From sequence record OK254198.1: a DNA stretch of 64,000 bases. One strand, written 5' to 3'. The notes under the pieces were generated by a model. That model searched no databases, was not told the origin of the DNA, and worked only from the letters and a program-made list of their open reading frames with translations. The position numbers and the translations under genes are program-made. This document shows, piece after piece, positions 1-64,000 of this stretch. This DNA is from Escherichia phage PSD2001. The first letter of the stretch is position 1; each line of letters begins with the position of its first letter.

Positions 1-20
1 TCTCCGTTTGTTTATTTGGT

Positions 21-68
21 AACTCAGTATGGGAACATTATACGTCTATCCCATACTGATGTACACTA
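21..68 (-). promoter_or_regulatory. PeSS-like early promoter cassette (-35 TGTACA, -10 TATAAT bracketed by 11-bp inverted repeat TCAGTATGGGA/TCCCATACTGA); drives a gene beyond the window start
   Basis: Read on minus strand: GTGTACA-17nt-TATAAT with perfect inverted repeat around -10; same module recurs >=13 times in window. Confidence 0.6.
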
Positions 69-71
69 CTT

Positions 72-102
72 TTTAAAATAAAAAAGGACCCCGAAAGGTC
101 CT
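72..102 (-). terminator. Intrinsic terminator (hairpin AGGACC-loop-GGTCCT followed by T-run on minus strand)
   Basis: GC stem 85-90/97-102, A-run on plus = U-run on minus, directly after stop of 109..1119. Confidence 0.7.
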
Positions 103-108
103 TAGAAT

Positions 109-1119
109 TTAACGATAATAGGAATTGTGGTTGTCAAGATATACCTCTTCAACAAACTTGTCCCAGAACTTCATGTCCACCTTCGCAGGCATACCATTCT
201 TAGCTGCCCAGATAGCATTAGTTTCGACTTCATCAACGATAGCTTCAAGTTCGGCCTGTACATCTTTAAAAGCATGAAGCCCTTGTTTGATTTCAAGGAT
301 AAATGGCGCTGTACGTAAAGGATATTGGAGGTCGCCAGTCATATAGATTTCCTTCAGCTGATATCCGGCTCGGTAAGCATGACTCAGGGCTTTCCAGTCA
401 ATACCTTCATTGGCTTCTGCCTTACGAGCACGTTCACCATATTCAGCATCAAGTTTATTCAGAGATTGCTTGAGCTCGATTAAAGACAGGGTAGTTTGGT
501 ACTTACGTCCAAGAACAGTATAGAACGTTTGAGGACCTGTTTTCTCGTGGTTATGGAATACCCATTCACAAAACTCGTTTTCAGGGAGTCTGTGTTTGAT
601 ATCTTCTACCTTAGTGCGACGTTGCTTAGTCGAACCGTCTTCTTGATAATCAACCCACTGTTCAGGAATCTGGTTAACGATTGCCAGTACACCACGTAGA
701 GCGGCCAGTCGAGAACCTTTAACACCATATTTGGAAGCTTGCTTACGGACATACCCCAAATAGGCTTTCATGTTAGTTGTATAGAACCGCGAACGGTTAT
801 CCTGAATAAACTTCCATACATCTGGTAAATCGGATTTGACAACCAGGTCAGCCGGTGTGTGAATCATGTCCAGGGCAACGGTTTCGCCATCGGCTGCCAG
901 TTTAAAGAAATATTTCAGGCTGTAAAGCTCATGGTCAACATCGTCTTTAGTGTTTTTAGAAGCAGTGTTATTCGTGTTCAGGTTGGTATGGTTCATCGCC
1001 GTCCCAAGTAGAATATCACGAGGATGTGGAACAAAGATTTCTTTAAAATCAACATCAGATTCCGGAGTACTTGTTCCATAAAGATGGCTACCGAAGTAGC
1101 CTTTCATAACTGTTCTCAT
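109..1119 (-). CDS. Predicted nucleotidyltransferase-fold protein (Pol-beta superfamily motif)
   Basis: 336 aa ORF; N-terminal 'GSHLYGTSTPESDVDF' fits hG[GS]x(9-13)DhD nucleotidyltransferase signature; family not resolved. Confidence 0.55.
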   Translation of the reverse strand: MRTVMKGYFGSHLYGTSTPESDVDFKEIFVPHPRDILLGTAMNHTNLNTNNTASKNTKDDVDHELYSLKYFFKLAADGETVALDMIHTPADLVVKSDLPDVWKFIQDNRSRFYTTNMKAYLGYVRKQASKYGVKGSRLAALRGVLAIVNQIPEQWVDYQEDGSTKQRRTKVEDIKHRLPENEFCEWVFHNHEKTGPQTFYTVLGRKYQTTLSLIELKQSLNKLDAEYGERARKAEANEGIDWKALSHAYRAGYQLKEIYMTGDLQYPLRTAPFILEIKQGLHAFKDVQAELEAIVDEVETNAIWAAKNGMPAKVDMKFWDKFVEEVYLDNHNSYYR

Positions 1120-1568
1120 TTCTTCGCCTCAAAATGGATTACCGGACACATCTTAGATTTACGAGCTTTAATGTATTGAATAACGATGTTTTCTTTAGTT
1201 TCCTTTCCTTCACGTTTGGCTAGAATACGTTGCCATTCCTTTTCTTCTTTACGTAAATCATACCATGCGTGTAAATTCATTGCACCTAATGCCAAACCAA
1301 TGGATAGCGCAATAATAAGAGCTATTGCAATCAACCCTAAAACAAACCCTAGACTCAACAGAACAGGAGTACTTAATACAAAGAAATGCTCTAATACACT
1401 AACCCCCGCGACAGTTAATCCAAAAACCGTACTACCTGCAACAACAGCACAAACAAAACAAGCCCAAACCATTTTCCAGAAGTAAGCACATAAAGAGTGT
1501 GGTCGAGAATTACGGTCATAAAAACGGTCGTGTAATTTAACGTGCCAAGAGTTTGCATTGATAATCAT
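1116..1568 (-). CDS. Hypothetical integral membrane protein
   Basis: 150 aa ORF with several long hydrophobic segments (e.g. VWACFVCAVVAGSTVFGLTVAGV, LGFVLGLIAIALIIALSIGLALGA); 4-nt start/stop overlap with upstream gene. Confidence 0.55.
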   Translation of the reverse strand: MIINANSWHVKLHDRFYDRNSRPHSLCAYFWKMVWACFVCAVVAGSTVFGLTVAGVSVLEHFFVLSTPVLLSLGFVLGLIAIALIIALSIGLALGAMNLHAWYDLRKEEKEWQRILAKREGKETKENIVIQYIKARKSKMCPVIHFEAKK

Positions 1569-1578
1569 AATATTTTCC

Positions 1579-2139
1579 TTAAGAGTTCATAGTTGGGATA
1601 ACAGAGTTCAGATAAGAGACTAAAACTTTTAGCTCGTCTTTAGTAAATACAACTTCACTTTCACCGTCATGTCTTTGGACAATGGACAACAAGTCACGGC
1701 CGTTATGTTGATGCACAGTCAGTTCAGTATTATAATCTAATTCCTCTTCATCGCCTTCAAACGTTTCGCTAGAGCGAATCAGTGCGTCTTGACCAGGGAC
1801 TTTCCATTCAACTTCTGGCTTGCATTCTTCCTGGAACAGTTTGAAAATACAATCAAAGAATTTATCAGAATCGCTGATGCTCAGACATTTTTCATCTGTT
1901 TCAATATTAAACCCAGCGTCGTGCTTATAAATGCGAGCGCATACATCGTCGGTAATATCAAATACACCACTAAAACTACCGTTAAGATATTCATCTTTAT
2001 CCAAAACCATTAAATCATAAAGTGGTTTAATATCAGCGATAGTCAGTACGATTTTATCGTCTTCTTGACAAAGCTCAATTGCGTTATTAACTACTTCAGC
2101 GGTCAGTTCGCCAAACAATTCAGTTGTTTCAATAATCAT
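1579..2139 (-). CDS. Hypothetical acidic protein
   Basis: 186 aa ORF, tightly packed in minus-strand operon. Confidence 0.55.
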   Translation of the reverse strand: MIIETTELFGELTAEVVNNAIELCQEDDKIVLTIADIKPLYDLMVLDKDEYLNGSFSGVFDITDDVCARIYKHDAGFNIETDEKCLSISDSDKFFDCIFKLFQEECKPEVEWKVPGQDALIRSSETFEGDEEELDYNTELTVHQHNGRDLLSIVQRHDGESEVVFTKDELKVLVSYLNSVIPTMNS

Positions 2140-2149
2140 TTTCTGTTCC

Positions 2150-2440
2150 TCAACGGTTATGTTTTAAAATACTATAAAGCGCTTCTACTTGGCTTGCATC
2201 CAGGTAAATAACATCATCATCTTGCTCAATGGAAATCCCGCCAGTATTACCTTTAACAAAATTACATTCGCACACTTCAACTGGGCGGTATACGTCACCA
2301 ACTGGATGCTCAGGCTCCAGAACAATCACACCATTTTCAGAATTACCACTTGGGTCATATAACATTACAGTTTCCTCGCTAACCATGAAAAGAATAAACC
2401 AATTAAAACAGGCCCTACAGCCATTGTTAACCAAGCCCAA
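2150..2440 (-). CDS. Hypothetical protein
   Basis: 96 aa ORF in operon context. Confidence 0.5.
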   Translation of the reverse strand: MGLVNNGCRACFNWFILFMVSEETVMLYDPSGNSENGVIVLEPEHPVGDVYRPVEVCECNFVKGNTGGISIEQDDDVIYLDASQVEALYSILKHNR

Positions 2441-2456
2441 GGTTCAAGATAGTAAA

Positions 2457-2714
2457 TCATCTCATGCTCCTATGCCAACAGTTTCTTGGCTCACGTTTAA
2501 AAATTTCATCATGCATTGATTGACAACCAACACAATATATCACGCCTTTAATCGCTTGTCTCCGCGCTTCAGGAATTTTTTCGTCGCAGTCAAAACAGAA
2601 TTCAGCAGACTCCCTTTCAACTGCAACTTGCGCTCTCGCATGGGTGATAGTGGCTTGGACAACCGCTTCCATCTCTAACTGTTCAGCACCATCTTTTGCA
2701 AATCCAACAGCCAT
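2457..2714 (-). CDS. TraR/DksA-family C4 zinc-finger protein
   Basis: 85 aa; 'CFDCDEKIPEARRQAIKGVIYCVGCQ' = CxxC-x17-CxxC with EARR spacing typical of TraR/DksA zinc fingers. Confidence 0.6.
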   Translation of the reverse strand: MAVGFAKDGAEQLEMEAVVQATITHARAQVAVERESAEFCFDCDEKIPEARRQAIKGVIYCVGCQSMHDEIFKREPRNCWHRSMR

Positions 2715-2896
2715 TATTCTTTCAACTCATTCAGATACTCAACCAAGGCTGCTTTAGAGTTAGCCAAATCTCGTTTACACTGTTCTATTCCAGAATATGA
2801 ATAACCTTCACAATATTCAACAGCCAGGTCATTGGATGCATTTTCAATGTGCCAGGCGAGTTTGATAATTTTTTCAATCTGTTCAGTAGTTAACAT
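2714..2896 (-). CDS. Hypothetical small protein
   Basis: 60 aa ORF, start/stop abutting neighbours. Confidence 0.45.
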   Translation of the reverse strand: MLTTEQIEKIIKLAWHIENASNDLAVEYCEGYSYSGIEQCKRDLANSKAALVEYLNELKE

Positions 2897-2900
2897 AATA

Positions 2901-3137
2901 TCACCAGTATTTTTTGATGATAGAAATTAATTCTTGGACTTGAGTGTTCTTCAGCTTGCACCCACAACCCTTTAAGGTGTCTTTAAGGAGCCATGGTTCC
3001 TTGAGCTCATCCTTTTCCAGGCGAATTCTATATCCTCTGTAATCAGCAAATATGCTTCCGTCATCAAATATCTTAATTTCAAGAATATGATTATTGGTTT
3101 CATATTCCAATGAAACCATGGTATTTGTAAGTTTCAT
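2901..3137 (-). CDS. Hypothetical small protein
   Basis: 78 aa ORF. Confidence 0.5.
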   Translation of the reverse strand: MKLTNTMVSLEYETNNHILEIKIFDDGSIFADYRGYRIRLEKDELKEPWLLKDTLKGCGCKLKNTQVQELISIIKKYW

Positions 3138-3340
3138 TATTCCACCACATATGATAATGAGAAAATTGCTGATGAAAGATGGGTAGCATCTTCTTCACAC
3201 AGTTCAAATGGAGCTTTCTGTAAGAGTTCAACCACTTCTTCATCAGTGGCACTGTCCATAAAGATTGCATAATCATTAAGATAGATAACAACCTCATCAC
3301 CAGTATTAACTGCATCAATCTTGATATTTTTAATTCTCAT
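3137..3340 (-). CDS. Hypothetical small acidic protein
   Basis: 67 aa ORF immediately downstream of a PeSS-like promoter with SD GAGGAG. Confidence 0.5.
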   Translation of the reverse strand: MRIKNIKIDAVNTGDEVVIYLNDYAIFMDSATDEEVVELLQKAPFELCEEDATHLSSAIFSLSYVVE

Positions 3341-3347
3341 TGTGTTC

Positions 3348-3398
3348 TCCTCAGTAGTTGATGGGATAATAGTACACCCTTTTTATGGTGTTGTAAAC
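3348..3398 (-). promoter_or_regulatory. PeSS-like early promoter cassette (-35 GTTTACA, -10 TACTAT, TATCCCATCAACTACTGAGGAG arm)
   Basis: Minus-strand read GTTTACA-17nt-TACTAT-TATCCCATCAACTACTGAGGAG; shares the GATGGGATA/TATCCCATC module with other copies. Confidence 0.55.
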
Positions 3399-3440
3399 CC
3401 CTAAATGAAAAAAGGTCCACCCGAAGGCAGACCTTTTGAA

Positions 3441-3824
3441 TTACTCTAATGTTAACAGATACTTAGTCTGAAAGAAAACTCCAACGATATCGTCCAGAGT
3501 CGATTGAATAGCCTTGGGTACAACTTTATAGACTCTTTCCGAGCTTTTAATCATTTCATCTAAAAACAAAATTGTATCTTTCGGCAAGTCCGAGGCGGAC
3601 GGTAATGCAGCTTTGTATTGTTTCCCGCTGTAACCTAACCATTGCTCACTGAACTGGTCGAGTGGACCTTGGATTTCTGTGAAGTAGAAATCATAAGCTT
3701 TATGGCGGGCGTAACTTTTGGTTTCAAGATGGGCGGACTTAAAATAAGCCAAAGAGACTAACAACCACCCAATATATGAATCCACCTCAGACCCACGACC
3801 CGTTACGAAATCATCAAATTTCAT
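3441..3824 (-). CDS. Hypothetical protein (position of T4 rI.-1)
   Basis: 127 aa ORF directly downstream of rI-like gene. Confidence 0.55.
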   Translation of the reverse strand: MKFDDFVTGRGSEVDSYIGWLLVSLAYFKSAHLETKSYARHKAYDFYFTEIQGPLDQFSEQWLGYSGKQYKAALPSASDLPKDTILFLDEMIKSSERVYKVVPKAIQSTLDDIVGVFFQTKYLLTLE

Positions 3825-4107
3825 CTTCCAATTTTACCTTCATTAATTTAGCGTACTCGACTGCAGCAGCCCGGCCATCAATTTGACATGTGATTTCATT
3901 TACACATTGACTCTTATTGTTCCATTCAGTTTTAATAAAAGCCCAAAATTGTTCGGACTGCTCGACGCTGGGTTCTTTGAATTGCGAATAGATTTGCATC
4001 GCACTATCTGCATACTGGGTAAATTTACCATCTGTAGCAGAGGACATATTTGGGCCTAAACAGCCCATTAGTAATAGACTTAGAGAAAGTCCTCGAATAA
4101 GGTCCAT
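3814..4107 (-). CDS. rI: Lysis-inhibition regulator RI-like (antiholin), signal-anchored
   Basis: 97 aa from internal ATG with SD AAGGAG; hydrophobic N-term; C-terminal 'SVEQSEQFWAF...EYAKLMKVKLE' resembles T4 RI as recalled; sits next to tk as in T4. Confidence 0.7.
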   Translation of the reverse strand: MDLIRGLSLSLLLMGCLGPNMSSATDGKFTQYADSAMQIYSQFKEPSVEQSEQFWAFIKTEWNNKSQCVNEITCQIDGRAAAVEYAKLMKVKLEDEI

Positions 4108-4181
4108 AAAGGACTCCTTATTGTTGGTCATGATTACGCTTTGCAGCCTTAACATAGCGGAATACTAGTTAGTAACTGTAT

Positions 4182-4457
4182 TTATAATCTTTTAAATTTG
4201 AAACAATACATTGCAAATAAATCAGAAAAATGTCTATCAACCCATATTCTTTGCACTGGACTAGTAACAGTCAGCATATAATGTGATTTTTGTAAATTTA
4301 TTCCATTTTTATTTGGGCATTCTTTATTAACAGAATGATACGTGCTTGCTACTATTTCAATTTCCCTTTCATATCTCTCGCTATCTGTTTGTGTGGGGAT
4401 AAATGCAATCCCGGCAATAACAAAAATAGAGATATACGCCCAAATCTTATATATCAT
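4182..4457 (-). CDS. Hypothetical membrane-anchored protein
   Basis: 91 aa; N-terminal TM segment 'IWAYISIFVIAGIAFIP'. Confidence 0.5.
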   Translation of the reverse strand: MIYKIWAYISIFVIAGIAFIPTQTDSERYEREIEIVASTYHSVNKECPNKNGINLQKSHYMLTVTSPVQRIWVDRHFSDLFAMYCFKFKRL

Positions 4458-4464
4458 AAGGACC

Positions 4465-5037
4465 TCAGCTTGTCAATTCGAGCCAATGTTTCCTGCATAA
4501 AGATACGTACGATTCATTCCCACCGACCAATACTTGCTCGCCGTCCTTCACAGCAGCACCGTCGATTACTCGAGTGGTCATGGTTGCTTTCCGGCCGCAA
4601 TGACAGACGCCCTTTAATTCAACCAGTTTATCCGAAATAGCCAGAAGTCTGGCCGAACCGGGAAATAATTGACCCCGAAAATCTGTTCTTAACCCGTAAC
4701 ACATAACGGGGATATTGTAATTATCGACCACTTGAGCTAACTGGTCAATTTGCTCTGGTAACAAAAATTGAGCTTCATCGACCAGGACACAATGGATATC
4801 CTTTTGAGACTCGGCCCATTTATAGAATTCAAACAGGTTCATGTCGGCCGTTACCAGGTTTGCTTCCTGGCTAATACCGATGCGTGATTTAATTTCGCCT
4901 TCCGAGTCCCGATTATCAATAACAGGTTTTAGCAAAAGCACACTCATTCCACGCTCTTTATAGGAATAAGCTGCAGTCAGCAATGAAGCTGTTTTGCCTG
5001 CATTCATTGCTGCGTAATGATAAATTAAACTCGCCAT
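4465..5037 (-). CDS. tk: Thymidine kinase
   Basis: 190 aa; P-loop 'AAMNAGKTASLL', 'VLVDEAQF', C-terminal Cys cluster 'CHCGRKAT...SLCRKH' typical of type II thymidine kinases. Confidence 0.95.
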   Translation of the reverse strand: MASLIYHYAAMNAGKTASLLTAAYSYKERGMSVLLLKPVIDNRDSEGEIKSRIGISQEANLVTADMNLFEFYKWAESQKDIHCVLVDEAQFLLPEQIDQLAQVVDNYNIPVMCYGLRTDFRGQLFPGSARLLAISDKLVELKGVCHCGRKATMTTRVIDGAAVKDGEQVLVGGNESYVSLCRKHWLELTS

Positions 5038-5046
5038 ATCACCTTC

Positions 5047-5232
5047 TTATTCTGTAATACTTTCCAGATAATTTTCTAAATCGTCTGAAGCCTTATTAAG
5101 GGCTTCTAGCGCTTTATAATAGTCTTCACGGGAGTAATATTCTGTATGAAGTTCTTCGTCGTATTCGCTTTTAGCATCAACAACAGTTTCAATCATATCC
5201 AGAATTTTATTTTTCTGTTCTTTAGTAATCAT
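5047..5232 (-). CDS. Hypothetical small acidic protein (tandem paralog 1)
   Basis: 61 aa; N-term 'TKEQKNKILDMIE' parallels 'SKEQKDKLFELIHE' of next gene. Confidence 0.5.
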   Translation of the reverse strand: MITKEQKNKILDMIETVVDAKSEYDEELHTEYYSREDYYKALEALNKASDDLENYLESITE

Positions 5233-5240
5233 AATATACC

Positions 5241-5426
5241 TTAAAGAGTATTCACATAAGCAATTAATTTGTTTTCTTTCTCATCAAACCGATTAGCAAA
5301 TTCTTCCTGATGTTCGGCATCTATCGGGCCATATTCATCATAAAAAGCGTTTGCTTCCGTATGCTCATCCAAAAGCTCATGAATAAGCTCAAACAATTTA
5401 TCTTTTTGTTCTTTACTTAGGCTCAT
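5241..5426 (-). CDS. Hypothetical small acidic protein (tandem paralog 2)
   Basis: 61 aa from internal ATG preceded by SD AAAGGTG. Confidence 0.5.
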   Translation of the reverse strand: MSLSKEQKDKLFELIHELLDEHTEANAFYDEYGPIDAEHQEEFANRFDEKENKLIAYVNTL

Positions 5427-5635
5427 AACCATTGCACCTTTAAACAATATTCATCTACGTGTTGGACACGTTTGTTTTTGTCAATAAAAGTATATTCAAC
5501 ATACTCGCCGATATACCACTTATCTACATTGTGAGGACTTTTTATAGGACACTTGGTTACCCGTGTTTCGGACCAGTGTCGAATAATTGTAGCTTTATTT
5601 TTAGGGTCAAACGGATGTGGGTAATGTGCTTTCAT
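5423..5635 (-). CDS. Hypothetical protein
   Basis: 70 aa ORF, overlaps neighbours by a few nt. Confidence 0.5.
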   Translation of the reverse strand: MKAHYPHPFDPKNKATIIRHWSETRVTKCPIKSPHNVDKWYIGEYVEYTFIDKNKRVQHVDEYCLKVQWL

Positions 5636-6086
5636 AATCCACCACTATCAAATCAATATCAGGAGTAAACATATCAATTAACCGGGAAACCTTATCCCAA
5701 TCACCACCTGCAATACCACATCCAATCCTGGGAATATAAATCACGGGCTTGAACAAAAGTGATTCTGCTTGTCGATTTAATTCTATCATGCAATTTACTA
5801 AAGCGCCATAATCCAGATTTGGACCCGGTTCATACTGTGTATAAAGGTTATAGCACATACCAAATCCAGTTGGCTTATGTTTAAAAACGATAGACATATC
5901 ACCGAGTTTTTCTCGGGAACCGTATTCAGTTGATGTCTTATCCATTTCTAAAATTTTTGGGTAAGCCTTTGCCAGTTGGCCAGCGACGCCTGAACCCATT
6001 GTGTGAAAGCAGTTGCAACCATGTGCAATAATATTGCCTTGAAGAAAGAGGGCGACGATATCGCCCTTAATATAGTTAACAATCAT
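5607..6086 (-). CDS. Macro-domain protein (putative ADP-ribose binding/processing)
   Basis: 159 aa; 'GDIVA...AHGCNCFHTMGSGVAGQLAKAYP' and 'IPRIGCGIAGGDW' match the two glycine-rich macro-domain motifs. Confidence 0.65.
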   Translation of the reverse strand: MIVNYIKGDIVALFLQGNIIAHGCNCFHTMGSGVAGQLAKAYPKILEMDKTSTEYGSREKLGDMSIVFKHKPTGFGMCYNLYTQYEPGPNLDYGALVNCMIELNRQAESLLFKPVIYIPRIGCGIAGGDWDKVSRLIDMFTPDIDLIVVDYESTLPTSV

Positions 6087-6442
6087 TTAGAGTTCAATCC
6101 TCTGTTATAGGAATCGACTAACCTGTCCACCATACTGGTGCAGGCCGCCTTATATTTTGCACTTGATAAAATGCAATCCATTTCAAATAATTTCTTTTCA
6201 TATTTGTTGGATAATACATTCTTTTTCAAAAGCGTATGTTCAACATCATTTTGACCATCTTTATAGGCTGCGGTGAGCTTGGCACTGAACTGGATTATAC
6301 AATCCACATTGCTTGCTGCACAATAATCTTTAGCCGTCCTCGTTGCATATTCTATGATGCTGTTGTTGTCGTCGCTCTGTACTGAAGCTATTCCTCCCAT
6401 GCTGAATACTAACCCTATGGCTAAAGTGATAACTCTTACCAT
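6083..6442 (-). CDS. Hypothetical secreted protein
   Basis: 119 aa; N-terminal signal peptide 'MVRVITLAIGLVFSMGGIASVQS'; four Cys. Confidence 0.55.
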   Translation of the reverse strand: MVRVITLAIGLVFSMGGIASVQSDDNNSIIEYATRTAKDYCAASNVDCIIQFSAKLTAAYKDGQNDVEHTLLKKNVLSNKYEKKLFEMDCILSSAKYKAACTSMVDRLVDSYNRGLNSK

Positions 6443-6444
6443 TT

Positions 6445-6987
6445 TTAATCCACCGTTTTTAATAGGCCTCGTGATTTTAAGTAGTTAGCTTTTTCTAGGA
6501 CCTGTGAAGCATACTTATTACCAGCTTTCACATTCCACCCTGCGTTATATGATGATAGTGTTTTCCTTATATCCCCCTTATGAATATTCAACCAGTATGA
6601 AAGCTCAATATAAGCCCAGCGTGCACTGTTCTCTCTCTTGCTTATCATCTTGATTATTTCTTTATCTGTCATTGTCCACCCAACCTGTTTCACGCGTTCG
6701 CGGACGGTTGGAAGATAATTTTGGAATATACCATATGCGTGATGCTTATCTTTATTTAATCCAGTATTAACCCCAGCAGAACTTTCCTGCCAGGTTAAAC
6801 CAGCCATGATATATCCCAAACCATTATGTTGGTGCGGATTTTCTTTGTACTTACCATTTTTCTGGAACTGTTCTCCAAACGCATAAGCATATTGGAGGTT
6901 CTCCATTTGTTCATTACTGAAAGTAGGCTCTACGCTATGGGCAGACATACTAACTGTCAATAGTAAGGTGGCGATTACTTTTTTCAT
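6445..6987 (-). CDS. Secreted lytic transglycosylase-like protein (SLT/lysozyme-like domain)
   Basis: 180 aa; signal peptide 'MKKVIATLLLTVSMSAHS'; 'TWQESSAG...AYGIFQ' matches SLT catalytic E-S ... A-x-G-hh-Q motif. Confidence 0.65.
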   Translation of the reverse strand: MKKVIATLLLTVSMSAHSVEPTFSNEQMENLQYAYAFGEQFQKNGKYKENPHQHNGLGYIMAGLTWQESSAGVNTGLNKDKHHAYGIFQNYLPTVRERVKQVGWTMTDKEIIKMISKRENSARWAYIELSYWLNIHKGDIRKTLSSYNAGWNVKAGNKYASQVLEKANYLKSRGLLKTVD

Positions 6988-6997
6988 GAATTCCCCA

Positions 6998-7456
6998 TTA
7001 GATATAAATCACTTTTGTGCTAATTTTTCCTTCCAGACGATTAGAGTTAACAAACGCCATACGGCAACACATGGTCGGAGACTTCCCAGGAAGAGCTGGG
7101 TTAACTGTCATTCCTAACCATAGGTTCTTGTCTGTGATTTCCAGACGAAGTGGACGATAGTTCACATTCGGGTCAATTTGTGCTTCAACTTCCGGGAGTG
7201 GTTTCATCTCCAGGAATTCAACGATTTCTTTTACATGTGGTGTGATTTTTCCAAACAAATCAAAAACATATTGTTCATCAATTTCACGTTGGATTGCACG
7301 GTCCAACAGGTGTGGACTGTACTTAATGAAGAATGCTTCAAGGCCTGCTTCTTTACAAGCCTTGTTGATAGCATTATTAATTTTGAGGAACTCCGTTTCA
7401 AAAATGCGACGAAGTTTATTGCGGCGAATGTAAACACTTGAATCGATAGTAGTCAT
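6998..7456 (-). CDS. regB: RegB-like endoribonuclease
   Basis: 152 aa from ATG with SD AAGGAG; 'IRRNKLRRIFETEF...KYSPHLLDRAIQREIDEQYVFDLF...LRLEITDKNLWLG' closely parallels T4 RegB as recalled. Confidence 0.85.
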   Translation of the reverse strand: MTTIDSSVYIRRNKLRRIFETEFLKINNAINKACKEAGLEAFFIKYSPHLLDRAIQREIDEQYVFDLFGKITPHVKEIVEFLEMKPLPEVEAQIDPNVNYRPLRLEITDKNLWLGMTVNPALPGKSPTMCCRMAFVNSNRLEGKISTKVIYI

Positions 7457-7461
7457 GATTA

Positions 7462-7512
7462 TCTCCTTTTGTTTGATGGGATAATCATAACTCATTTCAA
7501 TCTGCTTGTACA

Positions 7513-7514
<2 letters not shown>
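7462..7514 (-). promoter_or_regulatory. PeSS-like early promoter (-35 GTGTACA, -10 TATGAT, TATCCCATC arm)
   Basis: Minus-strand read GTGTACAAGCAGATTGAAATGAGTTATGATTATCCCATCAAAC upstream of regB start. Confidence 0.55.
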
Positions 7515-8092
<578 letters not shown>

Positions 8093-8096
<4 letters not shown>

Positions 8097-8326
8097 TTCA
8101 CTTCCTCGCCAGTTGCGATATCATATTCTACCAAACGAAGGCCTTCAGTCCAACCTTGCACGGAGATATAGGTAGACGGGTAAATCATTTCTTTACCATT
8201 CCACCGACCGCCATCCCAGACTTCCAGAAAGTCTTGTTCACCTGGTCCATTAAACCATTCAACAAATCTTTTCAGAGCTTCATCAGAGCCTTCAATTGTC
8301 AATTTAGACATATTTTTTCCAGTCAC
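8093..8326 (-). CDS. Hypothetical protein
   Basis: 77 aa ORF. Confidence 0.45.
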
Positions 8327-8600
8327 TAATTAATCGCACATCCTGGTCATAGGTCAGGAGGCTACGAGTGATAATACCCTTACACGGTCCAGAAATAAAT
8401 TCCAGAGTAAAGTAAGGAACCTGTTTCATTAATCGGATGCTTGGCGCATGGCATCTAAAACGAGAGCCCTTAAAGGGCCCTGTCATGAATACATATTCTA
8501 ATGGATAGAAATAAGCATATTCGAAATTTGTAGTAAGGTCCTCTCTTCGGACCTTACGTGAGAAATAACAGAACTCAAAAAGTTCTTCATCAGTCATCAT
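8304..8600 (-). CDS. Hypothetical protein
   Basis: 98 aa ORF. Confidence 0.5.
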   Translation of the reverse strand: MMTDEELFEFCYFSRKVRREDLTTNFEYAYFYPLEYVFMTGPFKGSRFRCHAPSIRLMKQVPYFTLEFISGPCKGIITRSLLTYDQDVRLISDWKKYV

Positions 8601-9142
8601 TGCATTCCTATCACAAAGAACAGAGGACGTGTGGTTTCATTGGTTTCTTCACATGATGCACGACAGCAATGTTGCACTACCTTTATATGGGCATCATAAA
8701 TCTTGTCCATATCAGGAGCTTTAATAGGTTCATCAATTATATACAATACGCGTGAAAGCGCAAGGCCACGGAATTTAGAACCTTCATTACCAATAAAGCT
8801 ACGTAATGAATCATGAAATAGGCGATGGCGAATATCTTCGTCATTAAAACGAATAAAATCATTTTTGATAGAATTGTATGAAACTCTGGCATATGCTGAA
8901 GTATTGGACAAGACAATTACCGTGCCACCGTTATAAAGCCAATTGTAAGCAAAATCAGTTACTGCGGTAGACTTACCTGATTGTCGCCCGCCATCCATAC
9001 GGAGTGTGCAGTATTCTTTGAGCAAGACTTCCATTGGAGGAATATAACAATCGGTCTTACAAAGTTCTTCTATTCGAGCATCAGAATGGTGGGTAAAAGC
9101 ATTCATCAGGGATAGATAAGGTCCAGTTAAAAAAGTTCTCAT
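8597..9142 (-). CDS. Predicted P-loop NTPase
   Basis: 181 aa; Walker A 'DGGRQSGKST', Walker B-like 'VLYIIDEP'. Confidence 0.55.
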   Translation of the reverse strand: MRTFLTGPYLSLMNAFTHHSDARIEELCKTDCYIPPMEVLLKEYCTLRMDGGRQSGKSTAVTDFAYNWLYNGGTVIVLSNTSAYARVSYNSIKNDFIRFNDEDIRHRLFHDSLRSFIGNEGSKFRGLALSRVLYIIDEPIKAPDMDKIYDAHIKVVQHCCRASCEETNETTRPLFFVIGMQ

Positions 9143-9304
9143 ATTGTTTCTCTTAAGGTTTTGGGCCATTCCTTGGCACATAATTCATCCGTGCATCCGT
9201 ATGTAAACCCTTTACCGCACTTGGGCTCGACCTTATTACAGGTAGGGAAAGGTCCATCACTCAGAGGACACGAAGTTCATGAGGAGAGGGTCGGCTTGCC
9301 TTTA

Positions 9305-9604
9305 TTAGAAAGAACCAGAACCTTTAATTGTGTTCTGGCGACCTTTATTTTCCAATTCAGAATGGTCAATTTCATATGCTTGTGCCACGCCAAAAGCCTT
9401 TTTAACTTTAGCTAAAGAACCTTTAGATGTAACAATATTAAAAGTATTACCTTTGGTAAAATCAACCAAATCCACTTGCACACCCTGTTTACCGAGGCTT
9501 GCTACAATGGCATCAACATATTGTTGGTCTAAATTGCCTTGAACCCCAATTTGAAATGCTTTAGGAGCTTTGGCTTCAGTAATAAATTCTTGATAAGTTT
9601 TCAT
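9305..9604 (-). CDS. Internal-protein-like, capsid-targeting N-terminus (MKTYQEFITE)
   Basis: 99 aa; first 10 aa match the T4 internal-protein CTS decapeptide ending in I-x-E (gp21 site); preceded by PeSS promoter. Confidence 0.7.
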   Translation of the reverse strand: MKTYQEFITEAKAPKAFQIGVQGNLDQQYVDAIVASLGKQGVQVDLVDFTKGNTFNIVTSKGSLAKVKKAFGVAQAYEIDHSELENKGRQNTIKGSGSF

Positions 9605-9609
9605 TTTAT

Positions 9610-9662
9610 TCTCTCTAAGTTGATGGGATAATTATGCACTATCCCATCAAAAAGTAAACAGT
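9610..9662 (-). promoter_or_regulatory. PeSS-like early promoter (-35 TGTTTAC, -10 CATAAT inside GATGGGATAG/TATCCCATC inverted repeat)
   Basis: Inverted repeat brackets -10; 17-nt spacer. Confidence 0.6.
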
Positions 9663-9925
9663 TATGCTTTACCGCCAGAAACAATACCAAAGGTCTCAAA
9701 GTCCCATTCAATATCGTCAACATCAACTTTCTTACCAGCAACCACGAATGCGATTTCGCGACGTTTTGCATAGGTGACAATTTCTTTACCATCGCCGCCA
9801 AAGAAAGAATAACCATTGCGCTTCATGGTGCCAAAGTCTTCAGCATCACCAGCGAATGCGCGGACTTTAAAGGAACCAGCAGGAGCTTTGGCAGATTCAG
9901 TAATAAATTCTTGATAAGTTTTCAT
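9662..9925 (-). CDS. Internal-protein-like, capsid-targeting N-terminus (MKTYQEFITE)
   Basis: 87 aa from internal ATG; 35 nt at the 5' end identical to 9305..9604 gene start; mature region differs. Confidence 0.7.
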   Translation of the reverse strand: MKTYQEFITESAKAPAGSFKVRAFAGDAEDFGTMKRNGYSFFGGDGKEIVTYAKRREIAFVVAGKKVDVDDIEWDFETFGIVSGGKA

Positions 9926-9973
9926 TTTATATTCCATTGTTTGGTTGATAAAATCATTATACAACCTTTTTAG

Positions 9974-10390
9974 TTAAGCGTACACAGCTTTCCCATAGTA
10001 TTTGTACCAGGTAGGTTTTTGAGAAATTTTCTCATTCAGTCTGGCTTGACTGATTTCAATTGACCAGATTGATGGTTGATAATCATTTTTCCATTCATCA
10101 GGAATATCACTTAAATCTTGGGTAGAAATATCTTTTATGTTAAACCCTCGCTTTAAACATTCTGCAATAAGTTCTTGATGACGGTTTTTAAGGAACAAAA
10201 GTTTATCATAAAAGAAGGTAACATGACCAGTCCCTAAAAGAAAAGATGATGGAATTTTAAAGTCAGAAACCTTTTTACCATTTTGTACATGCTTACGAAC
10301 AGCACCAAAAACGCGAGGAAGTTCACGATATTCAGCCATAAGATGTTGGTCAGCAAGTTCAGATACCAGGGTCAAATTAATGCGAGTCAT
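9974..10390 (-). CDS. denV: Endonuclease V (pyrimidine-dimer DNA glycosylase)
   Basis: 138 aa from '[31 protein letters not shown]...', near-identical to T4 EndoV N-terminus as recalled. Confidence 0.95.
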
Positions 10391-10418
10391 GTTTGTTCTC
10401 CTATGTTTGTAGGAGAAC

Positions 10419-10447
10419 ATTATATCACACGTATCGTGGAAGTAAAC
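10419..10447 (-). promoter_or_regulatory. T4-type early promoter upstream of denV (-35 GTTTAC, -10 TATAAT)
   Basis: Minus-strand GTTTAC-17nt-TATAAT about 30 nt upstream of ATG. Confidence 0.5.
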
Positions 10448-10449
10448 TG

Positions 10450-10752
10450 TTATTTACCTTTAATTGCTTTAGCTGCTTCGATAGCCGCTTGCTGAAGGTC
10501 ATCCATAGACATACCGAACTTAGAAGCAAAGTTATCAATTTTCTTTTCGACAGAATTCAAAGGCTTGGCCTGTTTACCTTCATTAGCGCCAGGGAGAGCT
10601 AGAATACGCTCTTTGTCAATATAAAGGCTTACAAGTTTCTTACGGTCTTTATCTGGTAAATCATGAAATGAATGGGCCTTTTTATTTACAGCGGCTTCTA
10701 ATTTACCTGCACTTACGCGCGCTTCGGTGATAAATTCTTTATACGTTTTCAT
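10450..10752 (-). CDS. Internal protein II-like ([23 protein letters not shown])
   Basis: 100 aa; CTS N-terminus; located between e and denV exactly where T4 carries ipIII/ipII. Confidence 0.75.
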
Positions 10753-10760
10753 ATTTTACC

Positions 10761-11252
10761 TTATTTGTATGCGCTAAAAGTTCCGGTACGGAACGTTTCT
10801 ATAACTCGTTTGGCTCGGTTCGGAGTCTGGACTTTATACCATCTCGAGTCAGCCAGTTCCTTGGCGGCGGCTTCCCACGATTTGGCCTTCAACAATCGCA
10901 TACCCTTAGGAAAACCAGCAACACCAGCAACACCCATCTGGAATACCATATTAATGAGTGCACAACGACGAACTTCATCTAGCACATCATAAACAGGTTT
11001 TAAGACAGGGTGTCTCAAGATTCCGGCTTTAGCTTTTTCGACCGAACGGTTAAACAATGTTTCAGCTTCGTGCTGGGTTATGCGACCATTACAGACGCGA
11101 CCCATGAGCTTGTCGAGCTCGGCACGAGCAACATCTTTTGATGGGTTCTTAGTTATCAGTTGCCCGATACCAATGGTCCAATAGCCTTCAGTATCTTTAT
11201 ACAAATCCAACTTACAACCTTCATCTATACGTAACATTTCGAATATATTCAT
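10761..11252 (-). CDS. e: Endolysin (T4 lysozyme family)
   Basis: '[35 protein letters not shown]...' matches T4 lysozyme incl. catalytic E11/D20/T26 context. Confidence 0.97.
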
Positions 11253-11254
11253 AA

Positions 11255-11274
11255 TACCCCCTTATATAGGGGTA
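11255..11274 (-). promoter_or_regulatory. RNA hairpin sequestering the gene e Shine-Dalgarno, with late-promoter-like AATAAATA just upstream
   Basis: Minus strand TACCCC-TATATAAG-GGGGTA-TT-ATG; SD AAGGGGG lies in the 3' arm. Confidence 0.5.
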
Positions 11275-11278
11275 TTTA

Positions 11279-11734
11279 TTATCCGAAAATTTGAGTCATT
11301 ACCTTGTACATCGATTTGCCCATCACATACTGCCATTGACTCGGTTTAATCAGAGCAAATGCATCGAACTCTGGAACTGTACTACCATCCGGAAAGGTAT
11401 GATAGGCAGAGCATTTACTATGTCTGAACTGCTCATGCTCGACCGGGACCGTGTACAAAAACAGGTGAAGGTTTTTATTATCTGAATAACGGAACTCACC
11501 CAGGTCTTTTAAGAATGCTGGGTCATATTGGGTAAATCCAGTTTCTTCTTCGGTTTCACGAATAGCAGCTTCAATCGGGGATTCACCAGCTTCAACGTGA
11601 CCCTTAGGGATGTCCCATTTGTGCGCAGGCGCACCTGGTTTACGAGAACCGGTCACACGACCCATGAATAACTCTTTATCTTCAGTCATGAAAATAATGC
11701 CAGCAGATAATTCCTTCACTTTCTTACTCATCAT
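11279..11734 (-). CDS. nudE: Nudix hydrolase
   Basis: Nudix box 'GHVEAGESPIEAAIRETEEETG'; adjacent to e as in T4. Confidence 0.85.
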   Translation of the reverse strand: MMSKKVKELSAGIIFMTEDKELFMGRVTGSRKPGAPAHKWDIPKGHVEAGESPIEAAIRETEEETGFTQYDPAFLKDLGEFRYSDNKNLHLFLYTVPVEHEQFRHSKCSAYHTFPDGSTVPEFDAFALIKPSQWQYVMGKSMYKVMTQIFG

Positions 11735-11960
11735 CGCGTTTCCATGATTGGTTAAAAATATCACTCATTAAAAATTCAAGTCTATTTTCCAATGAAGGAC
11801 TTTCACTATCGGATACTTGAATCATATAATCGGAAATAGGTCGGAACATATCCAAGTCGCTTTCCAAATCTTCTTTGATTTTCTCTTCTGATGTTCCGGT
11901 GTCATAGGAATACAGATAAGAATCACATGACTCGGATTTAATATAAATTGCAATACTCAT
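11724..11960 (-). CDS. Hypothetical acidic protein
   Basis: 78 aa ORF. Confidence 0.5.
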   Translation of the reverse strand: MSIAIYIKSESCDSYLYSYDTGTSEEKIKEDLESDLDMFRPISDYMIQVSDSESPSLENRLEFLMSDIFNQSWKRDDE

Positions 11961-12541
11961 TTACGGCATTCCTCAATAAAAGAATTTAATGTATTTTTCT
12001 TAGCGATATCGTCGTATACCTTTTTAACTTTAGAAATACGAAAAGGTACTTCAATAGCCATAGTCCATAAAAATGATGCAATAAGTCCAACAGCAGCAGA
12101 AGAAATGCACGCGCCCATTACAGCCACAGGTGCTTCATTTTTACCTGTCAAGAAAAACAACAGGATTGGTAAAAATAAGATTCCAGCCCACACATAAAAC
12201 CTGGAACAAATTAACTTATCAAATTCATCTTTCCAGGTACGAAATCCATATTTCTTGCTATAAGAAATTAATGGGTCGGGTGTCTGTTCTTTGAGTGGTT
12301 CCGGTTGATACCCATTAACAATATATCCCATTTTATATTCCTTAATTAAAAGCTCTTTCACATGACGATTGCATCGCGACCAATCAACGTTTTCCACCTT
12401 GATTCCTTCATCACCATCGTCAAGGTTCGCCCAATATTTTTTGGTAATCATAAATTCATCTCTTGATACAATTATACCTGCATTTTCTGCCCGACGGATG
12501 AAGTTTACATCAACACCCATACAACCAGGTTCATACAGCAT
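11957..12541 (-). CDS. Hypothetical membrane protein, C-terminal ...LNSFIEECRK tail family
   Basis: 194 aa; two C-proximal TM helices then basic tail shared with 15640..15993 and 15980..16339. Confidence 0.55.
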   Translation of the reverse strand: MLYEPGCMGVDVNFIRRAENAGIIVSRDEFMITKKYWANLDDGDEGIKVENVDWSRCNRHVKELLIKEYKMGYIVNGYQPEPLKEQTPDPLISYSKKYGFRTWKDEFDKLICSRFYVWAGILFLPILLFFLTGKNEAPVAVMGACISSAAVGLIASFLWTMAIEVPFRISKVKKVYDDIAKKNTLNSFIEECRK

Positions 12542-13227
12542 TACCAGCCCTCCATAGGAAATTCCAGATATACTTGAGCATTAACGCGGATTTCATTGGT
12601 GATTTTATTAACGCGGTCAGTTTTACGAGATACGCGACCAAACCAGCGCCAACCATTACCAACCGTTTTTGTTCCAGTATGCCAGGTCTGCCAGTTGAAT
12701 TCACACAACGTGCGGTCAGGAGCTTCTTGAACTAAAAGTTCACCCGCCTTGATTTTTTCCAGAACTTCCTGGTGCCACTGGCGATAGATAAGTTCGCCAT
12801 CAGGAATCTGACTGAATTCTGAAGTTCCCAGAGCAAAATGAGTAGGGCAAACAGAAGCGTTAACCAGACCCAGGATGTGTTCAGAATGGTAACGAGGGTT
12901 ATCATAATCAGGTTGTCCTGCTGTAATAAAATGTTGTCCTGCTGGAATATCTGGACGTGGTACATCATCATGGTGATACCCAGGGATAGCAGGATACCAA
13001 CCAGGCATCAACATATGGACGCGAGAGTCAAATACAACATCACGATTGGTCCAGTCCAGTGGTAATGCAGCAATAAAGCTACGGGTAATTAAACCGCCTT
13101 TATCCCAGGCAAAACTTAAATCACAATTAAAGAACATCGGTTCATTTTTGATTTCGTCATTACTGACATATTGAGCAAATTGACCAACTTCACGCATTTG
13201 ACTATTAAAAGTTTTTGAGCTATTCAT
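12541..13227 (-). CDS. Hypothetical protein, His/Trp-rich (GYHHDD motif)
   Basis: 228 aa from ATG with SD GAGGA; no confident family. Confidence 0.55.
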   Translation of the reverse strand: MNSSKTFNSQMREVGQFAQYVSNDEIKNEPMFFNCDLSFAWDKGGLITRSFIAALPLDWTNRDVVFDSRVHMLMPGWYPAIPGYHHDDVPRPDIPAGQHFITAGQPDYDNPRYHSEHILGLVNASVCPTHFALGTSEFSQIPDGELIYRQWHQEVLEKIKAGELLVQEAPDRTLCEFNWQTWHTGTKTVGNGWRWFGRVSRKTDRVNKITNEIRVNAQVYLEFPMEGW

Positions 13228-13237
13228 GATATTTTCC

Positions 13238-13474
13238 TCAGTATTCTTCATCATATTCAAAGTCTTCATCAAACTCGGGTTCCAGAGAAATTTCTTCTTC
13301 CGGGTGGAATTCACAAGGGAAGTATTCCACTTCACCACAATCGGCGTCATAGGACTGGAAATCAATTTGGATTACGGTTTCGGATACAACAATAACTTCA
13401 GCAACCAAGTCACCTGCAATTTCCATTCCAACTTTAACATCTTTAGCTTTGATAGTATTCATTTTATTCTCCAA
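13238..13474 (-). CDS. Hypothetical highly acidic small protein
   Basis: 78 aa; C-term 'EPEFDEDFEYDEEY'; PeSS promoter directly upstream. Confidence 0.55.
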   Translation of the reverse strand: MENKMNTIKAKDVKVGMEIAGDLVAEVIVVSETVIQIDFQSYDADCGEVEYFPCEFHPEEEISLEPEFDEDFEYDEEY

Positions 13475-13487
13475 TTTGGTAACTCAG

Positions 13488-13538
13488 TATGGAATCATTA
13501 TGCACTGACTCCATACTGATGTACACACTTATTTTGTG
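13488..13538 (-). promoter_or_regulatory. PeSS-like early promoter (-35 GTGTAC, -10 CATAAT, inverted repeat TCAGTATGGA/TCCATACTGA)
   Basis: Same architecture as copy at 21..68. Confidence 0.6.
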
Positions 13539-14488
13539 AAAGGACGAATTAAATGTTGGTTAGCCTTAAAGCGTTTAACATAGTCTTCGCGACCCAGGGT
13601 GTTGTACATATTAACCACTTCCTGGTAATGTTCCCAGGCATACTCGCGGAACCATCCAGAAGTAATGGAGGTACAGACTTTTTCCAGCGCAATATGGAAG
13701 CTCACAGATGGAGAGATATTGAACTCATTAGGAACCTGCGAACGCTCCAGAGCGAGCACACATGCTTCTTCATAAACCCCTGCCAGTTTAATAATCTCAG
13801 GGAGTGCTTCAAATTTTTCACGCGAGGTCATGACTTCTGAATCATCCTTCATATAAAACTTATATGCAGGCTTATCAGCAAGCGCCACAGCCTCGTGGAT
13901 GGAGTCATGGTCAAGGGTGTAGATTGTATCATTAAAGAAAGTTTTCTTGCCCACGTCTAGTTTAGGGTGACTGTATGACAGTGTTTCTGCCTGACGCTGC
14001 AGCATGATTTTCTGCAGTTCATCATTAAGAACAACACCCTTATTGCGAAGATAATTAATATGACTCATGGTCTTCAGGAAGAATGGGTTGTTCTTCAGGT
14101 AACGATGAGACAATTTAATCGCCAGACAAATATCAGGCGTCGCCCAATAGAAACCTGTAAGACGGTCTTTCTGAATATTTGCCTTCGCATATTTGAGCAG
14201 ACGATAACTTGAGGTGAAATCTTCGTCTTGAAGCTCACCAGTAATTTCTCGTACGTTGGTCAGGGCACGGACAATATAAGCTTCAAAATAGGTTTCTTTG
14301 CCATTGTACATACATTTAAAAGCTTGGACATCAGGGTTATCTACAGGAACATGAGCACCGAACATACGTGCTTTAAAGTGGTTCCAAGAACCCTGGTCAG
14401 CGATAAAGTCCCAATCAGAGTTTTCAATTTTCTGACTTTCAATCAGACCAGCGTTATGTAATGCACGAGAACCAATAACTAACATCAT
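13529..14488 (-). CDS. Hypothetical protein, possible nucleotidyltransferase-like N-terminus
   Basis: 319 aa; 'LVIGSRALHNAG...SDWDF' loosely resembles GS...DxD; weak. Confidence 0.55.
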   Translation of the reverse strand: MMLVIGSRALHNAGLIESQKIENSDWDFIADQGSWNHFKARMFGAHVPVDNPDVQAFKCMYNGKETYFEAYIVRALTNVREITGELQDEDFTSSYRLLKYAKANIQKDRLTGFYWATPDICLAIKLSHRYLKNNPFFLKTMSHINYLRNKGVVLNDELQKIMLQRQAETLSYSHPKLDVGKKTFFNDTIYTLDHDSIHEAVALADKPAYKFYMKDDSEVMTSREKFEALPEIIKLAGVYEEACVLALERSQVPNEFNISPSVSFHIALEKVCTSITSGWFREYAWEHYQEVVNMYNTLGREDYVKRFKANQHLIRPFTK

Positions 14489-14502
14489 AATATTTTCCTC
14501 AT

Positions 14503-14548
14503 TAGTTGACGGGATAATGATACTACGTTTCTTTAGACTTGTACACTA
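14503..14548 (-). promoter_or_regulatory. PeSS-like early promoter (-35 GTGTACA, -10 TATCAT, TATCCCGTCAAC arm)
   Basis: Minus-strand read upstream of 13529..14488. Confidence 0.5.
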
Positions 14549-14590
14549 AATTTCTGCACAAAGTCCTCCTATCACATCCTTGTGATAATT

Positions 14591-14824
14591 TTAGCAGCTA
14601 CTCGGATACCAGATTTTACCATCGGCACGAGCAACGAAGGTACGACCAGCTTCTTCACCATAACAAGAGCTGTTCAACCAGTCTTCAAGACGGACTTCGC
14701 CGTCATAATCATCAAGCTCAACACCAAAATCTTGAGCAGAAGCCATATCTTTTACTTTCTTATACAGTGCAGCCAGTTCAAGGGCAGCTTTTTCTAATTC
14801 AGCATGTTCAACAGCAGTAATCAT
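14591..14824 (-). CDS. Acidic small protein, W-x-SS-C tail paralog D
   Basis: 77 aa; '...EDWLNSSCYGEE...YPSSC'. Confidence 0.55.
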   Translation of the reverse strand: MITAVEHAELEKAALELAALYKKVKDMASAQDFGVELDDYDGEVRLEDWLNSSCYGEEAGRTFVARADGKIWYPSSC

Positions 14825-14833
14825 TTTATCACC

Positions 14834-15052
14834 TTAGCAAGACATAGAGGAGTTAAACCAGAAACCTTCACCTTCTGGAATACAATATTCATCACGAACC
14901 CATTCATAATCGTCATATTCCGGACTGGAAGCTGGAATATATTCTTCACCCCCGGCGTGAAAGTGTTCGCCGGTTTCATCCGCCGCAGTCAGACCTTCAC
15001 AGATTAGTGCACGGATTTGTTTTTCAATTTCTTTAACAGTTTTAGCAGTCAT
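14834..15052 (-). CDS. Acidic small protein, W-x-SS-C tail paralog C
   Basis: 72 aa; ends 'GFWFNSSMSC'. Confidence 0.55.
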   Translation of the reverse strand: MTAKTVKEIEKQIRALICEGLTAADETGEHFHAGGEEYIPASSPEYDDYEWVRDEYCIPEGEGFWFNSSMSC

Positions 15053-15061
15053 TTTATTTCC

Positions 15062-15343
15062 TTAGCATTCAGAAGAGGAAGACACCCAACCGCCTTTTTC
15101 CAGGCTGGTAGTGTAATCATGTTGGTTTACAATAGCGTACTGGGCTTCGCCGTATTCTTCCCAATGGGCAAGGTCAGCTTTCAGGGCGCCAGGAGAATAA
15201 TAGTCACCGCCCATACCGCGAGCAGGGTATATATTAAAATGAGTCTCATATTTGTCTGCAATTTCCTCGGCACGACGAATAGCTTTATGGATGTCATTTA
15301 CTGCGTTAGCCAGTTCTTTATTTTTACGGTAATCATTCATCAT
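15062..15343 (-). CDS. Acidic small protein, W-x-SS-C tail paralog B
   Basis: 93 aa; 'EEIADKYETHF...GGWVSSSSEC'. Confidence 0.55.
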   Translation of the reverse strand: MMNDYRKNKELANAVNDIHKAIRRAEEIADKYETHFNIYPARGMGGDYYSPGALKADLAHWEEYGEAQYAIVNQHDYTTSLEKGGWVSSSSEC

Positions 15344-15352
15344 AACGTTTCC

Positions 15353-15643
15353 TTAGCACATTGCCGAAGAGGAGACCCAAGCACCAACTGTAACGACACC
15401 GTTTTCAACTTCACCGCCGTTGTTTTCAATTTCATCTTTAAACCACTGGGAGCATTCATAACCGACAGGATAATATGTACGGCCTGAACCATAATCACCG
15501 GTACCAAATTGGATACCATATTCATCTGCGATTTCTTCACAGTGTTTTTCAATTTCAGAGGTCTTATTTAGAAGAGAATAGATAGCTTTTTCTGCAGATT
15601 TCTCATCATAATACTTGGGGATAGCAATTTCAATTTTATTCAT
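15353..15643 (-). CDS. Acidic small protein, W-x-SS-C tail paralog A
   Basis: 96 aa; 'EEIADEYGIQF...GAWVSSSAMC'. Confidence 0.55.
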   Translation of the reverse strand: MNKIEIAIPKYYDEKSAEKAIYSLLNKTSEIEKHCEEIADEYGIQFGTGDYGSGRTYYPVGYECSQWFKDEIENNGGEVENGVVTVGAWVSSSAMC

Positions 15644-15993
15644 GATTTACATTCCTTAATAAAGGTTTCAAGGTCATTACGTTTTGTTTTGTTCAGGAAC
15701 TTATTATACTCAGCCATTGCTGAAGCATATCTCTTCCGACTAGGAGCATTCACGGCGTTTGTGTGACAGATATCATACACAACAGGGATAAAATAAGACA
15801 CAACAGCCGGAGCGATTATCATAAAGAAACCCATCTCAATAGGCATCACTCCTTCGATTGCAGCCATAACCGTGGTCATTACCAGACCAACCAAACCACC
15901 AAGCATGGCAGTGACAATCCCGAATAATAAATTGGCACCAATATCATATTCAGCCAATTGATAAACATGCGAGGCAAGACTAGGCCGTTCCAT
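15640..15993 (-). CDS. Small two-TM membrane protein, ...LETFIKECKS tail
   Basis: 117 aa from ATG with SD AAGGAGG; two TM helices. Confidence 0.55.
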   Translation of the reverse strand: MERPSLASHVYQLAEYDIGANLLFGIVTAMLGGLVGLVMTTVMAAIEGVMPIEMGFFMIIAPAVVSYFIPVVYDICHTNAVNAPSRKRYASAMAEYNKFLNKTKRNDLETFIKECKS

Positions 15994-16339
15994 TACGAAC
16001 CTCCTTAATAAATTCTTCGGCACATTTAATTTTGTGCTCTTCTTGTAGGGAAACACATTTTTGTTCCCACTCTTTAACTCGCCCACGATATCCTTTATTC
16101 ATATGATTTTGATGCCACACGTTTATCAATATCATACCCAGGACTGTAATAAAAGGTGCTGCAATTATTAGTGACCAGGCGACTCCGACACTAATGATAT
16201 CCATATCCCCACAAAGCACCATCATTATAACCCCAACGATGCACATGGACAAAGCTCCAAATGGAGGCATCAAGTCTTTATCAATCTTGTTCGCGTATAC
16301 AAATTTTTCTGGTTTACTTGGCAGATATAACGTTCGCAT
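15980..16339 (-). CDS. Small two-TM membrane protein, ...EEFIKEVRNG tail
   Basis: 119 aa from internal ATG with SD AAGGGG; two TM helices. Confidence 0.55.
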   Translation of the reverse strand: MRTLYLPSKPEKFVYANKIDKDLMPPFGALSMCIVGVIMMVLCGDMDIISVGVAWSLIIAAPFITVLGMILINVWHQNHMNKGYRGRVKEWEQKCVSLQEEHKIKCAEEFIKEVRNGTA

Positions 16340-16868
16340 TTTGAACCCCTTTAGCATATTCACGACATTCAGCAATAAAACGATTAAGCTTTCGTTTTTG
16401 TTTATGACTTTCTAATGTGTACTCAGCCGTCAAATCAAGAAGCTCAGCTTTATCATAATTTTTAATATCAGTATAAGCTGGGCGGCGGTCAACCATTCCA
16501 AATACATCACCATTCTCTAGCGTCACATAACATACTAAATGGTAATCATCATCTGCCGCATTAAGGAGTACGCAATCATTGCTCTCGTTTAAAGCATACA
16601 CTGAATAACGTAGTCCAGCGAATTCTGCTTGTTGGATACCCAGATTTACGTCAATAATTTCCAAGGCATCTGCGAAAGAAAGGTCTTCAGCTAAAGCAAA
16701 AATAAAAGGCAATTTAGTAGTATCGCCGCGACTTGTTGTTCTTCTTAAGAAATCATTGGAATAACCCAAGTCACCACGGATTCTATAAAGAACTGTATTA
16801 GTTTCAGTAGCAAGACCACTACCGCCAAACCAGTCTACATTTGATATAAGGTCGGTATATAAGCTCAT
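16314..16868 (-). CDS. Hypothetical protein with ...LNRFIAECREY C-terminal motif
   Basis: 184 aa from ATG with SD GGAGAGGAG. Confidence 0.55.
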   Translation of the reverse strand: MSLYTDLISNVDWFGGSGLATETNTVLYRIRGDLGYSNDFLRRTTSRGDTTKLPFIFALAEDLSFADALEIIDVNLGIQQAEFAGLRYSVYALNESNDCVLLNAADDDYHLVCYVTLENGDVFGMVDRRPAYTDIKNYDKAELLDLTAEYTLESHKQKRKLNRFIAECREYAKGVQNANVISAK

Positions 16869-16911
16869 AATATTCTCCTCTCCCAATTAGGGGGCAAAGC
16901 CCCCTTTTATC

Positions 16912-17505
16912 TTACTTAAGTGAATTGATGTATTCTTCAATGTCAGCGGACGTGGTATCCACACCAACCTGTGGGCCTTTGAAGGTTTCAACACGCATCA
17001 GAGTGTCTTCAATATCAATCTTAGTCAATGCAGCGATTTCAACAACATCATCTGCGGTCGCAATACCCAGAGCAGATACTTTACGGGTTTCTCGGATGTA
17101 TTCCAGTTTAACAGCTAGTTCCTGACGAGAGTCATCTAGCTCTTTAACTTTCAATTTAATTTCATTACGCATTTCAACATAATCATCTGCCTTCTTACGA
17201 AGTTGTTTAGCAGTGCGACGATACAGGAGACCCAGTTTAGCATGGACCTGGACATCTGCACCATCAGCAATCAGTTTGCGGATTTCACGCTCTTTTGAAG
17301 CGGCGAGTTGGTCTTTTTCATTCGCTAACTCGCGGATGCGTTTTTCTTCATTAACAGACTTAACGTGGGCAGTCTGGAGCTCAGTAATCTTGTCAATCAG
17401 GGTAGAAGCCGCTTGAGTATATTGGTCTTCAATAGACAGGTTTTTTGTCATTGCAGTACCCAGTTTGGAGCGGATGAATTCAACAAGTTTCTTTAAAGTA
17501 TTCAT
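16912..17505 (-). CDS. Hypothetical coiled-coil protein
   Basis: 197 aa, heptad-rich charged sequence; family not established. Confidence 0.55.
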
Positions 17506-17577
17506 GGTATTTCCTTCAGTTGGTTAATGTTTTATTATCCAGGGAACATACTATCATGTTCCCATTAAAGCACTAAT

Positions 17578-17883
17578 TTAGATTTTGTTTTCCTGCACAC
17601 CATAGTAAAGTTCATCAGACACAATATCCAGGATGCGGCGAACATATTCATCATGGTATTGGCAGTCAAAATCAAATGCAACAGTAGTTTCCGCTTCACG
17701 AGTGAATTTAACTTGTACATTCAGGTGATTAACAATGTTAGTTAATTTATCAGTAAAGAACTCTTTTGCTACCGCCTGTTGGACTTGCACTTTGAACTTG
17801 GTGTTACGAATCATATTTTCAGCAGATGCGAAATTACCAGTTTTATCAAAGTCAACAAGTGCCAGGTTGATGATGAATTTCAT
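17578..17883 (-). CDS. Hypothetical protein
   Basis: 101 aa; downstream of partial PeSS. Confidence 0.5.
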   Translation of the reverse strand: MKFIINLALVDFDKTGNFASAENMIRNTKFKVQVQQAVAKEFFTDKLTNIVNHLNVQVKFTREAETTVAFDFDCQYHDEYVRRILDIVSDELYYGVQENKI

Positions 17884-17894
17884 TTTATTCTCCA

Positions 17895-17930
17895 GTGTTT
17901 TATTTGGTAACTCAGTATGGAATCATTATG
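17895..17930 (-). promoter_or_regulatory. Partial PeSS (-10 CATAAT + TCCATACTGAGTTACC arm; -35 half replaced by hairpin)
   Basis: 3' half of PeSS identical to other copies; upstream half is a G5/C5 hairpin 17941-17958. Confidence 0.45.
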
Positions 17931-17965
17931 CCTTAAAGCAGGGGGCTTGTATACCCCCTTTTTAA

Positions 17966-18409
17966 TTAAATTTCAAATTCTTTGCGGAAGTTGGAAGCAT
18001 AAGACTGAACTGATGCTTTGTTGAATCCAAACTCACGCACAATCATATCAATAACAGCTCTACGGGCAGCACCATTAGACATATTAACAGTTTTGAACAT
18101 ATCATAGCATAAATCTTTGTTGCTCATGCCGGAGCGTTTAGGTGCCTTACGTTCAGCTTTTGGTTCAGCTTTAGGAGTAGGTTTAACTTCTGGTTTAACC
18201 TGTCCATCATTCAGACCTTTAAAAATTTTACCTGCCAGCGTTGCCAGTTTAGCAGCTTCGCCACGAGTGATACCAAATACTGCCGGGTTAAATGAAATAC
18301 CTTCAGCTGTCAGACGTTTGAAGAACATACGTGCTGCGGATTGTGCTTCAGCTTCAGAAGAGTTGTTTAATGCCAGTTTAATGTACTTAACCAGTTTTGA
18401 AGTTTTCAT
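17966..18409 (-). CDS. Hypothetical protein, C-terminal 'AARRAVID...VQSYASNFRK' domain
   Basis: 147 aa; C-terminal ~40 aa shared with 18863..19288. Confidence 0.55.
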   Translation of the reverse strand: MKTSKLVKYIKLALNNSSEAEAQSAARMFFKRLTAEGISFNPAVFGITRGEAAKLATLAGKIFKGLNDGQVKPEVKPTPKAEPKAERKAPKRSGMSNKDLCYDMFKTVNMSNGAARRAVIDMIVREFGFNKASVQSYASNFRKEFEI

Positions 18410-18411
18410 TT

Positions 18412-18470
18412 TATTATCCCGTTTGTTTATTTGGTAACTCAGTATGGAATCATTATGTCTTAGTTAAATT
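18412..18470 (-). promoter_or_regulatory. PeSS-like early promoter (-35 GTGTAC, -10 CATAAT; left repeat arm absent)
   Basis: GTGTAC-18nt-CATAAT-GATTCCATACTGAGTTACC upstream of 17966..18409. Confidence 0.5.
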
Positions 18471-18482
18471 CCAAAGTACACA

Positions 18483-18779
18483 TTAATTTTCAGAAGTTGG
18501 GAAATAAACTTCAAAGTCATACATGTTTACTACCGCAGACGCGATTGCCTGGTACTGCATACCTAAGAAAGTTTTCTTATTCTTGCGCCACAAGTTAACC
18601 ATTTCTGTTTTGATGCATGCCAGGGAATAGTTGGATGCAGGATACTGTTTGATGATTGCAACAACTTCTTCAGAAGCAGTTTCGCACAATTCATTCAGTT
18701 GAGCTTCAATTTTAGCAGAAATGATTGCTTTGTTTTCTTTTTGAGCTTGGGTAGCGTGCCACGCAGGTGCGTTAAACAT
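18483..18779 (-). CDS. Hypothetical protein
   Basis: 98 aa; PeSS upstream. Confidence 0.5.
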   Translation of the reverse strand: MFNAPAWHATQAQKENKAIISAKIEAQLNELCETASEEVVAIIKQYPASNYSLACIKTEMVNLWRKNKKTFLGMQYQAIASAVVNMYDFEVYFPTSEN

Positions 18780-18789
18780 TTTTATTCTC

Positions 18790-18848
18790 CAGTGTTTTAT
18801 TTGTTAACTCAGTATGGGATAATTATACACTATCCCACCTGGAAGTAA
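18790..18848 (-). promoter_or_regulatory. PeSS-like early promoter (-10 TATAAT inside GGGATAG/TATCCC inverted repeat)
   Basis: Minus-strand read TTTACTTCC-AGGTGGGATAGTG-TATAAT-TATCCCATACTGAG. Confidence 0.55.
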
Positions 18849-18862
18849 AACACTTTTCTCAA

Positions 18863-19288
18863 TTATTTTTGAGCTTTGCGGAAGTTGGAAGCATATGACT
18901 GAACAACAGTCTTTTTGATATCATGGGTGTTAACCAGAACATCAATCAGAGCGCGGCGGGCAGCATTATCATTCATATCAATTTCTGCAAATGCCTGGAA
19001 GCAAATTTCACGAGCGTTACCAGATTTGGACTGGATTTTTTCTTCTTTAACTTCTTCAATTGGGAATTCAATCATTTCAGCTTTGATTAATTCAATGATG
19101 GATTCTTTTGACTGTTTGGTGTTTACCTTCAGTTCAGAATTAAGGGACTTAGCGATGGCAACAATCTGGGTTGAAGTCAGATGGATAAGTGCATCTTCAC
19201 GAATGCAGATTTCGCATACTTCGTCAGCAACCATTTTGTTGGTGATGCGGGTAACAGAGAATGCAGAGGTCAGGGTCAGAAAGTTCAT
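18863..19288 (-). CDS. Hypothetical protein, C-terminal 'AARRALID...VQSYASNFRK' domain
   Basis: 141 aa from internal ATG with SD GGAGAAA; paralogous C-terminus to 17966..18409. Confidence 0.55.
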   Translation of the reverse strand: MNFLTLTSAFSVTRITNKMVADEVCEICIREDALIHLTSTQIVAIAKSLNSELKVNTKQSKESIIELIKAEMIEFPIEEVKEEKIQSKSGNAREICFQAFAEIDMNDNAARRALIDVLVNTHDIKKTVVQSYASNFRKAQK

Positions 19289-19317
19289 TTTATTTCTCCA
19301 AAGTTTTGTTTGATTCA

Positions 19318-19372
19318 GTGTGTAACTCAGTATGGAATCATTATGCACCCGGTCAATTCGGATGTACACTAC
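19318..19372 (-). promoter_or_regulatory. PeSS-like early promoter (-35 GTGTACA, -10 CATAAT)
   Basis: GTAGTGTACA-...-CATAATGATTCCATACTGAGTTAC. Confidence 0.55.
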
Positions 19373-19404
19373 TTTTTGAAGAAAATTTCAAATTTATTCG
19401 GGGT

Positions 19405-19436
19405 ATAAAAAAGCCCCAACCTTTCGGGAGGGGCTA
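19405..19436 (-). terminator. Intrinsic terminator closing the tRNA-region transcript
   Basis: GC-rich hairpin AGCCCC...GGGGCT followed by T-run on minus strand. Confidence 0.6.
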
Positions 19437-19739
19437 TACCTTGTCGGGGTTCCACCTGCAAGGCAAGTGTTTGTACGAAACGCCGGGGTTCGAACCCGGT
19501 TATTAAGTAGTTGACGCTACCCAATATTTTTAAAAGGCCATATCTCGACCATATCCGAACGTTCCGTCAAAAACGCCACTCGGCTTACGGCAAAGATATT
19601 TCCTCGAATCGATAATTCGGTGCGCCGTTTCTGCTGTGATGTAAGGGGATATTAACAAATCGTAAAGATTTATTAAGACCAGTCCTTACGCAGGGAACAT
19701 CAGTCCGACGACTTACCGGTAGCGACCCGGTTTCTTGTT

Positions 19740-19815
19740 TGGTACCTCTAGAAGGACTCGAACCCTCACCTTTAACCTTAGAACGATTATATGCTATCCG
19801 TTACACTATAGAGGC
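19740..19815 (-). tRNA. tRNA-Arg (anticodon TCT), CCA encoded
   Basis: Manual fold: acceptor GCCTCTA/TAGAGGT (one G-U), D-arm, anticodon stem TAATC/GGTTA with loop GTTCTAA, T-arm GAGGG-TTCGAGT-CCTTC, then ACCA. Confidence 0.8.
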
Positions 19816-20466
19816 AATTAAATTATTTACAATATCATCTTTATAAACTTCGGCATAATGCAGTTCATAAATTTTCCAACCTGCGGCTTTTATGATATCA
19901 TGTCTTTCTTTATAATATGGGGCCAAAATCTTTTGTTTTGGATTGGAATAATGTTGATTTCCATTAACTTCAATAATTATTTTCTTATCTATTAAAGCAA
20001 TATCACAAGAATATGCTCGGTTTTCAACTGCCTGATATTCTTCGACAAATATAATACCAGCTTCAAGCAGTTTGGTTTTTAAAAATTCACACGGCACCGA
20101 TTTAAATTTAGTATTCTTTTTCCAAGGGTGTTTATCGGGATTTTCTTTTAACCATTTCTTTCTTCCATCAGAAATTCGTTTTATAGATTCGGGAGAGTGT
20201 TCTCTGCCTAGCGAAGCGACTGATAATTTTTCTCGAGTTTCCGCAGAAACGACAAACGGGACACCTGTCTTTTTAGCTACTACAAATTGATTTAAATTCC
20301 CAGATTCTATACGAGCTTTATTCATCGCAGCAACTGCAGTTTTAGAACCCTCTTTATAGGAATCTAACTTAGGGTTAGATGGACACCATCTTGTATGATT
20401 AGCCATCCAGCCTTTAGGCTTGTTAGAAGTATCAAATTCTTTATTACAATGTTTGCAGATGCTCAT
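19801..20466 (-). CDS. Putative homing endonuclease: N-terminal Zn-finger, NUMOD3-like motif, C-terminal Vsr-like (PD-(D/E)xK, DUF559-type) nuclease
   Basis: 221 aa; 'CKHCNKEF...HTRWC'; 'SAETREKLSVASLGREHSPESIKRIS'; C-term 'IIEVNGNQHY...ERHDIIKAAGWKIYEL'; lies between two tRNAs. Confidence 0.6.
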   Translation of the reverse strand: MSICKHCNKEFDTSNKPKGWMANHTRWCPSNPKLDSYKEGSKTAVAAMNKARIESGNLNQFVVAKKTGVPFVVSAETREKLSVASLGREHSPESIKRISDGRKKWLKENPDKHPWKKNTKFKSVPCEFLKTKLLEAGIIFVEEYQAVENRAYSCDIALIDKKIIIEVNGNQHYSNPKQKILAPYYKERHDIIKAAGWKIYELHYAEVYKDDIVNNLIASIV

Positions 20467-20492
20467 CAAAAATCTCCTATTAAGTATAGGAG

Positions 20493-20500
20493 TATTTATA
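20493..20500 (-). promoter_or_regulatory. Late-promoter TATAAATA upstream of the tRNA-region nuclease gene, followed by an SD-sequestering hairpin
   Basis: Minus strand TATAAATA-CTCCTATACTTAATAGGAG-ATTTTTG-ATG; SD AGGAG is in the 3' arm. Confidence 0.5.
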
Positions 20501-20527
20501 ATTGGACAGAGCACCATTCTAAAAATA

Positions 20528-20602
20528 TGACCCAGACCAGATTTGAACTGGTAACCTTTCCCTTATGAGGGGACTGCTGCTAACCAATTGAGCTACAGGG
20601 CC
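20528..20602 (-). tRNA. tRNA with anticodon CAT (Met or Ile2)
   Basis: Manual fold: acceptor GGCCCTG, anticodon loop CTCATAA, perfect T-arm ACCAG-TTCAAAT-CTGGT; one acceptor mismatch and a 3-bp D-stem. Confidence 0.7.
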
Positions 20603-20607
20603 TAAAA

Positions 20608-20883
20608 TTAAATTACAAATCCAGCAGGAGCATTATCATCTTTAACCATATGCTGAATTGTATGATAAGTCATTTCTTCTGGTGCAACCAGATAAGCCGC
20701 CGTATTAACCAACGGGATTAATTTGACTTTATTGAATGTTGAACAACCAATTGACATAAAGGTTTCGCCCGTTGGATGCTGAATTTCGCCAAATTGACAC
20801 TCATACGAAATAGAGCAACGTTTGGTAGTGGTTGTCTTTGTTTTAGGGTCATAAAAAGCTAATTTTAATACTAACATAAACAC
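20608..20883 (-). CDS. Hypothetical protein
   Basis: 91 aa ORF. Confidence 0.5.
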   Translation of the reverse strand: MFMLVLKLAFYDPKTKTTTTKRCSISYECQFGEIQHPTGETFMSIGCSTFNKVKLIPLVNTAAYLVAPEEMTYHTIQHMVKDDNAPAGFVI

Positions 20884-20998
20884 CTCATGTAAAATTAAGT
20901 AAAGTAAGTTTGATTAATAGCACATGCTATTATGAAAGGTTCTTTGAGGGAAGAACCTTTGGTAATAGAGGGTACTTATTAATAATAACGCGTTTTTA

Positions 20999-21475
20999 TT
21001 AAAGCATATCAAGCGCTTTAACAGATGGGATTTGGATTTCTTCTTCGATTATATATAGCTTAACATAAGAAATTACACGCATGAAATCGCCATCATATTC
21101 GCAAGCCATACCAAGGAGCTCAGTAAGGGCTTCATTCAAATAGTATGCTTCTTCATCATCATTCAGCAAGGCTTCTAAGTCTTGGATACCAAGAACTTTA
21201 TCCAAAAATTCATAAGTCAACTGGCCAGATTTTACACCAGATTCAATGTGGGCTATAACCAAGTGCTTAACCACATCCCATTCTGAATTACCACATTTAT
21301 TGCGGTTGTTACAATGCGAACCATGGAAAAGTTCTAGGATATATTTGTACTGTTGGATTTCTTGTTCTTCTACGCCAAATACCGTTTGGGTTTTATAGTT
21401 GTCACCATCATTTTCCCAGGTTTCAATTTCAATCACATAACCTTTAGGGATGGTCTGACCAAATTTGATATTCAT
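20999..21475 (-). CDS. Hypothetical acidic protein
   Basis: 158 aa ORF. Confidence 0.55.
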   Translation of the reverse strand: MNIKFGQTIPKGYVIEIETWENDGDNYKTQTVFGVEEQEIQQYKYILELFHGSHCNNRNKCGNSEWDVVKHLVIAHIESGVKSGQLTYEFLDKVLGIQDLEALLNDDEEAYYLNEALTELLGMACEYDGDFMRVISYVKLYIIEEEIQIPSVKALDML

Positions 21476-21477
21476 AA

Positions 21478-21858
21478 TCAGCCCTCATCAACAATAGTAT
21501 GGGTATTGGCATTAACAATCTGCCACCAGTCAAAACGGTTGGAACCGTAACAAGGCTTATTCTCGTTTTCTTTAATTATATCACGCAGTTCATCTTCAGT
21601 CGCAGCTTTTGCAATTAAATCAGCATAACCGCCACGAGGATAATAGTTATCACCAGCAAAGAGCAAAAAGTTTGTTTTGATATTCTTAAATTCTTCAAGA
21701 GTAATAACTGTTCCATTGGGTTGAACAATATCCACATAACTATATCCTAATTTCTGGGCTTCAGCTACCGCTTCAAGCAGGGTGTCATGCGCCCACCCAA
21801 TTTGACAATCTGGTTTTTCAGATGGATTTGCTTGATAATCCGCATACACTTTATACAT
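21478..21858 (-). CDS. Hypothetical protein
   Basis: 126 aa from internal ATG with SD AAGGTGAG. Confidence 0.5.
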   Translation of the reverse strand: MYKVYADYQANPSEKPDCQIGWAHDTLLEAVAEAQKLGYSYVDIVQPNGTVITLEEFKNIKTNFLLFAGDNYYPRGGYADLIAKAATEDELRDIIKENENKPCYGSNRFDWWQIVNANTHTIVDEG

Positions 21859-21859
21859 T

Positions 21860-22045
21860 TTACTCACCTTTGGAGATTTTATCCATAACGAAAGAGATTG
21901 AACCAATTAAAAATGCAACTACTAAAGAGATTATATTCTCAGAAGTTGAAAGCATATTCAACATAAAGCCAGCAAACATGCTAAAACCAAAAGCGGTAAC
22001 AGCAACAATGGCAGTAACATTTCTAATTAATTCGCAACGTTTCAT
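21860..22045 (-). CDS. Hypothetical small membrane protein
   Basis: 61 aa with two hydrophobic helices; PeSS upstream. Confidence 0.5.
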   Translation of the reverse strand: MKRCELIRNVTAIVAVTAFGFSMFAGFMLNMLSTSENIISLVVAFLIGSISFVMDKISKGE

Positions 22046-22047
22046 TT

Positions 22048-22100
22048 TATTCTCCTCAGTAGTTGATGGGATAATTATACTGCAACTATCCCATCACGTA
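22048..22100 (-). promoter_or_regulatory. PeSS-like early promoter (GTGTAC ... GATGGGATAG-TTGCAG-TATAAT-TATCCCATC)
   Basis: Near-identical to copy at 22384..22438. Confidence 0.6.
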
Positions 22101-22102
22101 CA

Positions 22103-22381
22103 CTAAATTTTTGTATATTGTCCAGCTTTAACTTTTTTCAGTTCACGAGGGCTTACCGCGTAAGTGAATGGAGCATTCCAGGAAGAACTGACTTTGTAAC
22201 CTTTAGTCAACATCATTGCTGAAACTTTCTTGTTATCAGGACCGTTTTCGCCTTTAACAAGAAACAACTCAAATGCGCCACCATCAACCGGTCTGGCCTT
22301 AACCATCAGATGTCCTTTCAGGTCTTCCAGCATATCCGGGTGATTAATTGATTCGTTAATAAATTCTTGATAAGTTTTCAT
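22103..22381 (-). CDS. Internal-protein-like, CTS N-terminus (MKTYQEFINE)
   Basis: 92 aa; CTS decapeptide with I-N-E cleavage motif; PeSS upstream. Confidence 0.7.
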   Translation of the reverse strand: MKTYQEFINESINHPDMLEDLKGHLMVKARPVDGGAFELFLVKGENGPDNKKVSAMMLTKGYKVSSSWNAPFTYAVSPRELKKVKAGQYTKI

Positions 22382-22383
22382 TA

Positions 22384-22438
22384 GTAGCTCCAGTAGTTGA
22401 TGGGATAATTATACTGCAACTATCCCATCGTGTACATT
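22384..22438 (-). promoter_or_regulatory. PeSS-like early promoter (duplicate of 22048..22100 copy)
   Basis: GTACAC-GATGGGATAGTTGCAG-TATAAT-TATCCCATCAACTACTGGAG. Confidence 0.6.
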
Positions 22439-22736
22439 ACATTTTTGAACCACGAATTACACCATAAGCGGCGAAGTCGTCAGAAATATCTTTAGGAGAG
22501 TTCTTACCAGTTTCAATGAAGGCAATGCTTGACTTCTGACTAAAAGAGGTAATTTTGTTATAGTTGGAGTCAAGGAAGGTATAACCATTTTTACGCAGCT
22601 GGTCAAAGTCTTCAGCGTCGCCTTTACCTTTGAAGTCAACCCATTTGTAGGTGTTTTTCTTCTGAAGACCCAGAGGCCAGGTTTTTGCTTCTGCCAGGTA
22701 ATTGTTTTCTACCAAAAATTCATGAAAAGTTTGCAT
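22437..22736 (-). CDS. Internal-protein-like, degenerate CTS (MQTFHEFLVE)
   Basis: 99 aa; N-terminus matches the CTS pattern M-x-T-[YF]-x-E-F-h-x-E. Confidence 0.6.
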   Translation of the reverse strand: MQTFHEFLVENNYLAEAKTWPLGLQKKNTYKWVDFKGKGDAEDFDQLRKNGYTFLDSNYNKITSFSQKSSIAFIETGKNSPKDISDDFAAYGVIRGSKM

Positions 22737-22744
22737 TTGAAATC

Positions 22745-23017
22745 CTATTTTAGATAAATTGCGTATTTTTTATAACCAGCCGTCTCATGACGGAGACCCT
22801 TGTCATTGGCAAAACGCTCAATGTTATTAATTTGGTTCTGGTCAAGTTCTGAAATGTCAAACGCGAAAAAGTTGCGTTTGTTGCCAATTGTTATATGGTC
22901 AGTTAAGTCAATGCTATACAGGTGATTGATATTGTCAATCATAGCTTTGACTGCTTTACTAATTTTTACTTCTTCATTCAGTTGTGACTCGTTGAAAAGT
23001 TCATTGAAAGTTTTCAT
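22745..23017 (-). CDS. Internal-protein-like, degenerate CTS (MKTFNELFNE)
   Basis: 90 aa. Confidence 0.55.
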   Translation of the reverse strand: MKTFNELFNESQLNEEVKISKAVKAMIDNINHLYSIDLTDHITIGNKRNFFAFDISELDQNQINNIERFANDKGLRHETAGYKKYAIYLK

Positions 23018-23025
23018 AAGAAACC

Positions 23026-23358
23026 TTATTTATAAAGTTTTGCCAGTTCTTTACGTCCGCGAGCAGACATAATAAATTGTTCATCGCCAATTTTAAAATA
23101 AGCCATACCACCGTCAACAGCGATACCAATTTCTTTAGTACCTTCTTTGCCTTTCCACTTGCCACCAGATTTCAGGACAGCTTCAACTGCAGCTTTGGAA
23201 TATTTGGACGTTTGAAAACGTTCATTACCAATCTGAAAGAAAACACCATCTGCGTTTTTGGTTAAACCAAATTTCAGAGAGCCTTCACTATCATCAATTG
23301 ATTTGGTCTCATTGATGGCGGATTCGGCTAAAAACTCGTTATAAGTTTTGATGTTCAT
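23026..23358 (-). CDS. Internal-protein-like, CTS variant (MNIKTYNEFLAE)
   Basis: 110 aa from internal ATG; adjacent to 57B where T4 has ipI. Confidence 0.6.
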   Translation of the reverse strand: MNIKTYNEFLAESAINETKSIDDSEGSLKFGLTKNADGVFFQIGNERFQTSKYSKAAVEAVLKSGGKWKGKEGTKEIGIAVDGGMAYFKIGDEQFIMSARGRKELAKLYK

Positions 23359-23359
23359 T

Positions 23360-23415
23360 TTAACTCCGTTTGTTCGTTGGTGTAGGAGCATAATACTGCA
23401 CCTACACTCATTTGT
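23360..23415 (-). promoter_or_regulatory. PeSS-like early promoter (-35 GTGTACA, -10 TATTAT bracketed by TGTAGGTG/CCTACACC inverted repeat)
   Basis: Same promoter-in-hairpin architecture with a different stem sequence. Confidence 0.55.
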
Positions 23416-23418
23416 ACA

Positions 23419-24109
<691 letters not shown>

Positions 24110-24110
<1 letters not shown>

Positions 24111-24787
24111 TATATTACCTTATTAATTTTATCAAAAAGTTCTTCGAGTGTGCCATCGTTTTTAATAACAATGTCACTAGCTAGTGGTGGAAGTCCAGCT
24201 TCCGTAATGTGTGTATCAGTAGAATGATTTGCTTCATCGCGTTCTACAAAGATTATTGTAGCACCCATCGCCCGAAGCGAATCAAGTTCGTTCTTTTGGC
24301 GAACATCTGGGACAACGTAATATTTATATCCAGAATAGAGGTTGTCAAGATAGTCGCAGGCAAAAGTTTTAATCCAAAACATGCTGTCGAACTCTGTACA
24401 AACAATATCAGTTCCAAGGGTCTGCATGAAACGTCTAACTGTCCAGGGCTCAACATTATTTAGTGTGTGAAATTCAATAATTTTACGAACCATATCCGGA
24501 TTCGGAAGGTCAAGATTGTATTGTTGTTTCAACCATTCAAGAGCATCAACCAGAAGAATATAAGCTTCGGTGTTGTTCATTATTAAGGTTTTTTCACGGT
24601 CGTAACCTTGTCCATCAAAATTTTCCAGGGTCAAATTGTGTGGCAGGTCTTGACGAATCCACGCGTTATAAAGCGCTTCTTTAATCGGACCTGCAAGCTG
24701 CCACTTTGTTCCATTTTGACTAATAACATAATCAGCAGTCGTATCTTTACCACTGCGTTTTTTACCCACAATCGCAATTAATTTCAT
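24110..24787 (-). CDS. 1: Deoxynucleoside monophosphate kinase (gp1)
   Basis: P-loop 'GKKRSGKDTTADY'; 'YQLAGPIKEAL', 'TDTHITEAGLP' as in T4 gp1. Confidence 0.93.
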
Positions 24788-25383
24788 ACGTTTCTCATAG
24801 ATGGATGCATTGACTTAGACCGGATTTCCTGTTGCATTGCTGCATTACTATCAATCTGTGGTCTACCTTCTATTATTATACCATCAATTTCTACAGCAAA
24901 AGACTTAAAGTTAAAAGTCGCTGTTGCATTGATAGCCGGGTCAGAATCTTCTTTATATGAATACTGAATCTCTGACAAGTCGGACGGCCATGCCCCATAG
25001 TAATGGATTGACATGACAATTTTGTCCTTGTTGTTATCTAAGATATGAAGCGTGACCGCTTCGGGACGACCCTTTGGATGCCATGCTTTTGATTCGTGTG
25101 TGATGTAGTTGTTGAGCGAGAGCATCCATTTATAGATATCAAGCCATGCTCTTAGGTCTTTGTCACACAGAAAGTTAACAATCAGCGGGTCGAATTCTAT
25201 TGTACTACCAGGAAGACTGGAGCGATTTATACCTTGTGTTCCCCCAGGGACATCCGTCACAGGAATGTGAACTCCTGGGAGGGTAACGTCTTGAACGTTG
25301 AGTTTAAAGGTCTGTGTGAGGTTTGAATCGCTTACCTCTAATATAAAGTTAGTCGTGTTAGTTTGATTATATAAACCTGACAT
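24784..25383 (-). CDS. 3: Tail tube terminator / sheath stabiliser gp3
   Basis: 'MSGLYNQTNTTNFILEV...' matches T4 gp3 N-terminus; ORF-track N-extension rejected. Confidence 0.85.
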   Translation of the reverse strand: MSGLYNQTNTTNFILEVSDSNLTQTFKLNVQDVTLPGVHIPVTDVPGGTQGINRSSLPGSTIEFDPLIVNFLCDKDLRAWLDIYKWMLSLNNYITHESKAWHPKGRPEAVTLHILDNNKDKIVMSIHYYGAWPSDLSEIQYSYKEDSDPAINATATFNFKSFAVEIDGIIIEGRPQIDSNAAMQQEIRSKSMHPSMRNV

Positions 25384-25468
25384 AGTGCGCCTTGTTTGCT
25401 TTAAAACAATCAGTGTTATAATGGTTCTAGACCTTTTGTCCATACCAATAACACTGACCGATAATAGA

Positions 25469-26293
25469 TTATGAATTTCTCCATACTTTCTGGGAAGAGA
25501 ATCTTTTGCCTTTCGACATAAATTGTTGCAACGGAAGCATAACAACGTTTGCCCAGTCGCTGGGCTTGATTTCAGTAATAGTACCTTTTATATTGCCAGG
25601 TATATATGCTTTAATCATCTGGTCAGCCCCTTTAAATCCCTTCACTTTTGACCAATCAATCTTCAGATGAGTCTTGTTCGTAATCGTAGGAGTATTAGCA
25701 TATTGCTTAAGAAGTTCCTCAAGGAACTCTTGACGTGCCTTCGGTGGAATATAGTGCAAGTTCAAACCATACATCAAATTATGCTTACCTAGCCCAAGAT
25801 AAATGATTAACGGATATTTGTCCCAGTACGGAAGAGTATCCTTATGCTTTGCATCATAGATATAAGCATAAATCTTACCTGGTTGAGGTTTAGCCGTTAC
25901 GTGGCCACGAACTGATTTCTTAATTGTCTCAGCGAACCATCTGGCAGATTTGGTGTTGCTTGCAGCGCCTTCGTTAGCAATCTTATCTCTTATGCTCTTT
26001 CTAAAGCTATTCACCATTATCAGCTGGCGTTCAGCCTTCGTAAGTTTACCAGCAGGTTTCTTTTTGAGCTTGGATACTTTATAAGCAGTCTGAATTCTCG
26101 AATGGTATCTTGACATGCTTTTGGTAAAGGTCGAATAGTTGATTCCTTTCTCTTCAGCAAACTTCTTCGAGGTCATTCCCTTTTCTTTTGCTGTATAAAA
26201 TTCAACCCCTATCTCAACCCATTGTTGTTCGGATTTACTGGGTTTCGGACCTGGTTTATCTGCAGATTCATTGATAAATGTAAAAATACTCAT
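25469..26293 (-). CDS. 2: DNA end-protector protein gp2
   Basis: 274 aa from 'MSIFTF'; position between 3 and 4 and length as in T4. Confidence 0.8.
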
Positions 26294-26937
26294 CCTTTCC
26301 TCGCTTTGCAATTATCGCCATGCCATCTTTTAAATGGGGCTGGTTTGCATTCTAATCCACAGTGTGGGCATATTTTGGTAGGTGTATTTAGAAAACCAAT
26401 TCTCATATTATTTTTATGTTCTTCTTTACGAGGAACTCCTAATAAATGTTGCCTAACCGCTTCATTTGCACTTTCAGGGCGCTTTTTACCACGGCCCGCA
26501 TTGCCAATTTTTATCTTATGTTCTTCGGATAATTTTTTACCCTTGTGGGCTAAACTCATTTTTAAACGAGATTCTTTTGACGGTTTTTTACCGGGTTTTC
26601 CTCGCTGGGCATCACCAATACGTTTTCTAACAGAAGCGGAACGGCCGCGACCTCCTCTGCCTCCCAAATCAATGTTGTATGTGTCAGGTCGATTAACAAA
26701 TTCTTGGTCGACCAAATCAGCCTCTTTAGCAAAGGCTAAATTTTCGTTCTCTGATTCATTGATGGAATCAAAAACAAATAAAATATCCTTTTGAAAATTT
26801 TCAATACCGTATTTTTTATGAGCTTTTAATATCAATTTCCCTGTACCCATATACTTGTCATCGATATTGTCGGTTTTGTGCACACCGATGTAAATTTTGT
26901 TATTAATTTTATTTGTTATTTGATATACCGTGTACAT
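26290..26937 (-). CDS. GIY-YIG homing endonuclease (Seg-like) with NUMOD3 repeats and C-terminal Zn finger
   Basis: '[17 protein letters not shown]...YMGTGKL'; basic '[28 protein letters not shown]' repeats; inserted between genes 4 and 2. Confidence 0.85.
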
Positions 26938-27389
26938 TATAAACCCTTATAACCCATTTTTCTAAGTGCATCTTCAGTAATCAATCTAAACTGGATGCCC
27001 ATTTTATCAGCCACAGCTTGAGCAGCTTTCCATTTATCCGAATTAACAGCCCAAACATACATTTCGTTCATGAATCTCTTCTTGCTCGCGGCAGTCGTAT
27101 TAACTGGTTTTGCTGGAGGTCTTGTTTCCTTTTTGGGTTTAACCTCAAAGAAAAATTGTTGACCATTTGAAAATTTTACCCACATATCCATGTAATACCT
27201 GCGTTTTTTACCATCCGCATTACTAAAATACGGAATGATAACGGTCTCTGACCCCCATTGCACCACATCTGGATGATTATCCAACCAGTTAAATACAAAT
27301 TTTTCCCAGTTTGACCTGTAGGTGATTTTCTTCCAGTCTCCTTTGTACTTTGCAACGTTTTTCGGTTGCCATTTCCCGGAGTATGCCAT
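26937..27389 (-). CDS. 4: Head completion protein gp4
   Basis: 150 aa; 'MAYSGKWQPKN...ITYRSNWEKF...IPYFSNADGKKRRYYMD' as in T4 gp4. Confidence 0.92.
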   Translation of the reverse strand: MAYSGKWQPKNVAKYKGDWKKITYRSNWEKFVFNWLDNHPDVVQWGSETVIIPYFSNADGKKRRYYMDMWVKFSNGQQFFFEVKPKKETRPPAKPVNTTAASKKRFMNEMYVWAVNSDKWKAAQAVADKMGIQFRLITEDALRKMGYKGL

Positions 27390-27405
27390 ATAGCCTCCTA
27401 ATAAA

Positions 27406-27413
27406 TATTGATA
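27406..27413 (-). promoter_or_regulatory. Late promoter TATAAATA for gene 4 (near-consensus TATAAATG for gene 53 overlaps on plus strand)
   Basis: Exact TATAAATA on minus strand ~20 nt upstream of gp4 ATG. Confidence 0.6.
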
Positions 27414-27437
27414 TACTTATTTATAAATGGAGGCTTT

Positions 27438-28040
27438 ATGCTTTTTTCATTTTTTAACCCAATTGATTATGATGCTAAAACAATCAGAAAAAACTCGGCA
27501 TCATTAACGAAAGAAGACGTCTTAAGCATCCCAATGACTGACATCTTCAGAAACTATCGCGCCTATTTTGATAAGGTTGCGGTTAATTATACACCGAAAA
27601 CATATTACATCGCTGGAGCTCCAAGACCTGAAGAACTTGCATATCAGCTCTATGGTAATACTCAACTCTATTGGGTTCTCCTTATGCTTAATGATATCTA
27701 TGACCCGTATTATGGTTGGCTCGGCTCTCAGGAATCATCCTATCAGGCATCTATTCAGAAATATTCGAATGTCGGAGGTAACCAGGTCCTTTATCATGTG
27801 AATGAAGATGGTGAGAAGTTCTGGAACCTTGTATCTTATCCTGATAATCCATACACCTGGTACGATAAAGGTGACCGCAACAGATTATATCCGCAATACG
27901 AAGGCCCATTGGCTGCAGTGGATATCTATGAAGATGCTATCCGTAAAAATGAATACAAACGCGAAATAAAAATAATTGACCCAGAAGATATTGAGTCATT
28001 TATTTCTGCGCTTATCCGTGAAATGGAAAAGGCACTCTAA
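27438..28040 (+). CDS. 53: Baseplate wedge protein gp53
   Basis: 'MLFSFFNPIDYDAKTI...IPMTDIFRNY...QLYWVLLM...DPYYGW' as in T4 gp53. Confidence 0.9.
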   Translation: MLFSFFNPIDYDAKTIRKNSASLTKEDVLSIPMTDIFRNYRAYFDKVAVNYTPKTYYIAGAPRPEELAYQLYGNTQLYWVLLMLNDIYDPYYGWLGSQESSYQASIQKYSNVGGNQVLYHVNEDGEKFWNLVSYPDNPYTWYDKGDRNRLYPQYEGPLAAVDIYEDAIRKNEYKREIKIIDPEDIESFISALIREMEKAL

Positions 28041-28675
28041 TGTTTTATTATGTATATAAAATAACCAATAATATTAACGGCAAATTTTATATCGGGGCGC
28101 ATAGTACATCAAATATGGATGATGGATATATGGGCTCAGGTAAATTAATTAAACGTGCCATACTAAAATATGGCATTGAAAATTTCAAAAAAGAAATATT
28201 AAAATTTGTTGATTCCAAACAAGAAATGTATGAACTTGAAAAGGAACTTGTTGTTCTTAATGAAAACTCATACAATTTAAAACCAGGCGGCTCCGGTGGA
28301 TTTTTAAAACATGATAACTTTAAAGGTCGAAAACATAGCCAGAAAACTAAAGATATTATGAGTGCAAATAACTCAGGTAAAAATAATCCCATGTATGGAA
28401 AAAAGCGAGACCAGCATGGAGTAAATGCACCAAATTATGGCAAAAAATGTTCAGAAGAGAAAAAGAAGATTCTTTCTGATAAGCTTAAAAAGCATTTTGA
28501 AAATGAGCAGACAATAACTAAGAACATGGGGTTTATACCAACGTCGGTTGAAACCCGTTATGTGTCTCGACATATTAAAAAGTTAGGATTTGATTTTTAC
28601 CAATTCAATCGAAATATATGTGAGCATAATATTTCCATAGTTAAAAATATTTTAAAACAGAGGAAGGCTCTATGA
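28040..28675 (+). CDS. GIY-YIG homing endonuclease (Seg-like), paralog of 26290..26937
   Basis: 'VYKITNNINGKFYIGAH...YMGSGKL'; start overlaps gp53 stop (TAATG) and stop overlaps gene 5 start (ATGA). Confidence 0.85.
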   Translation: MFYYVYKITNNINGKFYIGAHSTSNMDDGYMGSGKLIKRAILKYGIENFKKEILKFVDSKQEMYELEKELVVLNENSYNLKPGGSGGFLKHDNFKGRKHSQKTKDIMSANNSGKNNPMYGKKRDQHGVNAPNYGKKCSEEKKKILSDKLKKHFENEQTITKNMGFIPTSVETRYVSRHIKKLGFDFYQFNRNICEHNISIVKNILKQRKAL

Positions 28676-30414
28676 TTAACATGTCAGATAATGTAAGTTG
28701 GTTCGTCGGGGTTGTCGAAGACCGAATGGACCCACTTCAGCAAGGTCGTGTTCGTGTTCGTGTATGGGGTATGCATCCATATGAGAAAGCACAAGGGCCC
28801 GTTAAAGGTATCAGAACCGAAGACCTTCCTTGGATGTCTGTATTGATGCCGACATCATCTGCATCAGTTTCTGGGATTCAAACTGCCATGACTGGTATGG
28901 TCCCAGGTACTCAAGTATATGGTCACTTTTTAGACAAGTGGAAGCTCAACGGTCTTGTTATTGGTACGTATGGTTCAGCCTCAAGACAAAAAGCAAATCC
29001 TAACGAAGGTTTCTCTGACCCCACAGGGCAATACCCACTTTATGTTGGTAATGATGCTGCGGCGCTTAACCGTGGTGGTGAAGTCGGTTATGATGCAACT
29101 TCGAACGTAATTCAGGATGCAAACCTTGACCTTGGTATTAACCCCGATGGCCTTGATTTGAGTCAGGTTAAACCAGATGATAATCCTAATTTCACAATTG
29201 AAAATATGCTCCACCGTGATGAAGGTCTTCGACTGAAGGTATATTGGGACACCGAAGGTTATCCTACTATAGGTATAGGGCACTTAATTGCACCACAACC
29301 TATTAGAGATATGAATCAGATAAACAAAATATTATCTAATCAAATAGGCCGCGAAGTTAAAGGTAACCCTGGTGCAATATCAATGGACGAGGCTTCTAAG
29401 TTATTCCAAGAAGACCTTAAAAAAGTCCAAAACGATATAGGTAAGCATAGTGTTGTGGGTCCGGTTTATAATAAAGAAAACCGTTCGAGACAAATGGCTC
29501 TTGAAAACATGGCTTTCCAAATGGGATTAGGCGGATTGGCTAAATTCCGTGGAATGCTTAGCGCAATGTTAGCCGGAGATTATAAGAAAGCATTTGATGC
29601 CGCTCGTGATTCTGTATGGTTTAACCAAACTAAAGGCCGTGCATCAAGGGTGTCAATGATTATCCTCACAGGTAACATGGAATCATATGGTATTATGGCC
29701 CCTAAAGAAAGGTCATTTAAAGGGCGTTCATATAGGATGATTCAAACCTTTGCAGCTCCTGCAAATTCTGACCCAGCCGACCCGTGGACCCCAGAAGATA
29801 CAAGGATTCTATTTAAAGAGCCAGAATCAAGTTACAAGGGCGAATATCCTTACGTGCAGACAATGCAAACTGAAGGCGGTCATATTCAGGAATTCGATAA
29901 TACCCCTGGACAAGAACGTTATCGACTGATTCACCCGACCGGTTCCTACGAGGAAGTTGCACCAGATGGTCGTAAGACTTCGAAGACTGTAGCTGATGGT
30001 TATTATATGACCCAGGGCGATTCGAGTACTTACGTTGGTGGTAATAATAAAGTCAACGTTGGTGGTGATGAAACCTATTATAATATGGCTAACGTTCGCC
30101 GTCAGACCGATGGAAACGAAACCATCCATATTCGTGGTAACGAAGAGAAAACTGTAGAAGGTAATGGGACTCTTCGTGTTAAAGGCAACGTTACTGTTAT
30201 TGTTGAAGGAAATGCTGATGTTACTGTTAAGGGGGATGCGACTACAATGGTAGAAGGCAACGAAACTCGCACAACTAATGGTAATTTAAATTGGACTGTA
30301 AATGGTACCGTATCGTGGACTTGTGCAGGTGCTTGGTCCGAGACTATGGCTTCAATGAGTTCTATTGCATCGGGTCAATATACTATTGATGGTTCGAGGA
30401 TTGACATTGGCTAA
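28672..30414 (+). CDS. 5: Baseplate hub / tail lysozyme gp5
   Basis: 580 aa; internal T4-lysozyme-like domain 'LKVYWDTEGYPTIGIGHL'; beta-helix repeats at C-term. Confidence 0.95.
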   Translation: MINMSDNVSWFVGVVEDRMDPLQQGRVRVRVWGMHPYEKAQGPVKGIRTEDLPWMSVLMPTSSASVSGIQTAMTGMVPGTQVYGHFLDKWKLNGLVIGTYGSASRQKANPNEGFSDPTGQYPLYVGNDAAALNRGGEVGYDATSNVIQDANLDLGINPDGLDLSQVKPDDNPNFTIENMLHRDEGLRLKVYWDTEGYPTIGIGHLIAPQPIRDMNQINKILSNQIGREVKGNPGAISMDEASKLFQEDLKKVQNDIGKHSVVGPVYNKENRSRQMALENMAFQMGLGGLAKFRGMLSAMLAGDYKKAFDAARDSVWFNQTKGRASRVSMIILTGNMESYGIMAPKERSFKGRSYRMIQTFAAPANSDPADPWTPEDTRILFKEPESSYKGEYPYVQTMQTEGGHIQEFDNTPGQERYRLIHPTGSYEEVAPDGRKTSKTVADGYYMTQGDSSTYVGGNNKVNVGGDETYYNMANVRRQTDGNETIHIRGNEEKTVEGNGTLRVKGNVTVIVEGNADVTVKGDATTMVEGNETRTTNGNLNWTVNGTVSWTCAGAWSETMASMSSIASGQYTIDGSRIDIG

Positions 30415-30448
30415 TATACTTCCAATGAGCACTGACTTAGGAGACTCC

Positions 30449-30946
30449 ATGGAAGGAGCTTCAATCGATGTTACGTTTACAGCTCAATTAGAAACAAACG
30501 AAACATTAGTCGAAATAAATATAACTGAATATGAGGCCACCCCTGGCGTTAATGTTGAGGGTAATCATCTTTATGGTGTTTATGAATCCGTGTTCGGATT
30601 TGCAGATGATGCGCTTAAATACCGACTTAACGATGAATTTGAAACTGCCGGTTCATGGGAAGACCTTCCTGCAGATAAGAGTACTCAATTGTATCTCTGG
30701 AGGGCTCCAGCGAGCCTCCAGAAGGTCTTTTCATACACGGTAACCCTAACCTATGACTTTCAAGAAGAGAGCTCTGGTGGAGACACAGGGAGCTCTGGCG
30801 GAAGTAATAGCCGTGCAGGTAATGAGACCGACCCACCTCCTGCTCCAGTAAGAAAGACAATGACAAAAGTTTACACAAAAACTATCGTTGGTAACTGGTC
30901 AAGATGGGCAGATAAATTGCGTTCATACGTATACGCGAGGGATTAA
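30449..30946 (+). CDS. Hypothetical baseplate-region protein (position of T4 5.1)
   Basis: 165 aa from ATG with SD AGGAG after gene 5 stop. Confidence 0.6.
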
Positions 30947-31239
30947 TGGCTGGATTAAGTTTTAATCAATGTGTTACAGCAGGCCACGAAGCATGGCCAC
31001 CGACTGTAATTAATGCAACTCAAGGTAAAGTATTCACCGGGGGAATTCCAGTATTAGTTGCCGGAGACCCTATTACCGAACATACCGAAATTAAAAAACC
31101 ATATGAAACTCACGGCGGAGTAACACAACCGCGCACATCAAAAGTATTCGTTACCGGTAAGAAAGCTGTTCAAATGGCAGACCCGATTTCATGTGGTGAT
31201 ACTGTGGCTCAAGCCTCATCAAAAGTCTTTATAAAATAG
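30946..31239 (+). CDS. 5.4: Baseplate spike-tip PAAR-like protein gp5.4
   Basis: 97 aa; '[19 protein letters not shown]...[17 protein letters not shown]'. Confidence 0.85.
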
Positions 31240-31247
31240 GAAATAAA

Positions 31248-33194
31248 ATGGCTACTCCTACGAATTACCAATTAACAAGAACCGTTAACGCTATCCCAAA
31301 AGTATTTGTGGGAGCTACGTTTGAAGAAATTAAAAAGAACATCATCGACTGGTTATCAAGCCAGGATGAATTTAAGGATTATGATTTCGTAGGTTCGCGA
31401 ATGAATATCCTGATTGATATGCTTGCATACAATACATTGTATATGCAACAGTTTGCTAACACGGCAGTTTACGAATCATTTATCGGAACTGCAAACCTAA
31501 GGTCTTCGGTTGTTCAGGCTGCACAGGATAATGGTTATCTTCCATCTTCACGTTCGGCCGCAAAGACTTCGGTTATGCTGACATGTTCTCATGCTCTGCA
31601 ACCATCGAATATTGAAATCCCACGAGGAACTAAATTCCTGGCATATGCTCGTGATACATCAGCTGACCCTTATGTTTTTGTTACCACGGAAAACGTTATC
31701 GCGGTTAAAGACATTAACAATCAATACCTTCCGATTGTATCCCTAGCACAGGGTCGTATTATTCGTACAGAACTTTTATATGACCCGAAACAACCTATTC
31801 TTATTCGCGACCCGGATATCGACCGCAAAGAAGTTAAGCTTTTTGTGAACGGCATCGAGTGGACTGACTGGACAAACAAATCAATGGTTCATGCTGGTTC
31901 AACGTCCACTATTTTCTATATGCGTGAAACTGTTGATGGTAATACCGAATTCTTCTTCGGTGAAGGTGAATCGACCAAATCTGTTGCCGGTGGCGTATTG
32001 GAAGCAAACTATATTGGTGGGCTGAAACCTGTACAGGATTCGACAATTGTTATCGAATATCTTCGTACATCAGGGGCTGATGCAAATGGTGCAGTTGATT
32101 TCAGCTATGCTGACTCCTTGTCTTATATCACAGTGGATAAAATTACTGAAAACTACAACGACGACCCTGATTATGTCGGTGCTGATGGTGGTGGTGACCC
32201 GGAAGATATCGAACGAATCCGTGAACTGGCTGTTGTTAAACGTGAAGCACAGATGCGTGCTGTCACCGGGACGGATTATGATACCTTCGTATCCGAAAGA
32301 TTTGGCTCAATCGTGCAAGCCGTACAGACGTTTACAGACGCAAATAAACCTGGGTATGCGTTTATATCAGTTAAGCCTAAATCGGGCTTGTATCTCACCG
32401 CAGTGCAACGTGAGGACATCCAGAACTACCTTAGCGAGTTCAACGTATCAACAATTACACCATCGGTTATTTCTCCGGATTATTTGTTCCTTAAACATAA
32501 TATCAAAGTATCTTATGCGCTGAACAAATTACAAGAATCTGAACAATGGTTGCAAGCACAAATCATTAATCAGATTGACCGTTATTATATCGATGAAGTT
32601 GAAATCTTTAACAGAAGTTTTGCTAAGTCAAAAATGCTTACGTATGTGGATAATACTGACCATAGTATTCTTGGTTCATCTGCAACCATTTCGATGGTGC
32701 GTGAAGTCCTGAACTTCTTTAAGACTCCAGAATCCGGCATTAAATACTATAACCAGTATGGCAACCGTTCAGTCGAATCAAGTGAATTTGAATTTGTTCC
32801 GACCACGGGTGAAGCCTATAACGTTCGCATTGTTGCAACTGATAAAGATTCTCGTGGTGATGGTAAAATGGTAATTGGTCCATTCCGTCCAGGCGATGTT
32901 ATTGAAAATGTAAACATCCAGCCTTACCTGCAAGATGACTTTAATAAAATGGAAGCTCCGGCTGACCAAACAGTTTATTACGCAATTGGCGAAATTGACT
33001 ATTACTCTGATTATATTTTTTGGGATATCGCTGCGATTGGATTGACCTCCGACCGCTTTGAAGTTCAATCAATCGAACTTTATGCAAGTCCCAACCAAGA
33101 TAATATATACACGCAAGATGGTTCACTGATTGTATTTGAGAATGACCTTCGTCCGCAATATACAAAGATTGACCTTGAACCAATTACACTATAA
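31248..33194 (+). CDS. 6: Baseplate wedge protein gp6
   Basis: 648 aa; size and order as in T4. Confidence 0.9.
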   Translation: MATPTNYQLTRTVNAIPKVFVGATFEEIKKNIIDWLSSQDEFKDYDFVGSRMNILIDMLAYNTLYMQQFANTAVYESFIGTANLRSSVVQAAQDNGYLPSSRSAAKTSVMLTCSHALQPSNIEIPRGTKFLAYARDTSADPYVFVTTENVIAVKDINNQYLPIVSLAQGRIIRTELLYDPKQPILIRDPDIDRKEVKLFVNGIEWTDWTNKSMVHAGSTSTIFYMRETVDGNTEFFFGEGESTKSVAGGVLEANYIGGLKPVQDSTIVIEYLRTSGADANGAVDFSYADSLSYITVDKITENYNDDPDYVGADGGGDPEDIERIRELAVVKREAQMRAVTGTDYDTFVSERFGSIVQAVQTFTDANKPGYAFISVKPKSGLYLTAVQREDIQNYLSEFNVSTITPSVISPDYLFLKHNIKVSYALNKLQESEQWLQAQIINQIDRYYIDEVEIFNRSFAKSKMLTYVDNTDHSILGSSATISMVREVLNFFKTPESGIKYYNQYGNRSVESSEFEFVPTTGEAYNVRIVATDKDSRGDGKMVIGPFRPGDVIENVNIQPYLQDDFNKMEAPADQTVYYAIGEIDYYSDYIFWDIAAIGLTSDRFEVQSIELYASPNQDNIYTQDGSLIVFENDLRPQYTKIDLEPITL

Positions 33195-33214
33195 GCCTCT
33201 TCGGAGGCTTTTTA
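33194..33214 (+). terminator. Hairpin AGCCTCTTCGGAGGCT + T-run between genes 6 and 7 (possible attenuator)
   Basis: Perfect 6-bp GC-rich stem with TTCG loop then TTTTT. Confidence 0.45.
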
Positions 33215-33222
33215 AGGAAACC

Positions 33223-36200
33223 ATGATGAGTGTTAAAGCCCCTTATGTAACCAGCTTACGGATTGATAAACTATCTGCTAACCAGGTTAGCATAAAATGG
33301 GATAATGTTGGCGCCAACTTTTATTATTTTGTTGAGATTGCTACGACAAAAGAAAATGGTGTTGCTATTCCAGAAGAAAATCTGTTATGGAGGAATTTAG
33401 GTTATACTCCAGACAATGAATGGTTCGAACAAGATTTTATTCGTCCAGTATCATTTTACAAAATGCGTGTTGCTGTTGCAGCAATGGGTTTTGAACAATC
33501 TGATTGGGTTTATACCGAAGAATTTGAAACCTTTGCAACTAACGCATACACATTTGAACACATGCGTGAGTTTACATTAACAAATAAATTCATCGAAGAA
33601 AAATTTACAAACAATAACCAAGCTTATATCAACTTTAATAATGATGCAATTATGGCATCGCTGATGTCTGAAGATTTTAGCTTTACTCCTGCATATTCTC
33701 ATTTGTCTTCAATTTCAAACTATGTATTAAAAGAAGACCAATACCACGAAATCCAGGGTAGCATTCAGCCAGTATGTAACGATGTTAATCGTACGATGAT
33801 TGCTGAACTCGGTGGTGTACTGTATTTGTTTGAACGATTCCAGACAACTGTCAAAGTCTCCAATGATAAAGGGCAGAACTGGTATTATGTAAAATTGTTT
33901 AATGACCGCATCGGCAACCCAGTATCGCGCACAATTTATTATCAATCAGATACGACAACTTATGTACTCGGATATGACCGAATTTTTTACGGCCGCAAAT
34001 CAAGTGACATAAGATGGTCTGCTGATGATGTTCGATTCAGTTCTCAGGATATAACATTTGCAAAAATTGGTTCGGATATCAATCTCGGATTTGATATTGA
34101 AATATTTGGCACATACGCAAGACTCCCGGCATACATCTCGACAATCGCTGAAGCAATTACTACGACCGATTCCATGATTTATGTTGCTGGTCGTGACCGC
34201 GTATACAAGGCTAAATCTTCTGATGCTCCAATTGATAACGACCCTAACTCCCCAACATTCGGTGAAAAATTATTTGAAGCTGGATATAGCACAATAAGCG
34301 GCAACCCAAAAGCTGTTTGTTACAAGATGGATTCAATTGACGGTGAAGTGTTTGCATTAATCACGGGTGAAGTAAAGGAAGAACGTCAAGACCCGACTAA
34401 GCCTGAAAACGTTGTCGATTCATTATCAAAGGGCGTTTATAAATTAAATACCGATACCGATACATGGACACGAGTTTTTGGCAATACAGAGGATGAACGC
34501 CGTCGTATTGAACATGGTTACACAAGCATGTCAACTGATGGAATTGAACTTTTTATCAGTTCAAGTAACTTTCGCTATTCCGTTGAGCCAGATACCGAAC
34601 TCCCTGCTAAGTATCCTGAAGAAGTTAACGAAGCAGTCAAATATGTGTATGATGAACAATGGATACATGACAAGCATTATTTGATGATGAGTTTTAGGTC
34701 GAATAAAGATTCAGGTTGGGAAGAGTTTAAACCTGGACGTATGTCATATTACGCTGAACCGTTCTTTAACTGGTCTCGCCGTGATGATACTCGTTGTTGG
34801 ATTACCACATCAGACAGAGCTCTGGTTGTATATAATGACATGCTGTATCAAAAGATTATCGATACCTTTGGTGGTTCATCCCCTGAACGTATTGTGCACG
34901 AATACTGGAATAAAGGTCAAGTAAAAGTTACTTCTCCTAACATCGAATTCAATGGCTTTAAAAAATATGCCTCGGGTATTATGTTACATAAAAATACTGG
35001 TGAGCTTATTGGTTATTTTGAATTTGACTATCGTATGCGTGATGAAGTTAGATTAATCTGGAAACCGAAAGAAGTTATGTTCACTGCAGAATTACAGAAC
35101 CAGGAACATGATATTCCATGGACCCCGGATAATGATGAACAAGAGAAAGACCCGGACTTGCGTCCTCTTTTAACAAAGATGGTTCCGGATAGTTATTTGC
35201 TCCAGGATAGCAACTTCGAAAAATTCTGTGAATATTATTTACAGTTTATCAGTGATGGTTCTGGCACATATTATAACAACCTTTTGAACTTGATTCGCAA
35301 CCAGTACCCACGCGAGGAAGATGCATGGGAATACCTTTGGAGTGAAATGTACAAAAGAAATATATATTTGTCAAAGACCAAGCGTGACGAAGTAGTTCGT
35401 TTCTTTGAAGCAAGACAGTCTGATTTTTGGGCAACCAAGGGGACTGAAGCATCCTATAAGTTTTTATTCAAATTGTTATATAATGAAGACGTTGAAATCG
35501 ATATTGAATCCAAGAACGGAACCGAGTATGACATAATCGTCGAATCTGATAATATCAGCGAAGATATTGTTGGGCAAACAATTTACACACCAACTGGCCG
35601 CAGTAACGTTACCTATATGGAGCGTGACTACAAACAGGGTAAATTGAGATGGCGTATCACAATTCATAACTTGCTTGGTCGCTTTATTGTTGGGCAAGAA
35701 ATTAAATCCGAAAGGACTTCCTTTGAAGGCATGATTGTTCAGGGCGTTCGCGGGAAAGAATTACTTAGCAATAACATCGATTATATCAACCGAAATCGTT
35801 CTTACTATGTAATGACCATTAAATCAAGTCTCCCAACATCTCGTTATCGTAATGACGTATTGCGATTTGTTCATCCGGTTGGATTTGGATTCGTTGGAAT
35901 TACATTATTGACAATGTTTGTTAATGCTGGTCTGTCATTAAAACACACAGAAACCATTATCAATAAACTGAACAACTATCGTTGGTCGTCGGGTATTCCG
36001 TCAGAATGGTGTGACCGTATCGCAGTTATTGGAGCCGATGGAAACATTGAGCATAATGCTGTTACAGGCGAAGCAGTATATAATATTGCTCCTAACGCAG
36101 GTTTACCGTTCCCATTACCGGCAGATTATGATGCCGAAAACGATTTTTCAGATTTTCATGGGACTCTCCCGTCTGAACGTCGTAAAAAATACAGTCCATT

Positions 36201-36321
36201 GTTTGACCAGTCCGCCGTGACTTTTGCTAACTGGCGCAATTTGGTTAATCAACGTCTTAAGGATGATATTGGTAATCCACGCGACCCGAAAGACCCAACA
36301 CAGGTAAAGGTAAATGAATAA
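33223..36321 (+). CDS. 7: Baseplate wedge protein gp7
   Basis: 1032 aa from ATGATG with SD AAGGAAA (T4 gp7 is 1032 aa); ORF-track N-extension rejected. Confidence 0.9.
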   Translation: MMSVKAPYVTSLRIDKLSANQVSIKWDNVGANFYYFVEIATTKENGVAIPEENLLWRNLGYTPDNEWFEQDFIRPVSFYKMRVAVAAMGFEQSDWVYTEEFETFATNAYTFEHMREFTLTNKFIEEKFTNNNQAYINFNNDAIMASLMSEDFSFTPAYSHLSSISNYVLKEDQYHEIQGSIQPVCNDVNRTMIAELGGVLYLFERFQTTVKVSNDKGQNWYYVKLFNDRIGNPVSRTIYYQSDTTTYVLGYDRIFYGRKSSDIRWSADDVRFSSQDITFAKIGSDINLGFDIEIFGTYARLPAYISTIAEAITTTDSMIYVAGRDRVYKAKSSDAPIDNDPNSPTFGEKLFEAGYSTISGNPKAVCYKMDSIDGEVFALITGEVKEERQDPTKPENVVDSLSKGVYKLNTDTDTWTRVFGNTEDERRRIEHGYTSMSTDGIELFISSSNFRYSVEPDTELPAKYPEEVNEAVKYVYDEQWIHDKHYLMMSFRSNKDSGWEEFKPGRMSYYAEPFFNWSRRDDTRCWITTSDRALVVYNDMLYQKIIDTFGGSSPERIVHEYWNKGQVKVTSPNIEFNGFKKYASGIMLHKNTGELIGYFEFDYRMRDEVRLIWKPKEVMFTAELQNQEHDIPWTPDNDEQEKDPDLRPLLTKMVPDSYLLQDSNFEKFCEYYLQFISDGSGTYYNNLLNLIRNQYPREEDAWEYLWSEMYKRNIYLSKTKRDEVVRFFEARQSDFWATKGTEASYKFLFKLLYNEDVEIDIESKNGTEYDIIVESDNISEDIVGQTIYTPTGRSNVTYMERDYKQGKLRWRITIHNLLGRFIVGQEIKSERTSFEGMIVQGVRGKELLSNNIDYINRNRSYYVMTIKSSLPTSRYRNDVLRFVHPVGFGFVGITLLTMFVNAGLSLKHTETIINKLNNYRWSSGIPSEWCDRIAVIGADGNIEHNAVTGEAVYNIAPNAGLPFPLPADYDAENDFSDFHGTLPSERRKKYSPLFDQSAVTFANWRNLVNQRLKDDIGNPRDPKDPTQVKVNE

Positions 36322-37318
36322 TTCATCTGTAGTTTATCGTTCGATAATTACCTCGAAATTTCGAACTGAAAAAATGTATAACTTTTATAAAATGATTGGT
36401 AATGAGCCCGACCAGAATACGATGTATGTAACGTTCGGTCGTGCTGAACCCTGGGCTTCGAATGAGAATGACCCGGGGTTCGCCCCTCCTTATCCGGTTG
36501 ACACAGCACAAGGTGTTGAAGATACTTGGACAAATATGATGGGTGCAGTCAAAGTTTATAAGTCAATGCTTGATTGTGTTGTCCCACGTAAAGACTGGGG
36601 CGATATCAGATATCCTAATCCGCTTAACTTCCAGGTAGGGGAAATTGTTGTAGCTAACAGTGCTCCATATAACCGAACTGATGTTGGTAAAGGTTGGATG
36701 GTTTATCGTTGTGTAGACGTTCCTGATGTTGGGACTTGCTCCATTTATTCTATTATCAATAAAGAAGAGTGTTTAAAACTCGGTGGTAAATGGACTGCAG
36801 AATATAACTCGACGAGAGCTCCAGCTGGGACTGGTGATACAGAAGGACGAGTAGATATGGGCGATGGTTATCTCTGGGAATATTTGTATGAGATTCCACC
36901 TGATGTATCCATCAACCGTTGTACTAACGAATATATTGTTGTTCCATGGCCTGAAGAAATCGAAGAAGACCCATCACGTTGGGGCTACAAAGACAATATC
37001 AGCTGGCAACAAGATGATTTCGGTTTAATATACAGAATCAAAGGATATACAATCAGATTTAAAGCATTTATGGATTCCATTTATTTCCCAGAGTTCAGCC
37101 TCCCGGGGAACAAAGGCTTCCGCCAGCTGTCGATTATATCCAACCCACTTGAAGTTAAAGTACATCCTAATGACCCAAATATCAAAGCAATCAAAGAATA
37201 CTACGATGCAATTGATTTGGACCGTCATTCCGGGGAAATGATTTATATGGAAAACCGTCCACCGATTATTCGTGCAATGGACCAGACAGAAGAAGTTAAC
37301 ATTATTTTTGAATTCTAA
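36314..37318 (+). CDS. 8: Baseplate wedge protein gp8
   Basis: 334 aa; order and size as in T4. Confidence 0.9.
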   Translation: MNNSSVVYRSIITSKFRTEKMYNFYKMIGNEPDQNTMYVTFGRAEPWASNENDPGFAPPYPVDTAQGVEDTWTNMMGAVKVYKSMLDCVVPRKDWGDIRYPNPLNFQVGEIVVANSAPYNRTDVGKGWMVYRCVDVPDVGTCSIYSIINKEECLKLGGKWTAEYNSTRAPAGTGDTEGRVDMGDGYLWEYLYEIPPDVSINRCTNEYIVVPWPEEIEEDPSRWGYKDNISWQQDDFGLIYRIKGYTIRFKAFMDSIYFPEFSLPGNKGFRQLSIISNPLEVKVHPNDPNIKAIKEYYDAIDLDRHSGEMIYMENRPPIIRAMDQTEEVNIIFEF

Positions 37319-37321
37319 CAA

Positions 37322-37344
37322 GGGACCTTCGGGTCCCTTTTTTA
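37322..37344 (+). terminator. Intrinsic terminator after gene 8
   Basis: GGGACCTTCGGGTCCC hairpin + TTTTTTAT. Confidence 0.8.
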
Positions 37345-37347
37345 TTC

Positions 37348-37355
37348 TATAAATA
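37348..37355 (+). promoter_or_regulatory. Late promoter TATAAATA (gene 9)
   Basis: Exact T4 late consensus ~28 nt upstream of ATG. Confidence 0.7.
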
Positions 37356-37382
37356 TAGCTATATCAATAACGAGGCTTACCT

Positions 37383-38252
37383 ATGATTAATCAAACCCCA
37401 AAATTATTAGTAGACATCGGCGAGATTGGTAACGCCAGCACCGGTGATATTCTATATGAAGGCGGTCGTAAACTGAACGTGGATTTAGACAGTTTGTATA
37501 ATACATTCGGCGACCAGCGTCTGTACTCTGTGAACAATGGAGAAAACTCCCAGGTACTTCATGCGACTGGCTACTATCAAAAAGCCACAAATATCATCGA
37601 ATGGAACTCGACTGTTGCTCTCGGTTCTATGCGAGATGTCAATACTGCCGAAGGTGTTATCACTGCAAGAATTGCAAAAGGTAAAGCAGGCGAAGGTGTT
37701 ATCTTTATTAACTCCAATGGTTCATTATCCACCTCGATGCCTCTGGAAGTTGAATTACAAGGCACGGATTCATTCCTGACTGCTGCAACGAACAAAATGA
37801 AATTTACTCAGCCTTATACAAAAATTACATTGTGGTGTATTGACGATGCTAACGGTGTAGGGACCTGGGACTACAAAATTGAAAGTATGTTTGGCAACCA
37901 ATCTGTATTGCTCGACAAAACATACAATATGAGCTCGGTTGTTCGTGATATTCCACTTGCTTTCCGCGCAGATTATAAAACTATCAAATTGATGCTGACA
38001 GCTATTTCAACAGACGAAACTAAATACAAAGCATCAGAAATATTACTTTACATCGACCTTAAGGACCGCAAGGTATATAGCACAGAATACGCTGTAATCA
38101 GACGTGGACAAACTAATGAAGAAGATGAGATATATGCCATCGATTTTAGAATTGATAACCAGGATATCATTCAGGCGGCTATAAGCTCACCCACTGCCAT
38201 GAAGCTCGCTATTAAAGTAATTTCCGCCCAAACAATCGGAGTACCGGTATAA
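37383..38252 (+). CDS. 9: Baseplate wedge / long tail-fiber socket gp9
   Basis: 289 aa; order and size. Confidence 0.9.
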   Translation: MINQTPKLLVDIGEIGNASTGDILYEGGRKLNVDLDSLYNTFGDQRLYSVNNGENSQVLHATGYYQKATNIIEWNSTVALGSMRDVNTAEGVITARIAKGKAGEGVIFINSNGSLSTSMPLEVELQGTDSFLTAATNKMKFTQPYTKITLWCIDDANGVGTWDYKIESMFGNQSVLLDKTYNMSSVVRDIPLAFRADYKTIKLMLTAISTDETKYKASEILLYIDLKDRKVYSTEYAVIRRGQTNEEDEIYAIDFRIDNQDIIQAAISSPTAMKLAIKVISAQTIGVPV

Positions 38253-40063
38253 TGAAACAGAATTTAAAAATTGGCAATATGGTTGATGATGGTACTGGTG
38301 ATTACCTTCGTCTCGGCGGTCAAAAAATAAACAATAACTTTGACGACCTTTATTATCAGCTGGGTGACGGTGAAAATCCTCATGCGGCTGGTGCATGGAA
38401 AACTTGGACTACACAAGAAGGCACCGAGTTGTCTGCTGTTATGGGTCGAAGCTATACTATCGATACATCAGCCGGTGCGGTTCGAGTCGTCCTCCCGAAA
38501 GGAACAACTCAAGAATACAATTATGTAATTCGATTGCGTGATGTGTTTGCTACCTGGCAAATCAACCCGGTGACAATTGTTCCTGCAGTCGGGGATACGA
38601 TTAAAGGCTCACCAAATCCAGTAGAAATTAAACGCAACTTAGCTGACCTTGAACTTGTATATTGTTCACCAGGTCGTTGGGAATATATCGATAATAAACA
38701 AGTCGATAAAATTTCAAATAACGACGTTGCTACGGTTGCATCCCAACAGTTTATTGCTACCGAAGGGCAAACTGACTTTATCAATGTGTTTGGTGCTATT
38801 CCGTATAGCGTATCGAACTTAGAAGTCAAACATCGTGGTAACGACCTGTTTTATGGTAAAGATGATATTTTCGACCCGGTGAATGCTGAATTTGGTTCCC
38901 CTGGTGCAAACCCTGGTGAAATCGTTGCGCTTGATGGTAAAAGCATCCGTCTGAAAATGCCATGTGCTGAAGGTGATACTGTTATCATCCGAACATTTAA
39001 TGATGGTATTGCTCAATGGCGTAGTTCGTATAATCGTCGTGATATACTTGTTCGTAGTCAAGACAGGGCCAAAGAAACAACAATTAATGGCTCTTTGATT
39101 GTTACGGATTTGACAACCAAACACACCTTTACAATTGAAGAACTTGGTATTTCTCCGGGTAGCCCAATTAACCCAAACGCATGTCAGGTATTCATTAACA
39201 GTATTTTACAACACCAAGCCGGGACCGCAGGAACTCCAGTATTTTATTGCGAAGGTGCACAAGGTTCTACTGCTGCAGAATGTAGTGCAAATGGTGGTAG
39301 CTGGTCTGAATCGACCCAGGATTATTTGCTGCAATTTGATGATGATAACCGTATCGAAGGCATTAGCATTTATCGTGAATTTGAAGACGGTGATATTCTG
39401 TCGGTCATTTGGTACAATAACGATATCGGCACAACTATGACCATGGATGAAATCCGTGATGAGACTGATACTCTTTATGTTTCTCAGGGAAATACATTGA
39501 GCCTAACCGGTCGTGTGCGTATCACAGATTTTGATAATCCGTTTGCACCAAACGTTGAACCAGTCGGTCTTCAGGAAGTTGTTCCATCTTCTGTTGGCGC
39601 TATCTTTGAATTATTCTATCCGGTTGGCACAATTTACGAAAATACGGTTAACCCGAATAACCCGGTTACTTATATGGGATTCGGTTCATGGAAACGTTTG
39701 AAAGAACGTGTAATCGTTGCCTGGTCTGATGACCCTGCCTCAAACTTCCATACAAACAATAATGACCTGGATTCTGGTGGTAACCCACAAGCGACAGCGG
39801 GTGGCACAGGTGGTAGTGTTGAAGTTCATATTAAAGATATAAATGTACCTAAACTTGAAACCGATGAGAAAGTATTAGTTGTTGATGATAATGGTCCGAT
39901 TGTTGTCGGCGGTTGTCAGGTAGACCCAGATGCACAAGGTCCAGCCTATACCAAATACAGAGAAGACAAAGTCACTATTAATCAGGCACAAGACCCTCAA
40001 GCTCAACCGGTTTATACAATGCCTCCATATTTGATTGCTCATCGCTGGGTAAGGATTGCTTAA
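38252..40063 (+). CDS. 10: Baseplate wedge protein gp10
   Basis: 603 aa; order and size. Confidence 0.9.
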   Translation: MKQNLKIGNMVDDGTGDYLRLGGQKINNNFDDLYYQLGDGENPHAAGAWKTWTTQEGTELSAVMGRSYTIDTSAGAVRVVLPKGTTQEYNYVIRLRDVFATWQINPVTIVPAVGDTIKGSPNPVEIKRNLADLELVYCSPGRWEYIDNKQVDKISNNDVATVASQQFIATEGQTDFINVFGAIPYSVSNLEVKHRGNDLFYGKDDIFDPVNAEFGSPGANPGEIVALDGKSIRLKMPCAEGDTVIIRTFNDGIAQWRSSYNRRDILVRSQDRAKETTINGSLIVTDLTTKHTFTIEELGISPGSPINPNACQVFINSILQHQAGTAGTPVFYCEGAQGSTAAECSANGGSWSESTQDYLLQFDDDNRIEGISIYREFEDGDILSVIWYNNDIGTTMTMDEIRDETDTLYVSQGNTLSLTGRVRITDFDNPFAPNVEPVGLQEVVPSSVGAIFELFYPVGTIYENTVNPNNPVTYMGFGSWKRLKERVIVAWSDDPASNFHTNNNDLDSGGNPQATAGGTGGSVEVHIKDINVPKLETDEKVLVVDDNGPIVVGGCQVDPDAQGPAYTKYREDKVTINQAQDPQAQPVYTMPPYLIAHRWVRIA

Positions 40064-40728
40064 TGAAAACATTAACGAATAAAAAGGCTGGAGTAATTTC
40101 CCGCCTTGCTAGTTACTTAGAATTTCAAAATACATCAAAAAATATTACGGCTGTCATGGGTCAACGAGCAATCGGCGGCCCATCCGCAACACAAACAACC
40201 GAGGGTATTTTTTATCCAACAGTTCAGAGCGCAATAGATGATATTGCGTTTCGATATGAGCTTCCGGTTGGCAGTGTAATTACTAATACGAATAACCTTT
40301 CTCCTGCAGCAATCAGCCAGTCGGATAAAATTAAATTTACCGGGTCTATTTCTGGTGCTGGGGTTGGTGATACTGTTTTGTTTTTCATTTTTGGTATTCC
40401 AGTTGAGGTTATTGTCGGGGATTCGGCTGTATTAGTTGCTTCCAAGGTTAACGATGCTTTGCTGACGGCTGTTGCTGATAGCTTAATCGTGTCAAGCTCT
40501 GCAATTGATAGTGTGGACCAGTCTATATTAAATATTACATATAACGACTACCAAAACCATAATTTTGCACCTTTTGCTCAATATGGTTGTACGCTTAGCC
40601 AGACTATTACACAGCAACCGCGCGGTGGTTATGGTTCCTGGGAATATCTTGGAACTTCAACCCAGACATTATCAGGTGGCACAGCAAATGGCGCAATTTC
40701 ACTTTACCATTATAAGCGAGTATCGTAA
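40063..40728 (+). CDS. 11: Baseplate wedge protein gp11 (short tail-fiber attachment)
   Basis: 221 aa; 'KAGVISRLA' N-terminus as in T4 gp11. Confidence 0.9.
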   Translation: MKTLTNKKAGVISRLASYLEFQNTSKNITAVMGQRAIGGPSATQTTEGIFYPTVQSAIDDIAFRYELPVGSVITNTNNLSPAAISQSDKIKFTGSISGAGVGDTVLFFIFGIPVEVIVGDSAVLVASKVNDALLTAVADSLIVSSSAIDSVDQSILNITYNDYQNHNFAPFAQYGCTLSQTITQQPRGGYGSWEYLGTSTQTLSGGTANGAISLYHYKRVS

Positions 40729-42278
40729 TGACAACGACTAACACGCTAAAACACATTAGCGATAAATCCGAATATAAAACATTCGACCCGACGGGAACAG
40801 CTTTCCCGTCGACTGTTACCAACGTACAAGAGGCTTTAGGGTCTCTTAATAAAATTGCGTTAGATGGATATATCCCAGCCTCTTCCGAAACGACCGCAGG
40901 GCTCATCAGACTAGCCACCACACAAGAAGTTATTGATGGTATTAGTCCAGACTCTGCAGTTACTCCAGCGACCTTAAAAGCTCGTTTAGACATCCCTACG
41001 CAAGCCACAGAAACTTATGTCGGTATTACCCGTTATGCAACTAATGCCGAAGCAATTGCCGGAACAGTAACCGATGCGGCTATTGTTCCATCTTCATTAA
41101 AAGCAACAATTGATGATGTTTTTACTGTTCGTGTCGGTACTGAAAATAACCTGGGTGTTCTTCGTATTAGTACCGAGGATGCAGCTTTAGCTGGTACAGA
41201 TGATACAACCGCTATGTCTCCGTTGAAAGTTGCTCTGGCAATTGGCAAAGCAACAGCAGCTCTTCCGACTTATTCAACTGCCACACAAACTGTTTCTGGT
41301 TTAGTACGAATTGCTACAAATGCTGAAGTGCAAGCAGGAACCCTGGGCGACGGTGTAGCAATTTCTCCGGCAGGTTTAAATGCTCGCACAGCAACACAAG
41401 ACCGCACAGGGATTATTCGTCTGGGCAACCAGTCAGAGATTAATAACAGTGCTGATGGTGTTGCAGTAACTGGCGCAACTCTTAATGGTCGTGGTGCTAC
41501 AACCGATATTCGTGGCGTTGTTAGATTAACTACTCAGGCTGGGGTTGCTCCTGGTGGTGATGGTGCCGGTGCACTGGCTTGGAACGCAGATGTAATCAAC
41601 ACTCGCGGTGGTCAACGAATTAATGGAAGTCTTTCTTTAGATTATATTTCCACCGGCAATTTTGATTCCAATACAGCTCATATGGGCGGTCAATTACTTT
41701 CGACACAGCGTTATGCTTCTGAACGGGTTCCAGTTGGAACGGTGATGATGTTCGCAGGTGATAGTGCTCCTCCTGGCTGGATTATGTGTCATGGTGGCAC
41801 CGTTAATGGTGACCAATTCCCTGACTATCGAAATACTGTTGGAACTCGTTTCGGTGGCGATTGGACCAACGTCGGTATTCCTGATATGCGTGGTTTGTTT
41901 GTTCGTGGTGCTGGTACCGGTGGACATATTCTGAATAACCGCGGTCAAGATGGTTATGGCAAAGACCGTTTGGGTGTTGGTTGTGATGGTTCATGGGTCG
42001 GTGGTGTACAAGCTCAGCAAATGTCATATCATAAACACGCGGGTGGTTGGGGTGAATACCAACGTAACGAAGCCCCATTTGGTGCATCAGTTTATCAGGG
42101 TTATCTGGGCACAAGAAAATATGCAGACTGGGATAACGCTTCATATTTTACTAACGATGGATTTGAACTCGGTGGCGGCAGAGATGCTTTAGGTACGTTA
42201 AACCGTGAAGGTCTTATTGGTTATGAAACTCGCCCATGGAATATGTCTTTAAACTATATTATCAAAATTCATTACTAA
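40728..42278 (+). CDS. 12: Short tail fiber gp12
   Basis: 516 aa; 'IGYETRPWNMSLNYIIKI' C-terminus and repeated ...AIAG... units as in T4 gp12. Confidence 0.92.
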   Translation: MTTTNTLKHISDKSEYKTFDPTGTAFPSTVTNVQEALGSLNKIALDGYIPASSETTAGLIRLATTQEVIDGISPDSAVTPATLKARLDIPTQATETYVGITRYATNAEAIAGTVTDAAIVPSSLKATIDDVFTVRVGTENNLGVLRISTEDAALAGTDDTTAMSPLKVALAIGKATAALPTYSTATQTVSGLVRIATNAEVQAGTLGDGVAISPAGLNARTATQDRTGIIRLGNQSEINNSADGVAVTGATLNGRGATTDIRGVVRLTTQAGVAPGGDGAGALAWNADVINTRGGQRINGSLSLDYISTGNFDSNTAHMGGQLLSTQRYASERVPVGTVMMFAGDSAPPGWIMCHGGTVNGDQFPDYRNTVGTRFGGDWTNVGIPDMRGLFVRGAGTGGHILNNRGQDGYGKDRLGVGCDGSWVGGVQAQQMSYHKHAGGWGEYQRNEAPFGASVYQGYLGTRKYADWDNASYFTNDGFELGGGRDALGTLNREGLIGYETRPWNMSLNYIIKIHY

Positions 42279-42286
42279 GGACCAAA

Positions 42287-43912
42287 ATGATTAATAAACT
42301 CAGTCTCAAAGAACTGCCGTATAGCATCGGTATTCCAGACGAAGGTCAACAGAGAATTCGTTGGATACAAAACGGCGATTGTATGACTGCGGCCAGTACC
42401 AAATATGGTTATGATGGTAATTTGAACGCCGCTGCAGTTGGCGTTCAAACAAACGTAGATACACTCGACGACAACTCAAATGCATCTAAAGAAAAAATCA
42501 ACGAAATTATTGATAATGTCAATAATATTCAGGAAGCTTTGGATATAACAACTAACACAGAAGTTGTTAAACAAATTGAAAAAAACCGTACGGACATTCT
42601 TGACCTTGATGAACGTCAATTTAATACCGAATTGCTGTCAAGTGAAACATCCGAAGGTCTTAAAACGTTAAAAGAAGATGTTGGTGCTTATGACCCGTTA
42701 ACCGATTCATATTATCGCACAGTTCGTAATGACCTCGTATGGATTAAAAATGAATTAGGCCAGTATGTTGACCAAGATATAAATGGTCTCCAGGTTATCG
42801 ACAATCCGTCAAAAGGCATGAAACGCCGCATCATCGATAACAGTTCGGCTATTGTTGCTCATGGAGTTCGTATTAAGACTCTTGAAGATAACTATCATGA
42901 TTCTGATGTTGGTTCTCTTAACATAAAAGTAATTAAAATTCGTGAAGAATTAGGTGAGTCTACTTTAGCAACAGGTAAACCGGCTGTATTTGTTAGACTG
43001 AATACTCTTGATGGTAAAGCGGTCGAAATTGATGAAGATATTACCAACATTCAAGAAGCTATTGGTTTTGGTACAGGGATTGCAATCACAACTCGCGTTG
43101 AAAATCTTGGTGGACGTGTTTCGGTCAATGAAACAGATATTGCGAATATCAAACCAAGACTTGCTAAGGTTGAAGCTGATATCGGCACCGCTCTGGAACC
43201 ATTAACAATTAATGGTCGAATCAGTGCTTTGCGCTCGGATGTTAATGGCTTACAGGTTGTTGTTGGTCAGGATTCAAGCTCTGGTTTACGCGGAACCACT
43301 GCATGGCTTTCTCAGAGAATTGGTACAGAGCAATCTCCGGAGCCAAACACTATCACGTATAAGTTGAATGCGACCACTACACTGGCTAATGAAACCGCAT
43401 CAGGTCTTCAGGATGTACAAGCCGAAATCGGTACAAATAACACTGGTATGAAAGGTTCTATTTTGACTTTAACTAGTCAGATGAACGGAACTAACCCTAA
43501 CGGTGCTACCGTGGCTGAACGTGGTGTTCTTCCGGTTGTAATTAACTTGGATATGCTGATGGCGTCCAAGCTGAACGATGCACCATTGGACAATAAGTTA
43601 TATGGTCGCAAGCAAGGAACCTGGACTGAAATTATCGATACCAAAACCGAGATTGATGCAATTAAACTCGATACTGCGAAAATTGCACCATTAACCACTC
43701 GCGTGACAACCCTTGAAGGTACAGTAACTCCGCTCCCTGGTCGCCTGGATGCGGCCGAGGCGAAGATAACTACTTTAGAAGGTAAAGTATCAGCCTTAGA
43801 AACAGAGCTCGCCAAAAGGCCTCCTGTCGCTCCTGCAGCTGATGGTCTCCCTTATGTGCTCGTTGATAATGCATGGGTTCTTTTGTCTACATTCGTGACT
43901 GTTGGACCATAA
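42287..43912 (+). CDS. wac: Fibritin (whisker) Wac
   Basis: 541 aa from ATG with SD AAGGACC; coiled-coil repeats; C-terminal foldon-like 'GLPYVLVDNAWVLLSTFV'. Confidence 0.88.
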   Translation: MINKLSLKELPYSIGIPDEGQQRIRWIQNGDCMTAASTKYGYDGNLNAAAVGVQTNVDTLDDNSNASKEKINEIIDNVNNIQEALDITTNTEVVKQIEKNRTDILDLDERQFNTELLSSETSEGLKTLKEDVGAYDPLTDSYYRTVRNDLVWIKNELGQYVDQDINGLQVIDNPSKGMKRRIIDNSSAIVAHGVRIKTLEDNYHDSDVGSLNIKVIKIREELGESTLATGKPAVFVRLNTLDGKAVEIDEDITNIQEAIGFGTGIAITTRVENLGGRVSVNETDIANIKPRLAKVEADIGTALEPLTINGRISALRSDVNGLQVVVGQDSSSGLRGTTAWLSQRIGTEQSPEPNTITYKLNATTTLANETASGLQDVQAEIGTNNTGMKGSILTLTSQMNGTNPNGATVAERGVLPVVINLDMLMASKLNDAPLDNKLYGRKQGTWTEIIDTKTEIDAIKLDTAKIAPLTTRVTTLEGTVTPLPGRLDAAEAKITTLEGKVSALETELAKRPPVAPAADGLPYVLVDNAWVLLSTFVTVGP

Positions 43913-43914
43913 CA

Positions 43915-43935
43915 AAAGGGCTTCGGCCCTTTTTT
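43915..43935 (+). terminator. Intrinsic terminator after wac
   Basis: AAGGGCTTCGGCCCTT hairpin + TTTTT. Confidence 0.8.
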
Positions 43936-43937
43936 CG

Positions 43938-43945
43938 TATAAATA
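43938..43945 (+). promoter_or_regulatory. Late promoter TATAAATA (gene 13)
   Basis: Exact consensus 19 nt upstream of ATG. Confidence 0.7.
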
Positions 43946-43963
43946 CAGTAAAGAGGAAAACAT

Positions 43964-44902
43964 ATGGCAACTGAATCATACAACCCGAAACAATTAAAAG
44001 ATGCAATCCTTCGTCGTCTTGGTGCTCCAATCACGAATATCGAAGTTACAACCGAACAGGTTTATGATTGCATCCAGCGCGCATTAGAATTATATGGTGA
44101 ATATCATTATAATGGTTATAACAAAGGTTATCAGGCTTTTTATATCGGTCATGATGAAGTTTCACAACAGAAATTCCGTGATGGTGTTTTCGATTTAAAA
44201 GGACGTAATATTTTTGCAGTAACGCAGATTATTCGTACTAACGTCGGTTCATTAACTTCGATGGACGGACAAGCCACATATCCGTGGTTCACAGATTTTG
44301 TTCTGGGGCTGGCCGGGATTAACGGTGGAATGGGTAGCTCATGTAACAGCTTTGGTCCAAATGCTTTTGGTGCGGACCTTGGTTATTTTACACAGCTTAT
44401 GCAATACCGTTCAATGATGCAAGACCTGATGGTTCCGCTGCCAGATTACTGGTATAATGACGATACCGAACAACTTAAAATTATGGGCAACTTCCGCCAG
44501 GGAGATGTGATTGTAATTGAAGTTTATACCAAATCGTATAACGGTGTGGATTCAATGGTAGGCAATACAGCTGGCTATGGTTTTGCTTCAGCCGATTGTG
44601 ATAATCCGTGGAATGCTGGCGCACAGTGGGATAACCCAGCGCGCAGAATAAGCGGTATGAGAGCCGGTGAGGACCTTGGACTTCAAGATGGTGCATACAA
44701 CAACCGTTGGGTGAAAGACTATGCCACAGCGCTCGTTAAGGAAGTTAACGGCAACGTATTGGCTAAACACCAGGGAATGATGATGCCAGGTGGCGTCACA
44801 GTTGATGGTGTTCGTTTAATTGAAGAAGCTCGTATGGAAAAAGAACGTCTTCGTGAAGAACTTGACCTGCTGGATGCACCGACTCCTATATTGGTGGGCT
44901 AA
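43964..44902 (+). CDS. 13: Neck protein gp13
   Basis: 312 aa; order and size. Confidence 0.9.
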
Positions 44903-45687
44903 TGGCTACTTATGACTCAAGATTATTCGCCCGGCTCGAAGACGGGACCGGGTATGACAATACTAATGCTACAGAGATATTAAACCCTTATGTAAACTTT
45001 ATGCATCATGAAAATACCCAGACTTTAGCTGATGCTATTGTTGCCGAAAGTATTCAGATGCGCGGAATGTCTCTCTATTATATCCCAAGACAATTCGTTA
45101 AGCCGGATTTGTTATTCGGTGAAGACCTCCAGAGTAAATTTGATAAAGCATGGAAATTTGCAGGTTATCTGGATACGTTTGATGCATATCAGGGTGATGG
45201 TTCTATCTTTAGTAAATGGGGTATGTCTGTGAACGATGAAATCACAATATCGATTAACCCTAATCTGTTTAAACATCAATGCAACGGAACCGAACCTATT
45301 GCCGGGGATTTGATTTATTTCCCTCTTGATAACAGTCTGTTCGAAATTACATGGGTGCAACCTTACGACCCATTCTATCAGGTAGGTCAAAACGCCATTC
45401 GTAAAATCACCGCGAGCAAATACATTTACTCCGGGGAAGAACTTAAACCTGAATTGCAACGGAATGAAGGTATTAATATTTCAGAATTCAGCGAGCTCGA
45501 TTTACAACCAATCCACAATATCGATGGCCTTACAGATATCAGCGATATCCCTTATGCAGAATCTGATGAGATTAACGCAGAAGCAGCTGAATATGTTAAA
45601 CCATATTTTGTGCAGAATGGCCGTGGACTTGAGGCTCCTCCGAAGGCAAAACAGGATAGCTTTGACGATAGTTTCTTTGATGAATAA
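44902..45687 (+). CDS. 14: Neck protein gp14
   Basis: 261 aa; order and size. Confidence 0.9.
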
Positions 45688-45730
45688 ATACATTTATTAA
45701 TGCGCCCGAATTGGGCGCCTGGAGGTTACT

Positions 45731-46602
45731 TTGTTTGGGCATTTTTATAATTCGTCTCTGCGTCGCTATATCGTTTTAATGGGCGATTTATTTTCCCATG
45801 TACAAGTGGCCAGAACCAGAGAAGACACTGGACTTAAATATATTAAGGTCCCTATTTCTTATGCTTCAAAAGAAAAATTCATGATGCAGCTTGGAAAATG
45901 GACCGCTATTCAGAATACACCTACTCCTGACATGACACCGCAAGAACGTGCTGCTCAGAAGGCTAAAATCGAGACCGTATTGCCCCGTATGAACCTACAT
46001 ATGGTTGACTTGATGTATAACGGGCAATATAAAACGGCTCTCCAGAATCACACACAGGCGCGATTTGCTAATAACGACCCTCGCAAGCAGATATCTCAAT
46101 ATTCTCCGGTGCCGGTCAAAATGATTTTCGAGCTTGGAATATATACAAGGCATCAAGATGATATGTTCCAGATTATCGAACAAATCATGCCTTACTTCCA
46201 GCCACATTTTAATACAACCATCACCGAACTTTATACGAATGAAATTACGTTCGAACGTGATATAAGAATCGTGCTTCAGTCCATTGCTATGGATGAGCAA
46301 ATTGAAGGTGATGCAATGACTCGCCGTAGACTCGAATGGTCCATTATGTTCGAAGTCAACGGTTGGTTGTATCCACCGGTTAAGGAAGTGGCCGGGGAAA
46401 TCCGTACTATCTATCTTGACTTCTTTGCAAATTCCAGAGAGCTTGCACCGGAAGGTAATTTCGAATCTGTTGACTCGGAAGCCGTTCCACGAGACGTCGA
46501 CCAAGAAGACTGGCAAGGTGAATCTGTTCAAACCTACTCGCAGGATATTCCTGTACCGGTTGACCCAGCACCGTCAGCCCCAAGAAAAAATAGGGTACCA
46601 CT

Positions 46603-46606
<4 letters not shown>
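45731..46606 (+). CDS. 15: Tail sheath stabiliser / completion protein gp15
   Basis: '[13 protein letters not shown]...[19 protein letters not shown]' as in T4 gp15. Confidence 0.9.
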
Positions 46607-48913
<2,307 letters not shown>

Positions 48914-48942
48914 AAGTAAAGCAAACTATTAGAGGACTCAAA

Positions 48943-50922
48943 ATGGCTTTATTATCTCCGGGCATTGAGCTCAAAGAAACAACGGTCCAAAGCACTGTTG
49001 TTCGTAACGCGACGGGTCGTGCGGCGCTGGTTGGTAAATTCCAGTGGGGCCCAGCTTTCCAGGTAACTCAGATTACAAACGAAGTTGAACTTGTTGATTT
49101 GTTTGGTGGCCCGAATAATGAAACAGCAGATTACTTTATGAGTGGGATGAACTTCCTGCAATATGGTAATGACCTCCGTACTGTACGTGTTGTTAACCGT
49201 GACGAAGCTAAAAACGCATCCCCTATTGCTGGCAATATTGAAACTACCATCGTAACTGCTGGTACAAACTATGCTGTCGGTGATGTTATTCAGGTTAAAC
49301 ACAACCAGACTGTTGTTGAACCGGCTGGCCGTGTGACCAAGGTCGACGTTGATGGTAAAATTCAGGCAATCTTTATTCCTACCGATAAGATTATTGCATT
49401 TGCCAAAACTATTAACCAGTATCCTAATTTAGGTAGTGCATGGACCGCAGAAGTTACGACCACTTCTTCCGGTGTATCTGGTACCATCACTGTCGGAAAA
49501 ATTGTTACTGATTCTGGCATTCTGTTGACTGAAGCAGAAAACAGTGAAGAAGCAATTACTTCTCTGGAATTCCAGGCATCATTGGCAAAATATGCAATGC
49601 CAGGTGTTGTTGCTCTTTATCCTGGTGAAATTGGTTCGACTCTTGAAGTTGAAATCGTATCCAAAGCTGAATTTGAAAAAGGCGCAACTGCAAATCTGGA
49701 TATTTTCCCCGGTGGTGGTTCCCGTGCTTCTATAGCTCGTGCAGTGTTTAACTATGGTCCTCAGACCGAAAACCAATATGCAATTATCGTTCGCCGCGAT
49801 GGTGCAATCGTCGAAAACGTTGTTTTGTCTACCAAGCAGGGCGAAAAAGATGTTTATGGTAATAACATTTACCTGGATGACTACTTTGCAAAAGGTACTT
49901 CCAACTACATCTATGCAACATCTCGCAACTGGCCTGTAGGCTTCAGTGGTATCATCAATCTGTCTGGTGGTATTTCTGCAAACGATAAGATTACCGCTGG
50001 TGATTTGATGCAAGGTTGGGACCTGTTCGCTGACCGTGAAGCTCTGCATATCAACCTGCTTATCGCTGGTGCAGTAGCTGGTGAAGGCGATGCGACCGCT
50101 TCCACTGTTCAGAAGCACGTAGTTTCTATCGCTGATGAACGTCAGGATTGCCTGGCATTTATCTCTCCACCGAAAGGTCTGTTGGTTAACGTTCCTCTGA
50201 CCCGTGCAGTGGATAACCTGATTGACTGGCGTACAGGTGCTGGTGCATTTGATACTGATAATATGAATATCAGCACGACTTATGCAGCAATTGATGGCAA
50301 CTATAAATATCAGTATGATAAATATAACGACGTTAACCGTTGGGTTCCTCTGGCAGCTGATATGGCTGGGCTGTGTGCTCGTACTGATGATGTTTCTCAG
50401 CCTTGGATGTCTCCGGCCGGCTATAACCGTGGTCAGATTCTGAACGTTCTGAAATTGGCTGTTGAACCACGTCAGACCCAGCGTGACCGCATGTATCAGG
50501 AAGCTATCAACCCGGTTGTTGGTTTCGCAGGTGGTGATGGTTTTGTTCTGTATGGTGATAAGACTGCAACTAAAGTTCCATCTCCGATGGACCATATCAA
50601 CGTTCGCCGTCTTACGAATATGCTGAAGAAAAATATCGGTGACGCATCCAAATATAAACTGTTTGAGCTTAACGATAACTTCACTCGTGCATCATTCCGT
50701 ATGGAAACTTCTCAATACTTGGATGGTATTCGTGCGCTCGGTGGCATTTATGAAGGTCGTGTGGTTTGTGATACTACTAACAACACCCCGTCGGTCATAG
50801 ACCGAAATGAGTTTGTTGCGAGCATTTATTTCAAACCTGCACGCAGCATCAACTACATCACGCTTAATTTCGTAGCAACAAGCACCGGTGCTAATTTCGA
50901 TGAGCTGATTGGGCCACAATAA
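48943..50922 (+). CDS. 18: Tail sheath protein gp18
   Basis: 659 aa (T4 gp18 659 aa); order. Confidence 0.95.
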   Translation: MALLSPGIELKETTVQSTVVRNATGRAALVGKFQWGPAFQVTQITNEVELVDLFGGPNNETADYFMSGMNFLQYGNDLRTVRVVNRDEAKNASPIAGNIETTIVTAGTNYAVGDVIQVKHNQTVVEPAGRVTKVDVDGKIQAIFIPTDKIIAFAKTINQYPNLGSAWTAEVTTTSSGVSGTITVGKIVTDSGILLTEAENSEEAITSLEFQASLAKYAMPGVVALYPGEIGSTLEVEIVSKAEFEKGATANLDIFPGGGSRASIARAVFNYGPQTENQYAIIVRRDGAIVENVVLSTKQGEKDVYGNNIYLDDYFAKGTSNYIYATSRNWPVGFSGIINLSGGISANDKITAGDLMQGWDLFADREALHINLLIAGAVAGEGDATASTVQKHVVSIADERQDCLAFISPPKGLLVNVPLTRAVDNLIDWRTGAGAFDTDNMNISTTYAAIDGNYKYQYDKYNDVNRWVPLAADMAGLCARTDDVSQPWMSPAGYNRGQILNVLKLAVEPRQTQRDRMYQEAINPVVGFAGGDGFVLYGDKTATKVPSPMDHINVRRLTNMLKKNIGDASKYKLFELNDNFTRASFRMETSQYLDGIRALGGIYEGRVVCDTTNNTPSVIDRNEFVASIYFKPARSINYITLNFVATSTGANFDELIGPQ

Positions 50923-50975
50923 TTATCATCGCTTAGAATTAATCAGTTAGAAACCGTAGAACCATTATACAGTGT

Positions 50976-50983
50976 TATAAATA
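50976..50983 (+). promoter_or_regulatory. Late promoter TATAAATA (distal, gene 19)
   Basis: Exact consensus in 18-19 intergenic region. Confidence 0.55.
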
Positions 50984-51062
50984 AAAGCATAATCGGTTCT
51001 ACGGACTCCTGTGATTGATTCTGGGAAGCCATTATCTTGAGATGATGAATCATATTACCTAG

Positions 51063-51070
51063 TATAAATA
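51063..51070 (+). promoter_or_regulatory. Late promoter TATAAATA (proximal, gene 19)
   Basis: Exact consensus ~50 nt upstream of gene 19 ATG. Confidence 0.6.
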
Positions 51071-51122
51071 CATGCATCAGGGACGCGTTCACGCGACCTG
51101 TGTCTATAAAGAGGATTCCTTA

Positions 51123-51614
51123 ATGGAGTTGACCGATATCACACGTGCTTTCGAATCCGGCGACTTTGCTCGCCCTAACCTGTTCGAAGTCGAAATCCCA
51201 TTCCTGGGTAAAAACTTTGCTTTCCATTGTAAAGCAGCCCCGATGCCTGCTGGCATTGTAGAAAAAGTTCCTGTCGGTTACATGAACCGTAAAATCAACG
51301 TTGCGGGCGACCGTACATTTGATGACTGGACTATTACGATTTATAACGACGATGCTCATAAAGTTCGTCAAGCAATTGTTGATTGGCAAAATCTGTGTCA
51401 CGGTATGACTAACGAAATCACCGGTGCAGCTCCTGCTGATTATAAGAAAACTGCTACTGTCCGCCAGTTCCATCGTGATGGCAAGACCGTTACGAAAGAA
51501 GTTGTTATTACCGGCATGTGGCCAACCAACGTTGGGGAAGTCCAGATGGATTGGGACAGTAATAATGAGATTGAGACGTTCGAAGCGACGTTCGCAATTG
51601 ACTGGTGGGAATAA
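51123..51614 (+). CDS. 19: Tail tube protein gp19
   Basis: 163 aa from 'MELTDITRAFESGDFARPNLFEVEI' (T4 gp19 163 aa); ORF-track N-extension rejected. Confidence 0.93.
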   Translation: MELTDITRAFESGDFARPNLFEVEIPFLGKNFAFHCKAAPMPAGIVEKVPVGYMNRKINVAGDRTFDDWTITIYNDDAHKVRQAIVDWQNLCHGMTNEITGAAPADYKKTATVRQFHRDGKTVTKEVVITGMWPTNVGEVQMDWDSNNEIETFEATFAIDWWE

Positions 51615-51615
51615 G

Positions 51616-51623
51616 TATAAATA
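51616..51623 (+). promoter_or_regulatory. Late promoter TATAAATA (gene 20)
   Basis: Exact consensus; followed by GAGGCTTCGGCCTC hairpin. Confidence 0.6.
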
Positions 51624-51671
51624 AAGTTATTATGAGGCTTCGGCCTCATTTCCCAAACTTCGGAGACTCTA

Positions 51672-53246
51672 ATGGCAGGTTTTAACACAATACTAAATTT
51701 TCTTAAGCCTTGGGCTAAAGAAGATGAACAAGAATATAAGCAACAAGAAAAAAATAATTTAGAGTCAATGACCGGGCCGAAGTTTGATGATGGGGCTCGC
51801 GAAATTGAGTCACAAGAACAAAACGTCCCGTATAATGCATTGATGCAACAGATGTTCGGGAGCAATGAACCTGAAGTAAAAAATACCAGGGAATTAATTG
51901 ACACTTACCGCAACCTACTAAATAATTATGAAGTTGATAACGCGGTGCAAGAAATTGTGTCTGATGCTATCGTTTTTGAAGACGGTAAAGATGTTGTAGC
52001 TCTTAACCTTGATGCTACCGAATTTAGTCAGAAAATTAAAGACCGAATCCTCGAAGAATTCGCGGAAGTTAATAACCTCCTTAATTTCGAGCGTAAAGGT
52101 TCTGACCACTTTAAACGTTGGTATGTGGATTCTCGAATTTTCTTCCACAAAATTATCAACCCATCAAAACTTAAAGATGGAGTTCAAGAACTTCGTCGCC
52201 TTGACCCAAGACAAATCCAGTTCATCCGTGAAATCGTTACACGCATGGAAAATGGTACAAAAATTGTCGATGGTTACAGAGAATATTTTGTATACGATAC
52301 GGGCCATGAAAGTTATTGTGCCGATGGTCGTATATATGAAGCAGGTACTAAAATAAAAATTCCTCGTGCGGCAATTGTATATGCGCATTCTGGATTACTT
52401 GATTGCTGCGGCAAGAATATCATCGGATACTTGCAACGAGCAATTAAACCTGCAAACCAATTAAAACTATTAGAAGATGCTTTAGTCATTTATCGTATAA
52501 CTCGTGCTCCAGACCGCCGAGTCTTTTATATCGATACCGGGAATATGCCGTCTCGTAAAGCAGCAGCACACATGCAACATATTATGAACACGATGAAAAA
52601 CCGTGTCGTATATGATGCAACTACGGGTAAAATCAAAAACCAACAGCACAACATGTCAATGACAGAAGACTATTGGTTGCAACGTCGTGATGGTAAAGCA
52701 GTCACTGAAGTTGATACCCTCCCGGGTGCACAAGGCATGTCGGATATGGACGATGTTCGCTGGTTTAAGAACAACCTATATCAGGCTCTCCGAATTCCAT
52801 TATCTCGTATCCCTAATGACCAAAACAGTGGCGTTATGTTTGATGCGGGCGCGACAATTACTCGCGATGAATTGAATTTCTCTAAATGGATTCGACAGCT
52901 ACAGAATAAATTTGAAGAAGTTTTCCTCGACCCGCTTAAAACCAACCTTATCCTGAAAAAAATTATTTCAGAAGAGGAATGGGAAAAGGAACTAAATAAT
53001 ATTAAAGTTACGTTCAACCGTGATAGCTATTTCACCGAAATGAAAGATGCAGAAATCATGGAACGCAGAATCAATATGCTAACGATGGCTGAACCGTTTA
53101 TCGGTAAATATATTTCGCATCAAACGGCTATGAAGGATTTCCTCCAGATGTCTGATGAAGAAATTAATCAAGAAGCTAAGCAAATTGAATTGGAGTCCAA
53201 AGAGGCTCGTTTCCAAAACCCTGAAGAAGAAGAAGAGGATTTCTAA
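51672..53246 (+). CDS. 20: Portal protein gp20
   Basis: 524 aa (T4 gp20 524 aa); order. Confidence 0.95.
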
Positions 53247-53500
53247 TGGATGATTTATTTGAAGCCATTAAATCAAACGACCTCGTAGCCGTTCGCAAAT
53301 ATTTTGCTGAAAACATTGGCCCAGTATGCGGTAGTTTGATTGAAGAACGTAAGATTGAAATTGCACGTTCCATCATGATTGAAGGCGAAGAGCCTAAAGA
53401 TGATGAAGATGAAGACGACGGTAAAGCAGAAAAGAAAGACAAAAAAGAATCTGATGACGCTGACGAAGGCGACGATGATGAAGATGAGGACGATGAATAA
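53246..53500 (+). CDS. 67: Prohead core protein gp67
   Basis: 84 aa with poly-acidic C-tail; order. Confidence 0.85.
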
Positions 53501-53928
53501 TGTTTATTATCCCTGATGATTACGAATTAACTCTTGAAAACATCGAAAGTGTTTCCGAAGAAGCTCAGGGACAATTTGATTCATTATCTGAAGCCTTAGA
53601 AAAAGACGATATAAATATTATTGTAGAAAACATGTTTGCAGCCGGTGAATACGAAAAAGCAACGGTTATCGGCGCTCTGAATGAAGGTGTTCAGCTTAAC
53701 GAATTTATCGTTAAACATGTATCGTCTCGCGGTGAGTTAACCCGCACAAAAGACCGAGCTACTCGTAAGCGTAATGCTTTCCAAACAACTGGTCTTTCTA
53801 AAGCTAAACGTCGTCAAATTGCCCGTCTGGCTACTAAAACGAAAAGAGCAAACCCATCTACGCAAATTAGAGCAGAGCGCAAGCGCAAAAAAGCTCGAGC
53901 TAAGCGTAAAGCATTCGGACTTGATTAA
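53500..53928 (+). CDS. 68: Prohead core protein gp68
   Basis: 142 aa, basic C-terminus; order. Confidence 0.85.
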
Positions 53929-54566
53929 TGGAACAGAAACCAGAGTTACTAATCGAACACTGGGGTCAACCGGGCGAAATTAAAGATGGTGTACCGATGT
54001 TGGAATCTCATGATGGTTCCAGCAGCGGTTTAAAGCCAGGACTTTATATTGAAGGTATTTTCCTACAAGCTGAAGTTGTTAACCGTAATAAACGACTTTA
54101 TCCTAAACATATTTTGGAAAAAGCTGTTGCGGACTATATCGCCGAACAGGTTGAAACCAAGCAGTCTCTTGGAGAATTAAACCATCCACCTCGTGCAAAC
54201 GTTGACCCTATGCAGGCGGCAATTATTATCGAGGAAATGTGGTGGAAAGGGAATGATGTATATGGCCGCGCGCGTATTATCGAAGGCGACCATGGCCCAG
54301 GTGATAAACTTGCTGCGAATATAAGAGCAGGTTGGATTCCTGGCGTATCTAGTCGTGGACTTGGTTCCCTGACTAAATCAGCAAAAGGTTATAGCATCGT
54401 TAATGAAGGTTTTAAATTGACGGTTGGAGTAGACGCAGTATGGGGGCCAAGTGCTCCGGACGCTTGGGTCAAACCAAAGCAGATTACAGAATCACAAACG
54501 GCTGTTGCCGATACCAGTGCCGATGACGCCTTTATGGCTCTCGCAGAGGCTTTAAAGACGTTATAA
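53928..54566 (+). CDS. 21: Prohead core protease gp21
   Basis: 212 aa (T4 gp21 212 aa); order. Confidence 0.92.
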   Translation: MEQKPELLIEHWGQPGEIKDGVPMLESHDGSSSGLKPGLYIEGIFLQAEVVNRNKRLYPKHILEKAVADYIAEQVETKQSLGELNHPPRANVDPMQAAIIIEEMWWKGNDVYGRARIIEGDHGPGDKLAANIRAGWIPGVSSRGLGSLTKSAKGYSIVNEGFKLTVGVDAVWGPSAPDAWVKPKQITESQTAVADTSADDAFMALAEALKTL

Positions 54567-54569
54567 ATA
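54562..54569 (+). promoter_or_regulatory. Late promoter TATAAATA (gene 22)
   Basis: Exact consensus 30 nt upstream of ATG. Confidence 0.65.
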
Positions 54570-54598
54570 AATGTATATCTTAACAACAGGACTACAAA

Positions 54599-55417
54599 AT
54601 GCTTAAAGAACAACTCATTTCTGAAGCTCAGAATATCGATGCTTCCGTTGCTCTCGATAGTATTTTCGAATCAGTTAATTTGTCCCCGGAAGCGAAAGCT
54701 ACCTTCGGCACTGTATTCGAAGCTACCGTCAAGCAACACGCCATCAAACTGGCAGAATCTCACATTCACGCCATCGCTGAAAAAGCTGAAGAAGAAGTCG
54801 AAAAGAATAAAGAAGAATCCGACGAAAAAGCAGAGAAAAAACTGAAAGAATCTGCAGCTAAATTCCTGGACCACGTTGCTAAAGAATGGCTCGCTGAAAA
54901 TAAACTGGCTGTCGACCGCGGCATTAAAGCTGACCTGTTCGAATCCATGTTCACCGGCATGAAAGAACTGTTCGTTGAGCACAACGTTGTTGTTCCAGAA
55001 GAATCTGTCGATGTTGTTGCAGAAATGCAGGAAGAACTGGCTGAACAGAAAGAAGAAACCGCTAATCTGTTCGAAGAAGTTGCTAAGCGTGATGCTTATA
55101 TCAATTATGTCCAACGTGAAGTTGCGTTGACTGAAGCGACTAAAGACCTGACTGAATCCCAAAAAGAAAAAGTTGGTTCTCTGGTAGAAGGCATGGAATA
55201 CTCTGATGCATTCGGTACCAAAATTGGCGCTATCGTTGAAATGGTTAAAGGTCAGGTAGAACCCACCAACAAACCAATCACCGAAGCCGCTATAAATAAA
55301 AATGTAGACGATGCTGCGGCACTGAATTACATTTCAGAAGCAGTTGAAGAAAAAGGCGCCAAGCCTACCCTGTCCTTCGCGGACTTGTCTGCTCTCGCAG
55401 CATCACGAATTTCTTAA
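54599..55417 (+). CDS. 22: Prohead core scaffold protein gp22
   Basis: 272 aa, highly acidic coiled-coil; order. Confidence 0.92.
   Translation: MLKEQLISEAQNIDASVALDSIFESVNLSPEAKATFGTVFEATVKQHAIKLAESHIHAIAEKAEEEVEKNKEESDEKAEKKLKESAAKFLDHVAKEWLAENKLAVDRGIKADLFESMFTGMKELFVEHNVVVPEESVDVVAEMQEELAEQKEETANLFEEVAKRDAYINYVQREVALTEATKDLTESQKEKVGSLVEGMEYSDAFGTKIGAIVEMVKGQVEPTNKPITEAAINKNVDDAAALNYISEAVEEKGAKPTLSFADLSALAASRIS
55291..55298 (+). promoter_or_regulatory. Late promoter TATAAATA inside gene 22 (gene 23)
   Basis: Exact consensus ~140 nt upstream of gene 23 ATG. Confidence 0.55.
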
Positions 55418-55438
55418 TTTAATAAGGTTATACAACAC

Positions 55439-56998
55439 ATGAAAAAGAATGCATTAGTTCAAAAATGGTCCGCTCTGTTGGAAAACGAAGCTCTTCCGGA
55501 AATCGTTGGTGCTTCTAAACAAGCTATCATCGCTAAAATCTTTGAAAACCAGGAACAAGATATTCTGACCGCTCCTGAATACCGTGACGAAAAAATCTCC
55601 GAGGCATTTGGTTCTTTCCTGACCGAAGCTGAAATCGGTGGTGACCATGGTTATGATGCTACCAATATTGCTGCTGGCCAGACCTCTGGTGCAGTAACTC
55701 AGATTGGGCCGGCAGTTATGGGCATGGTTCGTCGTGCTATCCCGCATCTGATTGCGTTTGATATTTGCGGCGTACAGCCTCTGAACAACCCGACTGGCCA
55801 GGTATTTGCACTGCGTGCAGTATACGGTAAAGACCCTGTCGCTGCTGGTGCTAAAGAAGCTTTCCATCCGATGTATGCTCCGAACGCTATGTTCTCTGGT
55901 CAGGGCGCTGCTAAGACTTTTGAAGCACTGGCTGCAAGCAAAGTTCTGGAAGTTGGTAAAATTTATTCTCACTTCTTCGAAGCAACTGGTTCCGCGCACT
56001 TCCAGGCTGTTGAAGCTGTAACCGTTGATGCTGCTGCTACTGATGCTGCTAAACTTGACGCTGAAGTTACCAAACTGCTCGAAGCTGGTAAGCTGGCTGA
56101 ATTGGCTGAAGGTATGGCTACCTCCATCGCCGAACTGCAAGAAGGTTTTAACGGTTCCTCTGATAACCCGTGGAACGAAATGGGCTTCCGCATCGACAAA
56201 CAAGTTATCGAAGCTAAATCCCGTCAGCTGAAAGCAAGCTACTCCATCGAACTGGCACAGGACCTCCGCGCTGTTCATGGTATGGATGCTGATGCCGAAT
56301 TGAGTGGTATTCTGGCTACCGAAATTATGCTGGAAATCAACCGCGAAGTTATCGATTGGATTAACTACTCCGCACAGGTTGGTAAATCTGGTATGACCAA
56401 CACCGTTGGCGCTAAAGCTGGTGTGTTTGACTTCCAGGACCCGATTGATATCCGTGGTGCTCGTTGGGCTGGTGAAAGCTTCAAAGCTTTACTGTTCCAG
56501 ATTGATAAAGAAGCCGCTGAAATCGCTCGTCAGACCGGTCGTGGTGCAGGTAACTTCATCATCGCTTCCCGTAACGTAGTTAACGTGCTGGCTGCTGTTG
56601 ATACTTCTGTTAGTTATGCTGCTCAGGGTCTGGGTAAAGGTTTCAACGTTGACACCACTAAAGCTGTGTTCGCTGGTGTTCTGGGTGGCAAATACCGTGT
56701 CTATATCGACCAGTATGCTCGTGCAGATTACTTCACCATCGGTTACAAAGGCGCTAACGAAATGGATGCTGGTATCTACTACGCACCATATGTTGCACTG
56801 ACCCCGCTGCGTGGTTCTGACCCGAAAAACTTCCAGCCGGTTATGGGCTTCAAAACCCGTTACGGTATCGGTATCAACCCGTTTGCTGACCCTGCTGCTC
56901 AGGCTCCGACCAAGCGCATTCAGAACGGCATGCCGGACATCGTTAACAGCCTTGGCTTGAACGGTTACTTCCGCCGCGTATATGTTAAAGGAATTTAA
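55439..56998 (+). CDS. 23: Major capsid protein gp23
   Basis: 519 aa; long identical stretches to T4 gp23 (e.g. 'AIIAKIFENQE', 'GYDATNIAAGQTSGAVTQIGPAVMGMVRRAIP'). Confidence 0.97.
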   Translation: MKKNALVQKWSALLENEALPEIVGASKQAIIAKIFENQEQDILTAPEYRDEKISEAFGSFLTEAEIGGDHGYDATNIAAGQTSGAVTQIGPAVMGMVRRAIPHLIAFDICGVQPLNNPTGQVFALRAVYGKDPVAAGAKEAFHPMYAPNAMFSGQGAAKTFEALAASKVLEVGKIYSHFFEATGSAHFQAVEAVTVDAAATDAAKLDAEVTKLLEAGKLAELAEGMATSIAELQEGFNGSSDNPWNEMGFRIDKQVIEAKSRQLKASYSIELAQDLRAVHGMDADAELSGILATEIMLEINREVIDWINYSAQVGKSGMTNTVGAKAGVFDFQDPIDIRGARWAGESFKALLFQIDKEAAEIARQTGRGAGNFIIASRNVVNVLAAVDTSVSYAAQGLGKGFNVDTTKAVFAGVLGGKYRVYIDQYARADYFTIGYKGANEMDAGIYYAPYVALTPLRGSDPKNFQPVMGFKTRYGIGINPFADPAAQAPTKRIQNGMPDIVNSLGLNGYFRRVYVKGI

Positions 56999-57020
56999 TC
57001 CTAGATTAAGTTAAATAAAA

Positions 57021-57049
57021 AGGGACCCTTGAGGTCCCTTTCTTGTTTT
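57021..57049. terminator. Bidirectional intrinsic terminator between gene 23 and the minus-strand small gene
   Basis: AGGGACC-CTTGA-GGTCCCT hairpin flanked by A-run and T-run. Confidence 0.8.
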
Positions 57050-57330
57050 CATACCATACCATTTAAATGAACTTCTACCCGGCGCTTGATGAGGTCTCTG
57101 AAGTTAACATTGTTTTCTTGAAGTTTCAACCAGTTACCATTTTTATCTTTAGTGTGAGTAGAATAATTACCATTCCACCAGAAATCAGTGTCATATGCTA
57201 AGTTTTCATATTTTTTAACTAATTTGTTCAGAGCATTACCATTAACACCATTTGGGTATTTGTTGACCAATGCAATAACTTCAATTTCCAATTTTTTAAA
57301 GGTGTTCAGAAGGAAAGTTGATTTGTTCAT
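57049..57330 (-). CDS. Hypothetical early protein inserted between genes 23 and 24
   Basis: 93 aa ORF; PeSS upstream, terminator downstream; T4 has segD here. Confidence 0.55.
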   Translation of the reverse strand: MNKSTFLLNTFKKLEIEVIALVNKYPNGVNGNALNKLVKKYENLAYDTDFWWNGNYSTHTKDKNGNWLKLQENNVNFRDLIKRRVEVHLNGMV

Positions 57331-57336
57331 TTTAAA

Positions 57337-57390
57337 CTCCAGGTTTTGTTTGTTAACTCAGTATGGAATCATTATGTCTTATCTTAATCT
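57337..57390 (-). promoter_or_regulatory. PeSS-like early promoter (-35 GTTTACA, -10 CATAAT, TCCATACTGAGTTAAC arm)
   Basis: GTTTACA-17nt-CATAAT-GATTCCATACTGAG. Confidence 0.6.
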
Positions 57391-57396
57391 GGTTGT

Positions 57397-57404
57397 AAAC
57401 AACT
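57397..57404 (+). promoter_or_regulatory. Late promoter TATAAATA (gene 24)
   Basis: Exact consensus 37 nt upstream of ATG. Confidence 0.7.
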
Positions 57405-57440
57405 TTTATAAATAAAGTATATCACAAAAGGAAAGCGCAA

Positions 57441-58721
57441 ATGGCAAAGATTAACAAATTACTGCGCGAGTCAACTACCACTACCAGCAACTCCTTGGGC
57501 CGCCCGAATCTTGTTGCTTTGACCCGCGCTACAACCAAATTGATTTACCGCGATATTATCGCTGAACAACGTACGAACCAGCCAGTTGCGGCTCTGTACG
57601 GTGTTAAATATCTTACTCCTGATAATGAATTCAGTTTCCAAACTGGTGCCGTTTATGGTGGTGAAGTTGGTTCTAAAGACCGTGAAACTATCCCGGAATT
57701 TACAACCCCAACTCAAGCCGTAGCTAAAGGTGGATACATTAAATTCCAGAATATCGTTTATAAAGCTCTGGTTGATAATCCATTTGCATCGACTACCGAA
57801 ACTGTATTATCCGATGTTCTGCAAGAAGGTCTTATTGCATTAACTATTCGTTTGGTTCCTGATGCGGCGCACACCGAGAAATTTGAAGCCGGGGATGTTG
57901 AGATTAGTAATGCTGTATTCCAGGTCAACAAATGGAATGCTCCGGTTAAAACACGTAAATTGAAAACTGCATTAACTGTTGAGCTTGCTCAGGATATGGA
58001 AGCAAATGGGTTTAATGCTCCTGCTTTCCTGGAAGACTTGCTTGCCACTATTATGGCAGATGAAATTAACAAAGATGTTCTTCAGTCTCTTATTACCGTT
58101 TCCAAGCGTTATAAAGTAACTGGTGTTTCTGACAATGGCGTCATCGATTTAACATATGATGCAGCTCCAGAAGGCGCACGTAAACTGTACGAACTAGTTT
58201 GTGAAATGAACTCCGAGATTCAGAAAACTACATCTTATTCCGGTACCTTTGTTGTTGCCTCTAGCCGTGTTGCTGCTATGTTGGCTGGCTCTGGCTGGCT
58301 GAAACATAAACCAGAAGATGAACAATGGCTTCCTGAAACAGCGTACGGTTATTTGATTAATGGCCTCCCTGTATTCTGTGATGTTAACAGTCCATTAGAT
58401 TATGTAACCGTTGGCGTTAAAGAAAATTACGGCGGAAACGAAGTCGTAGGCTCAATCTTCTATGCTCCTTATACCGAAGGTCTGGACTTAGATGATGAAG
58501 AGCATGTAGGCGCGTTTAAGGTCATTGTGGACCCTGACAGTTTGCAACCAGCTATCTCTTTGATGGTTCGTTATGCACTTTCAGCTAACCCGTACACCGT
58601 TGCTAAAGACGATAAAGAAGCTCGTATTATCGACGCAACCAATATGGATTTAATGGCCGGTCAGAGCAATATGTCTTATCTGCTCGGTGTTAAACTTCCG
58701 CCAATCATTTATGAGGCGTAA
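57441..58721 (+). CDS. 24: Capsid vertex protein gp24
   Basis: 426 aa; 'MAKINKLLRESTTTTSNSLGRPNLVALTRATTKLIY' matches T4 gp24; gp23-like fold. Confidence 0.95.
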   Translation: MAKINKLLRESTTTTSNSLGRPNLVALTRATTKLIYRDIIAEQRTNQPVAALYGVKYLTPDNEFSFQTGAVYGGEVGSKDRETIPEFTTPTQAVAKGGYIKFQNIVYKALVDNPFASTTETVLSDVLQEGLIALTIRLVPDAAHTEKFEAGDVEISNAVFQVNKWNAPVKTRKLKTALTVELAQDMEANGFNAPAFLEDLLATIMADEINKDVLQSLITVSKRYKVTGVSDNGVIDLTYDAAPEGARKLYELVCEMNSEIQKTTSYSGTFVVASSRVAAMLAGSGWLKHKPEDEQWLPETAYGYLINGLPVFCDVNSPLDYVTVGVKENYGGNEVVGSIFYAPYTEGLDLDDEEHVGAFKVIVDPDSLQPAISLMVRYALSANPYTVAKDDKEARIIDATNMDLMAGQSNMSYLLGVKLPPIIYEA

Positions 58722-60005
58722 ATGCAAAAGATTAACGCACTAATTCACGAATCAACATTAACGGCGGCCAACCAGGTCGCCCGTCCTAATTTACTTTCTT
58801 ATACTCAGGCTACGAATAAACGAATTTTTAAAGCGCTCGTGGCTGAACAGAAAACTACCCAGCCTGTTGCTGCGTTGTATGGTGTTCGTGTTCTGAACCC
58901 AGATGATAAAATGACTTATCTTGGCGGAGCAACATTTGCAGGTCAGATTGGTATGTTCGAGCGTAAGAATATCCCAGAATTTACGAACAAAGACGAAGAT
59001 TATGCAGTCGGTGATATGTTCCAGTTTGAAAGTGTTGTGTTCAAAGTTTTGGAAGCATCACCATTCGCCGGGACTCTCGAAACTGATTTGGGTGAAGTTA
59101 TTTCTGAAGCCATTGCGGCTGGCCATATAAGAATGATGTCAGATGCAGCTTTCACTGATAAATTTGAAAAAGGTCATCCTGAAATTGCTGAAGCTGGTTT
59201 TCGTATTGATAAATGGCAGACTGAAGTTAAATCCAGAAAGCTGAAAACTTCTTTAACTGTTGAGCTTGCTCAAGACCTGGAAGCAAACGGTTTCGATGCA
59301 ACAGACTTCATCGATAATATTCTCGGCATTCAAATGGCAGAGGAAATTAATAAGGATGTACTGCAATCCCTTATTACTGTCAGTTCTCGCTTCAAGGTGC
59401 AAGGTGTTTCTGAAAAAGGTGTATTGAATCTAACTGACCCGAAATATGATAATGCTCAGGACCGTGCGCGAACCCTGTATTATTATATGTGTGAAATGAA
59501 CTCTGCAGTTCAACGTCAGACTTCGTTTGCTGGCACATATGCAGTCGCTTCTTCCCGTTGTGCAGCTATTTTAGCAGCTTCTGGTTGGGTTGAGAAAAAG
59601 GAAGACCAGGATGAATTAGCCTATGGCGTTCTGAAGAACGGTTTACCACTTTATGCAGATATGAATAGTCCATGTGATTATGTTATTGTCGGTGTAAATG
59701 CTGATATGGGTGAAGGTCAGACGGTCGCATCTTTGTATTATGCGCCTTATACGGAAGGTCTTAGCGAAGTTGATGATGAGGGTGATACCTCGGTCGGGGA
59801 ATTCAAGGTTATTGTTGACCCTGAAAGCTTGCAGCCTACTGTTGCGCTATTAGCTCGTTATGCATTGACAGCGAACCCTTATACGGTTGCGAAAGATGAT
59901 AAAGAAGCTCGCATTATTGATGGTGCTGATATGGATAAGATGGCTAACCAAAGCCAATTGAGTTCTTATCTTGGTGTTAAACTTCCACCACTGGAAAAAG
60001 AATAA
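58722..60005 (+). CDS. Capsid vertex protein gp24 paralog (tandem duplicate)
   Basis: 427 aa; colinear with upstream gp24 but diverged; starts 1 nt after its stop. Confidence 0.9.
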   Translation: MQKINALIHESTLTAANQVARPNLLSYTQATNKRIFKALVAEQKTTQPVAALYGVRVLNPDDKMTYLGGATFAGQIGMFERKNIPEFTNKDEDYAVGDMFQFESVVFKVLEASPFAGTLETDLGEVISEAIAAGHIRMMSDAAFTDKFEKGHPEIAEAGFRIDKWQTEVKSRKLKTSLTVELAQDLEANGFDATDFIDNILGIQMAEEINKDVLQSLITVSSRFKVQGVSEKGVLNLTDPKYDNAQDRARTLYYYMCEMNSAVQRQTSFAGTYAVASSRCAAILAASGWVEKKEDQDELAYGVLKNGLPLYADMNSPCDYVIVGVNADMGEGQTVASLYYAPYTEGLSEVDDEGDTSVGEFKVIVDPESLQPTVALLARYALTANPYTVAKDDKEARIIDGADMDKMANQSQLSSYLGVKLPPLEKE

Positions 60006-60027
60006 GGGCCTTGCGGCCCTTTTTTTT
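60006..60027 (+). terminator. Intrinsic terminator after second gene 24
   Basis: GGGCCTTGCGGCCC hairpin + TTTTTTTT. Confidence 0.8.
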
Positions 60028-61033
60028 ATTCACTAACTAATGCAATCCAAACGTGTCTTAATGTTTCTCTTACATTTGCGATGAGTTGCTTTTTAACTTC
60101 AACAGGATTTTCCGCCAGGGTCAATTCAAGGCCTTCGCGCCCGGCTTCTTCCAGAATATCTTGAACTGTTAGCCCCATTACCTTTCCAAAATCCTTCGGT
60201 GTTACTTCCCCAATTTTACTGATAACATTGTTGATACGGTTAACAGTCACATAATCAGTGAAATTCCACAGTAAATCCATATCATTTTGGCTCAGAACCA
60301 CTGCAGCCTTAATAGGCTTATCAGACTTTTTCTTTTCACTGAATTTAGAGTTCTTACATTTAATCGCTACACGCTCGCCGTTAGGTAACCATGCAGGAAC
60401 ATCAGGTTTTAATACAAATCCTTCAGCAGTGAATACTTTACCTTCCACCTTTGCATCAAAATCAGTGGTATTTGCTGTAGTCAATCCTGCGTTATCCACT
60501 GTAAAATTGTAATCAGGGACCACAGAATCCAGGTCATTAGGTAGCTTAATTAATTCTTCAAAACTACCTGTAGCCAGGCGCGGGGCAACTTTAAACTTAT
60601 GAATAATACAAAAGGCTTCCATAAGTGTGTCAGTCAGGACGGATTCAGAGCCATCTTCCTTAGTAACGCGGATATCAAACACATAGAAATCTTTATCGCC
60701 GTAATTCACATTCTTCTGAATACCTGTACCAGCAAACTCACCATAAATCTGATATGCCTGATAATTAATATCCTGCAAAAGTTTCTGCACAGATTTAATA
60801 GAATCTGCATAGTTCTTTAATACAATTTCATAACCATAGAAATCTTCTGCAGGTAGGATAGGTCCAGTGCGTTTCGCACATGTCACATTGTCTTGTTCAA
60901 TGATTAATGAAAAGTTGGTACCATGAATCTTCTCGCGAGCTACCCATTCACCGCTGGTGAAGCCTTGCAGGCGAATCTTTTCAATGAACTTGTTGTTATA
61001 GTGATTTTCAAGGCTGTTGTATTTCTTAAACAT
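60026..61033 (-). CDS. rnlB: RNA ligase 2
   Basis: 335 aa; '[19 protein letters not shown]...[12 protein letters not shown]' incl. ligase motif I K-x-H-G. Confidence 0.95.
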
Positions 61034-61163
61034 AATCTCTCACTTTTGATGTTATAAATATCATTATAAATTAGACCCACTATACTTTCTTTCTTTGAAA
61101 GGAATTAATAGTCGCAAAGGGGTCTAGAACCATTATACCACAATTTTATTTGAAGCAAAAAGG

Positions 61164-61427
61164 TCAGAATTTTACATACAATGTTGGCTTGTTTTCTTGC
61201 CAGTCATAATTCCAGGTAAATGATGTAAATTTTTCTGCTCGCAGAAATTCAGATATCTTTGCGCGGTTTCCTTCTTCATACTCTTTTTCAGAAACTGCCA
61301 TATTAACAGCATCTTTGCCATTTTCAGCGGCGGCAATAGCCACTTTGCGAAATATAGCAATAAAGTCATTTGCAACTTTATCTTGTGACTCTTTGGCTAT
61401 TTGGCGTAGTTCTTCTGCAAATGTCAT
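61164..61427 (-). CDS. Hypothetical protein (position of T4 24.2)
   Basis: 87 aa ORF. Confidence 0.5.
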   Translation of the reverse strand: MTFAEELRQIAKESQDKVANDFIAIFRKVAIAAAENGKDAVNMAVSEKEYEEGNRAKISEFLRAEKFTSFTWNYDWQENKPTLYVKF

Positions 61428-61627
61428 TTCTTCACCTTTTTGTTATTCAAACGTTTACGATAAACAATCTTTTCTTTCGCTTTAAATTTAGCTTTGGCTT
61501 GTTCTACATCAACCCAGGCTTTTGCCATCTCTTTAGCAGTCCCGCCTAATACCTTGGCGATTTCAATAAATGTCATACCAGATTCATGCAGAAAATGTAC
61601 TTTAACCTTATCCATAATGATTCTCAT
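61424..61627 (-). CDS. Hypothetical small basic protein with HTH-like segment (position of T4 24.3)
   Basis: 67 aa; 'MTFIEIAKVLGGTAKEMAKAW'. Confidence 0.5.
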   Translation of the reverse strand: MRIIMDKVKVHFLHESGMTFIEIAKVLGGTAKEMAKAWVDVEQAKAKFKAKEKIVYRKRLNNKKVKK

Positions 61628-61644
61628 GTTGAGTTAGTGAAGCT

Positions 61645-61674
61645 ATCTTAACATGGAATTTTTAACTTGTAAAC
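61645..61674 (-). promoter_or_regulatory. T4-type early promoter (-35 GTTTACA, -10 TAAGAT)
   Basis: 17-nt spacing, ~20 nt upstream of the 61627 start. Confidence 0.5.
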
Positions 61675-61772
61675 AGGAGTTTTATGCCAGATGGACAATT
61701 GTTATGGTATGACCACAAAGACTCACTGGAGAAAGGGCCCAAGACAACGTTTGCTCAGTACCATAAAAACAA

Positions 61773-61799
61773 AGGGACCCGAAGGTCCCTTTTTAATTA
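61773..61799. terminator. Bidirectional intrinsic terminator downstream of hoc
   Basis: AGGGACC-CGAA-GGTCCCT hairpin flanked by A-run and T-run. Confidence 0.8.
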
Positions 61800-62930
61800 A
61801 TAAACGTAATCGTATATAATACCAGCTTCTAAAGCGGTGCGATGAATAATTCGACCATTACGAGATTCTTGTACATCAACCTCTGGATAGTCGGTAATCA
61901 TTTTTTGAAGGGTATATCGGTGCAAATAATACGGGCTATCTGGAGCATCAGTTTTCCAGTCTTGTCCAGCAAGAGTCATTTTCTGAATTTCGTCCATAAC
62001 CCACCAACCACACCAGATATAAGCTGAATTACGAACTGGCAGCGGATGAACGTAAGGTAATTCGCCATCTGGAACAGGTGCTACTTTAGCTGTGATAGTT
62101 ACATTACCAGTTTTTGTGACAGTCGCCGGGTTATAATCTGTAGCAGATACAACAACAGAAACTTCAATTACCTGTGAACCTTCAGCGCTTGTATCGATTG
62201 CTAGAGTATCCGTGGTGCCAACTACAGGAGAACCGTCTTTCTTCCAAGAATAGGCAAAAGTAGCTCCACTCGGTGCGCCAACTACATCTGCTTTAAATGA
62301 AGCTAGGGTGTCTTCCGGAACATTAATCGAAGCTGGGGTTAATGTCACAGAAACACCTGTCATAGTTTTCTTAACAAAAGTTACCGCAGCTCCTTTAGTT
62401 GCGGTGCCATTATTATAATCGGGTGCAGAAACAGTAACTTCACAGTTCAATGTATAATTTGCTTCTGCTGATTCGGTAACAGTAATAGTTTTACCGGTTT
62501 GACCTGGGATTACGCTAGTGTTACGTTTCCAAACATAAGCGATTGTTGCACCAGAAGGAGCGCCTGTCACGTTAGCAGTAACAACTTGAGATTGCCCCAC
62601 TTCTTTAGTAACAGAGGCCGGGTCTAAAGTCAATGTAATAGCAGGCATTGTTTTATTCTGGATAGTTAAAGTTGTCTCAGCTTCAGCTGTTTCTGGTTCG
62701 CCGTCCGCTGGTGTAGTTGTTGCAACAACTTTAATAGTCTTACTGCCTGCTGGACCAACAGCAATATAATCCATTGCAGCAGTCACAGAAGATTGAGGAA
62801 CGCCATCAACGGTCCAGACAAATGATTCGGTACCTTCAGCTGCAGCACCAGAACCGGTCGCAGTGAAATTGGTTGTTGCTCCAATAACGGCCGTAGCCGC
62901 CAAAGGAGCAATAGTTACGGTATAAGCCAT
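61797..62930 (-). CDS. hoc: Highly immunogenic outer capsid protein Hoc
   Basis: 377 aa; Ig-like repeats; C-terminal capsid-binding 'ELPYVHPLP...YIWCGWWVMDEIQKMT...YYLHRYTLQKM' as in T4 Hoc. Confidence 0.9.
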   Translation of the reverse strand: MAYTVTIAPLAATAVIGATTNFTATGSGAAAEGTESFVWTVDGVPQSSVTAAMDYIAVGPAGSKTIKVVATTTPADGEPETAEAETTLTIQNKTMPAITLTLDPASVTKEVGQSQVVTANVTGAPSGATIAYVWKRNTSVIPGQTGKTITVTESAEANYTLNCEVTVSAPDYNNGTATKGAAVTFVKKTMTGVSVTLTPASINVPEDTLASFKADVVGAPSGATFAYSWKKDGSPVVGTTDTLAIDTSAEGSQVIEVSVVVSATDYNPATVTKTGNVTITAKVAPVPDGELPYVHPLPVRNSAYIWCGWWVMDEIQKMTLAGQDWKTDAPDSPYYLHRYTLQKMITDYPEVDVQESRNGRIIHRTALEAGIIYDYVY

Positions 62931-62939
62931 AATAAACCC

Positions 62940-63605
62940 TTATTTTAAAGTGACAAAAGATGAGTTACGAGTTTCTCGTACTAGAACAGACCCATTACGA
63001 TTGATGTAATAAATCAAACTGAATAGGGTTTGATGCGCGGTAGGATGTGGGAAAGCAGTTGGACGTTCTTTCCAATCTGGAGTCTCGGCAATCCACTGAT
63101 AAATCCACCATGGAACAGTACAGAATCCAGGGTTCTTACCAATAAGCATTAAATTAGGGCTAAAGTTTTTTGGCAAAGTAAATACAGGTTTTTCAGATTC
63201 GATAACCTTAGCAACAGCTGCTTCGAACTTTTCTTCGACAAAAGGAACATCTTCTTCAACCACAACAACTGGTTCTTCGATTTCTACAACTTCAACCTTT
63301 GCTTCGGTTGGAGCATCAAATAATAGTTTGGCTTCTTCTTTAGCAGACTCATCGCCATCAAATTTAGCACCTGACAATTCATCATCGGCATCGATAAGGT
63401 CAGTGATGCTCAGGCCTTCATTATCATCAGGCATAGGCATGTCAGCAAATGCTTTAAGTCCTGCTTCCAGGTCAGCCAACATATTATCAAAGGTTTTTGT
63501 TTTCTTAACATCAACACCAAGTGATGCTGCATATTCGGCTAATTTTTCTTTGGCTTCTTTTTTCTCGAGGACACGAATTTCCTCAATATAGTTCTTGTCA
63601 ATCAT
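62940..63605 (-). CDS. inh: Inh-like protein (prohead protease inhibitor) by position
   Basis: 221 aa acidic ORF immediately after hoc as in T4; sequence not verified. Confidence 0.55.
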   Translation of the reverse strand: MIDKNYIEEIRVLEKKEAKEKLAEYAASLGVDVKKTKTFDNMLADLEAGLKAFADMPMPDDNEGLSITDLIDADDELSGAKFDGDESAKEEAKLLFDAPTEAKVEVVEIEEPVVVVEEDVPFVEEKFEAAVAKVIESEKPVFTLPKNFSPNLMLIGKNPGFCTVPWWIYQWIAETPDWKERPTAFPHPTAHQTLFSLIYYINRNGSVLVRETRNSSFVTLK

Positions 63606-63623
63606 GATGAACCTCGGTTAGTG

Positions 63624-63631
63624 TATAAATA
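63624..63631 (+). promoter_or_regulatory. Late promoter TATAAATA (uvsW)
   Basis: Exact consensus 19 nt upstream of ATG at 63650. Confidence 0.65.
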
Positions 63632-63649
63632 TAGATATATTTATTACCT

Positions 63650-64000
63650 TGGAATCATCATGGATATTAAAATCAACTTTCTAAATTTTAGTCACGTGCA
63701 TGTTGAATGTGAAGATGGAATCTTCTACGAACTCCGTGATTACTTCAGCTTCGAAGCTGAAAACTATCGCTTCAATCCAAAGTTCAAGCAGGGAGTTTGG
63801 GACGGACGAATCCGCCTCCTGGATTACAATCGTAAATTACCATACGGTTTGGTTAATCAAATTAAAAAGTTCGCTGACCAGTTTGGTTATTCATTCTGGA
63901 TTGACCCGCAAATCACCGAGAAAGAAGAAATCTCTCGCGAAGAATTCGACAAATGGGTCGAGTCAAAAGAAATCTATTCAGGCAATACCAAGATAACGCC
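63650..64000 (+). CDS. uvsW: UvsW helicase, N-terminal fragment (truncated by window end)
   Basis: 'MDIKINFLNFSHVHVECEDGIFYELRDYFSFEAENYRFNPKFKQGVWDGRIRLLDYNR' matches T4 UvsW N-terminus as recalled; absent from ORF track because it runs off the window. Confidence 0.85.

Follow-up and report, generated by a model that had tools for sequence, protein, structure and literature searches.

Escherichia phage PSD2001 (sequence record OK254198.1) is a T4-like coliphage of the genus Gaprivervirus. In the stretch of 64,000 nucleotides analysed here (hereafter, the window), two Seg-like genes lie on either side of the divergent pair formed by gene 4 and gene 53, which raises the question of how they reached these positions: by inverted duplication of one gene, or by two independent invasions, the alternatives named in the original prediction. 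Two divergent late operons run across the locus. On the minus strand, gene 4 (head completion; 26937–27389; Pfam Tn7_TnsA-like_N), present as a divergent form designated allele A, is followed by HEG1, a Seg-type GIY-YIG homing endonuclease gene (26290–26937), and by gene 2 (DNA end protector; 25469–26293), assigned from its ORF and annotated homologues. On the plus strand, gene 53 (baseplate wedge; 27438–28040; Pfam Phage_gp53, E 1.5e-73) is followed by HEG2, a gene of the same type (28040–28675), and by gene 5 (baseplate hub/tail lysozyme; 28672–30414), an ORF with the Pfam domains Gp5_OB, Phage_lysozyme, and Gp5_C. HEG1 occupies the gp4|gp2 junction and HEG2 the gp53|gp5 junction, with gp2 and gp5 outermost; the two ORFs, which encode 215 and 211 aa, are intact and lie at the positions given by the original prediction. 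The TAA of gp4 overlaps the ATG of HEG1 by 1 nt, the TGA of HEG1 overlaps the ATG of gp2 by 4 nt (ATGA), and the same pattern was found for gp53, HEG2, and gp5, so that the anticipated embedding in late operons by stop/start overlaps was seen at both genes. HEG1 and HEG2 are the only Seg-like genes in the window, and both are free-standing, each between complete ORFs. Neither a group I intron nor any other Rfam family was matched in 24000–31000 at E ≤ 1, and inteins, which had also been mentioned, are not involved at either gene.

Judged from sequence, both proteins are ordinary new members of the known T4 Seg family and predicted nucleases. Their recognition as Seg-like GIY-YIG genes at the 2/4 and 53/5 junctions was borne out by Pfam, PHROG, and fold matches. 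Against Pfam GIY-YIG (PF01541; gathering cut-off 22.6), HEG2 scored 24.3 bits and HEG1 21.1 bits, just under the cut-off; HEG1 was also just below the cut-off of the Pfam family SegE_GIY-YIG, and HEG2 scored 27.0 bits against PF19835 (cut-off 25). NUMOD3 was detected above the Pfam cut-off in both, more strongly in HEG2 (E 1.3e-12) than in HEG1 (E 3.1e-5), and both matched PHROG 314 “homing endonuclease” (E 2.4e-53 for HEG1 and 5e-49 for HEG2). With either protein as query, a direct search of PDB sequences was uninformative, and a fold search was needed for the link to I-TevI. The N-terminal domains of both AlphaFold models had pLDDT values of 93–98, and the top PDB matches of both models in Foldseek were the I-TevI catalytic domain structures 1mk0 and 1ln0, with a target-normalised TM of 0.55–0.64 and probabilities of 1.00 for 1mk0 and 0.92–1.00 for the 1ln0 chains.

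In an alignment with I-TevI and T4 SegA–G, the Tyr of GIY, the Tyr and Gly of YIG, the Glu, and the Asn were kept in both HEGs, at invariant or nearly invariant positions. Mutated catalytic residues, which the original prediction had named as counter-evidence, were not visible in this alignment for either gene. For the Glu (E72 in HEG1, E67 in HEG2) to match I-TevI E75, the MAFFT alignment has to be shifted by one column, and the Asn (N88 in HEG1, N79 in HEG2) aligns with I-TevI N90. The FEKRWKRH stretch of I-TevI is deleted in the Seg proteins, and the equivalent of R27 is not placeable by sequence alignment; the nearly invariant Lys of the GSGK motif (K35 in HEG2) is a candidate for it.

The C-terminal parts of the two proteins differ. 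HEG1 consists of a catalytic domain (aa 1–95, nt 26653–26937, minus strand), five NUMOD3-like helices (aa 100–184, nt 26386–26640), and a CCHC zinc finger (aa 188–212, nt 26302–26376); in the AlphaFold model (pLDDT 90.9) the five helices are spaced about 17 aa apart. The finger ligands are C190, C193, H206, and C210, and the alignment showed that these CCHC residues, together with Y5, Y16, G18, E72, and N88, are conserved across 35 homologues. HEG2 has a catalytic domain (aa 1–88, nt 28040–28303, plus strand; pLDDT >94) with Y6, Y17, G19, E67, and N79 in place, a NUMOD3 module (aa 96–125, nt 28325–28414), and a helical tail (aa 139–211, nt 28454–28672) modelled at low confidence (pLDDT 47–82). 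This tail is homologous to the CCHC finger and aligns with the HEG1-type finger, but the ligand positions now hold T172, V175, and G183, and the zinc ligands are gone at every position examined in the alignment. Thus, the predicted difference between the tails holds for HEG1, with its NUMOD3-type repeats and conserved CCHC finger, whereas HEG2 does not merely have a basic tail, as had been proposed, but carries NUMOD3 and a ligand-less homologue of the finger. When the isolated C-terminal tails of HEG1 and HEG2 were searched against Pfam, only sub-threshold noise was obtained.

The description of the two catalytic domains as closely related proved overstated. Their amino acid identity is 54%, and each is nearer to T4 SegB (60% for HEG1 and 66% for HEG2); the values for SegD are 56 and 58%. 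The complete proteins are 41% identical and alignable over the N-terminal 134 aa only, and the nucleotide identity of the genes is 73–77% over about 150 nt. These values bear on the proposal that one HEG underwent a local inverted duplication about the promoter region of genes 4 and 53 and that the tails diverged later. The mirror-image positions of the genes, the inverted repeats between their 5′ ends (98 nt at 73% and 53 nt at 77%), and the 54% identity itself speak for such an event. Against it, each catalytic domain is closer to SegB and SegD than to its counterpart, the similarity ends after about 134 aa, and close relatives carry the genes singly: HEG1 alone occurs in Yersinia phage P8 and HEG2 alone in P896 and KIT01, whereas P479 has both and VR20, SP18, and T4 have neither. 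In addition, HEG1 orthologues are found at the same junction in distant genera without HEG2, and HEG2 is nucleotide-identical across genera independently of HEG1. Inverted duplication was rejected because of the low mutual identity, the greater closeness to SegB, and the single-HEG relatives, and we regard it as extremely improbable. Two independent invasions, the other predicted alternative, fit both the greater closeness to SegB and the occurrence of all four presence/absence combinations, with precise borders, among collinear relatives. The comparison with HEG-less relatives that the original prediction had suggested defined the insertion borders at both junctions.

At the 53|5 junction, the HEG2 insert is 635 bp in size. 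The gene is identical at 618 of 618 nt in the window, P479, and Dhakavirus KIT01 and at 617 of 618 nt in P896, and the flanks of KIT01 are only 68–72% (gp53) and 82% (gp5) identical to those of the window. IME540 and FB possess an 83%-nt variant at the same site; the FB copy is frameshifted, and therefore decay does occur. In every HEG2-carrying genome, the last codons of gene 53 (28026–28040) are recoded (GAA AAG GCA CTC TAA), and the comparison showed that a recoded stretch of up to 33 nt at the 3′ end of gp53 is constant and accompanies HEG2 across backgrounds. On the other side, junction alignment showed that 28661–28675 (plus strand) is the native 3′ end of gene 53 from the recipient (AAG GCT CTA TGA). 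Read in the same frame, it encodes the C-terminus of HEG2 (..KAL*), and it provides the Shine–Dalgarno sequence (SD) and the ATGA overlap for gene 5, which is predicted to be translationally coupled to HEG2. The bases at 28661–28675 match the most flank-similar HEG-less genome in each case: VR20 for the window, RZ for P479, phage 212 for P896, and IME540 for KIT01. The co-converted flanks are thus at most 33 nt on the left and at most 12 nt on the right. Identical copies of HEG2 in diverged flanks and the very short conversion tracts point to a recent and precise transfer and support the view that HEG2 is mobile and has spread horizontally between genera. Since the tracts are so short, the HEG2 cleavage site probably lies at or very near the 53/5 junction.

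The 4|2 junction is built in a similar way but has a very different flank. Junction alignments showed that the native 3′ end of HEG-less gene 4, GGAAAGGATGA, is retained at 26290–26300 (minus strand); it forms the last codons of HEG1 (..RKG*) and gives the SD and the ATGA overlap to gene 2. In 22 insert-less Gapriverviruses, homology ends exactly at window position 26300. Gene 2 is 98.5% identical at the nucleotide level to that of HEG-less VR20 right up to the junction (98–100% among the relatives compared), whereas gene 4 is only 70.6% (nt) and 77.5% (aa) identical to gene 4 of VR20. Allele A was present in all five distinct genomes with a 2/4 insert and in none of the 22 without one, and its carriers contain either of two unrelated 2/4 endonucleases, HEG1 or a PHROG 681 nuclease. 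A third gene 4 allele occurs together with an HNH gene, the third HEG, which lies in the 4/53 spacer. The divergent block has the insert as its exact border on one side and the conserved 4/53 promoter spacer on the other, and the five allele A genomes differ from each other in other flanks, namely the 3′ half of gp53 and the 3/2 insert. No donor of allele A was found among T4, Mosigvirus, Karamvirus, Lazarusvirus, and two metagenomic contigs with HEG1 orthologues, all of which are 65–74% identical (nt). The 4|2 junction is also the site of HEG1 orthologues (53–72% aa identity) in metagenomic contigs and in phages of at least four genera; the carriers include Mosigvirus p000v, Karamvirus RZH, Acinetobacter Lazarusvirus KARL-1, and two metagenomic lineages.

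This distribution supports the mobility of HEG1, and allele A is a candidate for a cleavage-resistant flank that was transferred together with it. As the whole of gene 4 (about 450 bp) moves with HEG1, the cleavage site is probably within gene 4 of HEG-less phages. Within the Gapriverviruses, HEG1 occurs with allele A only; therefore, its spread there could reflect ordinary recombination of a 1.1-kb block rather than nuclease-driven homing. It might also be argued that the divergence of gene 4 has nothing to do with the endonuclease, the gene being independently hypervariable and its link to the insert being due to common descent of the few genomes concerned. The genus contains three gene 4 alleles, all without an identifiable donor; allele A is known from five, perhaps phylogenetically non-independent, genomes, and the TnsA-like nuclease fold of gp4 leaves room for other selection. 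Independent hypervariability would nevertheless account poorly for a block whose edges are the insert and the 4/53 spacer while gene 2 on the opposite side is nearly unchanged, for an allele common to carriers of HEG1 and of the PHROG 681 nuclease, for the association of the third allele with the HNH gene, or for the dissimilar outer flanks of the five genomes. We consider this explanation unlikely.

The spacer between genes 4 and 53 (27390–27437), recognised by late-promoter motif search, is predicted from the T4 late-promoter consensus to contain divergent late promoters. The motif TATAAATA is located at 27418–27425 on the minus strand, and candidate boxes on the plus strand are AATAAATA (27400–27407) and TATAAATG (27422–27429). 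The T4 4/53 spacer has the same divergent arrangement, and the region is 100% conserved in most Gapriverviruses. No exact late promoter (TATAAATA) was detected directly upstream of either HEG, and one-mismatch matches occurred at chance frequency. The lack of their own late promoter fits the “promoter-less cassette” pattern of segC, segF, and segG (PMC2988022). A sigma-70 promoter/terminator scan revealed no clear excess (19 versus 14.0 ± 3.3 in shuffled sequence, and 5 versus 3.4 ± 1.9, respectively), and the best “-10” was rejected as a HEG promoter because it overlaps the start codon of HEG1. T4 intron endonucleases have hairpins that sequester the ribosome-binding site; none stood out at the four gene junctions (z-scores −0.64 to +0.67).

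In all likelihood, the locus arose by two unrelated insertions of promoterless, free-standing Seg-type cassettes at 4|2 and 53|5, with homing as the route that we infer. Identity, architecture, insertion borders, polymorphism, horizontal spread, and purifying selection can be read directly from the comparisons, whereas expression route, cleavage, and target positions are inferred. Each cassette replaces the ATGA overlap of the host genes: the 3′ end of the upstream gene is recoded or diverged and stops in TAATG, which contains the HEG start, and the endonuclease ORF ends by taking up, in frame, the last codons native to the upstream gene, so that the SD and ATGA are rebuilt for the essential gene downstream. 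The HEGs would be carried on late polycistronic mRNAs from the divergent promoters and may be translated by coupling or from weak SDs. During mixed infection, the HEG-less allele carried by a relative would be cut by the enzyme, and repair of the double-strand break would copy the cassette together with some flank.

Alternatively, one or both ORFs may be inactive and immobile remnants, retained for the SD and start context of genes 2 and 5 or for a co-opted DNA-binding part. Strong purifying selection acts on both HEGs over the whole ORFs, including the catalytic domain, which argues against this: HEG1 shows 21–24 synonymous and 0–1 nonsynonymous differences from P479 and P8 (dN/dS about 0–0.01), and HEG2 compared with the IME540 variant gives a dN/dS of 0.08 for the whole gene, 0.12 for the unique tail, and 0.03 for the catalytic domain. 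The loss of the finger ligands in HEG2 and the frameshift in FB would suit a remnant, as would the translation signals of the downstream gene inside the 3′ end of each HEG, which favour retention, and the occurrence of HEG1 beside one gene 4 allele only. Yet both proteins retain the catalytic Tyr, Tyr, Glu, and Asn, HEG2 is nucleotide-identical amid flanks of 68–82% identity with very short conversion tracts, and in I-TevI the zinc finger is a distance determinant that is dispensable for binding. Inactive remnants thus appear quite improbable compared with the two insertions. A bolder version of the insertion reading, which is possible though rather doubtful, would have HEG2 as an active inter-genus mover that, unlike the characterised Seg enzymes with their cuts hundreds of base pairs from the gene, homes in the manner of an intron endonuclease, cuts within about 30 bp of the gp53/gp5 stop–start junction with a remodelled, zinc-less finger, and inserts as a 635-bp cassette whose in-frame fusion to the last codons of the host gene restores translational coupling; the gene 4 alleles would then reflect an arms race among at least three nucleases (Seg, PHROG 681, and HNH Mob-like) for a 3-kb gene 3-2-4-53-5 hotspot.

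SegB and SegC of T4 have demonstrated activity, whereas that of HEG1 and HEG2 is predicted from sequence. In addition to the SegB values given above, the catalytic domains are 55% (HEG2) and 53% (HEG1) identical to SegC. Like SegB and SegC, the two proteins have NUMOD3-type modules after the catalytic domain and are encoded by free-standing genes between phage genes; however, the C-terminal halves are unrelated beyond NUMOD3, and the tblastn coverage of HEG2 by SegB/SegC ends at aa 109–135. As with segC, a promoterless cassette would use an existing polycistronic message (PMC2988022). In T4, segC lies between 5.1 and 5.3, only about 1.5 kb downstream, but there is no insert at 2/4 or 53/5.

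The Seg-like genes at 4|2 in Mosigvirus p000v/HX01, Karamvirus RZH, and Acinetobacter phages KARL-1/Konradin/Acj61 encode full-length HEG1 orthologues (53–66% aa identity). These Straboviridae genes share architecture, CCHC finger, junction, and orientation with HEG1 but differ in their diverged sequence and in other stop/start junction details, and metagenomic relatives (67–72%) have the same placement; the searched literature yielded no experimental characterisation of the Straboviridae orthologues. I-TevI has the same catalytic fold (Foldseek probability 1.0), and HEG1 also resembles it in the succession of catalytic domain, linker with minor-groove helices, and zinc finger. In contrast to I-TevI, the HEGs are not intron-encoded, their catalytic domains are about 25% identical to that of I-TevI, and they have no detectable match to its C-terminal HTH and no late promoter/operator arrangement of their own that we could find. 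Intron-encoded enzymes cleave within 25 bp of the insertion site, and the short conversion tracts of HEG2 suggest similarly close cleavage (PMC2988022). SegF and SegG cut in the upstream gene (56 and 32, respectively), hundreds of base pairs away, with co-conversion of flanking markers (PMC2988022). HEG1 with its diverged 450-bp upstream gene resembles these pairs, although the identity of the catalytic domains is 20–34% and the HEG1 cleavage position is deduced from comparison.

In GenBank relatives, genes of the HEG1 and HEG2 type already bear the annotation “homing endonuclease,” “putative Seg-like homing endonuclease,” or “hypothetical protein”; our literature searches found no papers describing the insertion sites 4|2 or 53|5. 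The present data leave current understanding unchanged and add two Seg lineages, for each of which the natural insertion site in essential late genes of T4-like phages is clearly delimited and both HEG-plus and HEG-minus alleles exist in nature. The locus offers clear examples of a promoterless HEG cassette that keeps the translational coupling of its essential neighbours, of an identical cassette recently transferred horizontally between phage genera, and of a structural-gene allele replacement linked to a HEG. The data also fit the view of one report (PMC10055350) in which nuclease genes mark the boundaries of recombination in phage genomes.

Sliding identity values further revealed that gene 53 is a mosaic, with a P479-like 5′ half and a P896/VR20-like 3′ half. 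The window has the appearance of a recombinant whose crossover lies near 27700, and its double-HEG genotype need not mean two homing events in this genome. The three gene 4 alleles found within one genus diverge at an inter-genus level, and the gene 2–gene 5 neighbourhood also varies by a 3/2 insert among the allele A genomes.

The window comes from a Gaprivervirus, a T4-like coliphage. The closest records were P479 (96% over 25400–29400) and TH41 (97.6% over 40000–60000), and no genome identical to the window was found in the phage collection searched. On the minus strand, gp2 (25469–26293), with gp3 upstream of it, HEG1 (26290–26937), and gp4 (26937–27389) are separated by a 48-bp spacer (27390–27437) from gp53 (27438–28040), HEG2 (28040–28675), and gp5 (28672–30414), which lie on the plus strand. 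The ORFs, domain matches, and coordinates agreed with the original prediction of Seg-like homing endonuclease genes (HEGs) at the 2/4 and 53/5 junctions, and the predicted interval runs exactly from the stop codon of HEG1 to that of HEG2. The expected overlaps were also present: TAA of the upstream gene and ATG of the HEG have one base in common (TAATG), and TGA of the HEG overlaps the start codon of the gene that follows (ATGA).

Both HEG1 (215 aa) and HEG2 (211 aa) are included in PHROG 314 (“homing endonuclease”). The NUMOD3 domain was over the threshold in both proteins, with a stronger match in HEG2; GIY-YIG and SegE_GIY-YIG were over the threshold in HEG2 and slightly under it in HEG1. 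Alignments to I-TevI, T4 SegA–G, and also 23 and 34 database homologues demonstrated that both proteins keep the GIY Tyr, the YIG Tyr/Gly, the catalytic Glu (E72 in HEG1, E67 in HEG2), and the conserved Asn (N88 and N79, respectively). The mutated catalytic residues considered in the original prediction were not visible in either protein, although sequence alignment did not reveal which residue corresponds to I-TevI Arg27. The I-TevI catalytic domain was the top PDB match for both AlphaFold models (pLDDT 90.9 for HEG1 and 77.5 for HEG2, whose catalytic domain exceeded 94). The tails had been expected to differ, with NUMOD3 repeats and a Zn finger in one protein and a basic tail in the other, which was half right. 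Beyond its catalytic domain, HEG1 has five NUMOD3-like helices about 17 residues apart and ends in a CCHC finger (C190, C193, H206, C210) kept across homologues. However, HEG2 also carries NUMOD3, and its tail aligns with the CCHC finger of relatives such as the homologous protein P0068, with T172, V175, and G183 at the ligand positions; the tail is nonetheless under purifying selection (dN/dS 0.12). HEG1 and HEG2 are unremarkable additions to the Seg family; GenBank records of relatives already name them homing endonucleases, putative Seg-like homing endonucleases, or hypothetical proteins.

Comparison with insert-less relatives, as had been proposed, fixed the borders at both junctions. The HEG-less gp53/gp5 junction reads ...GAG AAG GCN CTA TGA, with the overlap ATGA, and the HEG2-carrying junction reads ...GAA AAG GCA CTC TAA TG[HEG2]...CAG AGG AAG GCN CTA TGA, with an insert of 635 bp. 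The left junction copy is recoded, in one and the same form across all genomes with HEG2. The right copy is that of the HEG-less genome with the most similar flanks (VR20 for the window, RZ for P479, phage 212 for P896, and IME540 for KIT01), which argues that HEG2 closes (..KAL*) with three or four codons that belong to the recipient's gp53 and are read in the same frame. Through them, gene 5 keeps its native SD and start context. The 2/4 junction has the same build: the native terminus of gp4 (TGG AAA GGA TGA) serves again as the end of HEG1 (...AGG AAA GGA TGA).

Either an inverted duplication of one HEG or two independent invasions had been suggested as the origin of the pair. The catalytic domains share 54% aa identity, but T4 SegB is closer to each of them (60% to HEG1, 66% to HEG2) than they are to each other; protein similarity stops after about 134 residues, and the DNA is 73–77% identical over about 150 nt only. 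Among close relatives, P479 carries both genes, Yersinia phage P8 only HEG1, P896 and KIT01 only HEG2, and VR20, SP18, and T4 neither. The low DNA and protein identity, the position of SegB, and the occurrence of all four presence/absence combinations speak strongly against the inverted duplication, and the distribution fits two independent invasions. HEG1 and HEG2 also lie on segments of different histories. Gene 53 of the window is mosaic, 100% P479-like to about 27700 and then 98–100% P896/VR20-like, pointing to a recombination breakpoint there. Left of this point the window is 86–98% identical to P896, and right of it 76–92% identical to P479.

HEG2 is identical at 618 of 618 nt among the window, P479, and the Dhakavirus KIT01, whose flanks are 68–72% (gp53) and 82% (gp5) identical to those of the window; beyond HEG2, no more than 33 nt on the left and 12 nt on the right are shared. 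This marks a recent and precise transfer of HEG2 between genera, and the shortness of the transferred tract on both sides is suggestive of a target located at the 53/5 junction or close to it. IME540 and FB have a HEG2 variant at this site (83% nt identity, dN/dS 0.08). The copy in phage vB_EcoM_FB (MT682711, 76737–77370; protein P0002) is frameshifted; tblastn aligned it in two pieces, and the annotated protein has 170 aa. The frameshift looks to have removed the C-terminal tail, and this copy may be decaying. HEG1 differs from the P479 and P8 copies by 21–24 synonymous and 0–1 nonsynonymous changes. It belongs to a site-faithful lineage: in Mosigvirus, Karamvirus, Acinetobacter Lazarusvirus, and two lineages from metagenomes, orthologues (53–72% aa identity) likewise lie at gp4|gp2. 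The comparative data yield specific, easily tested predictions on the putative cleavage and target sites of both enzymes.

Compared with the VR20 allele, gene 4 of the HEG1-carrying genomes (allele A) shows 70.6% nt identity and 77.5% aa identity, a distance as large as that of gene 4 of T4; around it, gene 2 is 98.5% and the 4/53 spacer 100% identical. Allele A is limited to five of 27 distinct Gapriverviruses, all with a 2/4 insert (HEG1 in two, a PHROG 681 nuclease in three). This linkage is reminiscent of homing by SegF and SegG, in which the cut lies far off and co-conversion tracts are long (PMC2988022). A donor lineage for allele A was sought, and none was found. In Pfam, gp4 hits the endonuclease fold Tn7_TnsA-like_N (E 1.1e-21), and it is called “head completion nuclease” in one GenBank relative.

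The gene 3-2-4-53-5 cluster is a hotspot: at least four nuclease genes of three families use four sites in it. The 242-aa PHROG 681 endonuclease, unrelated to HEG1 and linked to the same gene 4 allele, lies at gp4|gp2 in RZ (locus L008, 1191–1919), DK-13, and fPSFA (L011, 1850–2578); it has a weak treble-clef zinc-finger match, and its end runs into the native GGATGGAAAGGATGA. A 235-aa HNH/NUMOD3 Mob-like HEG (PHROG 655) is located in the 4/53 spacer, equivalent to window position ~27388, in UPEC07 (L010, 2277–2984), phage 212 (L012, 1618–2325), TH22, and TH55. It goes together with yet another allele of gene 4, the third, whose nt identity is 73% to VR20 and 66% to the window. In the phage 212 annotation, gp4 is truncated (357 nt) and gp53 is only a misc_feature. 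At the gp3/gp2 junction (25471), an HNH Mob-like HEG of 657–675 bp (VR7ORF161c type, PHROG 655) is present in P479, VR7, VR25, fPSFA, and UPEC07 and absent from the window. In genomes with the 3/2 insert, identity is just 70–78% over 50 nt at the 3′ end of gene 2 (25500–25549); the same holds for the insert-less RZ, which may thus bear the trace of a lost HEG or have a resistant allele. The metagenomic contigs with HEG1 orthologues have an extra ORF of 202–220 aa between gp2 and gp3 (L019, 3993–4655; L020, 3978–4586), which had no Pfam match and may be another mobile nuclease.

The 4/53 spacer contains an exact T4 late-promoter box, TATAAATA, on the minus strand (27418–27425) and near-consensus boxes on the plus strand, and the divergent 4/53 layout is the same in T4. 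No late-promoter box was found directly upstream of HEG1 or HEG2, and searches for an RBS-sequestering hairpin and for an intron signal found neither; the simplest inference is therefore that both genes are expressed within late polycistronic mRNAs. T4 segC, segF, and segG are likewise expressed via polycistronic mRNA (PMC2988022). The whole window holds 19 exact copies of TATAAATA (5.2 expected). The five left of 27425 are all minus-strand copies and the 14 right of it all plus-strand copies, which fits the divergent orientation of the late genes.

Follow-up and report, generated by a model that had tools for sequence, protein, structure and literature searches.

A conserved tandem pair of diverged capsid vertex genes in one late operon of a Gaprivervirus-type coliphage

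Escherichia phage PSD2001 (OK254198.1), of which we analyzed a 64,000-nucleotide stretch (the window), carries a tandem pair of diverged and intact genes for the capsid vertex protein gp24 within one late operon. The window belongs to a Gaprivervirus-type coliphage and is 98% identical at the nucleotide level to Escherichia phage 212. Our best reading of this arrangement is that genes 24-I (copy 1) and 24-II (copy 2) would encode two co-expressed, specialized vertex proteins. As a whole explanation we favor, with modest confidence, a conserved late operon producing two specialized vertex paralogs that would both occupy corners of the head, most likely as separate homopentamers.

A sequence-only reading of this region had described two full-length, colinear gp24 homologs of 426 and 427 aa, and our analysis bears this out. 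The two ORFs on the plus strand run exactly from 57,441 to 58,721 and from 58,722 to 60,005, with no internal stop in either. Both belong to the Gp23/gp24 HK97-fold family (PF07068), with scores of 326 and 327 bits for copies 1 and 2, respectively (cut-off 24.4), and both match residues 1–424 of the solved T4 gp24 (1YUE), with 650 and 497 bits, respectively, while gp23 chains score ~50 bits. The two proteins align with each other end to end, with 56% identity (E = 5e-174), and the genes are 61% identical at the nucleotide level. For a coarse fold match only, we used a low-confidence AlphaFold2 single-chain model of copy 2 built from a 33-sequence alignment (pLDDT 59, pTM 0.49). In a Foldseek search with this model, T4 gp24 chains were the best matches (E from 1e-37 to 1e-33, TM 0.57–0.66), followed by gp23 (E = 1e-18). 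That the pair follows gene 23 back to back, as also proposed, is true of the two copies, which abut each other, but not of gene 23, from which the pair is separated by a 442-bp spacer (Table 1).

Table 1. Coordinates of the gene 24 pair and its expression signals in the window
Feature	Position	Strand	Description
Stem-loop terminator 3' of gene 23	57019..57041	+	Also scored on the minus strand (57043-57017) in the terminator scan
T4-type late promoter box TATAAATA	57407..57414	+	Ends 26 nt 5' of the copy 1 start codon
Shine-Dalgarno AAGGAAAG of copy 1	57428..57435	+	Conserved among related loci
Gene 24-I (copy 1)	57441..58721	+	426 aa, T4-type capsid vertex protein; 70% identity to T4 gp24 (BLASTP), in a clade with T4 gp24
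GAGG Shine-Dalgarno of copy 2	58713..58716	+	Within the final copy 1 codons, 5 nt before the ATG of copy 2
Gene 24-II (copy 2)	58722..60005	+	427 aa, vertex protein of a distinct deep paralog clade; 55% identity to T4 gp24 (BLASTP)
Intrinsic terminator GGGCC-TTGC-GGCCC, then T8	60004..60029	+	Directly 3' of copy 2; closes the two-gene late unit

The divergence between the two copies is old, because their synonymous sites are saturated (dS ~2), their nucleotide identity lies between 49 and 74% in all windows of the alignment, and their longest common exact word is 20 nt. The same three observations rule out a recent duplication or gene conversion, and the saturated dS, together with the 56% protein identity, upholds the earlier claim that the copies are clearly diverged and that the duplicate is not recent. 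Purifying selection on the two copies is strong, with dN/dS of 0.03–0.07 for copy I and 0.03–0.08 for copy II; between the window and phage VR7, the values are 0.051 and 0.029, respectively. The bare fact of a one-gene tandem repeat might evoke an assembly artefact or a decaying pseudogene, and we give this practically no credence, since it is already refuted on several counts. The identity levels are not those of an assembly repeat, the copy 2 ORF is intact, homologs at least 80% identical occur in ~106 phage records and in many independent metagenome assemblies, and the dN/dS is not that of a pseudogene. Nor is copy 2 a relaxed, fast-evolving duplicate. Copy I distances among 13 two-copy genomes are correlated with those of copy II (Mantel r = 0.75, p = 1e-4). 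For the same pairs of genomes, copy II has diverged at ~0.74 times the rate of copy I, and the two copies are equally far from outgroups.

The organization of the locus points to a single transcription unit. The 442-bp spacer contains a terminator and a 93-aa ORF on the minus strand (57049–57330). Since this terminator is predicted to work on both strands, it would also end the minus-strand ORF, and it is predicted to set the gene 23 transcript apart from the gene 24 unit. Late promoter boxes like the one upstream of copy 1 occur 19 times in the window when 5.2 are expected, a count reached in none of 100 shuffles, and an identical box lies at the identical position in VR7, Bp7, SEA1, T4, a JD18-like phage, and metagenome relatives. 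The TAA stop codon of copy 1 (58719–58721) directly abuts the ATG of copy 2 (58722), leaving no intergenic spacer, and the tatGAGGcg motif that includes the copy 2 Shine-Dalgarno is conserved at the junctions of Gaprivervirus, Dhakavirus, and Gelderlandvirus. Scans for late boxes and terminators found neither between the copies; copy 2 uses the promoter of copy 1. A hairpin equivalent to the one that closes the unit is present 3' of copy II in all related loci, as it is 3' of the single gene 24 in T4. This layout is the same in 13/13 inspected loci, i.e., the window and 12 others, which cover four ICTV genera and six metagenome contigs. Since a single late promoter and a single terminator enclose the two genes, which have no spacer between them, and the ribosome-binding site of copy 2 lies within the 3' end of copy 1, joint late expression of the two genes is expected.

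As a sequence observation, the pair is not new, because it has already been annotated and published in several genera. GenBank records of Gaprivervirus, Dhakavirus, and Gelderlandvirus label it 24(1)/24(2), 24a/24b, or vertex protein I/II, and Roskildevirus records list two capsid vertex proteins. Annotated pairs include 24(1)/24(2) in VR7, capsid vertex protein I/II in VR5, VR20, VR25, and VR26, 24a/24b in JS98, JS10, and IME08, and head vertex protein I/II in S16, STML-198, STP4-a, Melville, and CGG4-1; gp24 pairs are also found in the Erwinia phages Cronus, IT22, and FBB1. The Melville genome announcement states explicitly that the capsid vertex protein is duplicated in tandem, as it is in S16 (PMC6486254). 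These annotated pairs are orthologous to the pair in the window and share its gene order and its junction, at which the genes abut or overlap; for VR7, identity to the window is 95% for copy I and 98% for copy II. None of these GenBank records or papers assigns separate roles to the two copies. What is new here is 1) the definition of a distinct gp24-II clade, 2) the constant abutting order and the shared promoter and terminator, 3) the selection and evolutionary rates of the two copies, and 4) the kept protease motif and the clustering of the gp24-II-specific changes.

We wondered how widespread gp24-II might be. Homologs at least 80% identical to gp24-II of the window are present in the ~106 phage records mentioned above, i.e., ~8% of the 1,415 records with a full-length gp24 homolog. 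These two-copy records span at least four genera and include therapeutic coliphage and Salmonella phage candidates. In tblastn searches, every record with a gp24-II at least 80% identical among the rows sampled had three gp23/gp24-type matches, and gp24-II was the sole vertex gene in 0/13 inspected loci, copy I always being directly upstream. A Jiaodavirus whose flanking regions share ~85% identity with those of a two-copy contig lacks gp24-II, which is thus dispensable at the level of the lineage. Moreover, single-copy and two-copy phages are interspersed in both the gp23 tree and the gp24-I tree. An old lineage that has diverged in step with gp24-I, gp24-II has not been found without it, yet fairly close relatives may differ in having gp24-II or not; in this sense, gp24-II behaves as an accessory to gp24-I.

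This distribution bears on an alternative in which the two paralogs are interchangeable, either one building all eleven vertices, with the second retained for use in certain hosts or conditions or as a safeguard against a host factor or defense directed at one vertex protein. Several observations are in keeping with it: T4 and other single-copy phages need only gp24-I, genomes ~85% identical in their flanks differ by gain or loss of gp24-II, two-copy phages are mixed with single-copy phages in the gp23 and gp24-I trees, and vertex composition in T4 alters resistance to acid and digestive conditions (PMC10580926). However, we consider it unlikely. gp24-II is the sole vertex gene in none of the 13 loci, and each gp24-II record among the tblastn rows sampled has three gp23/gp24-type matches. 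Furthermore, the shared promoter and the translational linkage leave no obvious route to alternate use, and changes that are fixed throughout the gp24-II clade at positions otherwise at least 90% conserved suggest a different role rather than the same one.

These changes became apparent when gp24 sequences were compared across phages. In a neighbor-joining tree, gp24-II (25 representatives) is monophyletic with 100% bootstrap, while T4 gp24 and all copy-I genes form a 76-member clade with 98% bootstrap that leaves gp24-II outside. As judged from this tree, the I/II split is no younger than the separation of T4 from the two-copy phages. Twelve positions at which at least 90% of the other gp24s in the comparison agree are changed and fixed in gp24-II, which gives the signature (in T4 numbering) S26, N32, R34, F36, R56, V57, G68, V261, F267, N328, Q335, and Y415. 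Copy 2 of the window has all 12 of these residues, while copy 1 has the T4-type state at 11 of the positions and, at position 328, a K that is near-universal in other gp24s (V in T4). Residues 21–70 hold 7 of the 12 gp24-II-specific changes but only 18 of the 130 conserved sites common to gp24-II and the other gp24s (at least 90% conserved in each group), a significant difference (Fisher p = 0.001). By this measure, the copy II-specific changes concentrate in the N-arm and in linker 1 of the I-domain. Copy 2 also has three small indels, with three extra residues after ~239, four missing at ~292–300, and three extra in an acidic loop near 353.

How the second gene arose is a separate matter. 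Rather than being copied in place from the resident gene, copy II could have come as a foreign gp24 from another, deeply divergent line of T4-like phages; unequal recombination during co-infection would have set it beside the resident gene, and recombination would then have spread it. This scenario concerns origin only and is compatible with any of the proposed functions. We regard it as possible but doubtful. It would account for the position of gp24-II outside the clade of T4 gp24 and every copy I (98% bootstrap), for the fact that 4 of the 12 signature residues (S26, N32, R56, and F267) are the states found in Krischvirus, Pseudotevenvirus, and Slopekvirus gp24, for outgroups being equally far from copy I and copy II, and for the indel polymorphism of 24-II and a neighboring ORF between related genomes. 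However, no lone gp24-II-type donor was found in 2,322 matching phage records, nor was one present among the 120 listed of the best 150 public genome and metagenome protein matches (E ≤ 1e-30). Across genomes, the distances for the two copies vary together, as joint vertical descent would predict. Quartet site counts for gp24-II (5–6 vs. 4 and 1–2) are too few for a firm placement, and neighbor-joining can misplace a long stem. A Jiaodavirus-type donor, hinted at by 63–68% identity to Klebsiella phage gp24, was not supported, because JD18-like gp24 is 63.6% identical to copy I and 63.3% to copy II and the sister grouping obtained only 27% bootstrap. We rejected the idea that the single gp24 of JD18-type phages is a hybrid produced by unequal crossover between I and II. 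In these proteins, the ends are nearer to copy I and residues 101–175 are nearer to copy II, but the gp24s of Acinetobacter, Yersinia, and Serratia phages share this regional pattern, which is therefore ascribed to region-specific rates.

The location of the gp24-II-specific changes is informative because, in T4, gp24 residues 11–29 and the I-domain linkers are contact elements within and between capsomers (PMC9546572). The T4 gp24 propeptide is cut after residue 10 (Glu10) (PMC9546572), and the corresponding prohead-protease motif [L/I]-x-E|S is present at residues 8–11 in both copies, as LRE|S in copy 1 and IHE|S in copy 2. The motif is kept in 25/25 gp24-II representatives, and cleavage is predicted from it. 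This has to be weighed against the notion that gp24-II has departed from the vertex role and become an assembly factor, acting in prohead initiation or as a trigger for the gp21 protease, or else occupies a non-vertex position in the shell. Such a departure would be consistent with substitutions and three indels in contact elements (N-arm, linker 1, and the acidic loop near 353), and a regulatory split is conceivable since, in T4, the protease is believed to be activated when gp24 attaches to the prohead (PMC9958956). Nevertheless, this seems improbable to us because gp24-II is full length and colinear with residues 1–424 of the solved gp24, with no domain loss; it has 130 positions at least 90% conserved in each group in common with all other gp24s; it retains the propeptide cleavage motif; and it evolves more slowly than gp24-I, as expected of a lattice component with many contacts.

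In the reading that we prefer, with two specialized vertex proteins, gp24-I and gp24-II would be made together late in infection and both incorporated at the eleven pentameric corners of the prolate head; a mixed vertex composition is plausible on the sequence evidence. The sequence-only reading had taken the two paralogs to imply mixed or alternative vertex composition, which is reasonable and would fit their predicted co-transcription, the purifying selection on both, the retained protease site, and the lack of any case of copy II without copy I. Because the gp24-II changes are concentrated in two elements, the N-arm and linker 1, that in T4 touch other subunits of the pentamer and adjoining hexamers, the two proteins would most likely sort into separate homopentamers. 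The corners of the virion would then be of two kinds, which may sit at geometrically different positions. A gp24 should still be required at the vertices of this phage, since gp23 of the window has the wild-type T4 residues N381, A387, and K420 at the positions of gp24-bypass mutations, and we accordingly rejected a bypass-24-type gp23 that would make gp24 dispensable. Counting against a two-protein head, T4 and many of its relatives make complete heads from gp24-I alone. In T4, all 55 gp24* subunits are similar in conformation (PMC9546572). A structural requirement for two types of vertex is not known. Neither the literature searched nor the PDB yielded virion proteomics, a knockout, or a structure for any two-copy phage, and the GenBank notes of VR7, S16, and JS10 contain no proteomic evidence. 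We hold a more specific version to be rather speculative, in which two distinct types of pentamer would be sorted via the N-arm and linker 1 to non-equivalent vertices and gp24-II would be an optional stabilizing module that is gained and lost. Candidate sites are, for example, the apical vertex opposite the portal vs. the ten shoulder vertices, or a portal-proximal vs. a portal-distal ring.

The comparison with T4 places the pair in a familiar context. Like the copies in the window, T4 gp24 (1YUE, 5VF3, and 7VRT) is a protein of ~427 aa with an HK97-type fold and an insertion domain, and it has a 10-residue N-terminal propeptide ending in L-x-E (I-x-E in copy 2). In T4, too, gene 24 is found downstream of gene 23, and it has a late promoter of its own and a hairpin terminator after it. 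However, T4 has one gene 24, as the sequence-only reading had correctly stated, whereas the window phage has two in one transcription unit, and copy 2 differs from T4 gp24 by its 12 clade-specific substitutions and three small indels. Gene 24 is itself the product of a duplication of gene 23, in which an HK97-fold shell protein was copied and the copy then specialized (PMC9958956, PMC10580926). The gp23/gp24 duplication is the same kind of event, one level above that of gp24-I/gp24-II. While gp23 and gp24 share ~20–29% identity and have proven positions in hexamers and pentamers, respectively, gp24-I and gp24-II share 56% and have only putatively different positions.

T4 is the reference model for the assembly of prolate capsids, with one vertex protein at eleven vertices. 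Sorting of two pentamer types to different corners, if true, would be a new level of positional specialization among the capsid proteins of a tailed phage. Provided that the shell contains both proteins, the make-up of the vertices would be a tunable trait that could alter the stability of the capsid, its antigenicity, and its use for display.

Two full-length gp24 homologs had been proposed from the sequence alone, and the proteins bear this out. Both ORFs, taken from a six-frame ORF list, are intact, and their products, gp24-I (copy I) and gp24-II (copy II), align end to end with 56% identity (E=5e-174) and match Pfam family PF07068 alike. Residues 1-424 of T4 gp24 (crystal structure 1YUE) scored 650 bits to gp24-I and 497 bits to gp24-II, while in the same PDB sequence comparison gp23 chains reached ~50 bits to both. 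By BLASTP, T4 gp24 is 70% identical to gp24-I and 55% to gp24-II, and similarity of either copy to gp23 is weak (28-29% identity over ~250-280 residues). The PDB sequence search returned gp24 structures of the T4 type only. An AlphaFold2 model of gp24-II, of low confidence (pLDDT 59), had T4 gp24 chains as its best structural matches, with gp23 behind. One detail of the description needs correcting, the spacing: the pair follows gene 23 and the two genes abut each other, but a 442-bp spacer, with a terminator and a short ORF on the minus strand, separates them from gene 23.

Over 5.7 kb spanning the pair, the window shares 98% identity with Escherichia phage 212, 95.6% with vB_EcoM_VR20, and 89% with vB_EcoM_VR7, three Gaprivervirus phages, and 83% with the Dhakavirus Bp7. 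In GenBank, the genes are labeled 24(1)/24(2) in VR7, capsid vertex protein I/II in VR5, VR20, VR25, and VR26, and 24a/24b in JS10, and the second copy is 24b in JS98 and IME08. The Gelderlandvirus records CGG4-1, S16, STML-198, STP4-a, and Melville name either head vertex protein I/II or a pair of head vertex proteins. Two capsid vertex proteins are annotated in Erwinia phage Cronus (Roskildevirus), and Erwinia phage FBB1 has two copies as well. Since it is annotated in many records and has been remarked on in print, in the genome announcement of Melville (PMC6486254), the tandem pair is already known as a sequence observation; we found no experimental test of the two products' roles in the literature searched.

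Motif and terminator scans between the copies found neither a late promoter box nor a convincing terminator. Since one promoter precedes two abutting genes, with GAGG inside the end of gene 24-I and a terminator after gene 24-II, the pair reads as a single bicistronic late transcription unit with predicted translational linkage. An equal promoter and terminator flank the single gene 24 of T4. The order gene 23, 24-I, 24-II was found in all 13 two-copy loci inspected, which were drawn from four genera plus six metagenome contigs, with 24-I and 24-II either 0 nt apart or overlapping by 1-4 nt. Across the window TATAAATA occurs 19 times (5.2 expected), lying on the minus strand as far as ~27.4 kb and on the plus strand from ~37.3 kb, in agreement with the orientation switch of T4-type late gene clusters.

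Features of the gp24 region and of comparison loci (window positions unless a locus is named)
Feature	Position	Strand	Remarks
gp23 homolog	55439-56998		519 aa, upstream of the gp24 pair
Hairpin terminator	57019-57041		after gene 23
93-aa ORF	57049-57330	-	between gene 23 and gene 24-I
Sigma-70-like promoter matches	57399-57371, 57356-57329		93-aa ORF region
T4-type late promoter box TATAAATA	57407-57414		precedes 24-I ATG by 26 nt
Shine-Dalgarno AAGGAAAG			between late promoter box and 24-I ATG
Gene 24-I	57441-58721	+	426 aa
GAGG			5 nt upstream of 24-II ATG, within final codons of 24-I
24-I stop TAA	58719-58721		adjoins 24-II ATG at 58722
Gene 24-II	58722-60005	+	427 aa
GC-rich hairpin + T8	60004-60029		after 24-II
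377-aa ORF	61797-62930	-	between 24.3 and the Inh-position ORF
VR7 collagen-repeat ORF	L001 7851-8687	+	place corresponding to the 377-aa ORF
Indel in metagenome contig L011	L011 4474-6546		relative to JIPh_Kp122
ORFs after 24-II, Cronus (L019) and two-copy metagenome contigs (L012-L015)	L019 4327-5842; L012 2676-4506; L013 4890-6427; L014 4812-5546; L015 4826-6341	+	same orientation

The 93-aa ORF, which has a match in phrog_6003 (unknown function) and none in Pfam, is kept in VR7 (ORF190c), Bp7, and phage 212, and an unnamed ORF occupies this position on the minus strand in JS10; in T4 the slot is occupied by the homing endonuclease segD and in KP15 by another homing endonuclease. Downstream of 24-II, Cronus and several two-copy metagenome contigs carry one or two extra ORFs (165-346 aa), annotated in Cronus as "tail fiber protein" and "putative structural protein" and with a faint collagen match in one, whereas the window lacks such ORFs and 24-II is followed directly by rnlB on the minus strand. 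These ORFs could encode additional head-associated proteins tied to the gp24 pair. The slot of the 377-aa ORF is presumably the hoc position of Bp7, SEA1, and phage 212. Since VR7, at 89% nucleotide identity, has there a plus-strand ORF with collagen triple-helix repeats instead, the head-decoration locus beside the pair is, by this comparison, variable inside the genus.

A protein-collection search with gp24-II returned relatives in a graded series. In a neighbor-joining tree of 134 gp24 sequences, rooted on gp24 of Ishigurovirus, Krischvirus, Pseudotevenvirus, and Slopekvirus, gp24-II groups with 24 further representatives in a clade of 100% bootstrap. This clade falls, with 98% bootstrap, outside a 76-member clade uniting gp24 of T4, Karamvirus, Moonvirus, and Kanagawavirus with all copy-I genes of two-copy genomes. 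On this tree, therefore, the I/II split is no younger than the separation of T4 from these phages, the single T4 gene being of type I, and the duplicate is not recent, as the sequence-only reading had held. For the attachment point of gp24-II, a sister grouping with Jiaodavirus and Tegunavirus had 27% bootstrap, and quartet site counts were weak. Since the outgroups share the gp24-II state at 4 of 12 signature residues, gp24-II may be deeper still, or foreign in origin. Foreign acquisition of copy II, as opposed to duplication in place, bears on origin only and is compatible with the functional readings; we consider it rather unlikely.

A gp24-II ortholog at ≥80% identity is present in ~106 of 1,415 phage records with a full-length gp24 match. 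Among the 13 inspected loci and the sampled phage records gp24-II never occurs without gp24-I, while gp24-I is commonly the only vertex gene, and two-copy phages are interspersed with single-copy ones in gp23 and gp24-I trees. Contig L011 and the single-copy Jiaodavirus JIPh_Kp122 are colinear, with ~85% nucleotide identity on both sides of a 2.07-kb indel comprising 24-II and a 239-aa ORF that has no Pfam match. Such a presence/absence polymorphism between related genomes indicates that lineages acquire or lose gp24-II over moderate spans of time.

Both copies are under constraint. Between the window and VR7, copy I has a dN/dS of 0.051 and copy II one of 0.029 (0.066 for gene 23); the corresponding values for Bp7 are 0.070 and 0.052. 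With both genes intact and constrained in this way, the chance that the second copy is an artifact or a pseudogene is negligible. Pairwise distances of the two copies correlate over 13 two-copy genomes (Mantel r=0.75, p=1e-4), copy II diverging at ~0.74 times the rate of copy I; for 9 of the 13 the I/II pairing was deduced from contigs of equal length, with direct confirmation from one of these nine and from a second FBB1-like contig, and the I-then-II tandem also lies on four other metagenome contigs. Distant outgroups are equally distant from both copies, which rules out copy II as a relaxed, fast-evolving duplicate. Within the window, the copies bear no sign of gene conversion between them. 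None of the 25 gp24-II representatives has lost the [L/I]-x-E|S motif at residues 8-11, which corresponds to the site at which the T4 prohead protease takes ten residues off gp24 (PMC9546572, PMC9958956). Since residues 381, 387, and 420 of this phage's gp23, the gp24-bypass positions, are wild type, vertices should still need a gp24-type protein.

Where do the paralogs differ? At 130 alignment positions the same residue is ≥90% conserved in gp24-II and all other gp24s, and 12 positions are ≥90% conserved in both groups yet different between them (A26S, T32N, L34R, Y36F, K56R, Y57V, T68G, I261V, Y267F, K328N, E335Q, and L415Y, in T4 numbering). Residues 21-70 hold 7 of these 12, compared with 18 of the 130 shared sites (Fisher p=0.001). 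Indels of gp24-II add three residues after ~239 and three in the acidic loop near 353, and remove four at ~292-300. In gp24 of the T4 head structures, residues 11-20 extend onto an adjacent hexamer, and residues 26-29 pair with an I-domain linker of the neighboring gp24 subunit within a pentamer; linker 1 covers approximately residues 60-81, and 348-359 form a flexible loop (PMC9546572). Given these contact roles, gp24-II-specific changes fall preferentially in the predicted subunit-contact straps. In the single-copy gp24s of Klebsiella, Yersinia, Acinetobacter, and Serratia phages, compared over T4 residues 1-75, 101-175, and 301-425, both ends resemble copy I more closely, and the insertion domain (101-175) copy II. 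The ends have thus changed in copy II and the insertion domain in copy I/T4-type gp24, and this explains the initial apparent closeness of copy II to Jiaodavirus gp24.

Taken together, co-transcription signals, constraint on both copies, a cleavage motif kept in both, and co-divergence are demonstrable in the sequences, as is an asymmetric dependence in which copy II is only ever found alongside copy I. Both copies are very probably expressed, functional vertex-type capsid proteins. Both would be shell proteins at pentameric vertices, probably forming separate homopentamers sorted by the diverged N-arm and linker-1 contacts, which would give a head with two kinds of corner. The mixed vertex composition that had been proposed for the virion has slightly less than an even chance; for it and functional expression combined, we lean in favor. 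Interchangeable or conditional use of gp24-I and gp24-II, set against the strict co-occurrence of copy II with copy I, is improbable, and an assembly role for copy II away from the vertex, set against its full-length match to T4 gp24, is more improbable still.

The role of the two gp24s is a real and modest question, mildly interesting to the T4 specialist and not surprising. What is new is that gp24-II forms a deep clade of its own, evolves more slowly, and depends strictly on gp24-I, together with the conserved bicistronic layout, the concentration of signature changes in contact elements, and the gain/loss polymorphism between related genomes.
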